Below, piece after piece: positions 1 through 64,000 of a DNA stretch of 64,000 nucleotides. Position 1 is the first letter of the stretch. Every line of letters starts with the position of its first letter. The translations under genes were made by a program, and so were the position numbers. The notes beneath the pieces are model-generated. The model had not been told where the DNA came from, ran no database searches, and worked only from the letters and a program-made list of their open reading frames with translations. The stretch is from Thermoplasmatota archaeon (GTDB lineage: Archaea > Thermoplasmatota > Penumbrarchaeia > Penumbrarchaeales > Penumbrarchaeaceae), in assembly GCA_965234725.1 (NCBI GenBank), contig CBDDUX010000007.1, forward strand, positions 63,293 through 127,292, read 5' to 3'.

Positions 1-1
1 A

Positions 2-229
2 AGGGACATGAACGGAAAGGAGGTGGGCAGGAACATGGTCGAGGAAATGGACATAGGCACCGGAGCAAATACCGAGATCTCCATAACCGTCATTGGCAGT
101 CAATACAACAGTTACAGTATCAACATTGATCTGGACTTTGAAACCACAGGGGGATCAAGGGAAAGGTCTATCCAGCATATCACTACAGAGGATGTAATGA
201 ACCTGGTGTTCGTCAATAATATCAGATAG
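2..229 (+). CDS. 3' part of a hypothetical protein, probably starting before the window
   Basis: Frame is open from the window edge to TAG at 229; converges on the PAC2 gene; no motif recognised. Confidence 0.5.
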   Translation, partial: RDMNGKEVGRNMVEEMDIGTGANTEISITVIGSQYNSYSINIDLDFETTGGSRERSIQHITTEDVMNLVFVNNIR

Positions 230-232
230 GTA

Positions 233-997
233 TCAACCAAAATACCTGAGTTCATCCTTTCTTTCCTGTTCCTCTGACTCTTCTATATTCTCCTTGATCT
301 TGGATGTTATCTCATCTATCTGTTTTGCCTTCTCCTCAAGGGAGGAGAAATCCAATTTGAAATCCAGATACTTACCCAGAACTGTCAGGACCGATCTAGC
401 AGACCTGGGATCAACGAAATATCCAGATGTCTCACCCATTAAACAGACACCATCCATTTTCTCCAGTTGGCCCAATCCGAGAAGTAGGCCTGAAGCGCCG
501 ATGATACCAGATGAGGGCTCCCCTTTCTTGAATAATACTCCTACTTCCTCAAGGGGGGCTTTTAATGATATATCCGTCACCGCTCCCAGAACCCCTGGTT
601 CTTCTATTAACTTGATAACACCATATCCACCAAGAGTGAATATCAATGAGACAGATAACTCCTTTGCTAGCTCTATGGATGCCATTGAAAGTTCGTATTG
701 GCCTTCTGGTGTCAGACCCTGGAAATCACCTGTAAGAACAACAAGGTCCCTCCTTCCACCTTCACCTTTCTTATAATGAAGATCATGTTTAACCAGTGAA
801 ACTACCCCATCCTCTCCAACGGTTACCTGGGGTGGAAGATATTTAGAATATATCTCTGCGAACTTGGTCATTTTGAGCTCTTCCACAAGGTGCTCCGCCG
901 CGAGTTTGCCAACGTTGCCCACACCAGGAAGACCCTCGATAAGGATCGCATTCTTCAATTGTGGTCTTTCCATGAACCTGATGATCACATCTTTCAT
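233..997 (-). CDS. PAC2-family proteasome assembly chaperone
   Basis: IEGLPGVGNVGKLA, GIIGASGLLLG, CLMGETSGYFVDP motifs; conserved position after nop10. Confidence 0.9.
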   Translation of the reverse strand: MKDVIIRFMERPQLKNAILIEGLPGVGNVGKLAAEHLVEELKMTKFAEIYSKYLPPQVTVGEDGVVSLVKHDLHYKKGEGGRRDLVVLTGDFQGLTPEGQYELSMASIELAKELSVSLIFTLGGYGVIKLIEEPGVLGAVTDISLKAPLEEVGVLFKKGEPSSGIIGASGLLLGLGQLEKMDGVCLMGETSGYFVDPRSARSVLTVLGKYLDFKLDFSSLEEKAKQIDEITSKIKENIEESEEQERKDELRYFG

Positions 998-1173
998 TCA
1001 CTTCCCTCCTTTTCCTTATCGCCGTACAATGTCATTCTCCTGTACTTTCCGAACCTATCCTGTGGTGAATACCTCGGTGGAAAAGTATTCTCAGAGGTTA
1101 CATTGCATTTCTTGCAGTCCTGTGAAAGTGTGTAATTCCCACAAGCAGGACACTTCTTTATACGGCTGATCAA
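994..1173 (-). CDS. nop10: H/ACA RNP protein Nop10 (59 aa, not in ORF track)
   Basis: Hand translation MISRIKKCPACGNYTLSQDCKKCNVTSENTFPPRYSPQDRFGKYRR...: Zn knuckle plus PPRYSPxDxxGKYRR; TTG start with GGTGA RBS; stop overlaps the PAC2 start. Confidence 0.93.
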   Translation of the reverse strand: MISRIKKCPACGNYTLSQDCKKCNVTSENTFPPRYSPQDRFGKYRRMTLYGDKEKEGSE

Positions 1174-1194
1174 GTGTTCACCGACCGTTCCAAT

Positions 1195-1992
1195 TCATCC
1201 CTTCCGAATGAACTTTCCGGTTCCGTTCTTCGATTCGAGGAAATTGAGGGCTGCTTCAGCAGAACCCTTCAGGATCTCTTCCGCCGTCTTGTAATCAGGG
1301 GCAGAAAGGATCAGGCGGTACCTTGGAGCTCCAACGTAAAGTATTGTCAGTTTCACATCTTCGATATCCCCGACAGAAATTTCAGCCCTATTAAGGGATT
1401 CCTTGATATCGTTCATACCATCGGAAGAAGTTGTTGTCATCTCCAGGATCCCGCTTATCTCTACGAAAGGTGGAGTGATATTCTCTCTTGCCACGGCGAG
1501 GAAGGGTTCCACCCATTCACCCTCGAAACCAGAATCACTCAGAGCTGATTCCCTCATGGCAGATATCTCAAATGCGGCAAAAAGCGAACCATACTCGGCT
1601 ATGAGATCGAAACCGAACTCTTCCATTCCCCATGGAAGGTCATGTCCGAGGTTCTGACAGAGGAGCTCCACAAGTTTTTGGGCCTTTTGTTCGCTTTTCC
1701 ACTGCTGTATCTTCTCCCTCTTCTGATGCTCATTAACGGCTTTAAGAGAGAGATCAACGAACTTGTTCTTCCTTTTGGTATCTATTCCAAGAACCTTACA
1801 GACGACCTTCTGGCCTTCACGAACATGATCACGGATATATTTGACCCATCCTGAAGCCACCTCGGCTATGTGGATGAAACCTTCCTTTCCCGGATATTCA
1901 TCAAGGTCGACCACGACCCCGAAGTTCTTGACCTGCCTCACAGTGGCGACCACTAGTTCGCCGTCTTCCGGCAGATCCGTTCCTGGGGTCAT
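1195..1992 (-). CDS. eif2a: Translation initiation factor aIF-2 alpha subunit
   Basis: S1 domain (ELVVATV...LDEYPGKEGFIHIAEVASGWVKYIRDHV), VDLSLK, YVGAPRY. Confidence 0.97.
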   Translation of the reverse strand: MTPGTDLPEDGELVVATVRQVKNFGVVVDLDEYPGKEGFIHIAEVASGWVKYIRDHVREGQKVVCKVLGIDTKRKNKFVDLSLKAVNEHQKREKIQQWKSEQKAQKLVELLCQNLGHDLPWGMEEFGFDLIAEYGSLFAAFEISAMRESALSDSGFEGEWVEPFLAVARENITPPFVEISGILEMTTTSSDGMNDIKESLNRAEISVGDIEDVKLTILYVGAPRYRLILSAPDYKTAEEILKGSAEAALNFLESKNGTGKFIRKG

Positions 1993-2009
1993 TTATTTCA
2001 CACTCCTGA

Positions 2010-2198
2010 TCAAACTTCAGGGAGGTTGTCAACCCTCTCGACAACTTCACCCTTTATCTCGGCTTTACCACCACGGGGGATAGCAAGGGTGGATCCGCAC
2101 ACTGTGCAGCTTACTTTTGTGTTGGACCTGTCGAATATTGTCTGAGCATTACCGCAGTCCGGACACTTGACCTTAATGAACTTTGACCTTGTCTCCAT
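2010..2198 (-). CDS. rps27e: 30S ribosomal protein S27e
   Basis: SKFIKVKCPDCGNAQTIF...CTVCG...PRGGKA; GGAGGT RBS puts the start at one of three ATGs (2198-2204), not at 2402. Confidence 0.95.
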   Translation of the reverse strand: METRSKFIKVKCPDCGNAQTIFDRSNTKVSCTVCGSTLAIPRGGKAEIKGEVVERVDNLPEV

Positions 2199-2211
2199 CA
2201 TCATACCTCCC

Positions 2212-2493
2212 CTAAACCTCCACCAGCTCGAACTTCTTCGCCCGCAATGAAGGGCTCTGGTGGGCCTTACCACATGTTTTACACTTATACTTGAGGTTGA
2301 CCCTCTTTGTGGGTTTCTCCCTTCCTTCCGGCTTAGGCCTGGGGAAACCTCCGTAACCGGCAGTGACCTTCCTGAAACGTCTCTGCCCCCACTTGAGCTC
2401 ACTGGCCCTCTTCTTCTTCACCTTGTCGACCTCGTGGTCTGTGTGCTTCTTGCATGAGGGGCAGTACCTCTTGATACTCCTTGGTCTTTTCAT
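2212..2493 (-). CDS. rpl44e: 50S ribosomal protein L44e
   Basis: YCPSCKKHTDH, WGQRRF, GYGGFPRP, KPTKR, CKTC. Confidence 0.97.
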   Translation of the reverse strand: MKRPRSIKRYCPSCKKHTDHEVDKVKKKRASELKWGQRRFRKVTAGYGGFPRPKPEGREKPTKRVNLKYKCKTCGKAHQSPSLRAKKFELVEV

Positions 2494-2634
2494 TTAAACT
2501 CACCCGTGTCACTGAACCGGCGATACAGGAGGCCGGTATTTTAGAACCACTATTAATAATTAATTGGTACCAACGAAAGGATCAGTGTTTTTATAGATCC
2601 GAGCCAGTTTTCCCTTTAGGAAGATAAGGGCTGC

Positions 2635-2934
2635 TTATTGGGTTTCCTTTTCCTGCTTGGGCCCTCTCCGGAGGACTATCTCGATCCAGGATACGTTCAC
2701 TCCGCCTTCTCTATCCTCGTCCTCTACATTTTCGGTCCCTATCCTTATATCGCCCAACAATGTATCCGAAAGGAACCTGTTCCTGACTATCTCTGTAACA
2801 TCTACCGCTTTACTTATCGCCCTGCCCCTGGCCTTAATGGTAACGATCCCGGTACCGGTGTTGAATTGAGTAACCACAGCCAGTACGTAGTTCATAGATG
2901 GCTTTCTTCCAATGAAAACTGTGTTGTCTTCCAC
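2635..2934 (-). CDS. albA: DNA/RNA-binding protein Alba
   Basis: [38 protein letters not shown]. Confidence 0.95.
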
Positions 2935-3206
2935 ACTGTGGCCCCCCTTTTTTTAGGGTCTGTCATTATTGAAAGGGCCTCTATTAAAGGTTTTCCGGTG
3001 AAAGAAAATGACAATTTGGAAGGGGTCCGTCAGCCATACACCGATGAAAGATCATTATGATCCCATTCGTTGATCCCAGTTCGAAACCAAGCAACAAAAG
3101 ATCGTCGCCAACATATTACCGTTGTGCGGGTCTGGAAATTCTAAAATGATTAATGGTGATCAAGAATTTCCAGATAAAAAAGAAATAGCCGCTGGCCATT
3201 GAACCG

Positions 3207-4556
3207 ATGTTCCGATATGATCGAACAATGGAAGCGGTTACAATGCTGGACCCATGGGAGACCCGTCAGATAAAGGACTATGACAGGATCATGGATGAGT
3301 TTGGCATAGATCGATTCTCACTAAACTTACTACCAGAAGATCCAGCACCTCCAAGACTTTTCAGCCAAGGAGTTGTTTTCGGGCAGAGGGGATTTCAGAC
3401 GATATCCAGGAAGATCAAGAGAGGAGAACCATTCGCGATCATGTCCGGCCTGATGCCCTCTGGTAGGATGCATCTTGGCCACAAGATGGTGATCGATCAG
3501 ATGACCTACTTACAGGAGTTTGGTGCCAGAGTCTTTGTGGGAATTGCAGATTTGGAATCATATTCCACCAGGAACATGCCTCTGGAGAAAGCAAGAGAAC
3601 TTGCAATAGAATCCTATGTCAAGAACTACCTGGCCCTTGGATTGGGACGGGAAGGGCTTGAGATCTACTTCCAATCCAGAAGGAGAGAGGTGAAGGACCT
3701 TGCCCTTCTTCTTGGTAAGAAGGTGAATCTATCCACCATGAGGGCTATTTACGGTTTCAACGACCAGACGAACGTGGGCCATCTTATGTCACCGCTAATT
3801 CAAGCAGGTGACATACTTCATCCCCAGATCAAACTTGGACCGATCCCTGTCGTTGTTCCTGTCGGCATCGACCAGGACCCCCATATGAGACTTTGCAGGG
3901 ACCTTGCTTCTTCTTTCAGATTACTCAATACGACAGAGACTGCCGATGGCAAGATAGGGGCGTTTGTAAAGGTCGACAATGATGTGGAAAGACTCCTTGG
4001 AAAGTCCAGAGCAGCCCTTGAGAGGGAAGGATACCTTGAGTTTAAAATGATACCCAGCTACAAGGCCCTTTACATCAACGGGGCCTCGAGATCGGACCTG
4101 ATATCCATTGATGAGACCCTTTCCATGGTCGAGAAGGATGAGGGAGAATACGGCTTCATTCCCCCTGCATCTACCTATCATAAGTTCATAAGGGGTTTAA
4201 CAGGAGAGAAGATGTCCTCGTCAAAGCCAGAGACTGCGATCTTCCTTGATGATGATCCTGCTGACGCAAGGAAGAAGATCATGCGGGCAATAACCGGGGG
4301 AAGGGAGACTGCCGAGGAACAGAGGGAAAAAGGAGGAGACCCCGATAACTGCGCTGTGTTCGAGACCATGCTTTTCCACACGGTAGGGGATGAGAACGAG
4401 GTGGAAAGGATAAGGTCTGAATGCAGGAGGGGGGAGCGTCTTTGTGGCCAGTGCAAGAAAGAGGCTGCAGAGCATCTGGTAGGATTCCTGAAGGATCTGG
4501 AAGAGAGAAGGGAAGCCACCGAACATTTGATTGGTACATACGTAATGGATGATTAG
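3207..4556 (+). CDS. trpS: Tryptophanyl-tRNA synthetase (start may be 3228 or 3243)
   Basis: PSGRMHLGH (HIGH), VPVGIDQDPH, KMSSS, C-terminal C..C..CGQCK cluster; ~75 aa insert before KMSSS. Confidence 0.95.
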   Translation: MFRYDRTMEAVTMLDPWETRQIKDYDRIMDEFGIDRFSLNLLPEDPAPPRLFSQGVVFGQRGFQTISRKIKRGEPFAIMSGLMPSGRMHLGHKMVIDQMTYLQEFGARVFVGIADLESYSTRNMPLEKARELAIESYVKNYLALGLGREGLEIYFQSRRREVKDLALLLGKKVNLSTMRAIYGFNDQTNVGHLMSPLIQAGDILHPQIKLGPIPVVVPVGIDQDPHMRLCRDLASSFRLLNTTETADGKIGAFVKVDNDVERLLGKSRAALEREGYLEFKMIPSYKALYINGASRSDLISIDETLSMVEKDEGEYGFIPPASTYHKFIRGLTGEKMSSSKPETAIFLDDDPADARKKIMRAITGGRETAEEQREKGGDPDNCAVFETMLFHTVGDENEVERIRSECRRGERLCGQCKKEAAEHLVGFLKDLEERREATEHLIGTYVMDD

Positions 4557-4627
4557 TCCCTTATAGGAATTTTGACCAAATCTAAAAATATCAGGTCCTT
4601 GAATTTTAATTTTAGGTAGTTGGTTAA

Positions 4628-4969
4628 ATGGCGCGACGCAGGGACGGAAACAAAACCTACAAATCGGGTGACCCGATCCATATAGTGGTAACCCAGGATT
4701 TTGTGACCGATGCCAATAAATTCTTCAACTACTGCAGGGAAAAGGGTTACAATCCGTCCCAGGTCATCAGACAGGCCATGGTTGATTGGCTGAATAGGGA
4801 AGAGAACGACATGGAATCTTTCCAGGCCAGGGCAAATAGCAATGGAAACGGTAATTCATCGTTGGACCTTGACGAGAAGCTCATGAGCCTCCTCCAGGAT
4901 CGTCCTGGGAGACAGCCAAAAAGAGGGATGAGCCTCAAGACCGTCAAGGAGATTCTTGAAGGTGTTTGA
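4628..4969 (+). CDS. Hypothetical protein with ribbon-helix-helix-like N-terminus
   Basis: beta-strand IHIVV followed by helix-GYNPSQVIRQAMVDWL, a CopG/RHH-like pattern. Confidence 0.55.
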   Translation: MARRRDGNKTYKSGDPIHIVVTQDFVTDANKFFNYCREKGYNPSQVIRQAMVDWLNREENDMESFQARANSNGNGNSSLDLDEKLMSLLQDRPGRQPKRGMSLKTVKEILEGV

Positions 4970-5000
4970 TCCGATTACCTATTTTCAGTTCTTCCTTTGA

Positions 5001-6233
5001 TCAGAAATTCAATCTATATCGGAGCAATGCCGCTATTCCTCCAAATGCCCTTAGGAGCATCTGGCCCTCCGATGAATCCGTGGAAATTATCTCCATCTGG
5101 GTAGAGAAAGAATCGCATACTTCTGCTATCTCCTCGACAATATCGGTCTCATTGATCATCTGACATGGCGACTGGTCATCAGGGCAGAGGAGTTCGGGCT
5201 GATCGGCCTTCTTCTGATCCACCTCGAATTCCTTATCACAGGTTGGACATTTGAAGACACGATGGGTCGTCTTCATATCCTCAGAAATGAGCAGAATATC
5301 AACCGCTCCAAGCTCGAGAGCCGTTCTAACCTGCTTCATACCATATGAAGCAAGACCTCCATCCTCCTTCCTTATCTCCATGAACAATCTGTCCATGAGG
5401 TCCTTCTCATGGGATACCTCCAGATGCTGGAGGGATGGACGTGCCTTTTCAATGAGCTCATCGAGACCGGATTCGTCCGTGTAACCGGTATCGAATGATT
5501 CCACAACCTTCTTCTGGAGTTCGTGATGAAGGTAGTTATTGTTCATGAAAAAGTCCTTAGTGGCACCAGGGCCTCCGATCAGGATCCCCTTCAATCCTTC
5601 CACATCCAGGAATGCCTCGGTGCAGAGGTCCCCTATTTTCTTGAAATATTCATGGGCGGCCAATTCGATCAGCCTCTCGAACCTCTGCTTGGACTGACCA
5701 CCCTTTCCATGCTTCGATGGGACCAGGGATTGGATGTTCTTTATGACATCCACTCTCTTTCCCTTGAGAAAACCAAGGGTTGCCTCCTTCCTGTCAAGTA
5801 CTATCAGTCCGAACACATCTTCATCTGTAAGCATCTCCCTCAGATGGTCCAGATAGAAATAGCTGTCACAACGATAGAGGAAAGTGGTGAGTTGACTTGG
5901 TGGTTCGACCACATGAGCGACCATCTTTGTCTGGTCGGCACCTGTAGGGACATGACCTACGAAGAATGCAAGTCCGTTCTCAGGAGCCTCTCTGAGGTTC
6001 TTCAACCTTGATAGTATGGATTCGATTGCTGAACTGACATTCTTTCGGGTGGTCTTTGATTTGATGTTCGACGATTGACCCAGTTCATTTCGAAGGTAAT
6101 TGGATACATCCGAGATCTGCTTGGAGTTGGGGACCAGGAGCGTTATTAACTCCGTGTTCCGTCCTTTGTAAGAGCCCAGCTCTTCCAGGACCCTTTTGAA
6201 TGCATACCTCTGCCTGGGATCCATCTTTGCCAT
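5001..6233 (-). CDS. prf1: Peptide chain release factor aRF1
   Basis: GRNTELITL, NIKS, YRCD, HGKGGQS motifs; Zn-ribbon insert in the C-terminal domain. Confidence 0.98.
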   Translation of the reverse strand: MAKMDPRQRYAFKRVLEELGSYKGRNTELITLLVPNSKQISDVSNYLRNELGQSSNIKSKTTRKNVSSAIESILSRLKNLREAPENGLAFFVGHVPTGADQTKMVAHVVEPPSQLTTFLYRCDSYFYLDHLREMLTDEDVFGLIVLDRKEATLGFLKGKRVDVIKNIQSLVPSKHGKGGQSKQRFERLIELAAHEYFKKIGDLCTEAFLDVEGLKGILIGGPGATKDFFMNNNYLHHELQKKVVESFDTGYTDESGLDELIEKARPSLQHLEVSHEKDLMDRLFMEIRKEDGGLASYGMKQVRTALELGAVDILLISEDMKTTHRVFKCPTCDKEFEVDQKKADQPELLCPDDQSPCQMINETDIVEEIAEVCDSFSTQMEIISTDSSEGQMLLRAFGGIAALLRYRLNF

Positions 6234-6402
6234 TGTTCTCCACCATGTCTGCTGGGTTGAATAACCCCCTCACTATCAGCCCTGTTTAAAAATCTTTCCG
6301 ATACCTCTTTTCTTGTACCGTTATCCAGATGCACCCTGGATATAAGCATGACCACGAAATTCTATTATATCAAGAGGCTATATGAAGGGGCGGCATCTCA
6401 TG

Positions 6403-6420
6403 CACAGCATATATGCTGTG
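6403..6420. promoter_or_regulatory. Perfect 18-bp palindrome, candidate operator
   Basis: CACAGCATATATGCTGTG equals its own reverse complement; lies between TATA-like sequences (6363-6383) and the ATG at 6449. Confidence 0.5.
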
Positions 6421-6448
6421 TTGGAGTGATCCTTTACCGGGTGATCAT

Positions 6449-9400
6449 ATGAAGCAAAGGTTTCCCATTGTAATGAGCCTTCTATTGGTAATATTGATGG
6501 CATTTCCGATCCTTCCGTTCTCGGGAGGAGAGGAGGTCAGATCAACGGATGGAACACCCTCGAGATACGGATTCACACCCGTCCTCTATGCGGTAGAGGA
6601 TCCTGATTCCGAGGTGATCTGCGTTGATAGCGGTGATTTCGACAAGGTTAACAACGATGATGTTGTCATCGGATTGAAGGATTCCATTCAGGTCCTGAAA
6701 AACAACGGAGCATCCGGATCTTCCTTCGATTTCGATCTTCACCAGACCATTTCAACAACCGGGTTCTATATAACCCGGATCAAATGGGTGGATTACGATA
6801 ACGATAATGATCTTGATATAGTAGCTCTGGGACAGGGGGAGTATTTCATGTATGGTGATCCCACATCCGTTACTACTCCTCTTGGTCCATCTATTTTCGA
6901 TATGAAGATCTTCTACATTGAAAACCAGTTGGGCACATTCACGGAGGAGGATTCGGAACTTTTTGAAGATGCTTATTCCTACCTCAATCTCTGGTATTAT
7001 TCCGACTGCAAGTTCGATATGGACTGCGGTGATGTGGACGGCGACGGCGACCTCGATACAATGATAGCCTACGTTGCAGATACTAATACCGGCACCATAG
7101 GAGGGGAGCGGATCTACTTCAAGCTGATCGATTACAAACCAGGGAACCTCACCAACTCAACCATCCAGCAGGTGACCTTGACCGCTATTGCGGATATGAA
7201 CCCCCTTGTGAGGCTTGCCGATTTCGATGCCGACGGCAATCTTGACATGGTCTATTCCTACGGAGGCGTGGCAGGAGGCAATATACTTGAGGCCAGGCTC
7301 TTCATCAAATGGCATACCGGTGTGGGAGCTGCCTGGGGGAGCCCAGACGACCTGGACCCTAACCAGAACCTTCTTCAGGGAGGGATCATGGGATCCATAC
7401 CTTATGCAATAGCCGTAGGGGAATTCGCTGGCAACGACCTTCCTGATATCGCATTGACGAACAACAGGAACGGGGGAACCAACCCACCCTTCGGCGATGC
7501 AGGTGTATACCTCATCAGGTCAAAGGACAATAGGGTCTTCGAGGATCCCTATTCTGCATATTCCCAGCAGGGAGATTTCATGATAAGGGGAATGGCCGTT
7601 GGTGAGATGAGAAAACTGGGCAGGGATGACATCATCTGCTTCCAGAAGATAGATACCACATCGGATCCCGACCCCCATGATGGTATCGACCATTACGGAT
7701 TGACCCTGATCGAAGCCAGACAGGCATTCCCATACAGTTTCGATAAAATCAAGACCTTCCAGACATCAGGTTCTCTCCCCTATCAGATGATCAAGGATGT
7801 TTCAGTGGGGAATTTCGATAACGATCCTGACGGATATGATGATATTGTGTTCGTCGGGGACAAGGTTACAGTGGGTTTCACAACCTATCCTCCAAACATT
7901 CCCCCGAGCAAGGTGAGGGTAACGGTCTCTCCCACTCCTATCATCAACGATGATAAGATCGCAACGATCAACCTAACTATCGAGGACCTTGACGGATGGG
8001 ACGATCTGACCAAGATCGAGGTGGATTTCACCCCGGCAGGCCTTCCTTTTAGGGCGGTGACCAAACCCGAGAAAGATCCTAATAACACGACAATAGGGTG
8101 GTATGAGTTCACGATCCAGGTACCCCCTACCGTGAAGGAGGGGGACTATGATATCAAGTTCTACATGTACGATAAATCATCTGACCCACCTGGCAAGAAC
8201 TCCCCCAAGGCAAACGATACCTTCCTGTTCAGAGTAAAACAATACAACAGAAGACCTGAGATCGCTCTCTCCCCTGAGAACAGAACTCTTTATGTGAAGG
8301 AGGATGTACCAACATATTTTGAAAACGTCTACGACTGGTTCGTTGACTATGACATCCAGGAGGGATACTCCTCAACTCCCCTTGAGATCAAACTAAGGTC
8401 CTATCAGTCCAATTCATTCGTTGAATCGGTCACACTGAGGAATATGGATGGAGGAACGATATTCAATGTGGAAATGGTCAATGGTTCAATGGGAGATCCA
8501 TGGAACTGGTCGCTGTTGGTATCTCCCGGAAGTGATTTCCACCACTCTGCAGGTCTAAGTGATCAGCTCACAATGAGAGCATATGACGGAGCTCTCAAAA
8601 CCGATCCTCTCCTTCGTCTGAACATAGTTGTCCTCCCTGTAAACGACGATCCCTCGATCCCTGTGCAAAAAAGGTTCCCATCTGACGGACCCTTTGAGTT
8701 CTCATTGGAACAGGATGAGATAAGCGGATCCTATCCATTGAAGGCCACTGACGAAGCGGACGGGCAGACACCTTACCTCGAATATTTCTTCGAGTATGAT
8801 GATCCTGCAGACGAGGAATGGATCTACATAAGCAGAGATGGAACTGTCTCATGGTTCCCTGAAAATGATAATGTTGGACCTCACAAGATCACACTCTGGG
8901 TAACGGACGGGACCGCAAACATTTCGCAGGTGCTTTGGTTCAACGTCTCCAATGTTCTGGACAGCCCATACTTCGTCTTCGTTTCCAATGGCACGAAGAC
9001 ATTCACGAACATTCCACAACACATCCCCGCAAGGTACGAGTTCATAGTGAATGAACATGAGGAATTCAATCTCACCATAAAGGTCGAGGACCCGGACAGG
9101 ATCATCGGCCTTCAGGATGATGTCTCATTCAAGTGCAACCTGACGCTCCTCAACAACACATACCTGGATGTTGATCCGATCGATCCATTCAAAGCATACT
9201 TCCATTTCGTTGCAGAGAAGAAGTTCGGATACTATGCAACATACGAACCCTCATCCCCACCGATAGAAACTGAGATAATCGTGACCGATGGAATTGACCA
9301 GGACATTCTGATAGTGTTCCCAATAAGGATCATCATAAAGAACATCAATGATCCGCCCATACTGGTCCAGATAGAAAAACCTGAGGAAGGATACTCACAT

Positions 9401-10318
9401 CCAATTCTCTACAATTTCATATTCTCAGCTGGTGAGGCACTCGATCCTGATACGGTATACAATGACACTCTCACATACCAGTGGGATTTCGATGCATCCG
9501 ACGGATTCCAACCTGAGTTCATTGGAAAATCGGGTACCTGGAACTTCCAATCTGCCGGATCATACATGATCACCCTCAGAGTGGTGGATAGCGCTGGAAA
9601 CCATATAGAGACCTACAGGAACATCACCGTCTCCGGTCTCAAGGACGATGACGATTTCGATAATGATGGAATGTCCAATAAATGGGAGGATGAGAACGGC
9701 CTCGACAAGTATGATCCAAAAGATGCTCTGGAAGATTCAGACGGGGACGAACTTTCTAACCTCGAGGAGTTCCTTAACCTCACCGACCCAAGGAAGAGGG
9801 ATTCAGACGGAGACGGAAGTCCGGATGGCGAGGATTACTCTCCTCTTGACTCCCTTGTATGGAAGGAACCTGAGGAGAAGAAGGAATGGACCGATGACAC
9901 CGGCAATATAGTCATGCTGATCGTGATCATACTGGTAGTCCTCCTTCTGCTCATTGCTCTGTTCGTCTTCCTGCTCCTTCGGTCCAGGAAGAAGTCCAAG
10001 GAGGAAGAGGAGAAGAGGAAAAGAGCAGAGGAGATGCAGAGGTCCATGTATGAGAACCAGGACCTCTATTCGAATCTGCCACCTGTTGAACAGACATCAG
10101 CACCAGCCGTTACCACTGGACCTTCAGTACCTCAACTGCCTCCACAGGAGGCCGATAAGGGTCTGGACGATATCTTCGGTGGGGCTGGAACACTTCCCGG
10201 CACGGAACAAGCTCCCAGCCTGCCTCCAGGACCTGATGATGGTCAGGCACCATCCGTACAACTCCCATCGGAACCACAGAAGGAAACCGGTGATATCACC
10301 GATCTGTTGGACCAGTGA
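6449..10318 (+). CDS. Large membrane-anchored surface protein: FG-GAP/VCBS propeller, cadherin/Ig-like repeats, PKD, TSP3-like Ca-binding repeats, TM helix, Pro-rich tail
   Basis: Signal peptide after GGTGA RBS; DxDxDGDxD repeats; VNDDP/INDPP linkers; LTYQWDFD...GSYMITLRVVDS; DNDGMSNKWE...DGDELSNLEE; TM followed by RSRKK. Confidence 0.85.
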   Translation: MKQRFPIVMSLLLVILMAFPILPFSGGEEVRSTDGTPSRYGFTPVLYAVEDPDSEVICVDSGDFDKVNNDDVVIGLKDSIQVLKNNGASGSSFDFDLHQTISTTGFYITRIKWVDYDNDNDLDIVALGQGEYFMYGDPTSVTTPLGPSIFDMKIFYIENQLGTFTEEDSELFEDAYSYLNLWYYSDCKFDMDCGDVDGDGDLDTMIAYVADTNTGTIGGERIYFKLIDYKPGNLTNSTIQQVTLTAIADMNPLVRLADFDADGNLDMVYSYGGVAGGNILEARLFIKWHTGVGAAWGSPDDLDPNQNLLQGGIMGSIPYAIAVGEFAGNDLPDIALTNNRNGGTNPPFGDAGVYLIRSKDNRVFEDPYSAYSQQGDFMIRGMAVGEMRKLGRDDIICFQKIDTTSDPDPHDGIDHYGLTLIEARQAFPYSFDKIKTFQTSGSLPYQMIKDVSVGNFDNDPDGYDDIVFVGDKVTVGFTTYPPNIPPSKVRVTVSPTPIINDDKIATINLTIEDLDGWDDLTKIEVDFTPAGLPFRAVTKPEKDPNNTTIGWYEFTIQVPPTVKEGDYDIKFYMYDKSSDPPGKNSPKANDTFLFRVKQYNRRPEIALSPENRTLYVKEDVPTYFENVYDWFVDYDIQEGYSSTPLEIKLRSYQSNSFVESVTLRNMDGGTIFNVEMVNGSMGDPWNWSLLVSPGSDFHHSAGLSDQLTMRAYDGALKTDPLLRLNIVVLPVNDDPSIPVQKRFPSDGPFEFSLEQDEISGSYPLKATDEADGQTPYLEYFFEYDDPADEEWIYISRDGTVSWFPENDNVGPHKITLWVTDGTANISQVLWFNVSNVLDSPYFVFVSNGTKTFTNIPQHIPARYEFIVNEHEEFNLTIKVEDPDRIIGLQDDVSFKCNLTLLNNTYLDVDPIDPFKAYFHFVAEKKFGYYATYEPSSPPIETEIIVTDGIDQDILIVFPIRIIIKNINDPPILVQIEKPEEGYSHPILYNFIFSAGEALDPDTVYNDTLTYQWDFDASDGFQPEFIGKSGTWNFQSAGSYMITLRVVDSAGNHIETYRNITVSGLKDDDDFDNDGMSNKWEDENGLDKYDPKDALEDSDGDELSNLEEFLNLTDPRKRDSDGDGSPDGEDYSPLDSLVWKEPEEKKEWTDDTGNIVMLIVIILVVLLLLIALFVFLLLRSRKKSKEEEEKRKRAEEMQRSMYENQDLYSNLPPVEQTSAPAVTTGPSVPQLPPQEADKGLDDIFGGAGTLPGTEQAPSLPPGPDDGQAPSVQLPSEPQKETGDITDLLDQ

Positions 10319-10381
10319 TACCCGCCAAATTTAATATGGGTCCTCCCCTCTCTCCCGCCAATACCTCGAGGAGGCGGTCTC

Positions 10382-11077
10382 TTGAAGAAGATAGTGATAT
10401 CCCTGGGTGGGTCCATTCTCATTAAAGGAGACAATGACCCTGCCTATCTAGGTTCTCTAAGGGAACTTCTGTTATCCTTCCCGGATGATCATAGATTCAT
10501 CATTATTACCGGCGGAGGAAGGACTGCAAGGGAATACATAGACATTGGAAGGTCCCTTGGATCGGACGAAGCGACCCTGGACTGGATCGGAATAGGTGCA
10601 ACAAGGTTGAATGCTTGGCTTATGGTAGCGTGCTTGGGTCCAACCTGCAATCCTAAACCTGTTGAAACAATTGAAGAGGCCCTTTCCGCTTCCGTTTCAA
10701 ACAGATTCGTTATAGGAGGGGGGACTCACCCGGGACATACTACGGATACAGTTGCTGCTTTGATAGCAGAAAGATGGGAAGCTGATCATTTCATCAATCT
10801 TACGGCAGTAAACGGTGCATATACAGAGGACCCGAACAAGGTATCAAATGCCACAAGGATCGATTCCATGACATCAGAGGAGCTTACCAAATTGGTGTCC
10901 GGAACTTTTACTGGAGCAGGATCACATTCCGTGATGGATCCCCTTGCTTCAAGGGTGATACATCGTGCCGGACTTAAAACATCGATATTGAATGGAAGGG
11001 ACCTTGAAGCATTGAACGATTGTCTTAATGCAAAATCATTTGACGGAACGGTCATTGAACCTTCAAAGAAGAGGTGA
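10382..11077 (+). CDS. pyrH: UMP kinase
   Basis: VISLGGS, TGGGRTAREYI, DWIGIGATRLNA, GGTHPGHTTD. Confidence 0.96.
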   Translation: MKKIVISLGGSILIKGDNDPAYLGSLRELLLSFPDDHRFIIITGGGRTAREYIDIGRSLGSDEATLDWIGIGATRLNAWLMVACLGPTCNPKPVETIEEALSASVSNRFVIGGGTHPGHTTDTVAALIAERWEADHFINLTAVNGAYTEDPNKVSNATRIDSMTSEELTKLVSGTFTGAGSHSVMDPLASRVIHRAGLKTSILNGRDLEALNDCLNAKSFDGTVIEPSKKR

Positions 11078-11080
11078 CAG

Positions 11081-11368
11081 ATGATGTCAACATCCAAAGG
11101 ACCCAGGAAGAGCACCAAAAGGAAACGGCCTCTTGACGACAGGGAACATGATCTGGAAAAGACCGATGTTAAGGATACAGTGGATGTCCAGTTCCATAAG
11201 CACTGTGTCAACTGTGGGGTCTCGATCTCACCTGACAGAGAGACTTGTTCCCCCAAATGCCAGAACGAATGGGATCGGATGGTGAAAAAGAAGAAGTTCT
11301 GGAACTATCTGCCTTTCCTTGGAGCTGCATTCCTTCTGGTCCTATACCTTATCCTGAGCATGGCTTGA
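11081..11368 (+). CDS. Zn-ribbon membrane protein (DUF2116-like)
   Basis: HKHCVNCGVSI...CSPKC followed by a C-terminal TM helix; usual neighbour of archaeal pyrH. Confidence 0.8.
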   Translation: MMSTSKGPRKSTKRKRPLDDREHDLEKTDVKDTVDVQFHKHCVNCGVSISPDRETCSPKCQNEWDRMVKKKKFWNYLPFLGAAFLLVLYLILSMA

Positions 11369-11382
11369 AAGGAAGTAGGAAA

Positions 11383-12411
11383 ATGGATGAGGGACCTGTT
11401 TCCAACATATGCATAGGAGGGACCTTCTCCCCATTGCATAAAGGTCATATAATACTGCTAAGAGAAGCTTTCAAAAGAGGAAAGAAGGTTTCTATCGGAC
11501 TGACCTCTGATAAAATGGCGAGGAGATCGAGGGAAAGGGAGGTCCTTCCATACAATATCAGGTTGAAGGACCTGAAGAAGGTCCTTGAGGAACTTTCAAT
11601 GGAATATGGGATCGAGTTCTCCATCAGAGAGATCAATGACAGGCTGGGGTTCGCTGTCAATGAGGGCATGGATTCCATTGTTGTTTCCAAGGAGACAGAG
11701 CAAACAGTGGATGATATTGATATTGAAAGGAACAGAAGAGGTTTGAAACCTCTGAGAAGGTTCGTCATTGATATGGTCCTCGATGAGAAAGGTAATAAGA
11801 TATCCTCCACCCGAGTGGCAACCGGTGAGATCGACATAAGGGGGAGGTCTATCTCTGATGTGAAAGACGCAGGTTCCGCAAATAAGGTCTGCATACACCT
11901 GGGTTCTAAGAATCCTGACAAGGTAAGGGGTGCAGTGAGAGCATTCAGAAGATACTGGCCTGAGGTTCAGATATTCCAATATAACGTGGGAGATGGGGAT
12001 GGGAATCCGCTTCATGACGGACCAATTGAAGGGGCAAGGGTGAGGACCGAGGAGGTAAGAAGGAGGATCGACTCCCAAGCGGTCAGGATCTCGGATCATC
12101 TGGTAGGAATAGAATCGGGACTCATCGAGACGAACGGAACCTGGTTCATGGTCCACTGCTGCCATATCTCTTATAAAAGAGGAAAAGGTACCGGACTCAG
12201 TTCTGGCCTGGAGATACCACCCAGGATACTGGAACGGATCATGGCCTACAGGGGGAGTTCCTGGGAGACAAGGAATATAATGGGAATGAGAACATCCTTC
12301 ATTGAAAACCTAAGTGGTGGTTCAGTGTCAAGGGATGAACTCATTGAACAGGCCTGCCAGATGGCACTCCTATCTCTCTTTAACTCATTGAAGGAGGAGG
12401 ATCAGTCATGA
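11383..12411 (+). CDS. coaD: Phosphopantetheine adenylyltransferase fused to a YjjX-type inosine/xanthosine triphosphatase domain
   Basis: IGGTFSPLHKGH, IGLTSD, IVVSKET, KISSTRV; second domain GSKNPDKV...VGIESG. Start reassigned to ATG 11383. Confidence 0.88.
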   Translation: MDEGPVSNICIGGTFSPLHKGHIILLREAFKRGKKVSIGLTSDKMARRSREREVLPYNIRLKDLKKVLEELSMEYGIEFSIREINDRLGFAVNEGMDSIVVSKETEQTVDDIDIERNRRGLKPLRRFVIDMVLDEKGNKISSTRVATGEIDIRGRSISDVKDAGSANKVCIHLGSKNPDKVRGAVRAFRRYWPEVQIFQYNVGDGDGNPLHDGPIEGARVRTEEVRRRIDSQAVRISDHLVGIESGLIETNGTWFMVHCCHISYKRGKGTGLSSGLEIPPRILERIMAYRGSSWETRNIMGMRTSFIENLSGGSVSRDELIEQACQMALLSLFNSLKEEDQS

Positions 12412-13391
12412 CATCCTTCCTACCATCCACTCCCCAGGGATCGATACTTCTGATATGCATTGCGATACTCTTTGGTCTCTCGATCTACCTTCCGTGGAAG
12501 GGAAAGGGTTCGGCAACTGCAGTTATCTCAACATCGGTGATCATAGTCTTCGTGATACAGCTGATCTTCACTTCCAAGATGATATATGATCTGCCGTTCA
12601 TGAGCGGAATGGAAGAGATCACATCCTCGGAATTATACCGGGAGCTTGGATTCTATCCACGATCCATTGTTGATGACCAGACCATCTACCAGTTCATAAC
12701 CTCCACTTACCTTCATGCGAACTTCCTCCATCTGATCTTCAATTTTATCGGACTTTTCCTTCTTGGGACCCAGCTTGAAAGGAAGATCGGTTGGTACAGG
12801 TTCCTGATCCTCTATTTTGGTTCGGGAGTGGTCGCTGGGGCAATCGTTCTGATGATCTCACCCTTCGATGCTGTAGGGCACTCGATGAATGTCCCTTCGA
12901 TAGGGGCATCCGGTTGTATATTCGGCATTCTTGGAGGTTACTGGTTCCTCTATCCCAGGGACAAGGTGTTCTTTCCATTACCGTTGTTCTTTATCAGAAT
13001 GACAAATCAATGGCCCATTTCACTCATCTTCATGATATATGGTGGCATCACAGCGTTCTTCCTGCTTATCGGGACCAATGATAATACCAGCCATATTGCT
13101 CATTTCGGCGGTCTTGTGGGTGCTTTTCCCATTGCAGCTTTGATCAGACCCCCTGACAAGGAAGAGAAGATCAAGAAGCTCAAGACAGAGGACCTGACGG
13201 CCTTTGCAAAGACGAAGAGACAGAAGCAATTTCTGAAGAAGGCAATGGAAGCGGATGAGGAGGATGTAAGGAATGCATGGTTGGATGAATTCTTTCAGTC
13301 CATTATCTGTCCCAAATGCTCATCCTCGAACATGGCCTTCGAGAACGGAAAGGCCCATTGTCCCAGATGCGGGCATACTATCAGACCTTAA
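12408..13391 (+). CDS. Rhomboid intramembrane serine protease with C-terminal Zn ribbon
   Basis: YLHANFLHLIFN, GASG (Ser), AHFGG (His), multiple TM segments, CPKC...CPRC. Confidence 0.92.
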   Translation: MTSFLPSTPQGSILLICIAILFGLSIYLPWKGKGSATAVISTSVIIVFVIQLIFTSKMIYDLPFMSGMEEITSSELYRELGFYPRSIVDDQTIYQFITSTYLHANFLHLIFNFIGLFLLGTQLERKIGWYRFLILYFGSGVVAGAIVLMISPFDAVGHSMNVPSIGASGCIFGILGGYWFLYPRDKVFFPLPLFFIRMTNQWPISLIFMIYGGITAFFLLIGTNDNTSHIAHFGGLVGAFPIAALIRPPDKEEKIKKLKTEDLTAFAKTKRQKQFLKKAMEADEEDVRNAWLDEFFQSIICPKCSSSNMAFENGKAHCPRCGHTIRP

Positions 13392-13504
13392 TGGATGCCT
13401 GGACCGTGAATTTTTCCTAAAATTCTGGATTTCATACATGTATAATATTAGACATAACCTAAAATATTATTAATAGCCTAGTAGAAAAAAAGGGGGATCA
13501 TTAA

Positions 13505-14119
13505 ATGGAACCAAGAATAGAATGGCTCGGACATGCATCATTCAGGATTCATACTTCTAAAGGGATCATCTATTTGGATCCCTGGAAGACATCAGGTGCT
13601 CCAAAAGCAGACCTGATCCTAATAACTCATACTCACATGGACCATCTCAGTGAAGATGATATTTCCAAACTTAAGAAGGACAGTACCATCATCATTGGCT
13701 CCAAGGATGTACCAAAGACCGTTACCAGAGCAATATCTGTTGTGCCGGGTAACATCAAGAATATAGGGGCTATCACCGTAGAAGCTGTGAGGGCTTACAA
13801 TCCGAAAAAGGAGTTCCATCCGAAGGAGAACGATTGGCTTGGATTCATCATAGAGGTGGACGGGACCAGGATCTACCATACCGGGGATACCGATATCATT
13901 CCGGAAATGAAGGATTTAAAGGATATTGATGTGGTACTCATTCCCGTTGGTGGAACCTACACAATGACCCCGGAGGAGGCCTCAAAGGCGGTGGGCATTT
14001 TCAATCCCAAGAAAGCTATTCCAATGCACTGGGGAGATATCATTGGTGGCAAGGATGATGCCATCAAGTTCAAAGAGTTGGCATCCTGCAAGGTTGAAAT
14101 TCTTGAACCGGTGAAATGA
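13505..14119 (+). CDS. MBL-fold metallo-hydrolase
   Basis: WLGHASF, THTHMDH, YHTGDT, IPMHW. Confidence 0.92.
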   Translation: MEPRIEWLGHASFRIHTSKGIIYLDPWKTSGAPKADLILITHTHMDHLSEDDISKLKKDSTIIIGSKDVPKTVTRAISVVPGNIKNIGAITVEAVRAYNPKKEFHPKENDWLGFIIEVDGTRIYHTGDTDIIPEMKDLKDIDVVLIPVGGTYTMTPEEASKAVGIFNPKKAIPMHWGDIIGGKDDAIKFKELASCKVEILEPVK

Positions 14120-14120
14120 T

Positions 14121-15263
14121 CTATTTCACAACCCCATTGATCTTCATGGGATCTGATACTATTCCTCCATTATAGAGTGGGGAATGGAAGGAGAGAGGCG
14201 GGCCATCCACACAGTTGGGAAGTGAGAATATCTTGATCTCCGGCTCACCTTCAAGAAAACCATGGTCCATGATCGCATTTCTCATGTTCATCTGGGCCCT
14301 TGAGCCCTCGGAAAGGTTCTTGAATATACCCAATCCAACAACCTCTGTGTGATCGAAAGCTATTATCATGAGATTGTTGGGCATCTGGTCTTCGTAAAGT
14401 CGAAAAAGCTCCCTTGGGTCCAGACCCGGTTTGAATCTCATATGTGTAAAGATCAGAACCTCATATCCCATCCCCACCACATTGGTTCCATAGAATGGTT
14501 TGATATATCCTATCTCTAGCAGCCGGTCCTTTGTCTTTCTGAACCTGTACCTGCTGATACCCATCTCCTTTATCAGGTCGGTCTCCTTGAATTCTGGTCG
14601 TCTAACGATTTCCTTTAGAACTCTAAATGATCCTTCATCCAGTATATCCTCTTCAGGTCCATCCGCCATATCGAAAAAATCGGACCAATCTCGAAAAGCT
14701 GCAAATTGTCCAGGAGTCTCAGCATCAAGTTTCGGGATATCACAAGCTCCCACCCGCTCCTCAAGGAGTCCCTGAACATCGAAGAACCGCTCGATCTTGA
14801 GATCCTTAAGCGAAAAGAGAGAATGATGGATGGACCGGACCGGGATATCCATTGAATCCATGAGGTTGCCCTTTAACCTCATCATCCTCTTGAGGTTGGT
14901 GAAATCACTCAGGATATGGAATGAAACTCCGTTGTTGCCTTCCAGTATGCTGAAGATAGGAATGCTGAGGGCCCCATCATCGGATACCATTTCAATGTTC
15001 TCAACCCCTCGATCCCGGTTGAAGGAGTCCATTGAACTGCCATGACTGACAACCAATATTTCCAGACCAAGCCTTCCGTAGTTTGGAACGTAGTATTTCG
15101 AGAGAAACCTCCGTTTTATCAGGGAGTTCTTTACCTTGTTGAATGTGAACAGGTTCATTCCTATTGCCTTTGATATTTCCGTATCCGAATGCTCCGGATT
15201 GCGCATGAGGGCAAGTATGACGATGCTTTCATTCTGGGTCAATTGCTCAATTGACATTGACAT
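14121..15263 (-). CDS. Transcriptional regulator with two tandem winged-helix/Lrp-AsnC-like units
   Basis: Internal duplication: LMRNPEHSDTEISKAIGM...PNYGRLGLEILV versus IVRRPEFKETDLIKEMGI...TNVVGMGYEVLI. Confidence 0.7.
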   Translation of the reverse strand: MSMSIEQLTQNESIVILALMRNPEHSDTEISKAIGMNLFTFNKVKNSLIKRRFLSKYYVPNYGRLGLEILVVSHGSSMDSFNRDRGVENIEMVSDDGALSIPIFSILEGNNGVSFHILSDFTNLKRMMRLKGNLMDSMDIPVRSIHHSLFSLKDLKIERFFDVQGLLEERVGACDIPKLDAETPGQFAAFRDWSDFFDMADGPEEDILDEGSFRVLKEIVRRPEFKETDLIKEMGISRYRFRKTKDRLLEIGYIKPFYGTNVVGMGYEVLIFTHMRFKPGLDPRELFRLYEDQMPNNLMIIAFDHTEVVGLGIFKNLSEGSRAQMNMRNAIMDHGFLEGEPEIKIFSLPNCVDGPPLSFHSPLYNGGIVSDPMKINGVVK

Positions 15264-15424
15264 GCATATTGTTCAGAAGGTTTTTTACTTTTTTGTATTG
15301 ATTTGATGTTCAATATTCTATAAAGTTCAAAAATATCTCTAAATTTTTAATATTCTTGTTCTATCCTTTGAAAAAATAGCCATAAACAATAAATATCCCC
15401 CGGTTTTAGCCGGGGCAAGGTGAT

Positions 15425-18400
15425 ATGATGTTCACGGAAAGGGTCGGCCAACTTACAAATAAATATCCCTGGCTTTGCATCCTTGCAATTCTTCTGATAA
15501 CTGCGGGGGCTACAGCCTCCATGGTGATATTCCCGATGGAAACATCATTCAGCAACGAGGACTTCCTTCCTGACATCGATGTTGCAAAGGCAAACTCCCT
15601 TTACTCGGAAACATTCACCTCTTCATATTCATTCATAGTACTTATTAGAGGTTACAACGGAGATCTGGTGACTCCCGAAGGATTCGGGGACATGGCGGAA
15701 CTCTCAAACCTATTCGAGAACGATGGAACATACCTACAGTGGAAAGATGAAGGATCAGCCGGCCCCATGTCCGCTGCTTCTGCGATGTTCGACCTCAGAA
15801 ATGGGGCCGATCATGCTGACAACATGAAGATGACAGCATCCATGGTCTCTTCTTATCTTGAGACCACTGATTCGCTTGCAAATTCTTCCCTTTCCTTTTC
15901 CGAAGACCTTTCCAACCTTTCAGAAGGGGAGGATCCAACAACCCTGGTTTCCTCTTTTTCATTGGACATCCAGGAAATGATGGACGAGGTCGATATACCT
16001 TCATTGAACACGACCACACCGGAAACCGCAATGGAATACTACTCCTCATTCAATGATACTGAAGGATTCAAGTTAGAATTGGCAGATCTTCTTTCCTACG
16101 ACATCTCAGGACCCGATGTCCAATCGGCAGCAGGAGACCTGAACGTCTTTACGGAAAATGCCCAAAGGACCATTGATGCTCTTTCAGAGGCAAGAGATGG
16201 GATCGATGAATACATCGATATGATGGAACTTACACCCGATCAGAACTCCTCCCTCAGGACCCTCCAGAGCAGGATCGATGATGCATTGGAAAGACTTGAA
16301 GGGACCTCCGAGATATCCCAGTCCCTTGGAAATCCTCTGGTGTTCGGACAGGTGGCACGGACATTCAGTATAGGCCAGTTCTTCCTCCTGAATTTCCTCA
16401 CAGAGGATTTCGACCCTTCGGTCAACAGTCTCTCCGCAAAGGGAGGAATGGTCCTTGTCGACCTTAACTATACTTTGGGAGATATGGAAGAAAATGGAGA
16501 ATTGAACAAGCTCCTTGAAATTGAGGGGAACCTGTCAAATGTCGTAAAGGGGATGGATGACAGGTCAGATCAGTCGATGCATCCAATGGCATTTGCAAAG
16601 ATCAACGAGAAGATCACCCAGGCAAGCAATGATTCCATGCAGATACTTCTTCCTCTGGCCATGATATTCGTTCTTGTGATACTCTTCTTCATTTACAGGT
16701 CAGTGATCGACATCGTTCTCAATATCATTGCACTGGTAATGGCCATCATCTGGATGTACGGTTTCGGTTCTCTCATGGGATATTCATCCAACCCCATGAT
16801 AACTGCAGTGCCGGTCCTTCTGGTCGGATTGGGGATAGACTACGGTATCCATTTGACAATGAGATACCGAGAAGAGATCAGAAAAGGCCTTACCGTGAGG
16901 GAGGCCCTGAAAGAGATGTCATCCTCTGTAGGAATGGCGCTCCTTCTGGCAACTTTCACAACAGTATTCGCTTTCCTTTCAAATCTATCTTCTCCAGTGG
17001 GTCTTGTACTCCAATTCGGGGTAATGTCAGCAGTTGGCATCTTCGCCAGTTTCGTTATCATGATGGTCTTCCTTCCTGCCACCAAGAGACTGATAGATGT
17101 TTGGAAGGCTGATAGGAATAAGGTCCTTTTTAGAGGTATCAGAGAAGGTGAATGCGATCTTTGTGAAAGAGAAAAGGTGAACAAGAGGCTATCGAACAGG
17201 GTGATCCTCGCCCTCAGCATAAGGGCCGAGAAACATCCCATCGTCATCCTTGTCTCAGCAGTGATCCTGACATCTGTAATGTTAGGATTTGCGGTCCAGA
17301 GTGAGGTCACTTTCAGTGTCAACGACTTCCTTCCTGACGGATTGCAGGAATCCGAGGATATCGGTTACCTCATCAGCCAGTTCAGACTGGGTGGAAGCGG
17401 AGATACAGGGATAGTCATCGTTGAAGGGGATATCTCGGACCCGAAGGTCCTCCTGGCAATGGAAGGTACCATGAAAAATGCCGTTGACCTGGATTCCAGA
17501 TTCCTGACATACGAAGGTACTGGAAGTTCTTTACGACCCAAGGCTGATTTCATCCTCTATTCCCTGAAAGATACGGCAAATGCACTGGGAGCACTGGATC
17601 CAGACGATCGGTTCCTTGCGGATTATTCGGATACATTCGATCTGGAGACGGGCCTCCCTCTGGAGGATTCCACGAAAGGGGACATAGAAAAAGTGCTTGT
17701 TGGTTTTTATGAGGATTATCCCTCCCTCGCAAGGAGGATGATCCATGTCCAGGACGGAAAGGTCGACATGGCCGTGATATCCTTTGTTGTGGGGACCGAG
17801 AACGACGACCAGGCCTGGAAGCTGTTCGATGAGCTCAAGGATATCGTGGGGCCACTCAAGGACCTTGAGGGCAATGGTGTGGAGAAGGTCTCGATAACCG
17901 GATCCACGATCCTGATGGCCGTCATCATTCAAGCCATAAACAACTCTCAGATCAGGTCCCTTATACTGACCATCGTTGTCTCCTTTGTAGCCCTTACAAT
18001 AGCCTTCTTCATCGAGGAGAAGTCCCTCTTCCTCGGAGCAGTGGCGACCCTCCCTGTCGTCTTCTGTGTTATCTGGATAGCAGGGACGATGTATGTGACA
18101 GGGATCCCTCTCAACGTTATGACCATCACTATCGGGGCCTTGACCGTAGGATTGGGAATAACTTACGGCATCCATATAACTCACAGGTTCATTGAGGACG
18201 AGAGGAACGAGAGCGATCTTCTTGAAGCTTCCAAAAAGACAATAGTGAACACAGGGTCGGCCCTCTTCGGAGCGGCGTTGACGACAGTTGGAGGTTTCGG
18301 ACTTCTATCCTTTGCAACAATGCCGCCCCTTCAACAGTTCGGCCAGGTGACAGCCCTTGCAATACTCTATTCCTTCGTATCATCGATAATAATCCTCCCT

Positions 18401-18478
18401 GTCCTTTTGATATTATGGGCAAAGAGCAGAAGGAAATGGAGAGCCCGCAAGGCCAGATCGACAGGTGGAATCTCTTAA
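15425..18478 (+). CDS. RND/MMPL-family transporter
   Basis: Two 1+5 TM halves with large external loops; GLGIDYGIH and GLGITYGIH motifs. Confidence 0.92.
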   Translation: MMFTERVGQLTNKYPWLCILAILLITAGATASMVIFPMETSFSNEDFLPDIDVAKANSLYSETFTSSYSFIVLIRGYNGDLVTPEGFGDMAELSNLFENDGTYLQWKDEGSAGPMSAASAMFDLRNGADHADNMKMTASMVSSYLETTDSLANSSLSFSEDLSNLSEGEDPTTLVSSFSLDIQEMMDEVDIPSLNTTTPETAMEYYSSFNDTEGFKLELADLLSYDISGPDVQSAAGDLNVFTENAQRTIDALSEARDGIDEYIDMMELTPDQNSSLRTLQSRIDDALERLEGTSEISQSLGNPLVFGQVARTFSIGQFFLLNFLTEDFDPSVNSLSAKGGMVLVDLNYTLGDMEENGELNKLLEIEGNLSNVVKGMDDRSDQSMHPMAFAKINEKITQASNDSMQILLPLAMIFVLVILFFIYRSVIDIVLNIIALVMAIIWMYGFGSLMGYSSNPMITAVPVLLVGLGIDYGIHLTMRYREEIRKGLTVREALKEMSSSVGMALLLATFTTVFAFLSNLSSPVGLVLQFGVMSAVGIFASFVIMMVFLPATKRLIDVWKADRNKVLFRGIREGECDLCEREKVNKRLSNRVILALSIRAEKHPIVILVSAVILTSVMLGFAVQSEVTFSVNDFLPDGLQESEDIGYLISQFRLGGSGDTGIVIVEGDISDPKVLLAMEGTMKNAVDLDSRFLTYEGTGSSLRPKADFILYSLKDTANALGALDPDDRFLADYSDTFDLETGLPLEDSTKGDIEKVLVGFYEDYPSLARRMIHVQDGKVDMAVISFVVGTENDDQAWKLFDELKDIVGPLKDLEGNGVEKVSITGSTILMAVIIQAINNSQIRSLILTIVVSFVALTIAFFIEEKSLFLGAVATLPVVFCVIWIAGTMYVTGIPLNVMTITIGALTVGLGITYGIHITHRFIEDERNESDLLEASKKTIVNTGSALFGAALTTVGGFGLLSFATMPPLQQFGQVTALAILYSFVSSIIILPVLLILWAKSRRKWRARKARSTGGIS

Positions 18479-18505
18479 ATATCGAAGCGGCCTAACTTTG
18501 ACCCG

Positions 18506-20224
18506 ATGAAGGTCCTAGGGATAGAATCCACAGCTCATACCTTCGGTGCAGGTGTTGTGGAGGACGGAAAGGTCCTCTCCAACGTGAGGGATATGTATGT
18601 TCCCATGGAGGGAGGTATCCACCCCAGGGAAGCCGCGGACCATCATGTGGAAAAAGGCACCTCTGTGGTCCGGATGGCGCTAATGGAGGCAAACGTCAAT
18701 GAGAGCGAACTGGACCTGATATCGTTCTCCAGAGGGCCTGGCTTAGGGCCTTGCCTGAGGGTTGGTGCGACCATAGCCAGGGTACTATCCATCAAGAATG
18801 GGATCCCCATCGTTGGTGTCAACCACTGCGTTGCACATCTTGAGATAGGAAGATCCCTTGGAGCAAAGGACCCGGTGCTCCTTTATGCATCAGGGGGAAA
18901 CACCCAGATAATTGCGCATGTCAAGGGAAGATACCGGGTCCTTGGTGAGACCCTCGATATTGGTATCGGAAACATGCTTGACAAGATCGGAAGGGAGCTT
19001 GGGATACCCTTCCCCGCTGGACCGAAGATCGAGAAACTTGCTCGCGGAGAGACGGTCCCGGGTGTTTGGGATAAGGAGGATACTGAGGTAAAGTTCATAG
19101 AACTGCCTTATTCGGTGAAGGGTATGGATGTCTCCTTCTCAGGTGTGATGACAGCTGCCCTTTCTCTGAGGGATAAAGGTGTGGACATCCCATCCATTTG
19201 CCACTCCATCCAGGAGACATGCTTCTCCATGCTATGCGAGGTTTCGGAAAGGGCCATGGCACATCTCGGTTCTGACGAACTGCTCTTGGGAGGCGGAGTC
19301 GTTTGTAATTCCAGGCTGCAGGAAATGGCAGGGATAATGGCCAGAGAAAGAGGGGGCAGAAGCTTCGCACCTCCAATGGACCTTGCAGTTGATAATGGAG
19401 CCATGATAGCTTATCTCGGGGAGACAATGCACAGAGCGGGCATCTCCCATTCACTTGAAGAAACGGTCATTGACCAGAGGTTCAGAACGGATCAGGTAGA
19501 TGTCATCTGGAAAGATGACAAGGTCCTTACTCGGATCACGACCCCGGGGACCGTTGACCTCGATCTTGGAGAGGTCCCACCGGATGGAACCATCCTTGGA
19601 AAGGGGGCTGAGGCCGTGATCACCTCAATGGATTTTGGCGGGATACCTTCTGTCGAGAAGAAGAGGAAGCCAAAAGGATACAGGATCCCCGAATTGGACA
19701 GTCTCCTGACCTCCAGAAGGACCAGAAAGGAGGCAAAGATGTTGATGTCAATGAGGGATATCGGGATCAGGACCCCTTATCTTCTGGATATCGATCCTGA
19801 GGCTGGCCGCCTCGTCCTCGAGATGATCAGGGGACCAAGGCTTGCCTCATGCCTGAACGTCCTGTCACCTGTCCAACAGGGATCCGCGATGAGGAAAATG
19901 GGTGAGATCCTGGGCAGACTGCATGGAGCAGGTTACGTCCATGGTGATATGACAACATCCAATTTCCTGATCTCATCAATGGTCGAAGACAATATCGACC
20001 TCTGCCTCATCGACACATCATTATCCGACAGGACAGAAGAATTGGAGAGAAAGGGAGTTGACATCAGGTTGTTCACAGAGGTCTTCTCATCGACCCATCC
20101 ACAACTGATGGACATAGAGGATCTCTTCTTGGAAGGATATATCAAGTCCAATCCAGGATCTCATGAGGTTCTGAAGAAGGTAGAGGAGATCAATTCCAGA
20201 GGCAGATACATGTCACAGGTTTGA
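18506..20224 (+). CDS. kae1: Bifunctional Kae1-Bud32 (t6A threonylcarbamoyltransferase / KEOPS kinase)
   Basis: LGIESTAHT, GPGLGPCL, VNHCVAHLE, DNGAMIA, QRFRTD; kinase half KGAEA, HGDMTTSN, RGRY. Confidence 0.96.
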   Translation: MKVLGIESTAHTFGAGVVEDGKVLSNVRDMYVPMEGGIHPREAADHHVEKGTSVVRMALMEANVNESELDLISFSRGPGLGPCLRVGATIARVLSIKNGIPIVGVNHCVAHLEIGRSLGAKDPVLLYASGGNTQIIAHVKGRYRVLGETLDIGIGNMLDKIGRELGIPFPAGPKIEKLARGETVPGVWDKEDTEVKFIELPYSVKGMDVSFSGVMTAALSLRDKGVDIPSICHSIQETCFSMLCEVSERAMAHLGSDELLLGGGVVCNSRLQEMAGIMARERGGRSFAPPMDLAVDNGAMIAYLGETMHRAGISHSLEETVIDQRFRTDQVDVIWKDDKVLTRITTPGTVDLDLGEVPPDGTILGKGAEAVITSMDFGGIPSVEKKRKPKGYRIPELDSLLTSRRTRKEAKMLMSMRDIGIRTPYLLDIDPEAGRLVLEMIRGPRLASCLNVLSPVQQGSAMRKMGEILGRLHGAGYVHGDMTTSNFLISSMVEDNIDLCLIDTSLSDRTEELERKGVDIRLFTEVFSSTHPQLMDIEDLFLEGYIKSNPGSHEVLKKVEEINSRGRYMSQV

Positions 20225-20245
20225 AAATCACAGGAGTGAAGGGAA

Positions 20246-20806
20246 ATGAAGATATCATTCATAACGGGAAATACAGGAAAGATCAGGGAAATTTCCCGCT
20301 TTCTTTCGGGCTTGGACATAGAAATGATCATGGAAGAGGGACCGTTCATAGAGATACAGGCTGACTCTCTGGAAGAGGTCGTAACGACCGGTATGGAGCT
20401 ACTTACGAAGGACAGGAAGTTTGATGGACCACTGATAAAAGAGGACAGCGGATTGTTCATTTCCTCCCTGAATGGTTTTCCCGGTGTCTATTCGGCATAT
20501 GTACAGAAAACCATTGGCAATAAGGGGATCCTCTCCTTGATGAAGGATGAAAGAAAGAGGGATGCCGTATTCAGAACGGTCATAGGGCTCATGATACCCG
20601 GAGAAGGACTTTCACTTTTCAGAGGAGAATGCAAGGGAACCATTGCATTTGAGGAGAGGGGGAGACAGGGTTTCGGTTATGATCCCATATTCATTCCTCA
20701 AGGAGAAGAGCTGACATTTGCAGAGATGAGTTTGGATGAAAAGAACGGGATAAGCCACAGGACAATGGCCGTTCAAAGAATGGTGGAGTTCCTGAAGAAG
20801 AGGTGA
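20246..20806 (+). CDS. rdgB: RdgB/HAM1-family non-canonical purine NTP pyrophosphatase
   Basis: TGNTGK, EDSGL, FPGVYS, GFGYDPIF, KNGISHR. Confidence 0.95.
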   Translation: MKISFITGNTGKIREISRFLSGLDIEMIMEEGPFIEIQADSLEEVVTTGMELLTKDRKFDGPLIKEDSGLFISSLNGFPGVYSAYVQKTIGNKGILSLMKDERKRDAVFRTVIGLMIPGEGLSLFRGECKGTIAFEERGRQGFGYDPIFIPQGEELTFAEMSLDEKNGISHRTMAVQRMVEFLKKR

Positions 20807-21118
20807 TCATGGTATCTCGCAGTTCAGAAGGACCTGAAGTATGCCCTCCTTCACCTGTTCTGCCGATTCATGCGTCTCTTCGATGTGGACCCTTTCCTTA
20901 TGTGCCTTCAACTGGTCCATTATCTCGTTGAAACAGACAACCTCGGACCGGGTCACACGTCTTACCGGAACCCTCTCAAGGGCAATGTCGTCCACCTCTA
21001 TGTCATATTTCAGGTGGCAGAAGTTCAGGACCGCGTCATCCTCACCGGTAAAGAACCCCAATGTCCTATGGGTGGAGGTCTGGTAGGTCCTGAATATTGT
21101 CAAGGTCCGTCCTTCCAT
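20807..21118 (-). CDS. Hypothetical protein
   Basis: 103-aa ORF filling the gap, abutting rdgB tail-to-tail, with a TATA-like TTAATATAT upstream; no motif recognised. Confidence 0.55.
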   Translation of the reverse strand: MEGRTLTIFRTYQTSTHRTLGFFTGEDDAVLNFCHLKYDIEVDDIALERVPVRRVTRSEVVCFNEIMDQLKAHKERVHIEETHESAEQVKEGILQVLLNCEIP

Positions 21119-21120
21119 GG

Positions 21121-21280
21121 TATTCCACTGGAGATCAATATATTAAGCGGTAACAGGGGAGGTCCCCGAGAGGACCCCACCCCTCCATTTCCAGTGGAAT
21201 AATGATCCAATCGACTTAAGAAACAAGTTAAAAAATTCCATGATCATTATCTACTCAAAGATCGATATTACAGTGGAAAC
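21121..21280. other. Cluster of three ORB-like elements; candidate replication origin
   Basis: TATTCCACTGGAGAT (+, 21121-21135); TATTCCACTGGAAATGGAGGGGTGGGG with G-string (-, 21175-21201); TATTACAGTGGAAAC (+, 21266-21280). Matches the euryarchaeal ORB pattern TTCCAsTGGAAA-N-GGGG. Confidence 0.65.
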
Positions 21281-21314
21281 CTTCTTGAAACATGAATCGA
21301 ATATACTAACCGAG

Positions 21315-22649
21315 ATGAGGATAGGGATTTCGGAGATCATTCTCTACCATCTGAAAAATACCAAAGGTGGAAGGATCAATTACTCGGGTCTTGAAAGACT
21401 TCCCGCAGTCCTGGGAAGAAGCAGAAAAACCCTGATGAACAACATAAGTCTCCTCACACGGGAGGGATATCTCGATTCATCAAGGGATCCAGGTAACAAA
21501 TGGTTATATCTAACAGATAAAGGATTGGAAAAATATCAACGCCTTTTTAATGGGCTGGAAGAACTCTACTTTACCAGAGAAAATCACGGCATATCAGAGG
21601 ACATGAAATTATTGGCTGTCCTGAACCGTTTCAGGGATCCTGAATTCGGTACCTTTCTTCTATCCCTGTTCATAGCAAAGAAGGAATTCGACCTGTTATC
21701 GACTTTGAAGGGAGTCGGTCTTATTGAAAATGACACCTCTCCCTTCCTCATTTTTTCGAATACGGGCCATTCACAGAAGGCAAGGGATATCTTCTCATCG
21801 GCGTTCTACAGATACACCTATCTTGGAGATGCAAATGAATCGAATATTGATTTCGACACACTGGAAGGTGTTCTGGTCCATGCGGAAACACTCCGGCGAA
21901 AAGGCGAATACGGTAATGCGATGGGGCTGTATGAATCGTTGATCTCAAGGTCGGATCTTTCCCGAAATATATGGTTTCTGGCAAATATCGGGATCGTTCA
22001 CTGCATCAAGCGAAAGGGAGATCCACTCGAAGCATTGAAACATCTTGAAATGGTGGAAGGAAAAATCGAGGATCGTCTGAAATTGGCCTATCTCAACGAG
22101 GTTAAGGCCGATATAATGATACTGGTCGGCGATCATGAAGAAGCGGAGAGGTTGTTCAGAAGCAGTGTATCGACTTTCGAACATTACAAACATTCTCTCC
22201 TTCTATTCGTGGGTTACAACAACTGGGGTGTTTTGAGGTACAATTCGGGAAGTTATGAATTGGCGGAAAAGATGTGGAAAAAGGCCCGAATCCATGCAAA
22301 TGATGCAAGAAGCGAGCCTGCAAGGGCGATCGTTCTATGCAATCTCTCCTCGATCGACTCATACAACAACCGATTTGAGGATGCAGAGAGGAAACTGAAG
22401 AGGGCTGAGGACATCTATACCAAGAGGAAGGATCTGGAAGGCATCTCACTGGTCGAGTATAACAGGGCAATTTTGTATCTGGAGAAAGGAATGATCGACC
22501 ATGCCTTTGATCATTATACAAGGTCATTCAAGATCGCGTATCCTCTTCCTTTCGAGCTCGAAAAAATGGAACGGAAAAAGCAGTTCAATGTAAGGACCAT
22601 GCGAAAGCTTTATATCGGGGTCGGCTGCCGTCGGGAAAAACTCGGGTAA
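21315..22649 (+). CDS. Winged-helix plus TPR-repeat putative transcriptional regulator (ORF open from 21240)
   Basis: LGRSRKTLMNNISLLTREGYL...LYLTDKG (MarR-like wHTH); TPR helices such as YNNWGVLRYNSGSYELAEKMWKKA and EYNRAILYLEKGMIDHAFDHYTRS. Confidence 0.8.
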   Translation: MRIGISEIILYHLKNTKGGRINYSGLERLPAVLGRSRKTLMNNISLLTREGYLDSSRDPGNKWLYLTDKGLEKYQRLFNGLEELYFTRENHGISEDMKLLAVLNRFRDPEFGTFLLSLFIAKKEFDLLSTLKGVGLIENDTSPFLIFSNTGHSQKARDIFSSAFYRYTYLGDANESNIDFDTLEGVLVHAETLRRKGEYGNAMGLYESLISRSDLSRNIWFLANIGIVHCIKRKGDPLEALKHLEMVEGKIEDRLKLAYLNEVKADIMILVGDHEEAERLFRSSVSTFEHYKHSLLLFVGYNNWGVLRYNSGSYELAEKMWKKARIHANDARSEPARAIVLCNLSSIDSYNNRFEDAERKLKRAEDIYTKRKDLEGISLVEYNRAILYLEKGMIDHAFDHYTRSFKIAYPLPFELEKMERKKQFNVRTMRKLYIGVGCRREKLG

Positions 22650-23261
22650 ACTCAAATAGACTCCCGGGTTGATCGCATCCGGTGAAGGGAAAATGGATAG
22701 ATACACCGGCATCATGCTCTCGATCCTAATTTCTGCTGCTTGTATTCTAATAATGTTCGCAAACGATTCGTCCGGGACTCCCGCACAATCCAAAAAAGCG
22801 ATAATCATTGTATCTTCCTCGAACGGTGAAAATCAATATGAGATAGACAAGGCGATCTGTTTCTTGGAATACCTGATCGATGATGGATATGAAGAAGAAG
22901 ATATCGATCTGATATCAGCGGGAGATTCTGAATACATAGATTCCATAGATTCGTTATCAAACATCAACGCATCATTTTCCGATCTGATATCCGAATCCGA
23001 CGAGGATACTGAGGTGGTTGTTTACATCTCGGACAACGGCCACGCTGAAAACGGTTACCCTTCTCTATGGTTCATGGACGGGAATATCTCGGGAATCCAG
23101 TTCGATTCATGGTTCGATGAGATAACATGTTCCGAATTCACATTCATTATAGGAGGAAACAGGTCCGGAATAATCGGACCGGATGTAGCCGATCCCTCAA
23201 GAACAGTGATGAGTTCGATGAGGGGAGATCAGGTAGCATTTCCGGATCAGTTCAACATCAC
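22599..23261 (+). repeat. Direct repeat copy 1 (~660 bp: promoter, leader and most of the caspase-like gene)
   Basis: Aligns without gaps to 28993-29655 at offset 6394; includes about 150 identical bases near 23098-23248. Confidence 0.95.
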
Positions 23262-23385
23262 CAGGAGCTTGAAGGATCTTTCCGCTGACTCGGACAATGA
23301 CGGTGTTGTGAGCTTTGTCGAATCTTTCTGCAAGGAGGTTTTCATTCTCGGAGGAACGGGTCAGGACCCTGTTCTATTCAATTGA
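22693..23385 (+). CDS. Secreted caspase/legumain (clan CD)-fold protein, probably catalytically inactive; copy 1
   Basis: N-terminal hydrophobic signal; KKAIIIV strand; VVYISDNG (cf. FxYFSDHG); IIGGNRSG (cf. IIDACxSG); ADSDNDGVVSFVESF and QDP tail typical of caspase-like domains. Confidence 0.7.
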   Translation: MDRYTGIMLSILISAACILIMFANDSSGTPAQSKKAIIIVSSSNGENQYEIDKAICFLEYLIDDGYEEEDIDLISAGDSEYIDSIDSLSNINASFSDLISESDEDTEVVVYISDNGHAENGYPSLWFMDGNISGIQFDSWFDEITCSEFTFIIGGNRSGIIGPDVADPSRTVMSSMRGDQVAFPDQFNITRSLKDLSADSDNDGVVSFVESFCKEVFILGGTGQDPVLFN

Positions 23386-23425
23386 CAATCCATGATTCAT
23401 CATGGGAAAATATGAGGTGAAGAAG

Positions 23426-24781
23426 ATGAAAGGGAAATATGCATTCATTGCACTGGTCCTTGCCGGGATCCTTGTTCTGGTCATACCTGGACAGATTGCG
23501 GCATGGAGAAATACGGGAAGTTATCCGGTAACACTGGATAATTCGAACAACGACTGCAGATATCCTGCCTCGTACAACATTCAGAACATCGATTACGTAA
23601 CTTGGCAACAATGGGATTCATCCAATTCCAATTGGAATATCTATTTCAGTTGGGGTTATGATACAAATTGGGCTCCAGCTGTTCCTTATAAAATTACTAA
23701 TAATGGTATCTGGGGTAACAATGATTATGATAATACTCATCCAGATATCTGTGCCTATTGGGAAGGTCATGATGAGGAATGGCATGCGGTATATATTGCA
23801 TGGCAATTCTGGGACCAATCCCGAGGATGTTGGGAAATTGAAACTTGCAGAATAACCATCGATTATTCCGGTGGTGGACTGGGAATGATTTCCTCAATAA
23901 ATTATGGCAAAGCAAGTGATAACGATTATGATGATTCAATACTTCCGGCAATTGATTGCAACTGGAATGTATTTCTTGCATGGGAAGATTATCGCAATGA
24001 TACTGCTGAGATCTACTTTGATCACTCAATAGATGGATATACATGGTATCATGATACATTCTGGTCGGAGACAAATGGAATTGATCGGATAGCAGATGCC
24101 AATGAATTGGAAGCAAATAGTATGGACCCTTGCATTGCTGTTGAAGATGTTGGTGGATTTAACCCCGATTTCGAACAAGTATGTGTTCTCTGGGAAGAAT
24201 ATGATTCAGGAACATCACAGATATGGCAGCACACCATTTTCTGGGGACCTGCTGGTAATTACTCTTCATTCTATCAAAGTTGCTGTCAAGTCAACAATGG
24301 AATGACGCAGAATACCGAACTTGATCCTGATATTGAGGATTTCTATGACGAATTCTTATATGTATGGTCAGATGACCGTGATGGCAACTGGGAGATATAC
24401 GAAGGAAAGACCTGGTTCAATGTAGCAGCAAATCCAGTAAGCTGGTTCACTCGGAGAGTAACAAATGACATGGATGATGATGAACATCCAGCAATCGACC
24501 TGTCGGTGAATAATTCAGGAGGTCAACCCACAAAGGAAATACTGATATCATGGGATACTGACAGGAGTGGTAACGGTGATATCTATGCATGCAGAGGTAT
24601 CCAAAATCTTGGAGCTGCAGATACTCTATACTGTTCTGGGCAGGGATTGAGTGATTCAAGAGTGTCTTTCACGAACAATCTGGATGACTTCTCAGACATC
24701 ACCACTTACAATGGAGTAGGATATTGTGTATGGGAACAAGCCGCCAATCCATGGGATATTCTCTACACAAGAGACCCATGA
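23426..24781 (+). CDS. Secreted acidic beta-propeller-like repeat protein, no membrane anchor
   Basis: Signal peptide after GAGGTGA RBS; repeated P-x-I...(V/A)W-x-D-x-R-x-G-x-x-(E/D)IY units. Confidence 0.7.
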   Translation: MKGKYAFIALVLAGILVLVIPGQIAAWRNTGSYPVTLDNSNNDCRYPASYNIQNIDYVTWQQWDSSNSNWNIYFSWGYDTNWAPAVPYKITNNGIWGNNDYDNTHPDICAYWEGHDEEWHAVYIAWQFWDQSRGCWEIETCRITIDYSGGGLGMISSINYGKASDNDYDDSILPAIDCNWNVFLAWEDYRNDTAEIYFDHSIDGYTWYHDTFWSETNGIDRIADANELEANSMDPCIAVEDVGGFNPDFEQVCVLWEEYDSGTSQIWQHTIFWGPAGNYSSFYQSCCQVNNGMTQNTELDPDIEDFYDEFLYVWSDDRDGNWEIYEGKTWFNVAANPVSWFTRRVTNDMDDDEHPAIDLSVNNSGGQPTKEILISWDTDRSGNGDIYACRGIQNLGAADTLYCSGQGLSDSRVSFTNNLDDFSDITTYNGVGYCVWEQAANPWDILYTRDP

Positions 24782-24798
24782 TGGCATGAATAATAATG

Positions 24799-24832
24799 AT
24801 GGGGAAATCCTCATTTAAGAGGATTTTCCCAT
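24799..24832. terminator. Intergenic hairpin (terminator or processing/stability element)
   Basis: ATGGGGAAATCCTC-atttaa-GAGGATTTTCCCAT, 14-bp stem with one G-U pair, with A/T-rich flanks that extend the pairing. Confidence 0.6.
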
Positions 24833-24912
24833 ATTATTTAATAAACTCATGATACAGGACTGAACCATAATGGTTAATAGACCAATGGAACGATAAAGAG
24901 GAGGAGTCTATT

Positions 24913-27900
24913 ATGGATTTTAGGAAAGCAATGATAATCACATTAATCTTTGTACTGCTTTCTTCGACCATTATAACTTATAATGAAAGCAGCACCGAAA
25001 ATTCATCAGAAAATAATGATACCAATGATAATTTTGAGAAAAAACATATAATTTCACCAGCAATATATAATGGAAATATCTATCACATCTCTTTTTCAGG
25101 ATCAACTTTTTCCAATCTGACACAAGCCATTGATCATTGTTCCGGTGGAGAAACTCTGATAATTGGAAACGGGACCTACGATGATCGCGTGATAATAACA
25201 GTATCCAATCTGACTATAATCGGGAATTCAACTTCAAATTGCTTATTCACAAATAACCAATCATTCACTTCAAACATAAACGTGTCCGCCAACAACTTCA
25301 CGATAATGAATATCGGATTTCTAACAAGCAATCACAACACGACATCGATCAGGTTCGGGGGAAATGATCTGAATATCTCCCACTGTTACTTCAATGGGAC
25401 AGGTTACTTCATCTCACAGGTGAATTTGTCCTCATATTCAAGAAGGATAGATATCTTCGATTGTGAATTTCATCTGGATGGTTATTACTGCAAGTCTATA
25501 TATGATAATTCTCCAAGTTTTAATATGCATATATCCAAATCATCTTTCGATTTATACGGATTCTTTTCAAGTGGTTATTATGGAATAAATACATCAAAAT
25601 TATTTATTGATGGCAATATCTTCAGAATCGAAACCTATATTACTCAAGACACTGGTGCATACAAATACAATCAAGTCGGTATTTATTTTATCCAAGGAAT
25701 AGATATTTTAATACGAGATAATTATTTCTACGGGTGGGGTAGTGCTGCGACACCATCAGGGATAAGAACTGATTACAATTCTCTTTCTCGTATATATGGA
25801 TATGAATATAAAATATTCAATTGTTCAATTGTCAATAATTTTTTCAAGGGAAACAGGAAGTTTACAAGTGCTTTGATATCTTATTGTGTAGGTGTAATTA
25901 TTTATAAAAATAATGCTGTAAGCATAAATAGTATTAGGGTGTATTATTCAATTAACATTTCTGTTCATCATAATATTGAAGGAGACTATCAAACCCTTCA
26001 TTCAAAAAATATTACAATGTATAGCAATAATATAACAATTAGCACAAGCAGATTATTAGCTTGGGGTGAACATATCTCCATTCATGATAATCAAGCTTAC
26101 CGGATCGAAGCCATGGGTGAAGATATTCAGATTTATGATAATACATTTTTAAGACATGGAATCTGGGTAAGTGATGGACACAATGTTTCTATCCAAAATA
26201 ATGAACTTCAATTCTCTGCGGGAAGGACTGGAGGTGTACAAGGGGCTATTGAGTTGTGGGGAAAGACGTGGACAGATGAACCAATGTTTATTCATTCGAA
26301 TATTACAATCAGAAATAATACAATAAATGCCAAGGGAGATCTGGTATTCACAGAATCAGTAGTCGATGGATTCGGATGTGCAGGTGTATTTCTTCAGGAT
26401 ATCAACGGTTTGACAATGGTTGATAATGAAATTAATTGCAGGGGAAGGACCGCAGAAGGGTGTCTCTTCACTCATGTTACAAACACTAACATACAAAATA
26501 ATTCTATAAAAGTGAACGGCAATTATTCTGTTGGTGTTAACATTGGAATACATGTTGAATGGGGGAATCGTATCAATTACGGACTGACCATGTATGACAA
26601 CGAGATCGTGATGGAAGGGAACAGTACAACGGCATTCAGGTTCCAGCAGAGAGTGTATGCCAATGATCTCTTCGATAACAGGGTCATTATCAACGGCGGA
26701 TTCGGTCAGAAAGTGGTGGCCGCAAAGGATGATGTTACACAATCGATTTCTTTTTCGGAAGTTATAATGAACAATACTCAAGGTTTGGAAGCTGAACTCA
26801 GTGAGGATTCGAGGCTCACTGTGATCGGAGCTCCCATCACGAATGCAACCGTTTCAAGCGATTCAAAACTGGACCTCTATCAGAACCTTGAGGTCGGAGC
26901 TAAAGATGTTTATGGAAACATCCTGGATTATGCAGACATCAAGGTCCTGAATGAAGATGATGAATACTCCACACCTGGATATGGAGGAGAGGAACCATAT
27001 CCCGGAGAACAGGGATACATAGGTCCTTTCATCGTTCATGATAGGATATTCAACGGGAAGAATTCCGCGGATATCTTCGAAACCAACTTATCAGCAAAGT
27101 ATGAGGGAGATGTTCCCTGGGAAGAATCGGTATCGATCAACATTCACGAAAACACAAGATACATATTCGAGGTTCCTGATCTGAACCAGCCTTCTATACC
27201 CAAAGGGTTGACAGGGATACCTATAGTAGGAACACAGAACATTCTGTTGGAATGGGAACCGCTTCCAAAGGATTGTCTCAATTACCAACTGGAATACAGG
27301 ATCGGAGGAAGCTGGCAGGCACTTGGAACGGTACCCCATCCTGACAAATCATTCGTTCATCTCGATCTTGACCAGGACACAACAGTTCAATATCAAATCA
27401 GAGCCTACAACGGTCATCTTTTTTCTGATTGGAGCAAGAAAATTACTGTTGTATCAGGTGATATCACACCTCCATCACAGGCGAAAGGACTGAACATCAC
27501 ATTTGTGGGATATGATTGGATAGGCATCTCATGGAACCCCAGTCTGGACCCCGATGTTGTGAATGTCAGCATCCAGGCAAGAGAGAAGGGAACAGGAACA
27601 ATTCGAAATGAAACAGTGATCGATTCCAGCGAGTATTCTGCAATAATAGGAGGACTGGAACCAGAACATAATTACGAGATGGTGATCAGGTTCATTGACG
27701 ATGCCGGATTATTCTCCATGTCATCTGTCCTGGATGCGAGAACGGATTTCATGAGAGGAAAATTGATAGTTCATGTCACATTCGCCGAAGGATCGATCTG
27801 GGATGGATACGGTTCTTCCCTGAAGGTGACATTGACGGGGGTGAATCATACCCAACCCTCTGCAAAAACCGATCAGTTCGGGACATGTACATTTGAAGGT

Positions 27901-28875
27901 CTTCACATACCAGATACGATCTCTGTAACGGTTGATCCTCCAAAAGGTCATGAAGGTACCTGGGGAAAGATAGAGGGGTATCTTCGGGTGGTTTCGAATA
28001 ATATTCATTTCCGAAAAGATAATCAGACAGAAGAGATCGATCTTGTAATGGAATACTATTCCAGAGGCATTATTGAGAAGACAGGAATGATATCCGGAAA
28101 GGTATCCTATCCCGATGAGGGAAAGATGAAAGGACAGAATGTACCAAATTCCGTTGTGGAGATCCTGTTCCTGAACGGAACGATATTCAATACAACCAAA
28201 ACGAATGTTGACGGTTATTTCGAGTTCACTGATCTGCCACTTCCCCTCAACTGCAGGATCATGGCCTATCCCAGAGAAGAGGATGGGGAAAGTTACCTGG
28301 AGAACGGATCGGAGATCCTATCAATCTCCGAGGACCTTTTCCAGGTGACAGTTGGTATTGTGTTAATATACAATCCTCCCGATGTCACTCCCGAATATGT
28401 GCAGATCCTTGGATACGGTCCTACAGGAGAGATTACAGATAATAAAATGAAAATCTTCATCGAGTTCTCCACTCCGATCAAGACCAAGGATCTTACCGAA
28501 CTGATAATAATCTCTCCTTCTCCTGATATTGTCCGGATAGACATCTCATCTGACAAGAAGACCGTTACAATAGACCATAGCGGGTTCTTGATGGAAACGA
28601 ATTACAATGTAACAGTTTCATTTCTGATCGAGTTCGAGGGTGTTGTGGGCCTCAATGAGAGTTTGGAATGGTCCTTTCAAGTTGTCAATAAAGATGACGG
28701 AGGCAATCCGGATAACAGCGATAATGATTTCAACTTCTTCCCGATCCTTGTTATCATAACTATGATTATCCTGGTAGCCGGAGGATTATTTTTCTACCTC
28801 AGAAATAATCGTAACAATACTGAAAAACCTATAATCAATGGTTATCCTGAACCATACGAGTGTTCCGAAGAATAG
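24913..28875 (+). CDS. Large anchored surface protein: parallel beta-helix repeats, two FN3 domains, Ig-like domains, TM helix
   Basis: FSNLTQAID...IGNGTY cap and IxNN repeats; LEWEP...YQIRAYN; ISWNPS...GLEPEHNY; IFIEFSTPI; TM followed by RNNR. Confidence 0.82.
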   Translation: MDFRKAMIITLIFVLLSSTIITYNESSTENSSENNDTNDNFEKKHIISPAIYNGNIYHISFSGSTFSNLTQAIDHCSGGETLIIGNGTYDDRVIITVSNLTIIGNSTSNCLFTNNQSFTSNINVSANNFTIMNIGFLTSNHNTTSIRFGGNDLNISHCYFNGTGYFISQVNLSSYSRRIDIFDCEFHLDGYYCKSIYDNSPSFNMHISKSSFDLYGFFSSGYYGINTSKLFIDGNIFRIETYITQDTGAYKYNQVGIYFIQGIDILIRDNYFYGWGSAATPSGIRTDYNSLSRIYGYEYKIFNCSIVNNFFKGNRKFTSALISYCVGVIIYKNNAVSINSIRVYYSINISVHHNIEGDYQTLHSKNITMYSNNITISTSRLLAWGEHISIHDNQAYRIEAMGEDIQIYDNTFLRHGIWVSDGHNVSIQNNELQFSAGRTGGVQGAIELWGKTWTDEPMFIHSNITIRNNTINAKGDLVFTESVVDGFGCAGVFLQDINGLTMVDNEINCRGRTAEGCLFTHVTNTNIQNNSIKVNGNYSVGVNIGIHVEWGNRINYGLTMYDNEIVMEGNSTTAFRFQQRVYANDLFDNRVIINGGFGQKVVAAKDDVTQSISFSEVIMNNTQGLEAELSEDSRLTVIGAPITNATVSSDSKLDLYQNLEVGAKDVYGNILDYADIKVLNEDDEYSTPGYGGEEPYPGEQGYIGPFIVHDRIFNGKNSADIFETNLSAKYEGDVPWEESVSINIHENTRYIFEVPDLNQPSIPKGLTGIPIVGTQNILLEWEPLPKDCLNYQLEYRIGGSWQALGTVPHPDKSFVHLDLDQDTTVQYQIRAYNGHLFSDWSKKITVVSGDITPPSQAKGLNITFVGYDWIGISWNPSLDPDVVNVSIQAREKGTGTIRNETVIDSSEYSAIIGGLEPEHNYEMVIRFIDDAGLFSMSSVLDARTDFMRGKLIVHVTFAEGSIWDGYGSSLKVTLTGVNHTQPSAKTDQFGTCTFEGLHIPDTISVTVDPPKGHEGTWGKIEGYLRVVSNNIHFRKDNQTEEIDLVMEYYSRGIIEKTGMISGKVSYPDEGKMKGQNVPNSVVEILFLNGTIFNTTKTNVDGYFEFTDLPLPLNCRIMAYPREEDGESYLENGSEILSISEDLFQVTVGIVLIYNPPDVTPEYVQILGYGPTGEITDNKMKIFIEFSTPIKTKDLTELIIISPSPDIVRIDISSDKKTVTIDHSGFLMETNYNVTVSFLIEFEGVVGLNESLEWSFQVVNKDDGGNPDNSDNDFNFFPILVIITMIILVAGGLFFYLRNNRNNTEKPIINGYPEPYECSEE

Positions 28876-28992
28876 TGATGTGATGAAGAAGAATGAAAGG
28901 ATCAGTTTATTCAATATAACTTGAGAATGCCCTTAGTATTTGAAATGGTGACATGTCTCCCTATGCTCTACACAGAGAAAAAAGAAAACACA

Positions 28993-29655
28993 ATGCAAAA
29001 GCCATATATAGGGGTCGGCCGCGAGCGGGAAAAACTCGGGTAAACTCAAATAATCTCCCGGGTTGATCGCATCCGGTGAAGGGAAAATGGATAGATACAC
29101 CGGCATCATGCTCTCGATCCTATTTTCTGCTGCTTGTATTCTAATAATGTTCGCAAACGATTCGTCCGGGACTCCCACACAATCCAAAAGGGCGATAATC
29201 ATTGTGTCTTCCTCAAATGGAGAAAACCAGTATGAGATAGACAAGGCGATCTGTTTCTTGGAATACCTCCTCGATGATGGGTACGATGAAGATGATATCG
29301 ATCTGATATCGGTGGGTGATTCGGAATACATAGATTCCATAGATTCGTTATCAAACATCAACGCATCATTTTCCGACCTGATATACGAATCCGACGAGGA
29401 TACCGAGGTAGTTATTTACATATCAGACAACGGACACGCGGAATACGGCTGCCCTTCTCTATGGTTCAGGGACGGGAATATCTCCGGAATACAGTTCGAT
29501 TCATGGTTCGATGAGATAACATGTTCCGAATTCACATTCATTATAGGAGGAAACAGGTCCGGAATAATCGGACCGGATGTAGCCGATCCCTCAAGAACAG
29601 TGATGAGTTCGATGAGGGGAGATCAGGTAGCATTTCCGGATCTGTTCAACATCAC
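28993..29655 (+). repeat. Direct repeat copy 2
   Basis: Near-identical to 22599-23261. Confidence 0.95.
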
Positions 29656-29785
29656 AAGAAGCCTCGAAGATGAAACCTCGGATACTGACGAGGACGGTGT
29701 TGTCGATTTCATTGAAGCATTCTATCACGAGAGAGATCTGCTAATCGGTTACAGTCAGACACCCTGTCTATGGACAGGACCTTGA
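29087..29785 (+). CDS. Secreted caspase/legumain-fold protein, probably inactive; copy 2
   Basis: About 13 amino-acid differences from copy 1 up to FNITRSL, then a divergent C-terminus; the same SDNG and GGNRSG motifs. Confidence 0.7.
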   Translation: MDRYTGIMLSILFSAACILIMFANDSSGTPTQSKRAIIIVSSSNGENQYEIDKAICFLEYLLDDGYDEDDIDLISVGDSEYIDSIDSLSNINASFSDLIYESDEDTEVVIYISDNGHAEYGCPSLWFRDGNISGIQFDSWFDEITCSEFTFIIGGNRSGIIGPDVADPSRTVMSSMRGDQVAFPDLFNITRSLEDETSDTDEDGVVDFIEAFYHERDLLIGYSQTPCLWTGP

Positions 29786-29808
29786 CAAAAGAATTTGGAG
29801 GAAAAGAG

Positions 29809-31473
29809 ATGAGTAACAATTTGTTAATAATCGGTGTGATGACGTTATTGTTATCCTCGGTAGTAATTGTATGGACCAGTGAAAACGTATCGGCATCGAC
29901 GACATACACAGTCAATTCTAGCGGTGGTGGTGACTTCATGACCATAACGGACGCTGTCAATGCCGCATCAGATGACGACATCATACAGGTCGCCCCCGGA
30001 ACCGGATACGTGGAAAATATCGTGATTAACAAGAAACTAACAATAGAAGGAACTGGGGGAATGCCGAAAGTTTCAGGATTGCCCATGAGTTCTTCTCCAG
30101 TGTTCGATATCAGGGTAGATGATGTCACTATCGATTATCTGGAGATAATTGGAACAAGCACATCTTCCGTTGCAGGAATCAAATCAAGCGCTTTAGCAGG
30201 TGAGGAAAATAATGTCCTCATTATCGACTGCGAGATCCATGGATTCTCCAATGGAGGATATGGTGTTTGCGTAGAAAGAAGGAATCCGGAAGATTCCTAC
30301 CCCACCCATAATGTGGTCGATCACTGCGAAATCTACGAATGCAACATCGGAATCTCGATTGAATCCGACCCTGCTGATCCTCAGATAAATTCCAATCATA
30401 TTGTCAGAAAATGTTACATCCATGACATATCCCAATTCACGGGAACAATGGGACATGGAATCTACAACCACGGTGATGAAAATACATTTGAAGACACGCA
30501 TATCTACAATTGCGGGGGTAAGGGCTTATACATTTATGATTCATATAAATGCGATGTCCTGGACAAGGATACATTCGGGTATCCTTTCTACATTCATAAT
30601 ACCAATACCGGAATTTATGTTCTTGATTGTGACGATTGCACGATCTCGGGTGATGATTCGAACAGATTGCTTAGGGTTACCGACAGTCTTGATGATGGAA
30701 TATATGTGGAGGATTCGGTGAATTGCGACCTTTATTATCTTGATATCGACGAAAACACAGGATACGGGATCTTCTTTGACGGAAGTGACAGCAACTCTTT
30801 GAGATTCAGCAGCATCACCGATAATGATTATGTCTTTGAAGGTGACCATAAGGGTAATTATCTATACCTATGTGAATCATCCACGAATTTATTGGAAGAC
30901 AATACAATTGATGAGACTTCTGGAAGTTCTTCCCTATATGTTACCTGTGGAAGTGACTATAATTATATCGACGGCAATTCGTTGGATGGAGATATTTTCA
31001 TCGGAGGTAGTGATGAGAACACGATAACCGATATGGAGTTCGATTATGTGGAAATCAATGGCGGAGAGGATAATACAATCCAATACTGCGATATTTCAAA
31101 CAGCTATGCAACACTGGTATATCTGTTCGAAGCCGATGACACATATATCTACAGGACCAATCTCGACGGAGTGGACGATGAAGATACAGGAATATATATC
31201 AAAGATTCACAAGATGTGGAAATCAGCGGCTATGAAGCAGGAGAGGATCCTTCAACTATCGAGAACTGTGATATTGTTCTCTATGTCAAATCGGAAGACA
31301 TCTCATGCTCTGTCTATTTTCATCACTATTCCATCTCTGACAGCAATGGAGGGAATAATGATATTGAACTTTATGGGACAGCATCTCAATCAACCACTGG
31401 AACCTACAATGATTTATCTGGTGGACCCGAGCATTATACTGATGCCTATAGTACGTGGACATTAGTTGTTTAG
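29809..31473 (+). CDS. Secreted right-handed parallel beta-helix (NosD/CASH-like) protein, no anchor
   Basis: Signal peptide; TVNSSGGGDFMTITDAVNAASDDDIIQVAPG cap; repeated GIY...xxCxI units; very acidic. Confidence 0.8.
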   Translation: MSNNLLIIGVMTLLLSSVVIVWTSENVSASTTYTVNSSGGGDFMTITDAVNAASDDDIIQVAPGTGYVENIVINKKLTIEGTGGMPKVSGLPMSSSPVFDIRVDDVTIDYLEIIGTSTSSVAGIKSSALAGEENNVLIIDCEIHGFSNGGYGVCVERRNPEDSYPTHNVVDHCEIYECNIGISIESDPADPQINSNHIVRKCYIHDISQFTGTMGHGIYNHGDENTFEDTHIYNCGGKGLYIYDSYKCDVLDKDTFGYPFYIHNTNTGIYVLDCDDCTISGDDSNRLLRVTDSLDDGIYVEDSVNCDLYYLDIDENTGYGIFFDGSDSNSLRFSSITDNDYVFEGDHKGNYLYLCESSTNLLEDNTIDETSGSSSLYVTCGSDYNYIDGNSLDGDIFIGGSDENTITDMEFDYVEINGGEDNTIQYCDISNSYATLVYLFEADDTYIYRTNLDGVDDEDTGIYIKDSQDVEISGYEAGEDPSTIENCDIVLYVKSEDISCSVYFHHYSISDSNGGNNDIELYGTASQSTTGTYNDLSGGPEHYTDAYSTWTLVV

Positions 31474-31507
31474 ATAAAAAAAATAGGATATCTAAGGAGA
31501 TATTATT

Positions 31508-33580
31508 ATGAAGAAAAAAAGGATTATTAAAAATATCTTTGCTACTGTTTTAATTGTATTATTTTCGTTATTAAATATATATAATACCATTGATGGGTCA
31601 GCTGGAATAATTGAAGTAGAAATAACAATCACAAGTGAAGCTTGGGTAGAAAGCATGTGCGATATTTATAAAGATCAGGTTATTTATATAAATAATAGTG
31701 GTTATCACGGAAATCCAATTTTATATAATATTACAACAGGAGAAAAAATAAATATTTTTCCAGATGTAAATAATATTCAAGATCCTAAAATATTTGGCAA
31801 TTATATAGTATGGGTAGGAAGGGAATCATATAATAGATCCATATATCTATACAATTTATTTAGTACGAATATCAAACAATTAACCCCAGATAATTATATG
31901 GCAGGAAGTCCTTCAATTTTTAATAAATATATTGTCTGGAGTGATAATCGAAACGGAAATTTTGATATCTTTCTCTATGACATATCAACATCTGAGGAAA
32001 CTCAAATAACATCAAATGAATCAAGTCAAGATGAACCGAAAATATGGGAAGACTGCATTGTTTGGATGGATAAAAGAGACGGTGAATATGATATTTTTAT
32101 GTATAATATTACAGCTGGAATCGAAACTCAGCTAACGAATGAACCGGGAGATCAACGCGACCCAATTATCTGGGAAGATATAATTGTATATTCAGATGAA
32201 GATGGTGATGATAAATTTACTACGATTTTTAATATATCTTCAAATAAAAAAAGTACTATTCCTGAATCAGTAGAACGTGATATTCATAAAGATATTGCTG
32301 TTTTCACAATGTGGGTAAATGGGTCCCTTGAGCCATATAAATACGACCTCACCACTGGGGAAAAAACGAAGATAATATCCTGGAGAGATGATTGTTTTTG
32401 TACATCCCCTGCAATATACGGAGACTGGATCGTGTGGACCGAAAACACAAACATCTATGGCTACAAGTCCCTGCTAGACACGGATGATGATGGAGTAGCG
32501 GACAAAGAGGATGCATTCCCAAAGGATCCTTCCGAATGGGATGACACCGACTCCGACGGGTGGGGAGATAATAGGGACAGGTTCCCGGAGGACCCCTACG
32601 AATGGAACGATACCGATCTGGATGGACACGGGGACAATAGTGACAAATTCCCATACAATCACTTCGAATGGAACGATACTGATTCAGACGGATATGGCGA
32701 TAATAGTGATCTATTCCCTGAGGATCCTACGGACTGGAACGACACGGACAGTGACGGCTGGGGGGACAATCGTGATAAATTCCCCAACGACCCCTTCGAA
32801 TGGAACGACACCGATTCGGACGGATATGGAGACAACACTGATCTCTTCCCAGAGGATCCCAACGATTGGAACGATACAGACCAGGACGGATACGGGGACA
32901 ATCGTGATAAATTCCCCAACGACCCATTCGAGTGGAATGATACCGATTCGGATGGATACGGAGATAATCGGGACAGGTTCCCGGAGGACCCATACGAATG
33001 GAACGATACCGACCAGGACGGATTCGGGGACAATCGTGATGAATTCCCCAACGATCCTTTCGAGTGGAATGATACCGATTCCGATGGATGGGGAGATAAC
33101 AGGGACCTTTTCCCTGAAGATCCTCTGGAGTGGAATGATACGGATTCGGATGGATACGGAGACAACGGTGATCTCTATCCCGAGGACCCTCTCGAGTGGA
33201 TGGATTCGGATGAGGATGGGTGGGGAGACAATAGAGATCTGTTTCCAAATGATCCGCTGGAATGGAATGACACTGATAACGATGGTTTCGGAGATAATTC
33301 TGATGCATTCCCGGAGGACCCCGCTGCATCAATAGATACCGATGGCGACGGCTACCCCGACAGCTGGAACGAAGGAATGACTGAAAGCGATTCCACAACT
33401 GGACTCGTTCTCGACACGTTCCCGGAGGATCCGGAGAGATGGAAAGAGAAAGATGACGAGGACAAAAACGGTATCAACTGGACAATCCTCATGATCCCCA
33501 TCATCTCGATACTGATCATCATGGGGATCCTTGTATTCCTCTTCACAAGGAACAGGGGAAAAGATACCGATGAGGAATAG
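31508..33580 (+). CDS. Anchored surface protein: archaeal beta-propeller plus TSP3-like tandem repeats plus TM helix
   Basis: IVWSDNRNGNFDIFLYD and IVWMDKRDGEYDIFMYN blades; 22-aa repeats; TM followed by RNRGK. Confidence 0.85.
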   Translation: MKKKRIIKNIFATVLIVLFSLLNIYNTIDGSAGIIEVEITITSEAWVESMCDIYKDQVIYINNSGYHGNPILYNITTGEKINIFPDVNNIQDPKIFGNYIVWVGRESYNRSIYLYNLFSTNIKQLTPDNYMAGSPSIFNKYIVWSDNRNGNFDIFLYDISTSEETQITSNESSQDEPKIWEDCIVWMDKRDGEYDIFMYNITAGIETQLTNEPGDQRDPIIWEDIIVYSDEDGDDKFTTIFNISSNKKSTIPESVERDIHKDIAVFTMWVNGSLEPYKYDLTTGEKTKIISWRDDCFCTSPAIYGDWIVWTENTNIYGYKSLLDTDDDGVADKEDAFPKDPSEWDDTDSDGWGDNRDRFPEDPYEWNDTDLDGHGDNSDKFPYNHFEWNDTDSDGYGDNSDLFPEDPTDWNDTDSDGWGDNRDKFPNDPFEWNDTDSDGYGDNTDLFPEDPNDWNDTDQDGYGDNRDKFPNDPFEWNDTDSDGYGDNRDRFPEDPYEWNDTDQDGFGDNRDEFPNDPFEWNDTDSDGWGDNRDLFPEDPLEWNDTDSDGYGDNGDLYPEDPLEWMDSDEDGWGDNRDLFPNDPLEWNDTDNDGFGDNSDAFPEDPAASIDTDGDGYPDSWNEGMTESDSTTGLVLDTFPEDPERWKEKDDEDKNGINWTILMIPIISILIIMGILVFLFTRNRGKDTDEE
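32510..33367 (+). repeat. Coding tandem repeat, 66 bp x 12 plus one degenerate unit
   Basis: Unit DxFPxDPxEWNDTDxDGxGDNx counted by hand. Confidence 0.93.
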
Positions 33581-33638
33581 AGGACCATGTCAAGGATTGA
33601 TGAGTATGAAGATCCTTTCATACATCAAAAAGAATAAA

Positions 33639-33656
33639 TGTAAGACATGTCTTACA
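33639..33656. promoter_or_regulatory. Perfect 18-bp palindrome, likely antitoxin operator
   Basis: TGTAAGACATGTCTTACA between TATA-like AATAAAT and the ATG of the AbrB-type gene. Confidence 0.65.
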
Positions 33657-33672
33657 CATCATTGGTAATCAA

Positions 33673-33930
33673 ATGCATGCATCAATAATCAGGGTATCAT
33701 CCAAGGGCCAGATAGTCATACCTGCTTCATGGAGGAAGAGCATGGATGTCATTGAAGGCGAGGAACTCATAGCTATCTGTGACGGTGACACATTGATGAT
33801 AAAGAAGATCAGTTCCACATCCCTGAAAAAGGAATTCGATGACACCACCAGGGCCATAAGAGAACGTATAGAGAATTCGGATGTGACGAGAGAGGATGTG
33901 AAGAAAGCCATCAAGAAGGCAAGGGATTGA
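33673..33930 (+). CDS. AbrB/MazE/SpoVT-family DNA-binding protein (antitoxin)
   Basis: RVSSKGQIVIPASWRKSMDVIEGEEL...TLMIKK. Confidence 0.9.
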   Translation: MHASIIRVSSKGQIVIPASWRKSMDVIEGEELIAICDGDTLMIKKISSTSLKKEFDDTTRAIRERIENSDVTREDVKKAIKKARD

Positions 33931-34030
33931 TCATTACAGGTGATGAGGACCTCCTTTGTATGAAAGAGATCGATGGAATTCAGGTTCTCAGATCGGTTGA
34001 TGTGTTGAACACAATTCTCACTGGAATCAA
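33927..34030 (+). pseudogene. PIN-domain toxin remnant (C-terminal end only; right boundary approximate)
   Basis: TTGA overlap with the antitoxin stop, then directly IITGDEDLL.MKEIDGIQVL, the usual last motif of PIN toxins; the N-terminal DTN motif is absent. Confidence 0.7.
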
Positions 34031-34326
34031 AGATGTAAGAAATGAAGAGAAAGGTCCTTCCGATTCGGAGGAAGATATCCTCGGGGAAAAGGAACAGACC
34101 CCTGAAGAAGATCCTTCCATGAATTCCAAGGACAAGGACCTCTTGAAGGATTGAATTGATATCGAATTCCAAGGACCTGACCATGCTGGGTGGAAAACCA
34201 GGAGAGATCATCAAGGATCACAACAACATTCTACTCCCGGCAATAATGATAGGAGTATTAGTTATCATATCTGCAGTATTGGTCATCTTCATCCTGGAGA
34301 GAAGAAAAACTGTCATCGAAGAATGA
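34030..34326 (+). pseudogene. Frameshifted C-terminal remnant of a membrane-anchored protein
   Basis: Acidic linker ends at TGA 34154; the +1 frame continues ...ILLPAIMIGVLVIISAVLVIFILERRKTVIEE* (TM plus basic stop-transfer). Confidence 0.55.
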
Positions 34327-34498
34327 CCGTCATCTGCCATCATTCTTTTCTCTGAAATATCGATCGAAAGCAACATACCTCATCAAGTTCGACTTCATCA
34401 CGGTTTGAAAGATATTACTCGATATCACTATGAAAGATACGTTTTCGGATAATGTGCCGAATATGATTAAATAGCCTCTCTTTCATAGGGAAAGGAAG

Positions 34499-35587
34499 AT
34501 GAAAACCCTCATACTATGTGTGGACCGTGACGATGATCTTGGAGAGAAGGCCAAGGTGACCAGTCCCGTAATAGGAAGGAAGAACAATCTGAAGGCTGTA
34601 ATCGCCCTTGGTATCGAGGATCCAGAGGATTCCGATGCCAATGTCATTTTCATGGGTCTCAACCTCTACAAGAAATACAAGGACCTGGGAAGGGAGGTTG
34701 AGATCGCGTCCATATGCGGGGATCGTATGGTCGGCATGCAGTCGGATGCAAACCTCATAAGACAGTTCTATGCGGTCCTTGAACAGTTCACACCGGACAC
34801 CGTGGTCCTTGTATCCGACGGAGCCGAGGACGAGGTCATTTTACCTCTACTATCCCAGAGGGTCCAGATAGAACACATTGCAAGGGTTGTTGTTAAACAG
34901 CAGCAGACCCTCGAATCCACTTACTACATAATCACTGAAGCTTTCAAGAGCCCCAAGATAGGAAAGAAGGTGATCGTCCCCATTGCCCTGATGCTTATGC
35001 TGTGGGGCATCCTCATGGTCTTCAAATTCGTGGAGGCAGCCATAGGATTGATGATGACCATCTTCGCCCTCTTCCTCCTTATTAAGGCCCTCAATATAGA
35101 GAACCAGATCACCAGGTTCATGGATGATATGAAGGATGCCATGCGTACCAGAAGGTACCTTCTCTTCGGAAGTGTCACATTCTCCGTGGTCCTGATAACG
35201 ATAGGTGTAGCAGTTGGATTCTTCAAAGCACAGAGCAACAGGGACCTGGTGGATTTCATCTACTATTTCCTGGAAACGGTCTGGCCGTTCATTCTTGCAG
35301 CTGCATTCATATACACTCTCGGAAATTCCCTGGATACATATTTCAGAACAGGGCAGTTCGTCAGGTCCACAGGGGTCATACTGCTCTCCCTTGGGGCCAT
35401 AGGTTTCATCAGCTATACCACCGTCCAATTCCTGGGGTATGCATTGAAACTGGAGAGCGATTTTGATATCCTCGAAAATCTGCCTCCATTCATGGCAGGC
35501 CTGATACTCCTGTTCGCCAGCGGTATGGTGTTCATTTACAACAGAGGCAGGTCAGGCGGCAGCAAGAAGGTAGGCTGGCTTAGATGA
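34499..35587 (+). CDS. DUF373-family archaeal membrane protein
   Basis: LILCVDRDDDLG, DPEDSDAN, VSDGAEDE, VVVKQ, then several TM segments. Confidence 0.9.
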   Translation: MKTLILCVDRDDDLGEKAKVTSPVIGRKNNLKAVIALGIEDPEDSDANVIFMGLNLYKKYKDLGREVEIASICGDRMVGMQSDANLIRQFYAVLEQFTPDTVVLVSDGAEDEVILPLLSQRVQIEHIARVVVKQQQTLESTYYIITEAFKSPKIGKKVIVPIALMLMLWGILMVFKFVEAAIGLMMTIFALFLLIKALNIENQITRFMDDMKDAMRTRRYLLFGSVTFSVVLITIGVAVGFFKAQSNRDLVDFIYYFLETVWPFILAAAFIYTLGNSLDTYFRTGQFVRSTGVILLSLGAIGFISYTTVQFLGYALKLESDFDILENLPPFMAGLILLFASGMVFIYNRGRSGGSKKVGWLR

Positions 35588-35607
35588 CCTATAGAGGGTG
35601 ATGCAGG

Positions 35608-36375
35608 ATGGATATTGGAACCTGGATCCCCGTTTACAGGGAAATTGCAAAGGACCTATGCCTTTCAGAGAAAGAGGACCTTGAAAGTGCAAGGGAGCTC
35701 ATCGAACTTCTTGATAATAATCCCCGGATCGAAGAAGGAAAGATGGTCCTGGATAGATTGATGGAACTGATAGAGAATAGGACCTGCTTCATTTTCGGAG
35801 GAGGTCCTTCACTCGAGAAGGAGACATCGGATCTGATCTGCAGAATGATGGAAGGTAGGAACAGGGGTGAACTCACATTGATCACCGCTGACGGAAGTAC
35901 TTCGCTACTCTATAGAGCGGGTGTCATGCCGGACATCATTGTCACGGATCTAGACGGTGGCATAGAGGACCAGATCGGAGCTGTTAAAAAAGGAGCCGTG
36001 ATGGTAATCCATGGACACGGTGACAACAGGGAAGTTATCAGAGATACCGTTGGAAAACTTGGGGGCATGGTCATTGGCTCCACGCAGTTGGACCCCAAAG
36101 ACGTTCCCGGAGCGGTCAACTTCGGAGGGTTCACGGACGGGGACCGTGCCGTTCACCTTGCGGATTCACTTGGAGCTTCCCGGATAATTCTCTTGGGTTT
36201 TGAAAACGAAAACGTCGGAAAAAAACTTGATGATAGTGGAAACCGGAAGGATTCTGATCCGAGATCCATGAATGAAAAGAAAAAGAAATTGAAATGGGCG
36301 GCCGTACTCTTGAAGATGGTATCAAGGATCCCTGTCCAAAATTACAAGGAAGTTGGGAAGGACCTGTTCGATTAG
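35608..36375 (+). CDS. mptE: 6-hydroxymethylpterin diphosphokinase, MptE-like
   Basis: TADG, PDIIVTDLDG, HGHGDN, NFGGFTDGDRA, KKKKLKWA. Confidence 0.88.
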   Translation: MDIGTWIPVYREIAKDLCLSEKEDLESARELIELLDNNPRIEEGKMVLDRLMELIENRTCFIFGGGPSLEKETSDLICRMMEGRNRGELTLITADGSTSLLYRAGVMPDIIVTDLDGGIEDQIGAVKKGAVMVIHGHGDNREVIRDTVGKLGGMVIGSTQLDPKDVPGAVNFGGFTDGDRAVHLADSLGASRIILLGFENENVGKKLDDSGNRKDSDPRSMNEKKKKLKWAAVLLKMVSRIPVQNYKEVGKDLFD

Positions 36376-36439
36376 AACCACCATCAACTGGGAATGTTTA
36401 TATATCGGGATGTTTTAGCCGGGCACCTACGGTGATGTC

Positions 36440-36607
36440 ATGGGAAAGAGCCTCGATCCCGAGATAAGAGAGATCGTCGAGACAAGACGACTCGTGAAGA
36501 AGATCTGCATGAGATGCTATGCCAGGAACCCTCTGAAGTCCCTGCAGTGCAGGAGATGCGGATACAAGGGTCTCAGGATAAAGGCAAAAGAAGCCAGGGG
36601 CGGATGA
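36440..36607 (+). CDS. rpl40e: 50S ribosomal protein L40e (55 aa, not in ORF track)
   Basis: Hand translation ...[40 protein letters not shown]. Confidence 0.95.
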
Positions 36608-36666
36608 TCCTTTTCCCGGCTTCATGACGTTATCCTTTTCAATATCCATGACCATATGCTCCATAG

Positions 36667-37062
36667 ATGGTTCACAGATATCTTTGTTCAAGAACAGAGT
36701 TATTCAGACTACTTGACATCGACATAGGCACTACGCCTCTTTTCATAGGTGCTCCGCCCCTATTCCTTGAATGGCTTTCAAGGATAATACCAGGAAATGC
36801 CCTAACTGTAGGCACCATCTCCTCCATACCATCTGGGGTATCATTTAATAGAGTGATCATCTGGAAAGATCAACAATATGAAGATCTTACCAAGGATATT
36901 GGGGCCCTTCAAGATCATATGGATGAAGATGCGACCATATGGTTGATATCACCTCTTGGCAATGGAGAGGTTCGTAAAGGGGGAATTTTCAGTTCGATAG
37001 GCGAACCCTTCCCCCTCTCTACAGATCATCAGATCCGAAGGATCTCTATCACCAAGATATAG
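36667..37062 (+). CDS. Hypothetical protein
   Basis: 131-aa ORF filling the gap; DATIWLISP loosely recalls methyltransferase-like DUF3052 proteins. Confidence 0.5.
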   Translation: MVHRYLCSRTELFRLLDIDIGTTPLFIGAPPLFLEWLSRIIPGNALTVGTISSIPSGVSFNRVIIWKDQQYEDLTKDIGALQDHMDEDATIWLISPLGNGEVRKGGIFSSIGEPFPLSTDHQIRRISITKI

Positions 37063-37085
37063 GACATGACATCGGTCGACTTCTT

Positions 37086-37856
37086 TCAATCGAACGAGAA
37101 CAATGTCGGCTGGAGGTTCTCGGAAAGGATCTTCCGGGCGGTTTCCCAGCTTCTCCTGCATTCAGGTGGGAGGGCTTTATTCTTTTTTACCCATTCTGAA
37201 AGGAACCTTCTGGTCACTGGATCGCTCGGGTATCCGCTGCCGATATCCTTTCCAATGTCCGATCGTATCCGTTCGATCTCCCTGTCCCTGGTCACCTTGG
37301 CAACTATCGATGCCATTGCCACGACAGGATCATCCCTGTCCGCCTTGTGCTTGGATATTATTTGAGGAACCTTTGATCCTATTAGCAAGGCAAGTTCGTT
37401 ACCCACGCCTTTTCCGAACCTTTCCTCATCCACATCAGCTGCATCGAGCATTATCCATCCTTCACCCCTTGAAGGACCTTTAAAGGATGCTTTGATGCCC
37501 TCAGGAAGTCCAGAATGGACCACCGGTCCTCCTTCTATCAATGTTGCCAGAGATGATGCAAAGGCAAGGACCTCAAGCCTGTTCATTGTCATTGACTCCC
37601 TGGCTTCATCTACTGACCCTGCAGGGATCACCACTATCCCGGTTGAGATCTTTCCAATGGAGCGGGATAGGACCTCCTCTCTTCTACTTGCTGAGAGCAT
37701 TTTGGAATCCTTTGCACCCATTGTTTTGAGAGAGCCAGGATCGATGCAGAAAACGGAGGCAACAACAAGAGGACCCAACACAGGACCTCTTCCTGCCTCA
37801 TCAACCCCCATGACCATGGACTGACCATGTCCTTTTGGATGATAACCGTTTTCCAC
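37086..37856 (-). CDS. rnhB: Ribonuclease HII
   Basis: GVDEAGRGPVLGPL, KDSK, HKAD, ASIVAKVTRD, GSGYPSDP, C-terminal PIP box QPTLFSF. Confidence 0.96.
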   Translation of the reverse strand: MENGYHPKGHGQSMVMGVDEAGRGPVLGPLVVASVFCIDPGSLKTMGAKDSKMLSASRREEVLSRSIGKISTGIVVIPAGSVDEARESMTMNRLEVLAFASSLATLIEGGPVVHSGLPEGIKASFKGPSRGEGWIMLDAADVDEERFGKGVGNELALLIGSKVPQIISKHKADRDDPVVAMASIVAKVTRDREIERIRSDIGKDIGSGYPSDPVTRRFLSEWVKKNKALPPECRRSWETARKILSENLQPTLFSFD

Positions 37857-37912
37857 TGAACATGCAAAATCCTAGAGAAGTATTATATCGCTCCCTTGAA
37901 ACTCAACCGTCC

Positions 37913-38761
37913 ATGAAATGGAGGGAGCTCCTCGATCGGTCCGTCTCTGAAAGAAGGACGATCCTCTGCGTTGGTCTTGATACGGATATGAACAAGTTCA
38001 AGGACATGGGTATGGGAGACCTTTCCCAGTTCGAGATAAACAGGGAGATCATCGAGAACACCCAAAGATTTGCAGCTGCCTACAAATTGAACATGGCATT
38101 TTACGAAGCTGAAGGCACAGACGGGATGAGGGACCTGAAACGGACCGTGGACCTGATCAAGGGATCACATCCCGAGATACTGGTCATACTGGATGCAAAA
38201 AAGGGGGATATCGGGAACACCTCCAAAGCATATGCAAGAGCAGCTTACAATCACTTGGGAGTCGATTCGGTGACCTTGAACGCCTACATGGGGCGGGATG
38301 CCGTTGATCCGTTCGCAGAGGACCCCGACAAACTGGGTTTCGTTCTCTGCAGGACCTCGAACAGCTCAGCTTCAGAGGTTCAAGACCATGGTGGAGAAGA
38401 AGATCGATTGTTCCTTAAGATGGCAGGTCTTGTAAAAGGGTGGAACCGTCAGGGAAACCTTGGACTCGTGGTTGGGGCAACTTTCCCTGATGAAATGGCC
38501 CTTGTCAGGAAGAAGATCGGATATGAAATGCCGATACTGGTCCCTGGTGTCGGAGCACAGGGCGGGGACCTTGGAAAGGTTCTTGAAAAAGGAACGGACG
38601 AAAGAGGAGGCAATATCTTGATAAATATCTCAAGAGGTATCATGTTCGCATTCAATAAAAAGGGAATTCCGAATTCTGAGATGGGCAGGTGTGCCTCGGA
38701 AGAAGCAGGATCATACATTGAGAGGATAAGAGAAGAATTGGAGAGGTGTGGAAGATGGTAG
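37913..38761 (+). CDS. pyrF: Orotidine-5'-phosphate decarboxylase
   Basis: LCVGLD, KLNMAFYE, LDAKKGDIGNT, GLVVGAT, LVPGVGAQGG; start reassigned to avoid overlap with rnhB. Confidence 0.95.
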   Translation: MKWRELLDRSVSERRTILCVGLDTDMNKFKDMGMGDLSQFEINREIIENTQRFAAAYKLNMAFYEAEGTDGMRDLKRTVDLIKGSHPEILVILDAKKGDIGNTSKAYARAAYNHLGVDSVTLNAYMGRDAVDPFAEDPDKLGFVLCRTSNSSASEVQDHGGEEDRLFLKMAGLVKGWNRQGNLGLVVGATFPDEMALVRKKIGYEMPILVPGVGAQGGDLGKVLEKGTDERGGNILINISRGIMFAFNKKGIPNSEMGRCASEEAGSYIERIREELERCGRW

Positions 38762-39105
38762 AGATGAAGATGGGAAAAGAGGACCCTGAACCAGGGGTCA
38801 AACTGAAGGTGAAGAGAAGCCCGATATCAGGTTCAGGGATCGCCAGGGTGCATACGACCGTTATCAAGATGGCGGAGTTCGAGGAGGGAAAGGCGGCCGA
38901 GGTATCCAAAGGAGATAAGAAGAGGGTCATGAGGCTTGTTGCGGATGACATGATGGAAAAGGGCAGGATATCTCTCAGAGGACAGGACCTCGAGAAACTG
39001 GATGCGAATGAGGGTGATGAGGTCTATCTCAACCCGATAAAAGGGGTGGGGGAAAGGATCACAAAGAGACTTTCATTCCTTCGTAAAAAAGGGGATGAGA
39101 AATGA
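38755..39105 (+). CDS. Small protein resembling a CDC48/VAT N-terminal double-psi beta-barrel
   Basis: LKV...GSGIARV...EGKAAEV and GRISL...LDANEGDEVYL duplicated half-barrels. Confidence 0.6.
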   Translation: MVEMKMGKEDPEPGVKLKVKRSPISGSGIARVHTTVIKMAEFEEGKAAEVSKGDKKRVMRLVADDMMEKGRISLRGQDLEKLDANEGDEVYLNPIKGVGERITKRLSFLRKKGDEK

Positions 39106-39581
39106 AGGATACCCTTGAAAGGAAGGATTCCCGGTTGAAGGTCCAGACAGTGCTCGGGGCGGTCAAGGAGAGATTGGTAGAATACAGGTTCAATATCGAC
39201 ATCTACGATCTGAAGGATGGGGCCCTGACAGGAAGGAGAAACACCCTTGACAAGATAGTGCTTGGACTTTACAGGAACGTTTCCGTTCTGGTGAAGAAAA
39301 CTGATGGTGGGCAGACAGGTGACCTTTCCATCACCCTGGAATGGGGGGGTCTAATCTTATCGAACATTCTGACATTCGCCTTCACATTCCTTGTAGCCTA
39401 TGCAATTTTGAAAGGTGAGGGGCTGATAGCCTTCGCGTATTCCATACCGGTGGGTTTCCTGTTCGTTATCCTTAATCTTGGATTGTTCATCCTGATGAGG
39501 GTAAGGATCAGAAAAAGGATCAAAGAGGACCTGAGGGACTTGGAAAAAGAGGAGAAAAGGAGAGGCAGGTCCAATCGGTGA
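39102..39581 (+). CDS. Hypothetical membrane protein (two TM segments)
   Basis: ATGA coupling to the upstream gene; two hydrophobic helices and a basic tail. Confidence 0.7.
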   Translation: MKDTLERKDSRLKVQTVLGAVKERLVEYRFNIDIYDLKDGALTGRRNTLDKIVLGLYRNVSVLVKKTDGGQTGDLSITLEWGGLILSNILTFAFTFLVAYAILKGEGLIAFAYSIPVGFLFVILNLGLFILMRVRIRKRIKEDLRDLEKEEKRRGRSNR

Positions 39582-39586
39582 TCCTA

Positions 39587-42500
39587 TCAAAGGATCTCGC
39601 TTTCTTCGATCATCATAACTTCCTCGGTATTGAAATTCCCTCTCTTCTTGACCAGGACAATTACAAGAACAGGGATCGATACCAGAGCTATTAATGCAAG
39701 AAGGAGAGATATTACTATCACAAGGATCGATGTCCCTCCTTCCTGAGTCCTTTTCTGGTAATCTTCCTGGGAAAGGACCTCGATCTTAAGGGACTCTTCT
39801 CTTTCGTTGGTCCTACCGGCTACATCCTCTATAGTCACGATGACAGTGTAACTTCCGAGTCCATCATACAGATGGGAGACTTCGGTCCCGTATATCCAAT
39901 CTGATCTCTCCCCGTCTCCGAAATCGATCATGAAGCGGTAGACCTCTATATCATCAGTGGACCCGAGGATGGTGAATCTAACGGAACCCATCTCTGCAAG
40001 GATCGTCCTGTTCGATGACAGGACAGCTGTGGGTGGAGAAGTGTCGATGTTGATGTCACGTCTTCTAACAGGTTCAGTATTGCCTGCCATGTCCTGGCTA
40101 TAGAAATGGACAGTGTTCCTTCCAGGTATGAAATCCATCTCTTGTCCGGAGTATTCCTGATATTCATCACCATCCAGGGAGATATATGTTATCTCCGGGG
40201 ATACAGGTGGAAGGACCGTCCTAAGGTCAATTGAGGGAGGGGTGTCATAGAACCAATCCCCGCTGTCTGGTGCCCTATCAAAGACCAGCTCGGTCACCGG
40301 GGGAGTGTTGTCTATCATTATTTCGAATGTGCCACCCTCTGCACGGTTCCCCGCGGGATCAACTGCCCAGACAGTGACCGAATACTCACCATCCCCCAGA
40401 AGGACCGAGGATGAATATGAGTAAGGTCCTTCGTCAGCAATATCGAAAAGGATATCGACCCCGGACTCTTTTGAAAGAAGTGTCATATAAACTGGCAGCG
40501 AACACCACCCGGTGCAAAGCGGCGGATCGAATTCGACCTGCAGGTCCGGAGGGGTGCTGTCGACCTTGAAATATGATGTCTTCACTGTTCCTGTTCTTCC
40601 GGAAGGTGTGGCAGCATAGTATTCTACTGCCCATTCTCCATCCTCAAGCTCAAAAGGTGACGAATATTCGTAAGGCCCCTCCCCGTTCAACAAGAACCAT
40701 CCCTCAGCCCCTCCTTCAATCACAAGTGTTACCAGAGGAGGTTTGCTGTAGAATCCGGATTCCCCGTCAGGGATCTTGGGACTGACTACCATTTCGACCG
40801 ATGGGTCACCCAGGTCGACCTTGATCTCCACCATTTTGCTTTCGTCTGTCCTTCCCGCAAGGTCCTCTGACCAGTATTCCAAATCCCAGTTCCCGTGACC
40901 TGGGCGGAATGGACCGTTGTATTGGACTGGACCGTTCCCGAGATCATAGTATGTGACATCCACCTGAACTTCCGTTTCCAGACCGATCAACGGATCTGTG
41001 ATGTAGTATCCATTCGCGCCATCAGGGTCCTCAGGATCGATGGATATGGATGTTACCGGATCGATGGTGTCAACTTTGAATTCCAGCTCCCTTTCATCCT
41101 CTCTCAATCCGAAAGGCCCCTGGGCAAAAAAATGAAGAGTGCTCGGACCCTCCGGTGGATGAAGTGAGGTTGAATATTCCTGGAAGGGACCTTCGTTCCA
41201 GGCATACATGACGTGGGATCCCTCCGATGTTTCAAGAGATATTCCAGGTGTATCCAGGTAATACCCGTTCTTACCTGTAGGGTTCGGAGGGGAGACCAGA
41301 ACATCGGTCTCCGGGGGTTCCAGGTCAGATATGTCGACCGACACGTCTATAGATGATCCGGTCTGGGTGGTGTGAACAATAACATAAAGTACGTCATAAT
41401 CAACATCGAAACCTGACAATCTATACAGTAACTGATCGGATCCATCCCCGGATAGGTTGGCAGAGTAAACTACTTCCCCTTCAGAGGTCCCGATCAAAAG
41501 AGCATGGACATAGGATTCGTGATCGACGGATATGGAAAGTGAAGGTGAACCAGAGAGGAATCTCAGATAGTACCCTGAATACCTCACCGTATCTGTAATT
41601 GTATGGGAAGCCGGATAGGAGCTTGTCTGGAACTCAAAGCTTCTGATCCCGATATCTATCAATCCCTGGTCGTAAATCCCTCCACCGTAAATGGGATCGT
41701 CGACGATATCCGCTCCCTTTTCCTTTGCAACGATATCGTTGAACCTGTCCGCTTCTCCATCCTCAGCCAACTCACCGTTGATCGAGGATACCGAGTTCCT
41801 GCTATCGGCAGTAAGGTCCCTTATGAACTCCTTGCCACCGTAATGATTGGCAAGATATGCGACGAATGCGTAGGCCCTTCCGTAGTCAGCAATGGTCTCG
41901 ATATAATCCGGAGGCTGTCCCTCATCCCATAGAAGCAGGTCGTTCCTTGGATGTGTTTCATAGGTATCGATGTGGCTCTGTATGCCCTGGGTCCCCGGAC
42001 CAAGGGAGATCCTTGCTGAGAGATCCGCCAGACCCTCATTCAGCCATACCTCTTCATTAGGGTCAAGATCATAATGGAGAAGATGCTGGAACTCATGGGC
42101 CACTATCTCAAAGGACCAGGACCTCGAATACTGCAGGTCCTGTGAATCCACGAAAAGATCCTTCCTGGTAAGGGGGGAGCCGAGGAAGAAACCTCCAGTG
42201 TTTCCGGGACCATCTCCGAAATCGTATATCCTGATATCGATCACATCATATGGATTGTCAGGATGGAACCAGTCGGTTGCGTTCGGATAGATACTGTCGT
42301 CGAATATATCTCCCAAAGCCTGGATGTCCGATGATTGGACCGTCAGACCATCTTCCACGAATATCCTGGAATGTATGTTTTCCGAGACAAGGTCCCAGTT
42401 CGCTGGGGGGGGATTGGATCTTGTGGAAGTGGACCCATCCGGCTCATTGGTGGACATCTCCCTTATTATGGAGGTTGCATCAATTGGTGGAAGGATCGGA

Positions 42501-42676
42501 TCGCCATTGGCCCATACATCGGATACCAATGAGATCGCTCTGGAGACTCGTTCTTGAAGATCAATTGGTAATTGTACATTCCCGTCAATAATATGATCCG
42601 TCGGTAGGATCGAACCCAAAACTGAAGGTATCAAAAGGAGAAGGACGACGGATATGGCTGCAGGAATATATCTCAC
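39587..42676 (-). CDS. Anchored extracellular zinc metallopeptidase (M30/gluzincin-like) with Ig-like repeats and PKD
   Basis: Signal peptide; AHEFQHLLH and WLNEGLA; repeated DxxPPxT...GxxGYY...YWSxDxAG units; DFGDG...HLYDGLGSYTV; C-terminal TM. Confidence 0.85.
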   Translation of the reverse strand: MRYIPAAISVVLLLLIPSVLGSILPTDHIIDGNVQLPIDLQERVSRAISLVSDVWANGDPILPPIDATSIIREMSTNEPDGSTSTRSNPPPANWDLVSENIHSRIFVEDGLTVQSSDIQALGDIFDDSIYPNATDWFHPDNPYDVIDIRIYDFGDGPGNTGGFFLGSPLTRKDLFVDSQDLQYSRSWSFEIVAHEFQHLLHYDLDPNEEVWLNEGLADLSARISLGPGTQGIQSHIDTYETHPRNDLLLWDEGQPPDYIETIADYGRAYAFVAYLANHYGGKEFIRDLTADSRNSVSSINGELAEDGEADRFNDIVAKEKGADIVDDPIYGGGIYDQGLIDIGIRSFEFQTSSYPASHTITDTVRYSGYYLRFLSGSPSLSISVDHESYVHALLIGTSEGEVVYSANLSGDGSDQLLYRLSGFDVDYDVLYVIVHTTQTGSSIDVSVDISDLEPPETDVLVSPPNPTGKNGYYLDTPGISLETSEGSHVMYAWNEGPFQEYSTSLHPPEGPSTLHFFAQGPFGLREDERELEFKVDTIDPVTSISIDPEDPDGANGYYITDPLIGLETEVQVDVTYYDLGNGPVQYNGPFRPGHGNWDLEYWSEDLAGRTDESKMVEIKVDLGDPSVEMVVSPKIPDGESGFYSKPPLVTLVIEGGAEGWFLLNGEGPYEYSSPFELEDGEWAVEYYAATPSGRTGTVKTSYFKVDSTPPDLQVEFDPPLCTGWCSLPVYMTLLSKESGVDILFDIADEGPYSYSSSVLLGDGEYSVTVWAVDPAGNRAEGGTFEIMIDNTPPVTELVFDRAPDSGDWFYDTPPSIDLRTVLPPVSPEITYISLDGDEYQEYSGQEMDFIPGRNTVHFYSQDMAGNTEPVRRRDINIDTSPPTAVLSSNRTILAEMGSVRFTILGSTDDIEVYRFMIDFGDGERSDWIYGTEVSHLYDGLGSYTVIVTIEDVAGRTNEREESLKIEVLSQEDYQKRTQEGGTSILVIVISLLLALIALVSIPVLVIVLVKKRGNFNTEEVMMIEESEIL

Positions 42677-42755
42677 AATATTAATTCCGACTTAACCTAA
42701 TTAAATTCGGCGGCTAGAGTTGCTCATATTGAGTCAATTAGAATGAAAAACCGGG

Positions 42756-43184
42756 TCATGCGACCTCTATACCCGAGGATGGAGGTGATTTCTTGTTCTT
42801 TGCCTTGATATTCACATTGGGCATGGGCATAGGTGGAGGAAGGTTGACCTCCCGGCTTAGGAGAACTGCTACAGGCATGCAGGTCTTCATTATGGAGGAG
42901 TGGATCTCCTGCGCGGCCTTGTCGGGCATCTGACCCGACTCGCTCCAGGTCTCATAAAGCTCTTTGGCATCCTCTCCGGTGTATGTTATCCTTCCTTCCA
43001 AGGAGACGGTTCCCAGGCCAGTGTATGTGGCAGCGAACCTGAAATCCACTCTGGCCGTATCCTGCTCCGTGAGATAGATCTGGGATATGTTCGAGTTTAC
43101 ATCTATCCTGATGTTCATCTTTGGATTGGCCATACCGGCCCTTTTGGCTTCGATATTGAGGAGCTCAGTCCTTGCTACACCCAT
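42756..43184 (-). CDS. Conserved archaeal hypothetical protein (possibly SecB-like fold)
   Basis: Alternating beta pattern (VDFRFAATY...VSLEGRITY), helix, then LSREVNLPPPMP; GGAGG RBS. Confidence 0.65.
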   Translation of the reverse strand: MGVARTELLNIEAKRAGMANPKMNIRIDVNSNISQIYLTEQDTARVDFRFAATYTGLGTVSLEGRITYTGEDAKELYETWSESGQMPDKAAQEIHSSIMKTCMPVAVLLSREVNLPPPMPMPNVNIKAKNKKSPPSSGIEVA

Positions 43185-43237
43185 TTTCCTGCGCCTCCTT
43201 GGGACTTTTTCCTATTGCCGTTCTGGTATATCTCATT

Positions 43238-43957
43238 TTATTTTCGACCGCTCATCTTATCACCCCGAGAAGCGGCCATGGTCCTATGAAATGAGCACAT
43301 ATCTGAGAGGGGGCAGGATCCACAAGTGGGAGCCCTTTTACATTTATCCTTACCAAGGAGTACCATCAGGGCGTGGAACCGGTTGTAGAATAATGTATCT
43401 CCCATTAGATTTCCAGTGAGAAAGATGGCAAGGTCATCATATCCTCTTCCTGGAATTGCTTTGCGCAACTCTTCCCCGAAAACCCTACCAAGGATCCTCC
43501 AGGTGTAGGCATCTATAACGAGAACTGTGTGACCTGCAGCATAGCAAAGAATGGAATCAGCTGTCTCCTTTCCGATCCCTGTGATGGAAAGGAGCCTCTC
43601 CCTGGCTTGGGGGAGAGGCATCCCTTTTAGTGATGTTAAGTCTCCCCCAAGTTCAATCTGGATGAATCCACACAGATTCCTCAGATAGATCGATTTCCGG
43701 TTGAAATGACCTGCAGGCCTGATAGCCTCTAACAGGACAGACGGGTCGCATGACAAGATATCCGAAGGGGATAACAACCCCAATGACTTCAGATCCTTTA
43801 TCGCCTTCTCAACGCTGCTCCAGGCTGTATTCTGGGTCAGGACGGCTCCCACTGCCACCTCAAACGGGCTCTCTCCCGGCCACCATTTTGGATCATTATA
43901 ATGGGAATATAAACTCGAGTATATCCGGACAAGGCGAACGGTCCATTGCCCTTCCAT
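43238..43957 (-). CDS. HhH-GPD DNA glycosylase-family protein (endonuclease III-related) with [4Fe-4S] motif
   Basis: WWP..SPFEVAVGAVLTQNTAW, LLSITGIGKETADSIL, VIDAY, CKRAPTCGSCPLSDMC. Confidence 0.9.
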   Translation of the reverse strand: MEGQWTVRLVRIYSSLYSHYNDPKWWPGESPFEVAVGAVLTQNTAWSSVEKAIKDLKSLGLLSPSDILSCDPSVLLEAIRPAGHFNRKSIYLRNLCGFIQIELGGDLTSLKGMPLPQARERLLSITGIGKETADSILCYAAGHTVLVIDAYTWRILGRVFGEELRKAIPGRGYDDLAIFLTGNLMGDTLFYNRFHALMVLLGKDKCKRAPTCGSCPLSDMCSFHRTMAASRGDKMSGRK

Positions 43958-44031
43958 AGGTGCCCAAAGCTGACCTCGATATTACCCTTTTGCGGGTAAA
44001 GTCCAATTGCCATCAGTTGATTCACCTTACG

Positions 44032-45777
44032 ATGGCAAGACCAAGAGCGGTCCAGGATGAAGGAAGACCGGACGGATCATGGAGGCATCTGATAATAGAC
44101 GGATATGTCGATGAGCCGGCCGAACTTGGAGTGCCTCCCTACCTCTCTCCAACTGTCAGGTCACTTGCAGGAGGACTGATCTCAGGTGGAGCAAAGGAAA
44201 GTGAAGTGGGATATCTTACAGTGGACCAATGGAGAGCTCTGAGAGGAAGAGGGGTGGGTCTTTCTGGTTTGAAGAAACTGGAATCCATCATCCTTGTCAC
44301 TGGTTGCGTGGTCCCTGGAAAATACCTGAGAGGGACTCCGATATCCCCAAGGGAGACCACCGAGTTCTTTGAGGAGTGCCACGCACCTTTACAAATAGTC
44401 ACGGGTTCTGCCGCTGGTTTACATAAAGTTGATGGTGTGGTGATCCACACAGGAGACCCGGGGATACTTGGATGTTCCATAGCAACCGGTGGTACGGCAT
44501 CCTCCCGGGCCAGATCGATCGATGAATGGGACCTGAACCTGATCTTGGGAGCTTTCATCACCTCAAGACATCCGGACCATCCCAGCCCACTTATCTGCGA
44601 GATCGAGACCTCTGTGGGATGTCCGAGATTCGTTACTGGCGGATGCTCTTTCTGTATGGAACCCAAAAGGGGACCGGTCCAATTCAGAGAACCGAAGAAG
44701 GTCATAGAGGAGGTCAGAGAACTCTCAAAATACGGTGTGGAGAATATCAGGATAGGTGGTCAATCAGACCTTGTTTCTTACATGTCACCTGATGTAGGCC
44801 GGAGCGAGGTCCCTGAACCTGATCCAGAGGTGATCTCCGAGTTGATGCTTGGTGTAATGAAAGAACTTCATAACGGAAAAGGGGTCAAGGAGGCTACCTC
44901 TCTGGGTGGAAGGATCGGAATAGATACCGGCATCGTTCACACTGATAACGCAAATCCTGCTGTGATCGCTGAATATCCCGAACGGTCTTTGGATGCTCTC
45001 AAAGCAATAAAAGATGGGTCCACAGGTGGATCGGTGCTTGCACTGGGTCTGGAATCCTCTGATCCCCTGGTCAAGGAAAGGAACAACCTGAATTCAACCC
45101 CCGAACAGGTCCTTGAAGCCGTCAGAATAATGAACAATGTTGGAAGGGAGTATTCTCCAAATGGACTCCCCGGGCTTCTACCTGGACTGAACTTCCTTGG
45201 AGGTCTTCCTGGACAGACAGTATCTTCCTTTGAGGCAGATCTGGAGCTCCTTAAGAACATACTGAAGGAGGGACTTCTTCTGCGAAGGATAAATATCCGC
45301 AAAGTGATCGATAACGTAACTCACCCCGAAAGGACCGATAGTGTCGAAAGAATGGGACTCACAAGTGCTTTTAGGGAATTCAAGGATGAGGTCAGGTCCA
45401 CAATAGATACTCAAATGCTTTCAAGGATCCTTCCAACAGGAAGTGTTCTGAAAGGGATACACACAGAAGCGGTAAGTGGACATGTTGTCTTTGGGAGGCA
45501 GATCGGATCCTACCCGATCTTGGTCGGGATCCCTCATCGAGTTGAAATAGGGAAGAAAGTTGACATTGCTGTAACTGAAGTATCCTCCAGATCGATCACA
45601 GGATTCGTAACACCTTTCGATATTGGCAACGCGTCCTTCCGGGATCTGTCCGCCCTCCCCGGGATCGGGAAGAGAAGGGCAGCTTCTGTATTCAGGGCGG
45701 TCGGAAGGGGAGATGGATTGCCAAAGGATGCTTTCAAGGACAATGAATGGGTCCTTGAACATTTGGCCCCATTCTGA
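44032..45777 (+). CDS. Archaeal radical SAM protein with TRAM-like and helix-hairpin-helix C-terminus
   Basis: IIDGYVDEPAELGVPPYLSP, CPRFVTGGCSFC, HTDNANP, GLES, LLRRINIR, FGRQIGSYPILVG, LPGIGKRRA. Confidence 0.85.
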   Translation: MARPRAVQDEGRPDGSWRHLIIDGYVDEPAELGVPPYLSPTVRSLAGGLISGGAKESEVGYLTVDQWRALRGRGVGLSGLKKLESIILVTGCVVPGKYLRGTPISPRETTEFFEECHAPLQIVTGSAAGLHKVDGVVIHTGDPGILGCSIATGGTASSRARSIDEWDLNLILGAFITSRHPDHPSPLICEIETSVGCPRFVTGGCSFCMEPKRGPVQFREPKKVIEEVRELSKYGVENIRIGGQSDLVSYMSPDVGRSEVPEPDPEVISELMLGVMKELHNGKGVKEATSLGGRIGIDTGIVHTDNANPAVIAEYPERSLDALKAIKDGSTGGSVLALGLESSDPLVKERNNLNSTPEQVLEAVRIMNNVGREYSPNGLPGLLPGLNFLGGLPGQTVSSFEADLELLKNILKEGLLLRRINIRKVIDNVTHPERTDSVERMGLTSAFREFKDEVRSTIDTQMLSRILPTGSVLKGIHTEAVSGHVVFGRQIGSYPILVGIPHRVEIGKKVDIAVTEVSSRSITGFVTPFDIGNASFRDLSALPGIGKRRAASVFRAVGRGDGLPKDAFKDNEWVLEHLAPF

Positions 45778-45861
45778 GAGAAGAAGTGGATTGTAAGCAC
45801 ATATAACGCAAACGATTTTAATAATTGGGCTCCGATAGACGGGTATAAGGAAGGTGCATCG

Positions 45862-48800
45862 ATGCGATCAAGATGGGGCTCTGTCCTTCTCGCTGCACTG
45901 CTGGCTTCCTCCCTGCTCCCATTTTTCATGCAGGAAGGGGCGGACGGTGCTTATAGTGGAGACTTCCCGAGGAACTACAACATGCAGGATTACGAACCGA
46001 GTGCCGAGGAGCAGTGGGACCTCGATGTAACTGGAACCGAGGACGGCAAGTACTTTGCTGTCTGGGCTGACATGAGGATCTTCCCGGACATCAGGTTCTC
46101 CAAGTCCCAGAACGGGACTTCGTGGGGTGACGGTGAATTCAACAACAATGATATAGTGGTCAACAGTGATTCCGGTGAAGGATTGGACCACTGGGCACCC
46201 TCAATAGCCGCTGACAGCCGCCCCAGGCTTTACTGTGTTTGGCTTGATAACGGAGGGGATGGGGTCAGACTGATGATGTCCACATCCAATAACAGCGGAA
46301 ATTTCTGGGTACCTGCCATTCATATCAGCGTGGTCACAGGCCAGATCTCTGAACCGGAGATCGTATGGTCACCCACTGCTGGCCTCGTTATAGTCTATGT
46401 CCTTGAGCACGAGAGGACGCCAGGTGGAAGTCTCGAAAAGGATATTATGTTCACATGGTCCACCAACGAGGGTGAATCGTTCTCCACACCTGTTATGCTG
46501 AATGACGATGATAGTGAAGAAGACCAGTTACACCCATCTGTTTCTGTCTCCTCAGGTGGTAGGATCGTTGTGGCATGGGAAGATTACAGGAATGGGGATT
46601 CCGTCTCAGGTTACAACAGTGACATCTACATGGCCTATACAACAACTGGCCTGTCTTTCACAAATGATATAAGGGTCGGCAGGACAGGAGAGGATGACAA
46701 GCAACAGTATCCTGACGCTTCTTTTTCAAAAAGGGGAGACATTCTGGTGGTGTGGCAGGAATCAACCCTCTCAGGATGGAGGGTCAAGTATTCTCTCGGA
46801 TGGGCGGCTTCACAAGGATGGGACCGGAATATGTCCATCAGCTATCCAGCCACAGCAGAGAACCTGACAACCGATGACCAGTTCAGGCCAAAGGTCGGAT
46901 TCATAGACGGAGCTTTTTCCATAGCATGGGTAGAAGTTGATATCAGGGATTTCTACCTGGTCAGATGCGCTTATCTGACAAGGATAGGGGACTTTACAAC
47001 AGGCAATCATATTGTGGACAACAGCATCGATCTTGGGACGTTCATAAATGATCCTGATATCTATATATCTGAAATGTACAGGGAAACTGTTTCGGTAATT
47101 GGGACAGGGACGAAGACCCAGGTATTCTGGCTCGACCAGAGGACAGACCCGAATCCCTCCAATGATCTGAATCAGGACTCGGACCCCTACACAGCTACCG
47201 CCATCAAGGATACTTCTCTTCCGATACCCCCTGCCGTCGTCCAGGCCACAACATCATTTGTTTCCTGGGGGGAGGCAACCATCAAATGGGACATATCGCC
47301 TGATGTCGAGTTCAAGGGATACTACCTGGCGATATCAAAAGGCACTAACCCACCGTATCCGGATGAGAATATCAACAACGGTTCGATCACGAACAGGATC
47401 ACCACATCGTTCACCTTCAATGACCTTGCACCCAAAACTCAGTATTCTGTCAGGTTGTTAACCCTGGATCGATTTGGCAACAGAGCATATTCGAACCCTG
47501 TTCAATTCTTCACCGGATCGAATTCACTACCCAACTTCAAGTTCATCGAGCCTGATGGGATGGATGATGATGTTGACTCGGGTTTGACCATCTCATGGGA
47601 ATGCTCGGATCCAGAAGAGATCGCGGAGTTCACCATCCACTATGATACAGACCTCGATCCGGAAGGTCAGGTATTCCTGTATGGGGGAACCACATCGGAT
47701 GGAAATGGTTTCGGAGAGTACTTCTGGAATACAACCAACATTCCTTCAGGTGGCTATACATTGAACGCCACCATATCCGATGATGTCAACGACCCTGTAA
47801 CCGTTTATTCACCGGCTATCATTGTTACACACAGGACTATTATCAAGGACCACCCCAGAGTCCTTTCGGTGAGCGTGGAAGGTGGTGTTGGATCTGCATT
47901 TGCTGATTCTTCTGTTACGGTCACCTTCTCCAAACCGATCTCTCAGGTCTCATTGAACACTGATTCATTCTTTGTCCTGGACCCAATGAACCAAAGAGTT
48001 TTAGGAACCATCTCGATGAGTGGTGAAGACAGGATGATCTGGCACCCATTGGAACATCTGGAGTTCGGAAGTCAGTATACTCTGGTGTTGAAGCCTGGGA
48101 TCACGGATCTTTCAGGTATTGAATTGGATGGGTCCAATATCGGACAGCCCTCCGCTTATGAGTTCACCTTCACGACAAGGTCAGATTCCAAGGAACCCAT
48201 CGTCAGGAAGTGGAGCCCCCAAGGATCGGGAACACCTATGAGACCATCGATAATTGCCGAATTCGACATACCGATCTCCACATCCACACTTAACAGCGAT
48301 AATATCATTCTCAAAGGTCCGTCCGGTAGAGAGATCCCTCTAGGTATTGAAACTGAAGATGGTGACCTTAAGGTGACAATGAAGCCTCAGGAGCCTCTCT
48401 CTTCAAATTCGACCTATTCATTGACAATTCTCACAGGTATAACCAGCCAGAAAGGGCAGAGGCTCGGATCACAGTTCAAATGGAACTTCACCACAGGAGA
48501 ACCAGTCATGTCACAGGATTCCGACAGTGATTCCACACCTGATGACCTGGACTGGTTCCCCAACGACCCTTCGGAATCGAAGGATACCGACAGGGACGGA
48601 ATAGGGGACAATAAGGACCTCGATGATGATGGGGACGGGATGCCAGACATCTGGGAGGAAAAATACGGATTCGATCCTCTTGATCCTTCGGATGCAGAAG
48701 GTGATGCTGATGATGATGGTAGATCGAACCTTGATGAATACCTTGAGAGAAGCAATCCAATTTCCGGTTCAGTGGAGAAAGACAACACTTTGGTCTACTA

Positions 48801-48918
48801 CCTGATTCTGATGGCGGTTGGAATGATAATAATAATCTCCCTTGTCATTTACGCTGTGGTTTTAAGGAAGAACATCCGGGAAAAGGAAGAACACCGTAAC
48901 TTCTTCCAGGAGGAATGA
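45862..48918 (+). CDS. Large anchored surface protein: propeller/BNR-like head, FN3, Ig-like, TSP3-like, TM
   Basis: Signal peptide; SxNxGxxW and AWEDYRN repeats; DLAPKTQYSV; VTFSKPI and AEFDIPI domains; DGDGMPDIWE; TM. Confidence 0.83.
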   Translation: MRSRWGSVLLAALLASSLLPFFMQEGADGAYSGDFPRNYNMQDYEPSAEEQWDLDVTGTEDGKYFAVWADMRIFPDIRFSKSQNGTSWGDGEFNNNDIVVNSDSGEGLDHWAPSIAADSRPRLYCVWLDNGGDGVRLMMSTSNNSGNFWVPAIHISVVTGQISEPEIVWSPTAGLVIVYVLEHERTPGGSLEKDIMFTWSTNEGESFSTPVMLNDDDSEEDQLHPSVSVSSGGRIVVAWEDYRNGDSVSGYNSDIYMAYTTTGLSFTNDIRVGRTGEDDKQQYPDASFSKRGDILVVWQESTLSGWRVKYSLGWAASQGWDRNMSISYPATAENLTTDDQFRPKVGFIDGAFSIAWVEVDIRDFYLVRCAYLTRIGDFTTGNHIVDNSIDLGTFINDPDIYISEMYRETVSVIGTGTKTQVFWLDQRTDPNPSNDLNQDSDPYTATAIKDTSLPIPPAVVQATTSFVSWGEATIKWDISPDVEFKGYYLAISKGTNPPYPDENINNGSITNRITTSFTFNDLAPKTQYSVRLLTLDRFGNRAYSNPVQFFTGSNSLPNFKFIEPDGMDDDVDSGLTISWECSDPEEIAEFTIHYDTDLDPEGQVFLYGGTTSDGNGFGEYFWNTTNIPSGGYTLNATISDDVNDPVTVYSPAIIVTHRTIIKDHPRVLSVSVEGGVGSAFADSSVTVTFSKPISQVSLNTDSFFVLDPMNQRVLGTISMSGEDRMIWHPLEHLEFGSQYTLVLKPGITDLSGIELDGSNIGQPSAYEFTFTTRSDSKEPIVRKWSPQGSGTPMRPSIIAEFDIPISTSTLNSDNIILKGPSGREIPLGIETEDGDLKVTMKPQEPLSSNSTYSLTILTGITSQKGQRLGSQFKWNFTTGEPVMSQDSDSDSTPDDLDWFPNDPSESKDTDRDGIGDNKDLDDDGDGMPDIWEEKYGFDPLDPSDAEGDADDDGRSNLDEYLERSNPISGSVEKDNTLVYYLILMAVGMIIIISLVIYAVVLRKNIREKEEHRNFFQEE

Positions 48919-49047
48919 GGGGTCCCTTTCAGGGGTCAACCAAGCGGTGAAATTAAATAGCATGCAATGAAAAGACCGCAAATTAATTCAAACCCTTGAC
49001 AGATTGTCCTCCATCCAACCTCCTCTCGGAAGAGATAGGTGATGTCT

Positions 49048-52000
49048 ATGACCAGACCATTGCTGGTAATAATGATCATAATGATGATGGCAGCCTCCTC
49101 TGTGCCGATACTTGGCACATTTGAGGCTTCCGAATCGACAGAGGACGGCTACGGTTATCGGTATGTAGATAGTGAGGAACCCGGGCCAATGGTAGATTAC
49201 GGGTACATCGATATCAGGAACGACCCTGATGTCAAGGGCTGGGACACCTCGCAGGTCCAAGCATTGATCTATGCCGACTTGGGATTCTCCTTCAATTATT
49301 ACGGCACGAGTTATTCCAAAGTATATGTTTCATCCTTTTGCGCGATGTCATTCGTAGAATCCAATCCCAATGCTTTCTATTATACTTACTATAATAAGGA
49401 CATGCCATCCACCCAGTCCCCCAGAGGTTTAATTGCAGTCTATTTCGCTTCTTACTATTGTTACGAAACCACCACACAGTACAGACTCCTCACTCTCCAG
49501 ACAGAGATAGACGGGGAGAAGGTCTTCATTGCTGAATGGAACCCCACAAGCGGTGGTAAGTTCCAGGCACTTCTCTATGAAGGCGGTATGATAAAATTTC
49601 AGTACGAACAAATTCCAGGCACTGGCGGAACCATCGGTTCTTATGTGAACATAGGAATAGAGAACCCTGCAGGAACCATAGGTACAGTGCTTACGAATTA
49701 CCAATATTACCAGTCTGACCTCTTTTCCCTCCCATACGCCATCGCCTTTGTACTTGACAAGATCGAGATCAAGGACCTGGAGTTCAAGAACGGTGACGGA
49801 CGGTGGGGAGACACCGTTTATGCAGGGTCCAAACCATATCTATTCGAGGTTGAAACGAAGCATTCCAAGGGTGCCGATGATATGCTCAGCATCCTCCTGA
49901 CACTGGGTTCCAGAGCTGGTCAGGAGAATATCAAGCTTATTTATTTCCACAGGAACAATACATTCTCCCAGCTCTCTGGGAGACAGATGGCAAGTATCAT
50001 TCCGGAGGATTGCATCTTCAATGCCAACGGCGACTATCTTACAGTGGAGTTTGCCGTTGATTTCCTGATGGAATACCCAAGTCAGGAAATGAGGAATGTG
50101 ACAGCCAAGGCATCTGGAAGGTCTGCAGTCCCAGACATTTTAGATGCAGGTGAATTATACTGGGTGGAGACAGAGGTCGAATGGGATCCAGCAAGCCTGA
50201 CCGCATTCAGAGTATCCGATCGGAGAGTTCTGGCTGAATCGGCCTATGTTGCAGGTGGAGAATCCATAGGCTTTGGAGGATTCAGGGTCGTCTATCAGGA
50301 TTCTGATATACAGCCTTCTCCAACCAAATTCAGTGTAAGGATCACCGATAATTATGGTACGTTCAAGAATGCCTATATCAAGCAAGGTTCGGGTCTCGAT
50401 GTCACCTGGAGGTCCGTTGAGGATGATTCCATCAAGATGACATGGACCTTTGATATGATCGGTTTTCCTGAGTTCTCAATGCTATCAGAATCATTTCAGT
50501 TCTCTTTGAACGTTGACACCTCTTCTCCAGATGAGGTAGGGGGATTTCTCATCCGTCCTGATTCCAAGACCGATACTCCAAGTACATATGATAATGACAG
50601 GAGCATATTTGTAGACTGGGAGGAAGTGGAGGACGGAGGCTCCGGAATGGGTGAGTATATAATAAGGGCAGAGATGCCTTCCGAGGGTTTCCAGTTGGAG
50701 AAGAAGGTCCCATCTACGGTCAATATAACAGAAATTGGAAACGAGTTCGGAAAAGAGCTTCCGGAAGGCGAAGTGAATATTTCTGTACTGCCTGTTGATT
50801 ATGTGGGAAATATCGGACCCGCGATCTGGATGCATGTAATGATCGACCTTACAGGGCCTGAATTCCAAATTGTCGATCCACTTCCTGGACAGTGGACATT
50901 GAGTACTACCCCGGACGTCAGGATCAAGCTCAAGGACAGACTGACAGGTGTAGAGGGAGAATCCGTCAATTACAGAGTGTCAAGGGATGGGGGGTACACC
51001 TTCGATGACTGGTCAAGCTTCTATTACTTCGGAAGCGACACCGAGGTAGAACGGACGATCGAACCCTCCCTCTGGGAAGGAAAGGACAACATACTTGAGA
51101 TCAGGGGCACTGACGTTGCAGGGTCCGAGGAGGTATTCTCGGATAAGATCCCAATATGGGTGGACGCGAGGGCACCCATGATCACAATGAGCGAACCCAG
51201 TGTCGATGATAACGGGACCACCGTGGAATGGCTCAGGAATATCAAGGAACCTTTGAGGATAAAGATACATGATTGGAAAGGATCCGGAGTGGAAGAAGAT
51301 TCGATCTCATACAAGATCTCAACTGATGGAGGGAAAACCTTCTCTACCGACATCTCACTGCTTGGTGAGGGATACAACAATTCACAGGGATACTTTGAGT
51401 ATGCCTTCTCCATAAGACAGGAATGGAAGCAGGGTAATGACAATCTGCTGACCATCGAAGCAAAGGACATGGTGGGCAGGAGAGCCAACGCAACATTCCA
51501 GATCAGGTTCGATGTGATCCCGACAATATCCCTTATTTCACCTACACCCTTGATGGACCTGACGGACAACCGTTCTATCAGGTTCCTCCTTGATGTCGAT
51601 GACCCTGACGGTGAGGAAGATATCACCGTTACCTGGATGTCGAACATCGACGGATTGGTGGCAACGGGAACAGAAGCTGAGGTATTCCTCTCCCCGGGTG
51701 AACACATCATTCTAATCACAGTTGAAGACGGGATCCATTCAGTGAAAGAAACCTTCAGCATCAACGTCAGAGCTTCGATCCTGGACGACCCCAGGTTCAA
51801 GGACTCCGACAATGATGGTATGAACGATAGTTACGAGAAGGCATACGGTTTGAATCCTCTGGCCGATGATTCGGATAGGGACCTTGATGGGGATGGGCAT
51901 ACCAATCTGGAGGAGTATTACGCCGGAACCGACCCTACGGATAAAGGGCATTTTCCCGGATCGGAGATAACTGAGGAGAAATTCCCATGGATCCCACTTC

Positions 52001-52185
52001 TCCTGGTGATCCTTGCGCTGGTCCTTTTCGGATTGGCGGGATTCCTTCTTGCAAAGGAGGTCAGCAAGGGAAGGACGAACTATGGTCCACCCCCAATGAT
52101 AGCGCCCCCCCTCTCACAAGCAAGCTTCCCTCCATCCGGAACAACGCGCAGACCTGACCAGTATCTGCCTCCACCCAGCAGGTAA
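49048..52185 (+). CDS. Large anchored surface protein (NIDO-like head, Ig-like stalk, TSP3-like, TM, Pro-rich tail)
   Basis: Signal peptide; LGFSFNYYGTSY...FQALLYEGGMIKFQY; WMSNIDG...LSPGEHIILITVED; DNDGMNDSYE; TM. Confidence 0.8.
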   Translation: MTRPLLVIMIIMMMAASSVPILGTFEASESTEDGYGYRYVDSEEPGPMVDYGYIDIRNDPDVKGWDTSQVQALIYADLGFSFNYYGTSYSKVYVSSFCAMSFVESNPNAFYYTYYNKDMPSTQSPRGLIAVYFASYYCYETTTQYRLLTLQTEIDGEKVFIAEWNPTSGGKFQALLYEGGMIKFQYEQIPGTGGTIGSYVNIGIENPAGTIGTVLTNYQYYQSDLFSLPYAIAFVLDKIEIKDLEFKNGDGRWGDTVYAGSKPYLFEVETKHSKGADDMLSILLTLGSRAGQENIKLIYFHRNNTFSQLSGRQMASIIPEDCIFNANGDYLTVEFAVDFLMEYPSQEMRNVTAKASGRSAVPDILDAGELYWVETEVEWDPASLTAFRVSDRRVLAESAYVAGGESIGFGGFRVVYQDSDIQPSPTKFSVRITDNYGTFKNAYIKQGSGLDVTWRSVEDDSIKMTWTFDMIGFPEFSMLSESFQFSLNVDTSSPDEVGGFLIRPDSKTDTPSTYDNDRSIFVDWEEVEDGGSGMGEYIIRAEMPSEGFQLEKKVPSTVNITEIGNEFGKELPEGEVNISVLPVDYVGNIGPAIWMHVMIDLTGPEFQIVDPLPGQWTLSTTPDVRIKLKDRLTGVEGESVNYRVSRDGGYTFDDWSSFYYFGSDTEVERTIEPSLWEGKDNILEIRGTDVAGSEEVFSDKIPIWVDARAPMITMSEPSVDDNGTTVEWLRNIKEPLRIKIHDWKGSGVEEDSISYKISTDGGKTFSTDISLLGEGYNNSQGYFEYAFSIRQEWKQGNDNLLTIEAKDMVGRRANATFQIRFDVIPTISLISPTPLMDLTDNRSIRFLLDVDDPDGEEDITVTWMSNIDGLVATGTEAEVFLSPGEHIILITVEDGIHSVKETFSINVRASILDDPRFKDSDNDGMNDSYEKAYGLNPLADDSDRDLDGDGHTNLEEYYAGTDPTDKGHFPGSEITEEKFPWIPLLLVILALVLFGLAGFLLAKEVSKGRTNYGPPPMIAPPLSQASFPPSGTTRRPDQYLPPPSR

Positions 52186-52190
52186 GAGGT

Positions 52191-52799
52191 TCAGTGGCGC
52201 CTTTCCTCTACCCTCTTGGAGTAAACTCTTCTGACATTCCTTGCCTGTACGGGAGAGCCTTCCCTGTAAACCATGTTCTTTGGTGTCTTGATCTTGGTGA
52301 CGACCACTTTCGTCCTGCCGAACTCAAGTAGGTCACCAACTGCGAACTCCTCTTCAGGAGCAGCTTGCAGGATCTCGGATTTTGTATTGGGACCTTCAAC
52401 GATGGCCACTTTAATGATGACGGTGTCGTAGAGCTTGAACCAGATGCAGGAAACACTTGAGGCTTCGGCCTTGTCCACCCTGCGGTTATTCGATTCTATC
52501 GCAGTGACCAGGAGATTGTGATCGTCCCACATCAATTCGTCGCCAACCTCGATTATCTCCTTTGGGAAAAGTTCGATGGTCCGTTTTTCGGACCTTCCTC
52601 TATCTGAAACTATGGTCTGGACAATTATGGGTTTCTCCATATCGATGTGGGCAGAATGGATATTCCTGCATGGTACACATTGGACCGTTCCATCGAAACC
52701 AGACTCCATCGTAGGACCCAGTCTACCTCTGAGTATCCTATGAGGTGTCTCCTCCTCGCATCCCTCACAGTAAAGGTAAATGATGGTCCCTTCTGTCAT
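52191..52799 (-). CDS. HVO_0476-family archaeal zinc-finger protein
   Basis: CEGC...HRIL...CVPCRNIH, then duplicated VGD...VTAIE and VGD...VTKIK units. Confidence 0.8.
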   Translation of the reverse strand: MTEGTIIYLYCEGCEEETPHRILRGRLGPTMESGFDGTVQCVPCRNIHSAHIDMEKPIIVQTIVSDRGRSEKRTIELFPKEIIEVGDELMWDDHNLLVTAIESNNRRVDKAEASSVSCIWFKLYDTVIIKVAIVEGPNTKSEILQAAPEEEFAVGDLLEFGRTKVVVTKIKTPKNMVYREGSPVQARNVRRVYSKRVEERRH

Positions 52800-52875
52800 G
52801 CTCCCGGCAGTAAAGGTGGCGATATTTAAAATATTTCATGAGAAAGGTTTTACATCGAACAACATATGGCACTCT

Positions 52876-53670
52876 ATGCCTGGACTCGATGGGCTTATTA
52901 ACACCATGAAAAAAAAAGGTCGTGCAGCTGTTGCTTTTTCCGGAGGGGTTGACAGCTCACTTGTTGCTCTGGCAGCAATGAAGGCTTTCGAGGGTGATAC
53001 TATAGGGATCATGGTCTTCAACGATACAATCCCGAGCTCAGACATCAATAGCGCTGAGATCGTAGCATCAGAGATCGGTCTGGACCTAATGATCATCGAA
53101 GTTGATGTCCTTGAAAATGAGGAGTTCACCGAGAATGATCCTGATAGGTGTGCGATATGCAGGAAAATGATCATGCCAGAGGTAATAAAGGAAGCCGAGA
53201 GAAGAGGGTTCGACCAAGTATTTGACGGTGCCAACCGAGATGATCTTATGGATCACCGACCCGGCCATGCTGTTTCCTCCTCGCTGGGTATAATTCACCC
53301 GTTAATTGAAACAGACCTTGGGAAGGAAGAGATCAGGGCGATACTAAAAGCTGAAGGGCTCGATGTCCATCGTAGACCCTCCTCTCCCTGTCTTGCGACA
53401 AGAATACCATACGGTCAGAGTGTAACAATTGAAAAGCTCAAATTGATTGATCACCTTGAAGAAAAGGTGAAAACCCTTGGATTCGTTGATGTCCGGGTGA
53501 GGCTCCATGAGAATAATTATGGGACCTTCACAGCTATCCTGGAGGTCGATGATCCAGAAAAAGCCATTAAGGTATGGGACAAGATACTCCTCCTATCCGG
53601 AAAGCTTCCCATATCCCTGGACCCTAAAGGTTACAGACAAGGATCAATGAACGAGGTCCTTCTCCCATAA
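52876..53670 (+). CDS. larE: LarE-family ATP-dependent sulfur transferase
   Basis: AFSGGVDS PP-loop, NDPDRCAIC, DGAN.DD..DHRPG, PSSPCLATRIPYG, VRVRLH. Confidence 0.88.
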   Translation: MPGLDGLINTMKKKGRAAVAFSGGVDSSLVALAAMKAFEGDTIGIMVFNDTIPSSDINSAEIVASEIGLDLMIIEVDVLENEEFTENDPDRCAICRKMIMPEVIKEAERRGFDQVFDGANRDDLMDHRPGHAVSSSLGIIHPLIETDLGKEEIRAILKAEGLDVHRRPSSPCLATRIPYGQSVTIEKLKLIDHLEEKVKTLGFVDVRVRLHENNYGTFTAILEVDDPEKAIKVWDKILLLSGKLPISLDPKGYRQGSMNEVLLP

Positions 53671-53744
53671 GGTTTATATCAAACCCCCCGTTTCCCCCAT
53701 TCCAAACCGCCCATTCCAGTATATGCGGTCAGAAGGTGTAATCG

Positions 53745-53906
53745 ATGTTGACCCGCTTCGAGAAGGCAAGGATCCTCGGGGCCAGGACACTCCAGCTTAG
53801 TCTTGGAGCACCCCCCCTGGTCCAATCGACAGAGGTTGATCCTCTGAGGATCGCCCAGAGAGAGATGGACCAGGGCGTCATACCCCTGACCGTGAAAAGG
53901 GACTAG
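53745..53906 (+). CDS. rpoK: DNA-directed RNA polymerase subunit K/Rpo6 (53 aa, not in ORF track)
   Basis: Hand translation [26 protein letters not shown]...DPLRIAQRE...IPLTVKR. Confidence 0.96.
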
Positions 53907-53917
53907 GAGTTGAACAG

Positions 53918-54532
53918 ATGAGCGATATTCAGAATGCCAAGGACCTACTTATCGAAGAGGATGTATACCTTACATCGGGAGTCCATATCGGCACGCAACA
54001 GAAGAGCGCGGATATGAAGGACTTCATATTCAAGGTCAGGTCCGACGGACTGTATGTACTGAACATAAAGAAGACCGATGAAAGGATCAAGGTCGCCGCC
54101 CAGATGTTGTCCCGATTTTCCCCCGAAGATATCCTTGTTGTATCGGCCAGGCAGTACGGCCAGAGGCCAGTTAGAGAGTTCTCCAACAAGCTTGGATGCG
54201 GGGCCTTCCCCGGAAGGTTCGTTCCTGGAACACTTACCAATCCATCCCTTGATGTATACGTGGAACCGAGAGTCCTCGTGGTCACCGACCCGGCTGCTGA
54301 TCAGCAGGCCTTGAAAGAGGCTGTCAAATCGGGAATACCCGTTATTGGTCTATGCGATGCCAATAACGAAACGAAGTATGTTGACCTCGTGATCCCTGCG
54401 AACAACAAGGGAAGAAGGTCCCTTGCTCTGGTCTATTGGCTCCTTACAAGAGAGGTCCTAAAGGCCAATGGGACCTTCAGCAGCAACTCAGACTTCAAGG
54501 AAGAGGTCAAGGATTTCGAAGCAACCCTCTGA
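53918..54532 (+). CDS. rps2: 30S ribosomal protein S2
   Basis: [35 protein letters not shown]. Confidence 0.98.
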
Positions 54533-54574
54533 GCTTGCGAAAGAGTTATTGTCTCTCCAAGCGATCGCTTCCCT

Positions 54575-55459
54575 ATGAGGGAACCCGCAGTGGCCGGCAT
54601 GTTCTACCCCGGGTCAGAGAAGGCCCTGAAGAAAGAACTTAAAGATTGTTTTATGAGGGGACCCGGTAGATCAAAACCAGGGAATGGAAGTAAGGTCAAA
54701 GGTATCATATCACCCCACGCAGGTTACACATATTCAGGACCCACAGCAGCTTTTGGATTCCTGGCTATGGCTGATGGTGGCCTTCCTCAAACAGCAGTTA
54801 TCATAGGTCCAAATCATTCAGGGCTTGGAAAGAGGATCGGTGTCTCTATGGAGGATATGAGAACTCCAATGGGAGTTGTTAAGGTCGACAGTGAGCTCGC
54901 CTCATCCATGGAAGAACATCATGATGAGCTGTCCCATCTTAGGGAACATTCCATGGAGGTACAGCTTCCCTTCATCAGTTTCTTTGATATTAATATCAAA
55001 CAGGTTTGCATCTCCATGGGTCATCCCCATAGGGGAGGACCATGGTCATCCGAGGAGGAAGCCGAGCTCCAACATGCGAGAGTGGTTTCGGATATGATAG
55101 TGAATGCAGTAAAGAACACCGGAAGGGATGTTGGTATCATCGCCTCTTCAGATTTCACACACTGCGGTCCCAACTACGGTTTGCCCATACCTTCCGGTCT
55201 CAATGCGGGACAATATGCCAGATCACTTGACCTACCTGTTATTGACCTTCTTGTCAAAGGAGACATCGAGGGAGCTCTGAAAAAAAAGAGGGAACTTGGT
55301 ACCACCGCTTGTGGAATGGGTCCTATTACCGCTATGATGCTAGCAGTTAAGGAGCTCGAAAGGACCGAAACACATCTGTTGGATTACAGAACATCCTATG
55401 ATGTTTCTCCTTCCCACAGCGCAGTAGGATATGCATCCATTGTCCTTTACAAAAGATGA
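54575..55459 (+). CDS. MEMO1-family protein
   Basis: REPAVAGMFYP, PHAGYTYSG, GPNH, EHSMEVQLPF, ASSDFTH, CGMGP. Confidence 0.93.
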   Translation: MREPAVAGMFYPGSEKALKKELKDCFMRGPGRSKPGNGSKVKGIISPHAGYTYSGPTAAFGFLAMADGGLPQTAVIIGPNHSGLGKRIGVSMEDMRTPMGVVKVDSELASSMEEHHDELSHLREHSMEVQLPFISFFDINIKQVCISMGHPHRGGPWSSEEEAELQHARVVSDMIVNAVKNTGRDVGIIASSDFTHCGPNYGLPIPSGLNAGQYARSLDLPVIDLLVKGDIEGALKKKRELGTTACGMGPITAMMLAVKELERTETHLLDYRTSYDVSPSHSAVGYASIVLYKR

Positions 55460-55518
55460 GTTCATCTCCGGCTTACAATTAAAATAGAATGACCCTTTTC
55501 TCAGCCCGGAGGCAGGGA

Positions 55519-56820
55519 ATGGAAATTTCTGTGATCGGCTGCGGATATGTTGGTCTGACCACTGGCCTGGCATTGGCCGAGCTTGGCAACAGGGTGGTTC
55601 TCGTTGATGTGATCCCGGAGAAATTGAAGGTTATCGAAGAAAAGAGGTCCCCCTTCTACGAACCTGGCATCGAACCCATGCTTGAAAAACATGTTTCTTC
55701 AGGTGCAATAACAACATCCATGGATGTTGTAGAGGCTGTTGAAAGGACTGAGATCACCTTCATTGCTGTTGGAACACCATCAAGGAACGATGGCTCTATG
55801 GATGACAGTTATATCAGGTCAGCCTCCCGTGAGATCGCTGAAGCGATTAAGGGAAAAGATGAGTTCCATGTGGTGGTAATGAAATCCACAGTGGTCCCCG
55901 GGACCACTGACAACCTTATATTCCCCATGATCAAGGATATTACCGGATCTACTGACAGGTTCGGCCTTGCAATGTGCCCTGAATTCCTTAGAGAGGGTGC
56001 GGCCATGCATGACAGTCTGAATCCGGATAGGGTAGTTATTGGAACCCGGGATGACAGGGCATTCTCTATCCTTAAGAAGCTCTTTGACCCACTGGGGTCC
56101 AAGATCCTCAGGACAACTCCAACAGCTGCAGAGATGATCAAATACACTTCCAATTCTCTCCTGGCCACAAAGATATCCTTTGCAAATGAGATCTCCAGGA
56201 TCTGCGAAGATGTGGGTGTGGATGTCTACGAGATAATGGAGGGAGTCGGTCTTGATTTCAGGATCTCACCTCATTTTCTCAGGGCTGGTGTGGGTTTTGG
56301 AGGTTCGTGTTTTCCAAAGGACGTTTCCGCTCTAAGGCATATTGCAAAGTCACGCGGATTATCCACTCCGATTCTGGATGGAGTTATGGAGAACAATGAT
56401 ATCCAGCCTGTTCATCTTGTAGACATTGCCGAAAGGACCTTGAATGGATTGAAAGGAAGGAGAGCCCTTGTCCTGGGACTTTCATTCAAACCCGATACTG
56501 ATGATATTAGATCCACTAGGTCCCTTCCGGTGGTGAAGGAACTCCTTGAGCGGGGAGCTTCCGTTGGAGGTCATGATCCTAAAGCAGAGGAGAATTTCAA
56601 GATCGAGGCTCCTGATATCGAATACTTTGATAACCTTGATGATGCCCTTCAATGGGCGGATACCATATTCCTGATGACAGAATGGCCTGAATACAAGTTG
56701 ATAGACTGGTCATCACTGGATGGTGTTGAGGCTGTTTTCGATGGAAGAAGGACCGTGGATCCAGGTTCCCTGGAAGGAAAGAGATACTGGTCCATGGGAA
56801 CCTCTCTTCCCGGACCTTGA
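55519..56820 (+). CDS. ugd: UDP-glucose/GDP-mannose dehydrogenase family protein
   Basis: GCGYVG, KSTVVPGT, PEFLREG, GFGGSCFPKD, GLSFKPDTDD. Confidence 0.93.
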   Translation: MEISVIGCGYVGLTTGLALAELGNRVVLVDVIPEKLKVIEEKRSPFYEPGIEPMLEKHVSSGAITTSMDVVEAVERTEITFIAVGTPSRNDGSMDDSYIRSASREIAEAIKGKDEFHVVVMKSTVVPGTTDNLIFPMIKDITGSTDRFGLAMCPEFLREGAAMHDSLNPDRVVIGTRDDRAFSILKKLFDPLGSKILRTTPTAAEMIKYTSNSLLATKISFANEISRICEDVGVDVYEIMEGVGLDFRISPHFLRAGVGFGGSCFPKDVSALRHIAKSRGLSTPILDGVMENNDIQPVHLVDIAERTLNGLKGRRALVLGLSFKPDTDDIRSTRSLPVVKELLERGASVGGHDPKAEENFKIEAPDIEYFDNLDDALQWADTIFLMTEWPEYKLIDWSSLDGVEAVFDGRRTVDPGSLEGKRYWSMGTSLPGP

Positions 56821-56835
56821 GCGGAGAGTGACCTC

Positions 56836-57864
56836 TTGAAATGGAAGGACCGATTTAAGGATGCGGCATATATCGGACTCGGTCTCTTCCTTATCGGGAT
56901 GCTTCTCTTAAGGGCCGATGTAACGGATACCTTCGACTCTATGGCGGGAATCGATCCCTCCATTCTCGGATTGGTGCTCCTGCTCTATGTAATGAACACA
57001 AGCACCAAGGTCCTTAGATGGTTCGCGATCGTTAGAGGTATGGGTGTGAGGAGGGCTGGATGGATCATACTTCCCATCTTCCTCTCCTCTCTAGCTTTAA
57101 ACAACTCTACACCTGGCAAGGTTGGAGGTGAACCTGTGAGGGCCCTTATGTTAAAGGAACATACTGGCACTGGTATCTCCAAAGGTATCGCTTCAATATT
57201 TGCCGAGAAATCCCTGGATATTCTAATGATATTGTTCCTGTCGGTGATCGGACTTCTTTACCTTGTCCTGGAACTGGGTTTCAAGAATGTGGAAGGGATG
57301 GTCTACGGAATTGCAGTAGGGGGCCTGATCATGGTAATTCTTATAGGCTTCCTTTTTTCACGGAGGGCATCAGGTCTGATGTCCCGGATCATCATGAAAT
57401 TGGCGGAAAGAGCCTCCGGAAATAATGAAACTTCTGTGATGATCAAGCTTGCAGTCAAGGTCCAGGGATCGATAGATAAATTCCAGGATTCCCTGGGGAT
57501 CCTGAAAAGGAACAGGTTCTCATCGGCAGCTGCAATTATGCTTACGCTTGCTATCTGGATCAATGAGGCCTTGAGGTTATACCTTATTGTCGGGGCCCTG
57601 CCCGGAGATCATTACATAACCTTCCTCGGGGCAGTTTCAGCGATCTCGATAGCGAACATCTTGGGATTCATACTTCCCATAGGAAGTGGTAATGTGATCG
57701 GTGGTGCATCTGTTCTGGTCCTGTTGACCGGTGAAGAACTTTTATCTACGGCAGCCTCCATCACCGCTGTGGCTACATCCATATGGATATCTATCCCCCT
57801 TGGCCTAATTTCCATCTTCTACCTTAGGAAAAGGTCCAGGACTGATAGGAAGGTGGCGAGATAA
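56836..57864 (+). CDS. LPG-synthase-TM / flippase-like membrane protein
   Basis: RW...NNSTPGKVGGEPVRA...EKSLD motif; many TM segments. Confidence 0.85.
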   Translation: MKWKDRFKDAAYIGLGLFLIGMLLLRADVTDTFDSMAGIDPSILGLVLLLYVMNTSTKVLRWFAIVRGMGVRRAGWIILPIFLSSLALNNSTPGKVGGEPVRALMLKEHTGTGISKGIASIFAEKSLDILMILFLSVIGLLYLVLELGFKNVEGMVYGIAVGGLIMVILIGFLFSRRASGLMSRIIMKLAERASGNNETSVMIKLAVKVQGSIDKFQDSLGILKRNRFSSAAAIMLTLAIWINEALRLYLIVGALPGDHYITFLGAVSAISIANILGFILPIGSGNVIGGASVLVLLTGEELLSTAASITAVATSIWISIPLGLISIFYLRKRSRTDRKVAR

Positions 57865-58709
57865 TGAGCCCCGAAGTAACAACGGTCCTGCTCCTGTTCA
57901 ATGAGAAGGACAATGTCGAACCCCTGACAAGGGATATTATCAACGTTTACAGAAAGAATTCCATAGACGGAGAGGTCCTCCTTGGTGATGATGGTTCTTC
58001 CGATGGAACTGGAGCAGTGTGCGATTCCCTGGCAGATGAGTTAGAAAACGTCAGGGTCTTCCATCACAGGGCGGATCCAGCTCACGGACATCCAGTGGAC
58101 AACTGGAACAGGGCCTGGACGATCCTTCACGGTTTCCAGAAGGCAAAGGGGGAGATAGTCATCATCATGGATGGCGACAGACAGTATGAACCAAAGGAGA
58201 TACCCCTCTTCCTGGAGAAGATGAAGGAAGGCTGGGATGTTGTCTCCGGATGGAGACATAAGCGTGCTGACAACTGGTGGAGAAGACTCCAGTCAAGGAC
58301 CTACAATAGGATCTTCATTTCCGGATTCTTCGGCCTGGAGATCAAGGACCAGAATTCAGGTTTCAAGGCTTTCAGAAGGGATCTTGCCCTCAGGATGCCC
58401 TTCGATCCCCACGGATACAAAGGCATACACAGGTTCATATTACCCATAGCTTATGTCACAGGTGCAACGATAACAGAGGTCCCCATAGAACATTATGACA
58501 GACCTGCAGGCAAATCCTATATCAAGACCACTACAGTTCCATTCATTTTCCTATCAGATCTGATCTTCAGGTTCAGGAGAAGGTTCTCCGGAGATATCAG
58601 AAAGATGAAAAAGATCAAAAGAAAGCTAGGAAGGATGCCCTCACCCTCCGATAGGCAAGTTATTGAGGAAACTTTTGGAAGACCTCAATTCCAACAGCCT
58701 AAATGCTGA
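57864..58709 (+). CDS. GT2 glycosyltransferase, polyprenol-phosphate sugar synthase-like
   Basis: FNEKDN, DDGSSDGT, MDGDRQ, DVVSGWR, DQNSGFKAFRR. Confidence 0.92.
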   Translation: MSPEVTTVLLLFNEKDNVEPLTRDIINVYRKNSIDGEVLLGDDGSSDGTGAVCDSLADELENVRVFHHRADPAHGHPVDNWNRAWTILHGFQKAKGEIVIIMDGDRQYEPKEIPLFLEKMKEGWDVVSGWRHKRADNWWRRLQSRTYNRIFISGFFGLEIKDQNSGFKAFRRDLALRMPFDPHGYKGIHRFILPIAYVTGATITEVPIEHYDRPAGKSYIKTTTVPFIFLSDLIFRFRRRFSGDIRKMKKIKRKLGRMPSPSDRQVIEETFGRPQFQQPKC

Positions 58710-58832
58710 TCATTTATATATTAGGAAAAAATTTTCATATAACATTTAAATATATCTTCCCTGTGTTTTTCTTATGTTATAATAGTGAAAGTATCCGTTT
58801 GAAGATACTTCGATGCAAATAGAGGTGAAAAA

Positions 58833-61800
58833 ATGCAAAATGGAATGAGCAAGAGAACAAAGATCATTATTCCGGTCTTTATCGTCGGTCTATTCCTTCT
58901 ATCATCCTTTGCAATGATAGATTTTTCAGCCGATGAAAAGGTTTCGGGCGAAGTAACTATGGACGAAACGACCGGCATCGAAAGGCTTTCAGGCGTCCTT
59001 AAACTGTCAGATAATGATGCCAACCAGCAGTTCTACGGAACAACCCAGTACGATTACTCAGGTGCGGCTGTCCAATCTGGTGATGTTAACGGAGATGGAA
59101 TGGATGACGTCATCGTTGGTGCCAGAGGTGCTTCAAGCTATGCTGGTGAGATCTGGATCTTCTACGGTGGTACTAATACTGCAGCCGAAGTTCCGGATAC
59201 CAACGCAGATGTTGTCTTATCAAATCCGCGAGGCGGATCCGGCTACATGGGAGAAAGCATAGGTGTTGGAGATGTTGACGGTGATGGTATCGATGATATA
59301 ATCGCCGGCAACATGTATGCAAACAGTTACAGGGGTGAAGCCTACATTTGGTTCGGGAGCCAGAGCCTACCCAGCTCGTCAAATAAACCCGATGTTACTT
59401 TTTCAGGTGAAGCAGGATATTCTTCCTCCACTTATTTCGGTCAGGACATATGGGCTGACGATCTTGACGGTGACGGTATCGATGATGTCATGGTGGTTGA
59501 ACCTTACTGGTATGAACGCCTCTATAAAAATGAATATTTCGGGGGAAAGACAGCATACATCCAATACAATTACACCGGACTGGCTTTCATTTTCTGGGGT
59601 AGGTCCAGAAGTGAATGGGGCCAGAATGGAGGAAAGTTCTCCTGCGATAACGAGGATTGGGACGTCAGGATCAAAGGATGGTGCCCCGCTCCAACTTCCG
59701 GAAGCAGGTATGCTCGGATGGGATACTATGGAGGTCAGTGCTTTGGATCAGGAGATTTCAATGGAGACGGATACAATGATCTGGCCATAAGCACTGGATA
59801 CTATAATTACATCTATTACGACACCAACAGCTACTACAGCTATGGTGGAGTGGTCTGGCTGATTCCTGGAAGGAGCAGAGCTGAATGGACCCAGTGGGGC
59901 GGACATTACGACCTGCTTGGCAGGCAAGGAGATTATATGATGTTCACCCAGAGGGCTTCATCGGTGTATTCCGGATACAATCCCAGACTGGGTGACCTTA
60001 ACGGAGACGGACTGGATGATCTGGCCTTCGGCAGTTATTATGGAGATGGTTACTCCGGGATCGTCTATGTGGTCTTCGGAACAACCTCTGATAAATACAA
60101 GAATGGAACATTCTATGATGAATACCCATACGGTGGTTATTACAACGATATCGAAAAGGTCTGGGACATAAGGATCACCGGAGAATCCAATTCCTACATG
60201 GCGCAGATATGGATCGATGATTTCGATGGTGACGGGATAGGTGACCTGTTGACTGGTGGATATTATGCTCCTTCAGGTTCAACAAAATATGCACAGGGAG
60301 GTGTCTATCTGTTCTACGGAAGAACTGACTGGCCAACTGGTAAGATGAACACCGGAGATGCGGATTTCACAATATACGGTGATGAACAATACACCTATCT
60401 TGGCTATTATTACTACCAGGGCCTGGGAAGTGGTGACTTCAACAATGACGGAGTGGCAGATCTTCTCATGGGAGGTTACGGAACTTACGGACCCTCTAAC
60501 GCTGCTTATTCCGGTTCTACCTATATGTATCTGACAAAACAGCCGGAAATGGAACTCTACACCCCAGAGATACTGGATGCCGATGGATACGATGGAAAGA
60601 CGGTCCTTCCAGGTTCCGGAGGAGCGGTGAACAAAGCACAAGATAAGGTAGGAGATGGTGTCTACTCTATCACTACGGGATACAACGATACATGGACCGT
60701 ATATGAGGTTAAAGAGGTAAGGGTTATCTTCCAGCTCAAAGGAGCTCTTAGGGACTTCAGATACGTTATGGGATTCAGTCTTAACAACCAGTCTTTCTAC
60801 ATGTTGGAAAATCCCATCGGAGGCATGGCTCTTGTTCTGGATGAATGTACCTTCAACGTGACCAGCACACTTTCAGTGGATGTCAAGTTCTCATTCATGT
60901 TCTATTCATGGTTCCTGACACAGGACCTCTTCGATGTAATAGTCCAGTGCGAGAACGGCGGGGCCATAAAGGAATATGTCATGGAAGACAGACTCCACCT
61001 CGAAAAGGATATCACATTCCTTGGCGATGATTTTGTGGTCACAAGGGATGGGGTGCCAATTCAAAGAGGAGACTTCGTAGACGGTGGAAAACCCATCAAT
61101 GTCAGAGGACTGCAGGTCGTTTTCGAAGGAACCGATATCTCACCACAGAATGACAGATACTTCGTAAGGATAACGGACACATACTCGAGGATATTCGAGG
61201 ACAAGACCTCTGCCGGAAGGGAGATACTGTTCGAGATACCGACAACCGTCAACTCAGGAGTATACAGGTTCTCGGTCCAGATACTCATCTACAAGGAATA
61301 CTTCAACTACATGGAAGAAACAACTGTCGTCCCCATGTTCTACATCAACCTGGACTTCGACGGACCGGAAGCACCGACCAACCTGCAGTTCCATGCAGAC
61401 AGTCCCACAGATCCGGAGAACAGATGGGACAACGATCATGAGGTATGGCTCAGCTGGGACCCGGCATACGACACACAGCAGGGGGTCAAGGGATACTTCA
61501 TCGAAGTTTCGTCCGGCTCAAGAGCAATGACAACAACATACATCGACGAGGGAACATCAACAAACCTCACACTCGAGGGAACAGGAACCATCACGGCAAG
61601 GGTCTACGGAATTGACGATTCTGGAAACATAGGAATGGCCACAACAACAAGGATCATCATTGACATGGGAGAGATCAAGGTCATCGATGCACAACCCACA
61701 TACATGGGAAACATGTGGTACAGGGACACGGAGATGACCGTCAAATTCGCCATATCCGACCAGACATCAGCTGCCAACGGACCTAAGCTGGATATTACGA

Positions 61801-63608
61801 CACTCGAGTATACAGTTACTTCTGACATGTCCGAAGCTGCCAAGACTTCCGCAGAATGGACAAAGGTCAGAGAATACAACATACTGGACGAAGAGAAGTT
61901 CCTTGACCAAGTCCTTTACACAATGGAGGCAAGGGTCAAGGTCACTGAAGGAAAGGACAACTATGTATGGTTCAGGGTAGGAGACGGAGTGGGCAACTCA
62001 GGAGAAACAATGCTCTTCGATGCTCAGGCCGCCATCGACATGGCACAGGAGTTCGTAGATTCCCAAGCCAACTGGACAACAGAGGAGAAGACAGAATACA
62101 TGACAGGGGCAACAGAGGACGCATACGACATGGCAGACATGGTCAACCCCGCAAGGATTTGGGTCGACATGACACCTGTAACATTCTCCACACCCACACC
62201 ATCAAGCGATCCATTGGAAGAAAAGAGAGTCTCTGCAACTGTCCAGGTCTCTGATCTTGGAAGTCTTGTGGACGCAAATAGCATCCAGTATTCAGTTTCA
62301 AGGAACGGGATCACCAACTACGGTGGCTGGATCAATATCGACACAGCAGTGGATGGATCCAACATACTGGCAAGGACGGTGCAGCCGCTCCTGTTCGAAC
62401 CAGGAACAACCAACTACATCAGATGGAGAGCAAAGGACATTGCAGGGAACGGATACACGGTCTCGGACGACTATGCAATCGTAATAGAGGGTCTGGTCGT
62501 CAACAACCCGCCGGTCTCAGAGATACTATCACCAGTGATGAGCGAGGTCTTCAACACCAAACAGACAATATCATTCGACGGAACTGGATCTACGGATCCT
62601 GATTTCGACGATATCTCTTATTCATGGATATTGGGAAACAGGACCACCATAAGCACAGAACCACAGTTCGAAATCCCTGCAGCTCAACTAGGGCCGGGAC
62701 CACATGTGATCACACTTGAGGTCACAGATGGACAGTGGAGGGTCACAAGCTCCATTTCCATCTTCGTCAAGACACATCCTGACGAGGTGGATACCGACGG
62801 AGATGGTGACCCGGACGGATCCGATCAGGATGACGACAACGATGGAATACCGGACATCAAGGAACTCGAAATGGGAACCAATCCCAGACTGAAGGATACT
62901 GACCTGGACGGTAAAAACGATAAGCTTGATCCGGAACCGCTCAACCCACTGGTTGTAGAAGAAGAGAATGTGGACAATGAAGTGACATATTACACAGTAA
63001 TGTCACTCATGATCGTTCTGGCTGTGGTGATACTTCTGATAGGATCATTGCTGGTCCTCAGAAGAAAATCGTCCATGGAAAAGGAAAGGATCGAGAGAGC
63101 GGTCCTCGCAGAGGGGAAGATCGTATCAAGATATGAAGAGCTGACAGGAGTTGGAGCACCTCTCCTACCACAGGTCAGGGAAATGGGGCTCAGCCTCCCA
63201 CCGGTGGCAGCACAACAGGTCGCACCCATGAAGAAAGCTAAGGAGCTTGCTAAGACACCTTCCCTCCCTGCAGTGGAGAAGAAGATCGAAAAGGCAGAAC
63301 CAATGGCAGCTCCCGCACCTGCATCCGAACCCATGCCTGCTCCGGCACCCGAACCTGAGGATAATGCGCCGGCACCAAGGAGAAGGATAAGGAGAAAGAA
63401 CGCAGAAGAAACCTCAACCACACCTGGAGACATACCAAAACCAGAAGATCTCACAGCAACAGCTGCCCTGCCCGGATCTGCGGAAAAGATGGATAATGAC
63501 TCCGGAATGATTACAACCACCTGCGACCTCTGCGGATCGTCCATTGACGTTCCAAAGGGATCGAACAGCGTGGAATGTCCTCTTTGTGGTGAAAAGAAAA
63601 ACCTATGA
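58833..63608 (+). CDS. Giant anchored surface protein: integrin-alpha-like FG-GAP propeller, Ig-like stalk, PKD-like, TSP3-like, TM, Pro/Ala-rich tail with terminal Zn ribbon
   Basis: Seven (G/D)Dx(N/D)GDGxxD-type repeats; NNPP...FDGTGSTDPD...YSW; TM followed by RRK; CDLC...CPLC; GAGGTGA RBS. Confidence 0.88.
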   Translation: MQNGMSKRTKIIIPVFIVGLFLLSSFAMIDFSADEKVSGEVTMDETTGIERLSGVLKLSDNDANQQFYGTTQYDYSGAAVQSGDVNGDGMDDVIVGARGASSYAGEIWIFYGGTNTAAEVPDTNADVVLSNPRGGSGYMGESIGVGDVDGDGIDDIIAGNMYANSYRGEAYIWFGSQSLPSSSNKPDVTFSGEAGYSSSTYFGQDIWADDLDGDGIDDVMVVEPYWYERLYKNEYFGGKTAYIQYNYTGLAFIFWGRSRSEWGQNGGKFSCDNEDWDVRIKGWCPAPTSGSRYARMGYYGGQCFGSGDFNGDGYNDLAISTGYYNYIYYDTNSYYSYGGVVWLIPGRSRAEWTQWGGHYDLLGRQGDYMMFTQRASSVYSGYNPRLGDLNGDGLDDLAFGSYYGDGYSGIVYVVFGTTSDKYKNGTFYDEYPYGGYYNDIEKVWDIRITGESNSYMAQIWIDDFDGDGIGDLLTGGYYAPSGSTKYAQGGVYLFYGRTDWPTGKMNTGDADFTIYGDEQYTYLGYYYYQGLGSGDFNNDGVADLLMGGYGTYGPSNAAYSGSTYMYLTKQPEMELYTPEILDADGYDGKTVLPGSGGAVNKAQDKVGDGVYSITTGYNDTWTVYEVKEVRVIFQLKGALRDFRYVMGFSLNNQSFYMLENPIGGMALVLDECTFNVTSTLSVDVKFSFMFYSWFLTQDLFDVIVQCENGGAIKEYVMEDRLHLEKDITFLGDDFVVTRDGVPIQRGDFVDGGKPINVRGLQVVFEGTDISPQNDRYFVRITDTYSRIFEDKTSAGREILFEIPTTVNSGVYRFSVQILIYKEYFNYMEETTVVPMFYINLDFDGPEAPTNLQFHADSPTDPENRWDNDHEVWLSWDPAYDTQQGVKGYFIEVSSGSRAMTTTYIDEGTSTNLTLEGTGTITARVYGIDDSGNIGMATTTRIIIDMGEIKVIDAQPTYMGNMWYRDTEMTVKFAISDQTSAANGPKLDITTLEYTVTSDMSEAAKTSAEWTKVREYNILDEEKFLDQVLYTMEARVKVTEGKDNYVWFRVGDGVGNSGETMLFDAQAAIDMAQEFVDSQANWTTEEKTEYMTGATEDAYDMADMVNPARIWVDMTPVTFSTPTPSSDPLEEKRVSATVQVSDLGSLVDANSIQYSVSRNGITNYGGWINIDTAVDGSNILARTVQPLLFEPGTTNYIRWRAKDIAGNGYTVSDDYAIVIEGLVVNNPPVSEILSPVMSEVFNTKQTISFDGTGSTDPDFDDISYSWILGNRTTISTEPQFEIPAAQLGPGPHVITLEVTDGQWRVTSSISIFVKTHPDEVDTDGDGDPDGSDQDDDNDGIPDIKELEMGTNPRLKDTDLDGKNDKLDPEPLNPLVVEEENVDNEVTYYTVMSLMIVLAVVILLIGSLLVLRRKSSMEKERIERAVLAEGKIVSRYEELTGVGAPLLPQVREMGLSLPPVAAQQVAPMKKAKELAKTPSLPAVEKKIEKAEPMAAPAPASEPMPAPAPEPEDNAPAPRRRIRRKNAEETSTTPGDIPKPEDLTATAALPGSAEKMDNDSGMITTTCDLCGSSIDVPKGSNSVECPLCGEKKNL

Positions 63609-63621
63609 GCATAAGTGATGC

Positions 63622-63664
63622 TGAACGCCCCGATCATTTCAAGGGGCGTTCATTTTTTTTTTTT
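63622..63664 (+). terminator. Hairpin plus T-run terminator
   Basis: TGAACGCCCC...GGGGCGTTCA 10-bp stem followed by 12 T, just after the stop at 63608. Confidence 0.8.
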
Positions 63665-64000
63665 GGAAAATTTCAAATTACTAACTTACTCCTTTAAAAA
63701 TTTTCATGAATCATCTAATTCGCATGAAAATATTAAGGAAAATTTTTCCGATGAATAATATCTCCTAAAATCTTATAAATCTAAATTGCGATAGGAGTCT
63801 GGACAGTGGGCAGTTTTATTTTTGACAACGCATTCAATCCTCTCTTCTAATTCCCCGCTGTCCCGGAAGGCGGGCCATCTCCTGCGGGAGTTCTTCCCGT
63901 CTTCCTCTCTCATAATTTCTTTTGAATTTTCTTTGTTTTTATAATACTAATCTTTAAATATACCAGGTATCTCTTCATTATGAGTGATGGCAATGGTAGA

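Follow-up and report, generated by a model that had tools for sequence, protein, structure and literature searches.

Origin recognition box-type dyads on the predicted promoter of a small-protein gene in a Penumbrarchaeaceae genome, with a likely replication origin on a different contig

A cdc6/orc1 gene beside the origin is usual at archaeal oriC of the Orc1-1 type, and it is not obligatory: the oriC of Archaeoglobus fulgidus has no initiator gene adjacent to it. Several further systems concern origin recognition boxes (ORBs) or origins that stand apart from initiator genes. The oriC of H. butylicus lacks an adjacent initiator gene (10.64898/2026.08.15.744077). In Methanomassiliicoccales paired ORBs flank orc1/cdc6.1, and the lone ORB3 and ORB4 of Ca. 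M. intestinalis lie far from cdc6 (PMC4153887). In Haloarcula hispanica, oriC2D packs 11 ORBs into 722 bp immediately behind cdc6E (PMC3936714). The dp1 accessory cluster of Pyrococcus consists of one full ORB and mini-ORBs within a coding gene, some 1.5 kb away from oriC, with binding shown, and a genome-wide survey in Pyrococcus found essentially only oriC bound (PMC1904270). Non-origin ORB clusters and origins without cdc6 are already in print. Initiator-family proteins have also been linked with promoters, both through bacterial DnaA boxes at promoters, in dnaA autoregulation and at datA (cited in PMC3936714), and through Saccharolobus Orc1-2, which is described as a non-initiator paralogue and a transcription regulator (PMC9738581, PMC12490963). 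In the literature searched, whose coverage was partial, no paper was found on promoter ORB sites or on a cdc6-less origin in the group considered here.

The window analysed is a stretch of 64,000 nucleotides (G000:C7:63293-127292) from a Penumbrarchaeaceae genome, G000 (3,535,829 bp in 114 contigs, 97.65% complete). Comparisons were made within its genus, g1, to which G003 and G004 also belong, and across the family. A sequence-only reading had described three similar 15-mers, which lie at least 42 kb from each end of contig C7, as a candidate oriC or Orc1-bound site uncoupled from its initiator gene. The 15-mers are present as described, and a genome search with the degenerate 15-mer returns three exact matches, all at this site, the motif having been derived post hoc from these copies. 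The features of the locus, in window coordinates, are the following.

18506-20224, plus strand: kae1-bud32 fusion, with PF00814 and kinase-like matches.
20246-20806, plus strand: rdgB/Ham1 non-canonical purine NTP pyrophosphatase (PF01725), convergent with the 103-aa gene.
20807-21118, minus strand: 103-aa gene, detected in 20 of 23 family relatives, its predicted promoter bearing boxes 1 and 2.
21121-21135, plus strand: box 1, TATTCCACTGGAGAT, an ORB-core dyad that lacks a G-string and sits between the ATG of the 103-aa gene and its TATA-like box.
21139-21146, minus strand: TATA-like box TTAATATA of the inferred promoter of the 103-aa gene, identical at 7 of 7 positions in G003 and G004 over 21141-21147.
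21157-21177, minus strand: tandem GC-rich upstream element, GGGnnnCCC-nn-GGGAYNTCCC, in an activator-like position.
21178-21201, minus strand: box 2, a full ORB (dyad at 21187-21201, TATTCCACTGGAAAT, then GGAGGGGTGGGG), its G-string GGAGGGGT aimed at box 1 and the gene.
21207-33927, no strand: variable segment, absent from G004, which parts the 103-aa gene from DUF373 (34499-35587).
21266-21280, plus strand: box 3, TATTACAGTGGAAAC, an ORB-core dyad that also lacks a G-string, lying within the variable segment at 35 bp upstream of the wHTH-TPR gene.
21315-22649, plus strand: winged-helix-like and TPR (wHTH-TPR) gene, divergent from the 103-aa gene, its start inferred from the G003 orthologue, with TPR Pfam matches and weak HTH matches.

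The three boxes are non-random. With up to one mismatch, TTCCASTGGAA matches the window six times, against 1.75 +/- 1.36 times in 100 shuffles, none of which reaches six, and three of the six matches fall within 156 bp. Dyads with one mismatch occur at 0.11 per kb in the genome, where a group of at least three dyads (up to one mismatch) inside 160 bp is found at this site only; a Poisson estimate gives about 0.06 expected. Four TTCGAnTGGAA look-alikes at window positions 32663-33069, spaced 132 bp apart in a 690-aa ORF (31508-33580), were set aside as a coding repeat and not ORBs, and an apparent excess of dyads between genes across the genome was disregarded, since the crude ORF caller pushes gene starts into intergenic DNA. 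One contig from a sequencing run (171 nt; four runs were compared) spans 21121-21291 with six differences, three of them listed and none of those listed inside the dyads; it was not used as support.

Box 2 stands apart from its neighbours. A 28-column ORB matrix was built from 24 boxes at the relatives' origin loci (15 of 17 loci contributed), with G000 held out. In G000 this matrix places a site at C109:19354 first (30.5) and box 2 second (25.8), the next site scoring 18.3, and it gives boxes 1 and 3 scores of -2.4 and -2.8. On these scores boxes 1 and 3 are classed as bare dyads and box 2 as a full ORB, and the earlier description of the site as ORB-like and predicted to be bound by Orc1 holds for box 2. 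The same box matches an ORB adjoining cdc6 in G038, and it almost equals the Methanomassiliicoccales ORB consensus (PMC4153887). The window dyad, including its variable centre, is also that of the C109 origin boxes.

The stretch between box 1 and box 2 (51 bp, 41% AT) appears to be the promoter of the 103-aa gene, its TATA box and start site being predicted ones. Read toward the gene, the order is box 2, tandem GC-rich element, TATA-like box, box 1 and ATG. In aligned relatives a TTATAT-like stretch comes after the upstream element, whose GGGAYNTCCC half lies at -48 to -59 in 21/21 family loci and in 4/4 metagenome loci, two of which share one upstream sequence. Box 2 has its G-string directly against the GGG that is conserved in this element. 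The spacer looks like a GC hairpin because of the tandem palindromic element, and a structured RNA was rejected, a search of 20000-22500 having given no Rfam match at E up to 5. Also rejected was a 110-aa plus-strand ORF across the boxes (20870-21202), a shadow frame with no NCBIfam match that is absent from the ORF listings of the G003 and G004 loci. A sigma-70 promoter scan is inapplicable to archaea. As a side observation, GGGnnnCCC-nn-GGGAYRTCCC also lies about 10 bp upstream of TATA-like boxes at G000:C99:7651, C3:26668, C3:18193, C31:31930 and C86:3976. The tandem palindrome occurs in 21 of 24 family genomes, is commoner than a reversed control, and stands before varied genes, among them a TetR regulator, an antiporter-like gene and genes for secreted proteins.

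The boxes are less widely conserved than the promoter. Among 24 loci of the 103-aa gene (L188 excluded, since it duplicates L187), box 1 with up to one mismatch follows the TATA-like box in 5 of the 8 that belong to the g1+g5 clade (support 99/99) and in none of the 16 others; the remaining three g1+g5 loci have two or three mismatches at that position. In those five loci a conserved dyad thus lies between the predicted TATA box and the start codon, a position from which repression is predicted. The boxes are missing from 16 of the 24 loci and from five of the seven genera. The box 2 dyad is found in 3 of 24 loci, all in genus g1; its carriers are three genomes, two of them about 90% identical. 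In all three (G000, G003 and G004) the dyads of boxes 1 and 2 keep an exact spacing of 66 bp. Identity of G003 to the window is 9/11 in box 1, 7/7 in the TATA-like box, 23/24 in the upstream element and 12/13 in the box 2 dyad; it is 3/7 in the flank, 2/9 in the G-string of box 2 and 24/64 in the stretch between boxes 2 and 3. Box 3 has 5/12 identity in G004, and the third dyad lies 79, 44 and 32 bp from box 2 in G000, G003 and G004.

The architecture of an origin is found on contig C109. At G000:C109:18875-19374 (L028, L058) four dyads, at 18880, 19088, 19219 and 19359, lie in a 700-bp gap with a 60-mer of 98% AT; 60-mers of at least 95% AT occur on only three contigs of the genome. The G-strings point outward, and the family consensus continues as far as GGGG-TCTCTC. 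The gap is flanked by an ArsR-type HTH gene and a convergent glycosyltransferase gene, with gltX, NAD kinase and radA nearby and no cdc6. Searches recovered the ArsR gene from 18 of 24 family genomes, and ORB dyads lie behind it in 18/18 loci (relatives L059-L075). All 14 loci of this type uncut by a contig end have a best 60-mer of 87-100% AT. Ten of the 14 have boxes scoring at least 16 on both sides with outward G-strings, and in the other four a strong box stands on a single side, these matrix scores being partly circular since the same relatives trained the matrix. Within 1.5 kb of cdc6.1, 0 of 14 family loci have an origin-like cluster; more distant relatives with ORBs beside cdc6 are G038, G030, G034 and G033. 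At 13 ArsR homologues outside the family no ORB cluster was found (best score 10.5). The C109 locus is likely the true oriC, and an origin without adjacent cdc6 would be a family trait, judging from anatomy and conservation. Its ORB(-)/DUE/ORB(+) plan with no cdc6 beside it is what C109, and not the window site, has in common with the oriC of H. butylicus (10.64898/2026.08.15.744077).

The window site compares poorly with this plan. It has one full ORB, not two of opposite polarity with outward G-strings; the sole G-string points into the pair of boxes 1 and 2, the reverse of origin geometry. No AT-rich DUE lies between the boxes, the best 60-mer at the site being 73% AT, a level reached by 2.5% of genomic 60-mers, against 98% at C109. 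Nor is the arrangement conserved in relatives, in view of the three box 2 loci and the shifting third dyad. Like the dp1 cluster of the Thermococcales, the site joins one full ORB to mini-ORBs outside the origin and is conserved in a clade; unlike dp1, where binding was shown, it sits on a promoter, its binding is a predicted one, and any other contig is at least 42 kb away, which puts it far from oriC and cdc6 rather than within a few kb of either. It resembles oriC2D of H. hispanica in consisting of ORB elements that would not act as an origin, and differs in having three boxes straddling a promoter, too few for a strong sink. ORB clusters by themselves mislead origin calls; C109 is the locus favoured by polarity, DUE and conservation. 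That the origin is uncoupled from its initiator gene accordingly looks right for the family, by way of C109, and not for the window site. The stronger cluster that the sequence-only reading had envisaged beside cdc6, as grounds for giving up its candidate, does exist, but at C109 and not beside cdc6.

Strand asymmetries at four-fold sites are small against their errors. Left of the site on C7, 40.9 kb of coding sequence lie on the plus strand against 31.3 kb on the minus strand (crude ORF calls of at least 150 aa), which removes the gene-orientation argument once offered for an origin. The four-fold-site AT-skew difference (plus-strand minus minus-strand genes) is +0.07 to the left of the site and +0.13 to the right, noisy values with no sign change, and +0.07 and -0.10 around C109, also noisy. 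Skew in 13 stretches of G004 has errors of 0.05-0.10 and makes no clean flip at the window site or at C109. Cumulative GC skew rises in the window; it is not corrected for gene orientation and was unused as evidence.

Two orc1/cdc6 paralogs are encoded in G000, on contigs C62 (cdc6.1, 6516-7931) and C66 (cdc6.2, 19844-21124), in line with the earlier remark that no such gene adjoins the site, and the 16 kb around each contain no ORB cluster (best matrix scores 2.7 and 8.1). The C62 protein matches 2V1U at E 7.8e-92, 2QBY_A at 1.7e-88 and Orc1-3 at 3.5e-35, its ISM-region and winged-helix stretches align with 2V1U and 2QBY_A, and TIGR02928 scores 378 bits on it. By these matches cdc6.1 is an Orc1-1-type protein, the cognate initiator encoded in G000. 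Relative to the same two structures it (L007:6516-7931) carries an insertion of about 45 residues past Walker A (about residues 97-141). Searches for cdc6.1 came up empty in 10 of the 24 family genomes, G007 (96% complete) among them, and no gap is shown to be a true loss; five of the ten, searched again, gave the cdc6.2 type (5/5) and otherwise no more than a fragment. The genomes without detected cdc6.1 include G007, G010, G016, G004 and G005.

On balance it is probable that Orc1/Cdc6-1 binds the ORB-type boxes on the promoter of the 103-aa gene and represses that gene, and does not start replication there. Box 2 would be the high-affinity site for Orc1/Cdc6-1, with weak or cooperative binding at boxes 1 and 3. 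Sitting on box 1, over the expected transcription start, the protein would keep RNA polymerase from loading; on box 2, where the G-string adjoins the upstream element, it would compete with the binder of that element. The site might soak up a little initiator, and replication would start at C109. The score of box 2, the kept 66-bp spacing, the clade-linked box 1, the Orc1-1-type cdc6.1, the dyads at other promoters, an origin role already filled by C109 and the documented non-origin ORBs of other archaea argue for this reading. Against it, boxes 1 and 3 are of the mini-ORB kind, and in Pyrococcus a single mini-ORB binds Cdc6 weakly and scattered ones were unoccupied in vivo (PMC1904270); the 103-aa gene has no known replication link, the boxes are missing from most of its loci, and no cdc6.1 was detected in 10 of the family genomes. 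The loss of the box 2 G-string in G003 also counts against Orc1, and fits a dimeric factor that reads only the dyad. Such a separate factor, for which TTCCAnTGGAA would be the operator, while the G-string of box 2 merely coincides with the GC-rich element, is unlikely. It would account for a dyad and a 66-bp spacing kept in G003 while the G-string was lost, for the abutment of that G-string on the conserved GGG, and for the dyads at an RNA gene on C27 and at cdc6.1 promoters, mostly without full G-strings. It leaves unaccounted for a dyad shared, variable centre included, with the origin boxes of C109, and the agreement of box 2 with the Methanomassiliicoccales consensus and with the cdc6-side ORB of G038. 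Its obvious candidate, the wHTH-TPR protein, fails as well: autoregulation was rejected on finding an upstream dyad in 1/25 other homologues against a background of 2.8% per 260 bp (26 of 30 loci used; L101, L121, L125 and L129 excluded as partial or tandem duplicates). Box 1 is also present where the neighbour is DUF373 and not wHTH-TPR.

A weak, genus-specific secondary origin, with box 2 (-) and box 3 (+) around the 64-bp, 70%-AT stretch between them, is distinctly improbable. The order is indeed ORB(-)/spacer/ORB(+), as described for origins in 10.64898/2026.08.15.744077, box 2 is a full ORB, and several origins are common in archaea (PMC6742236). Box 3, however, has no G-string and a negative score, both G-strings of H. 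hispanica oriC1 proved essential (PMC3936714), the distance of box 3 to box 2 varies, the AT level is unremarkable and the noisy AT skew keeps its sign across the site. A neutral or decaying sequence without function, made of one stray ORB and two chance look-alikes, is a reading we regard as very doubtful too. One-mismatch dyads are common enough, box 3 is unconserved and box 2 is limited to three genomes of one genus, but only about 0.06 such clusters are expected per genome, and boxes 1 and 2 have been kept while their flanks diverged, with box 1 tied to the TATA-like box across the clade. That the site is the chromosomal oriC, boxes 1 and 2 flanking an unwinding element, can hardly be maintained, even though it offers one full ORB, a uniquely tight cluster of three dyads and a genome with no ORB cluster around either cdc6. 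The G-string points into the pair, and outward at C109, at ORB1/2 of Ca. M. intestinalis (PMC4153887) and at H. hispanica oriC1 (PMC3936714); the would-be unwinding element is 41% AT and apparently a promoter; and the site is absent from most genera, with C109 showing full anatomy and family-wide conservation. The identification of this site as oriC is on these grounds not supported.

ORB-core dyads at other loci of the family bear on repression by Orc1/Cdc6-1. In 5/5 g6 genomes (L135-L139) a single dyad stands 166-173 bp ahead of the cdc6.1 match and immediately before a TATA-like stretch; in G003 and G001 (L131, L132) it lies further upstream, and at one mismatch it is absent from 7 of 14 loci, G000 among them. 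Autoregulation through this promoter dyad is possible. On contig C27 a perfect dyad at 60701, retained in G001, G003 and G004, sits at -47 of a stretch of about 870 nt that folds with z -8.4 (G000:C27:60562-61620; L231:2563-3625) and has no Rfam match at E <=0.1. RNase P and SRP RNA were rejected as its identity, both lying elsewhere in the genome. With up to two mismatches the -47 dyad is at the same place in 19/19 loci, and a second dyad lies about 140 bp further upstream in 18/19, the spacer of the pair being 57-79% AT. This pair could mark control of the RNA by the initiator, or a second origin. An AT-rich gap (85-95%) at C62:26546-27164 (L076-L086), behind a conserved serine resolvase/recombinase gene and about 19 kb from cdc6.1, also carries dyads, conserved in three g1 and two g6 genomes and found in neither G008 nor G006; it is a possible second origin.

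A wider proposal is more tentative, and we would lean against it: that the Orc1-1-type initiator is also a transcription regulator with a small regulon, comprising its own promoter, the RNA of about 870 nt and the 103-aa gene, whose product weakly recalls, in its N-terminal half, the ribosomal LX fold that G000 otherwise seems to lack, the origin having moved away from cdc6. As with bacterial DnaA and Saccharolobus Orc1-2, an initiator-family protein would act at promoters; unlike the case of Orc1-2, described as a non-initiator, the sites in the window are of the Orc1-1 origin type, and regulation is proposed here from sequence. If true, Orc1-1-type initiators on conserved promoters far from origins would amount to a DnaA-like link between replication and transcription in archaea, and the family supplies named sites at which to ask whether initiators act at promoters. 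Taken by itself, the window site would be a modest, clade-limited regulatory feature. Two side observations belong with these loci: a tRNA gene lies upstream of the C62 recombinase gene, and a perfect dyad at G000:C11:18937, between two divergent genes, is kept in G004.

The 103-aa protein was confined to the family in the searches made (18 proteins, in 4 clusters at 50% identity) and has no Pfam match and no NCBIfam match near cut-off. Its model (pLDDT 83) combines a small beta-beta-alpha-beta head with a long helix. In structure comparison (VIA) the closest matches, ribosomal chains and PaaB among them, have Z 5.0-5.5 and rmsd 2.1-2.8 over about 50 residues, and Foldseek gave ribosomal LX at E 0.45; these values lie below any reliable threshold. 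Foldseek had no match at E <=0.001 in PDB and BFVD, the Atlas matches reached at most 0.78, and no function was assigned. PF01775 is absent from G000 by profile search. That the protein is a divergent LX-like one is a lead only.

DUF373 is the usual divergent neighbour of the 103-aa gene in other genera. The alignment with G004 stops at C7:84498 and resumes at 97220, and box 3 lies inside this 12.7-kb segment. Lower in GC (36-45%), the variable segment encodes the wHTH-TPR protein and large proteins that look secreted, and it contains two genes that are near-duplicates (22669-23385 and 29063-29785). The wHTH-TPR family has 1-10 copies in 22 of 24 family genomes. In G004 the segment gives way to about 0.9 kb that contains a PIN-domain-like gene and what is left of the wHTH-TPR start.
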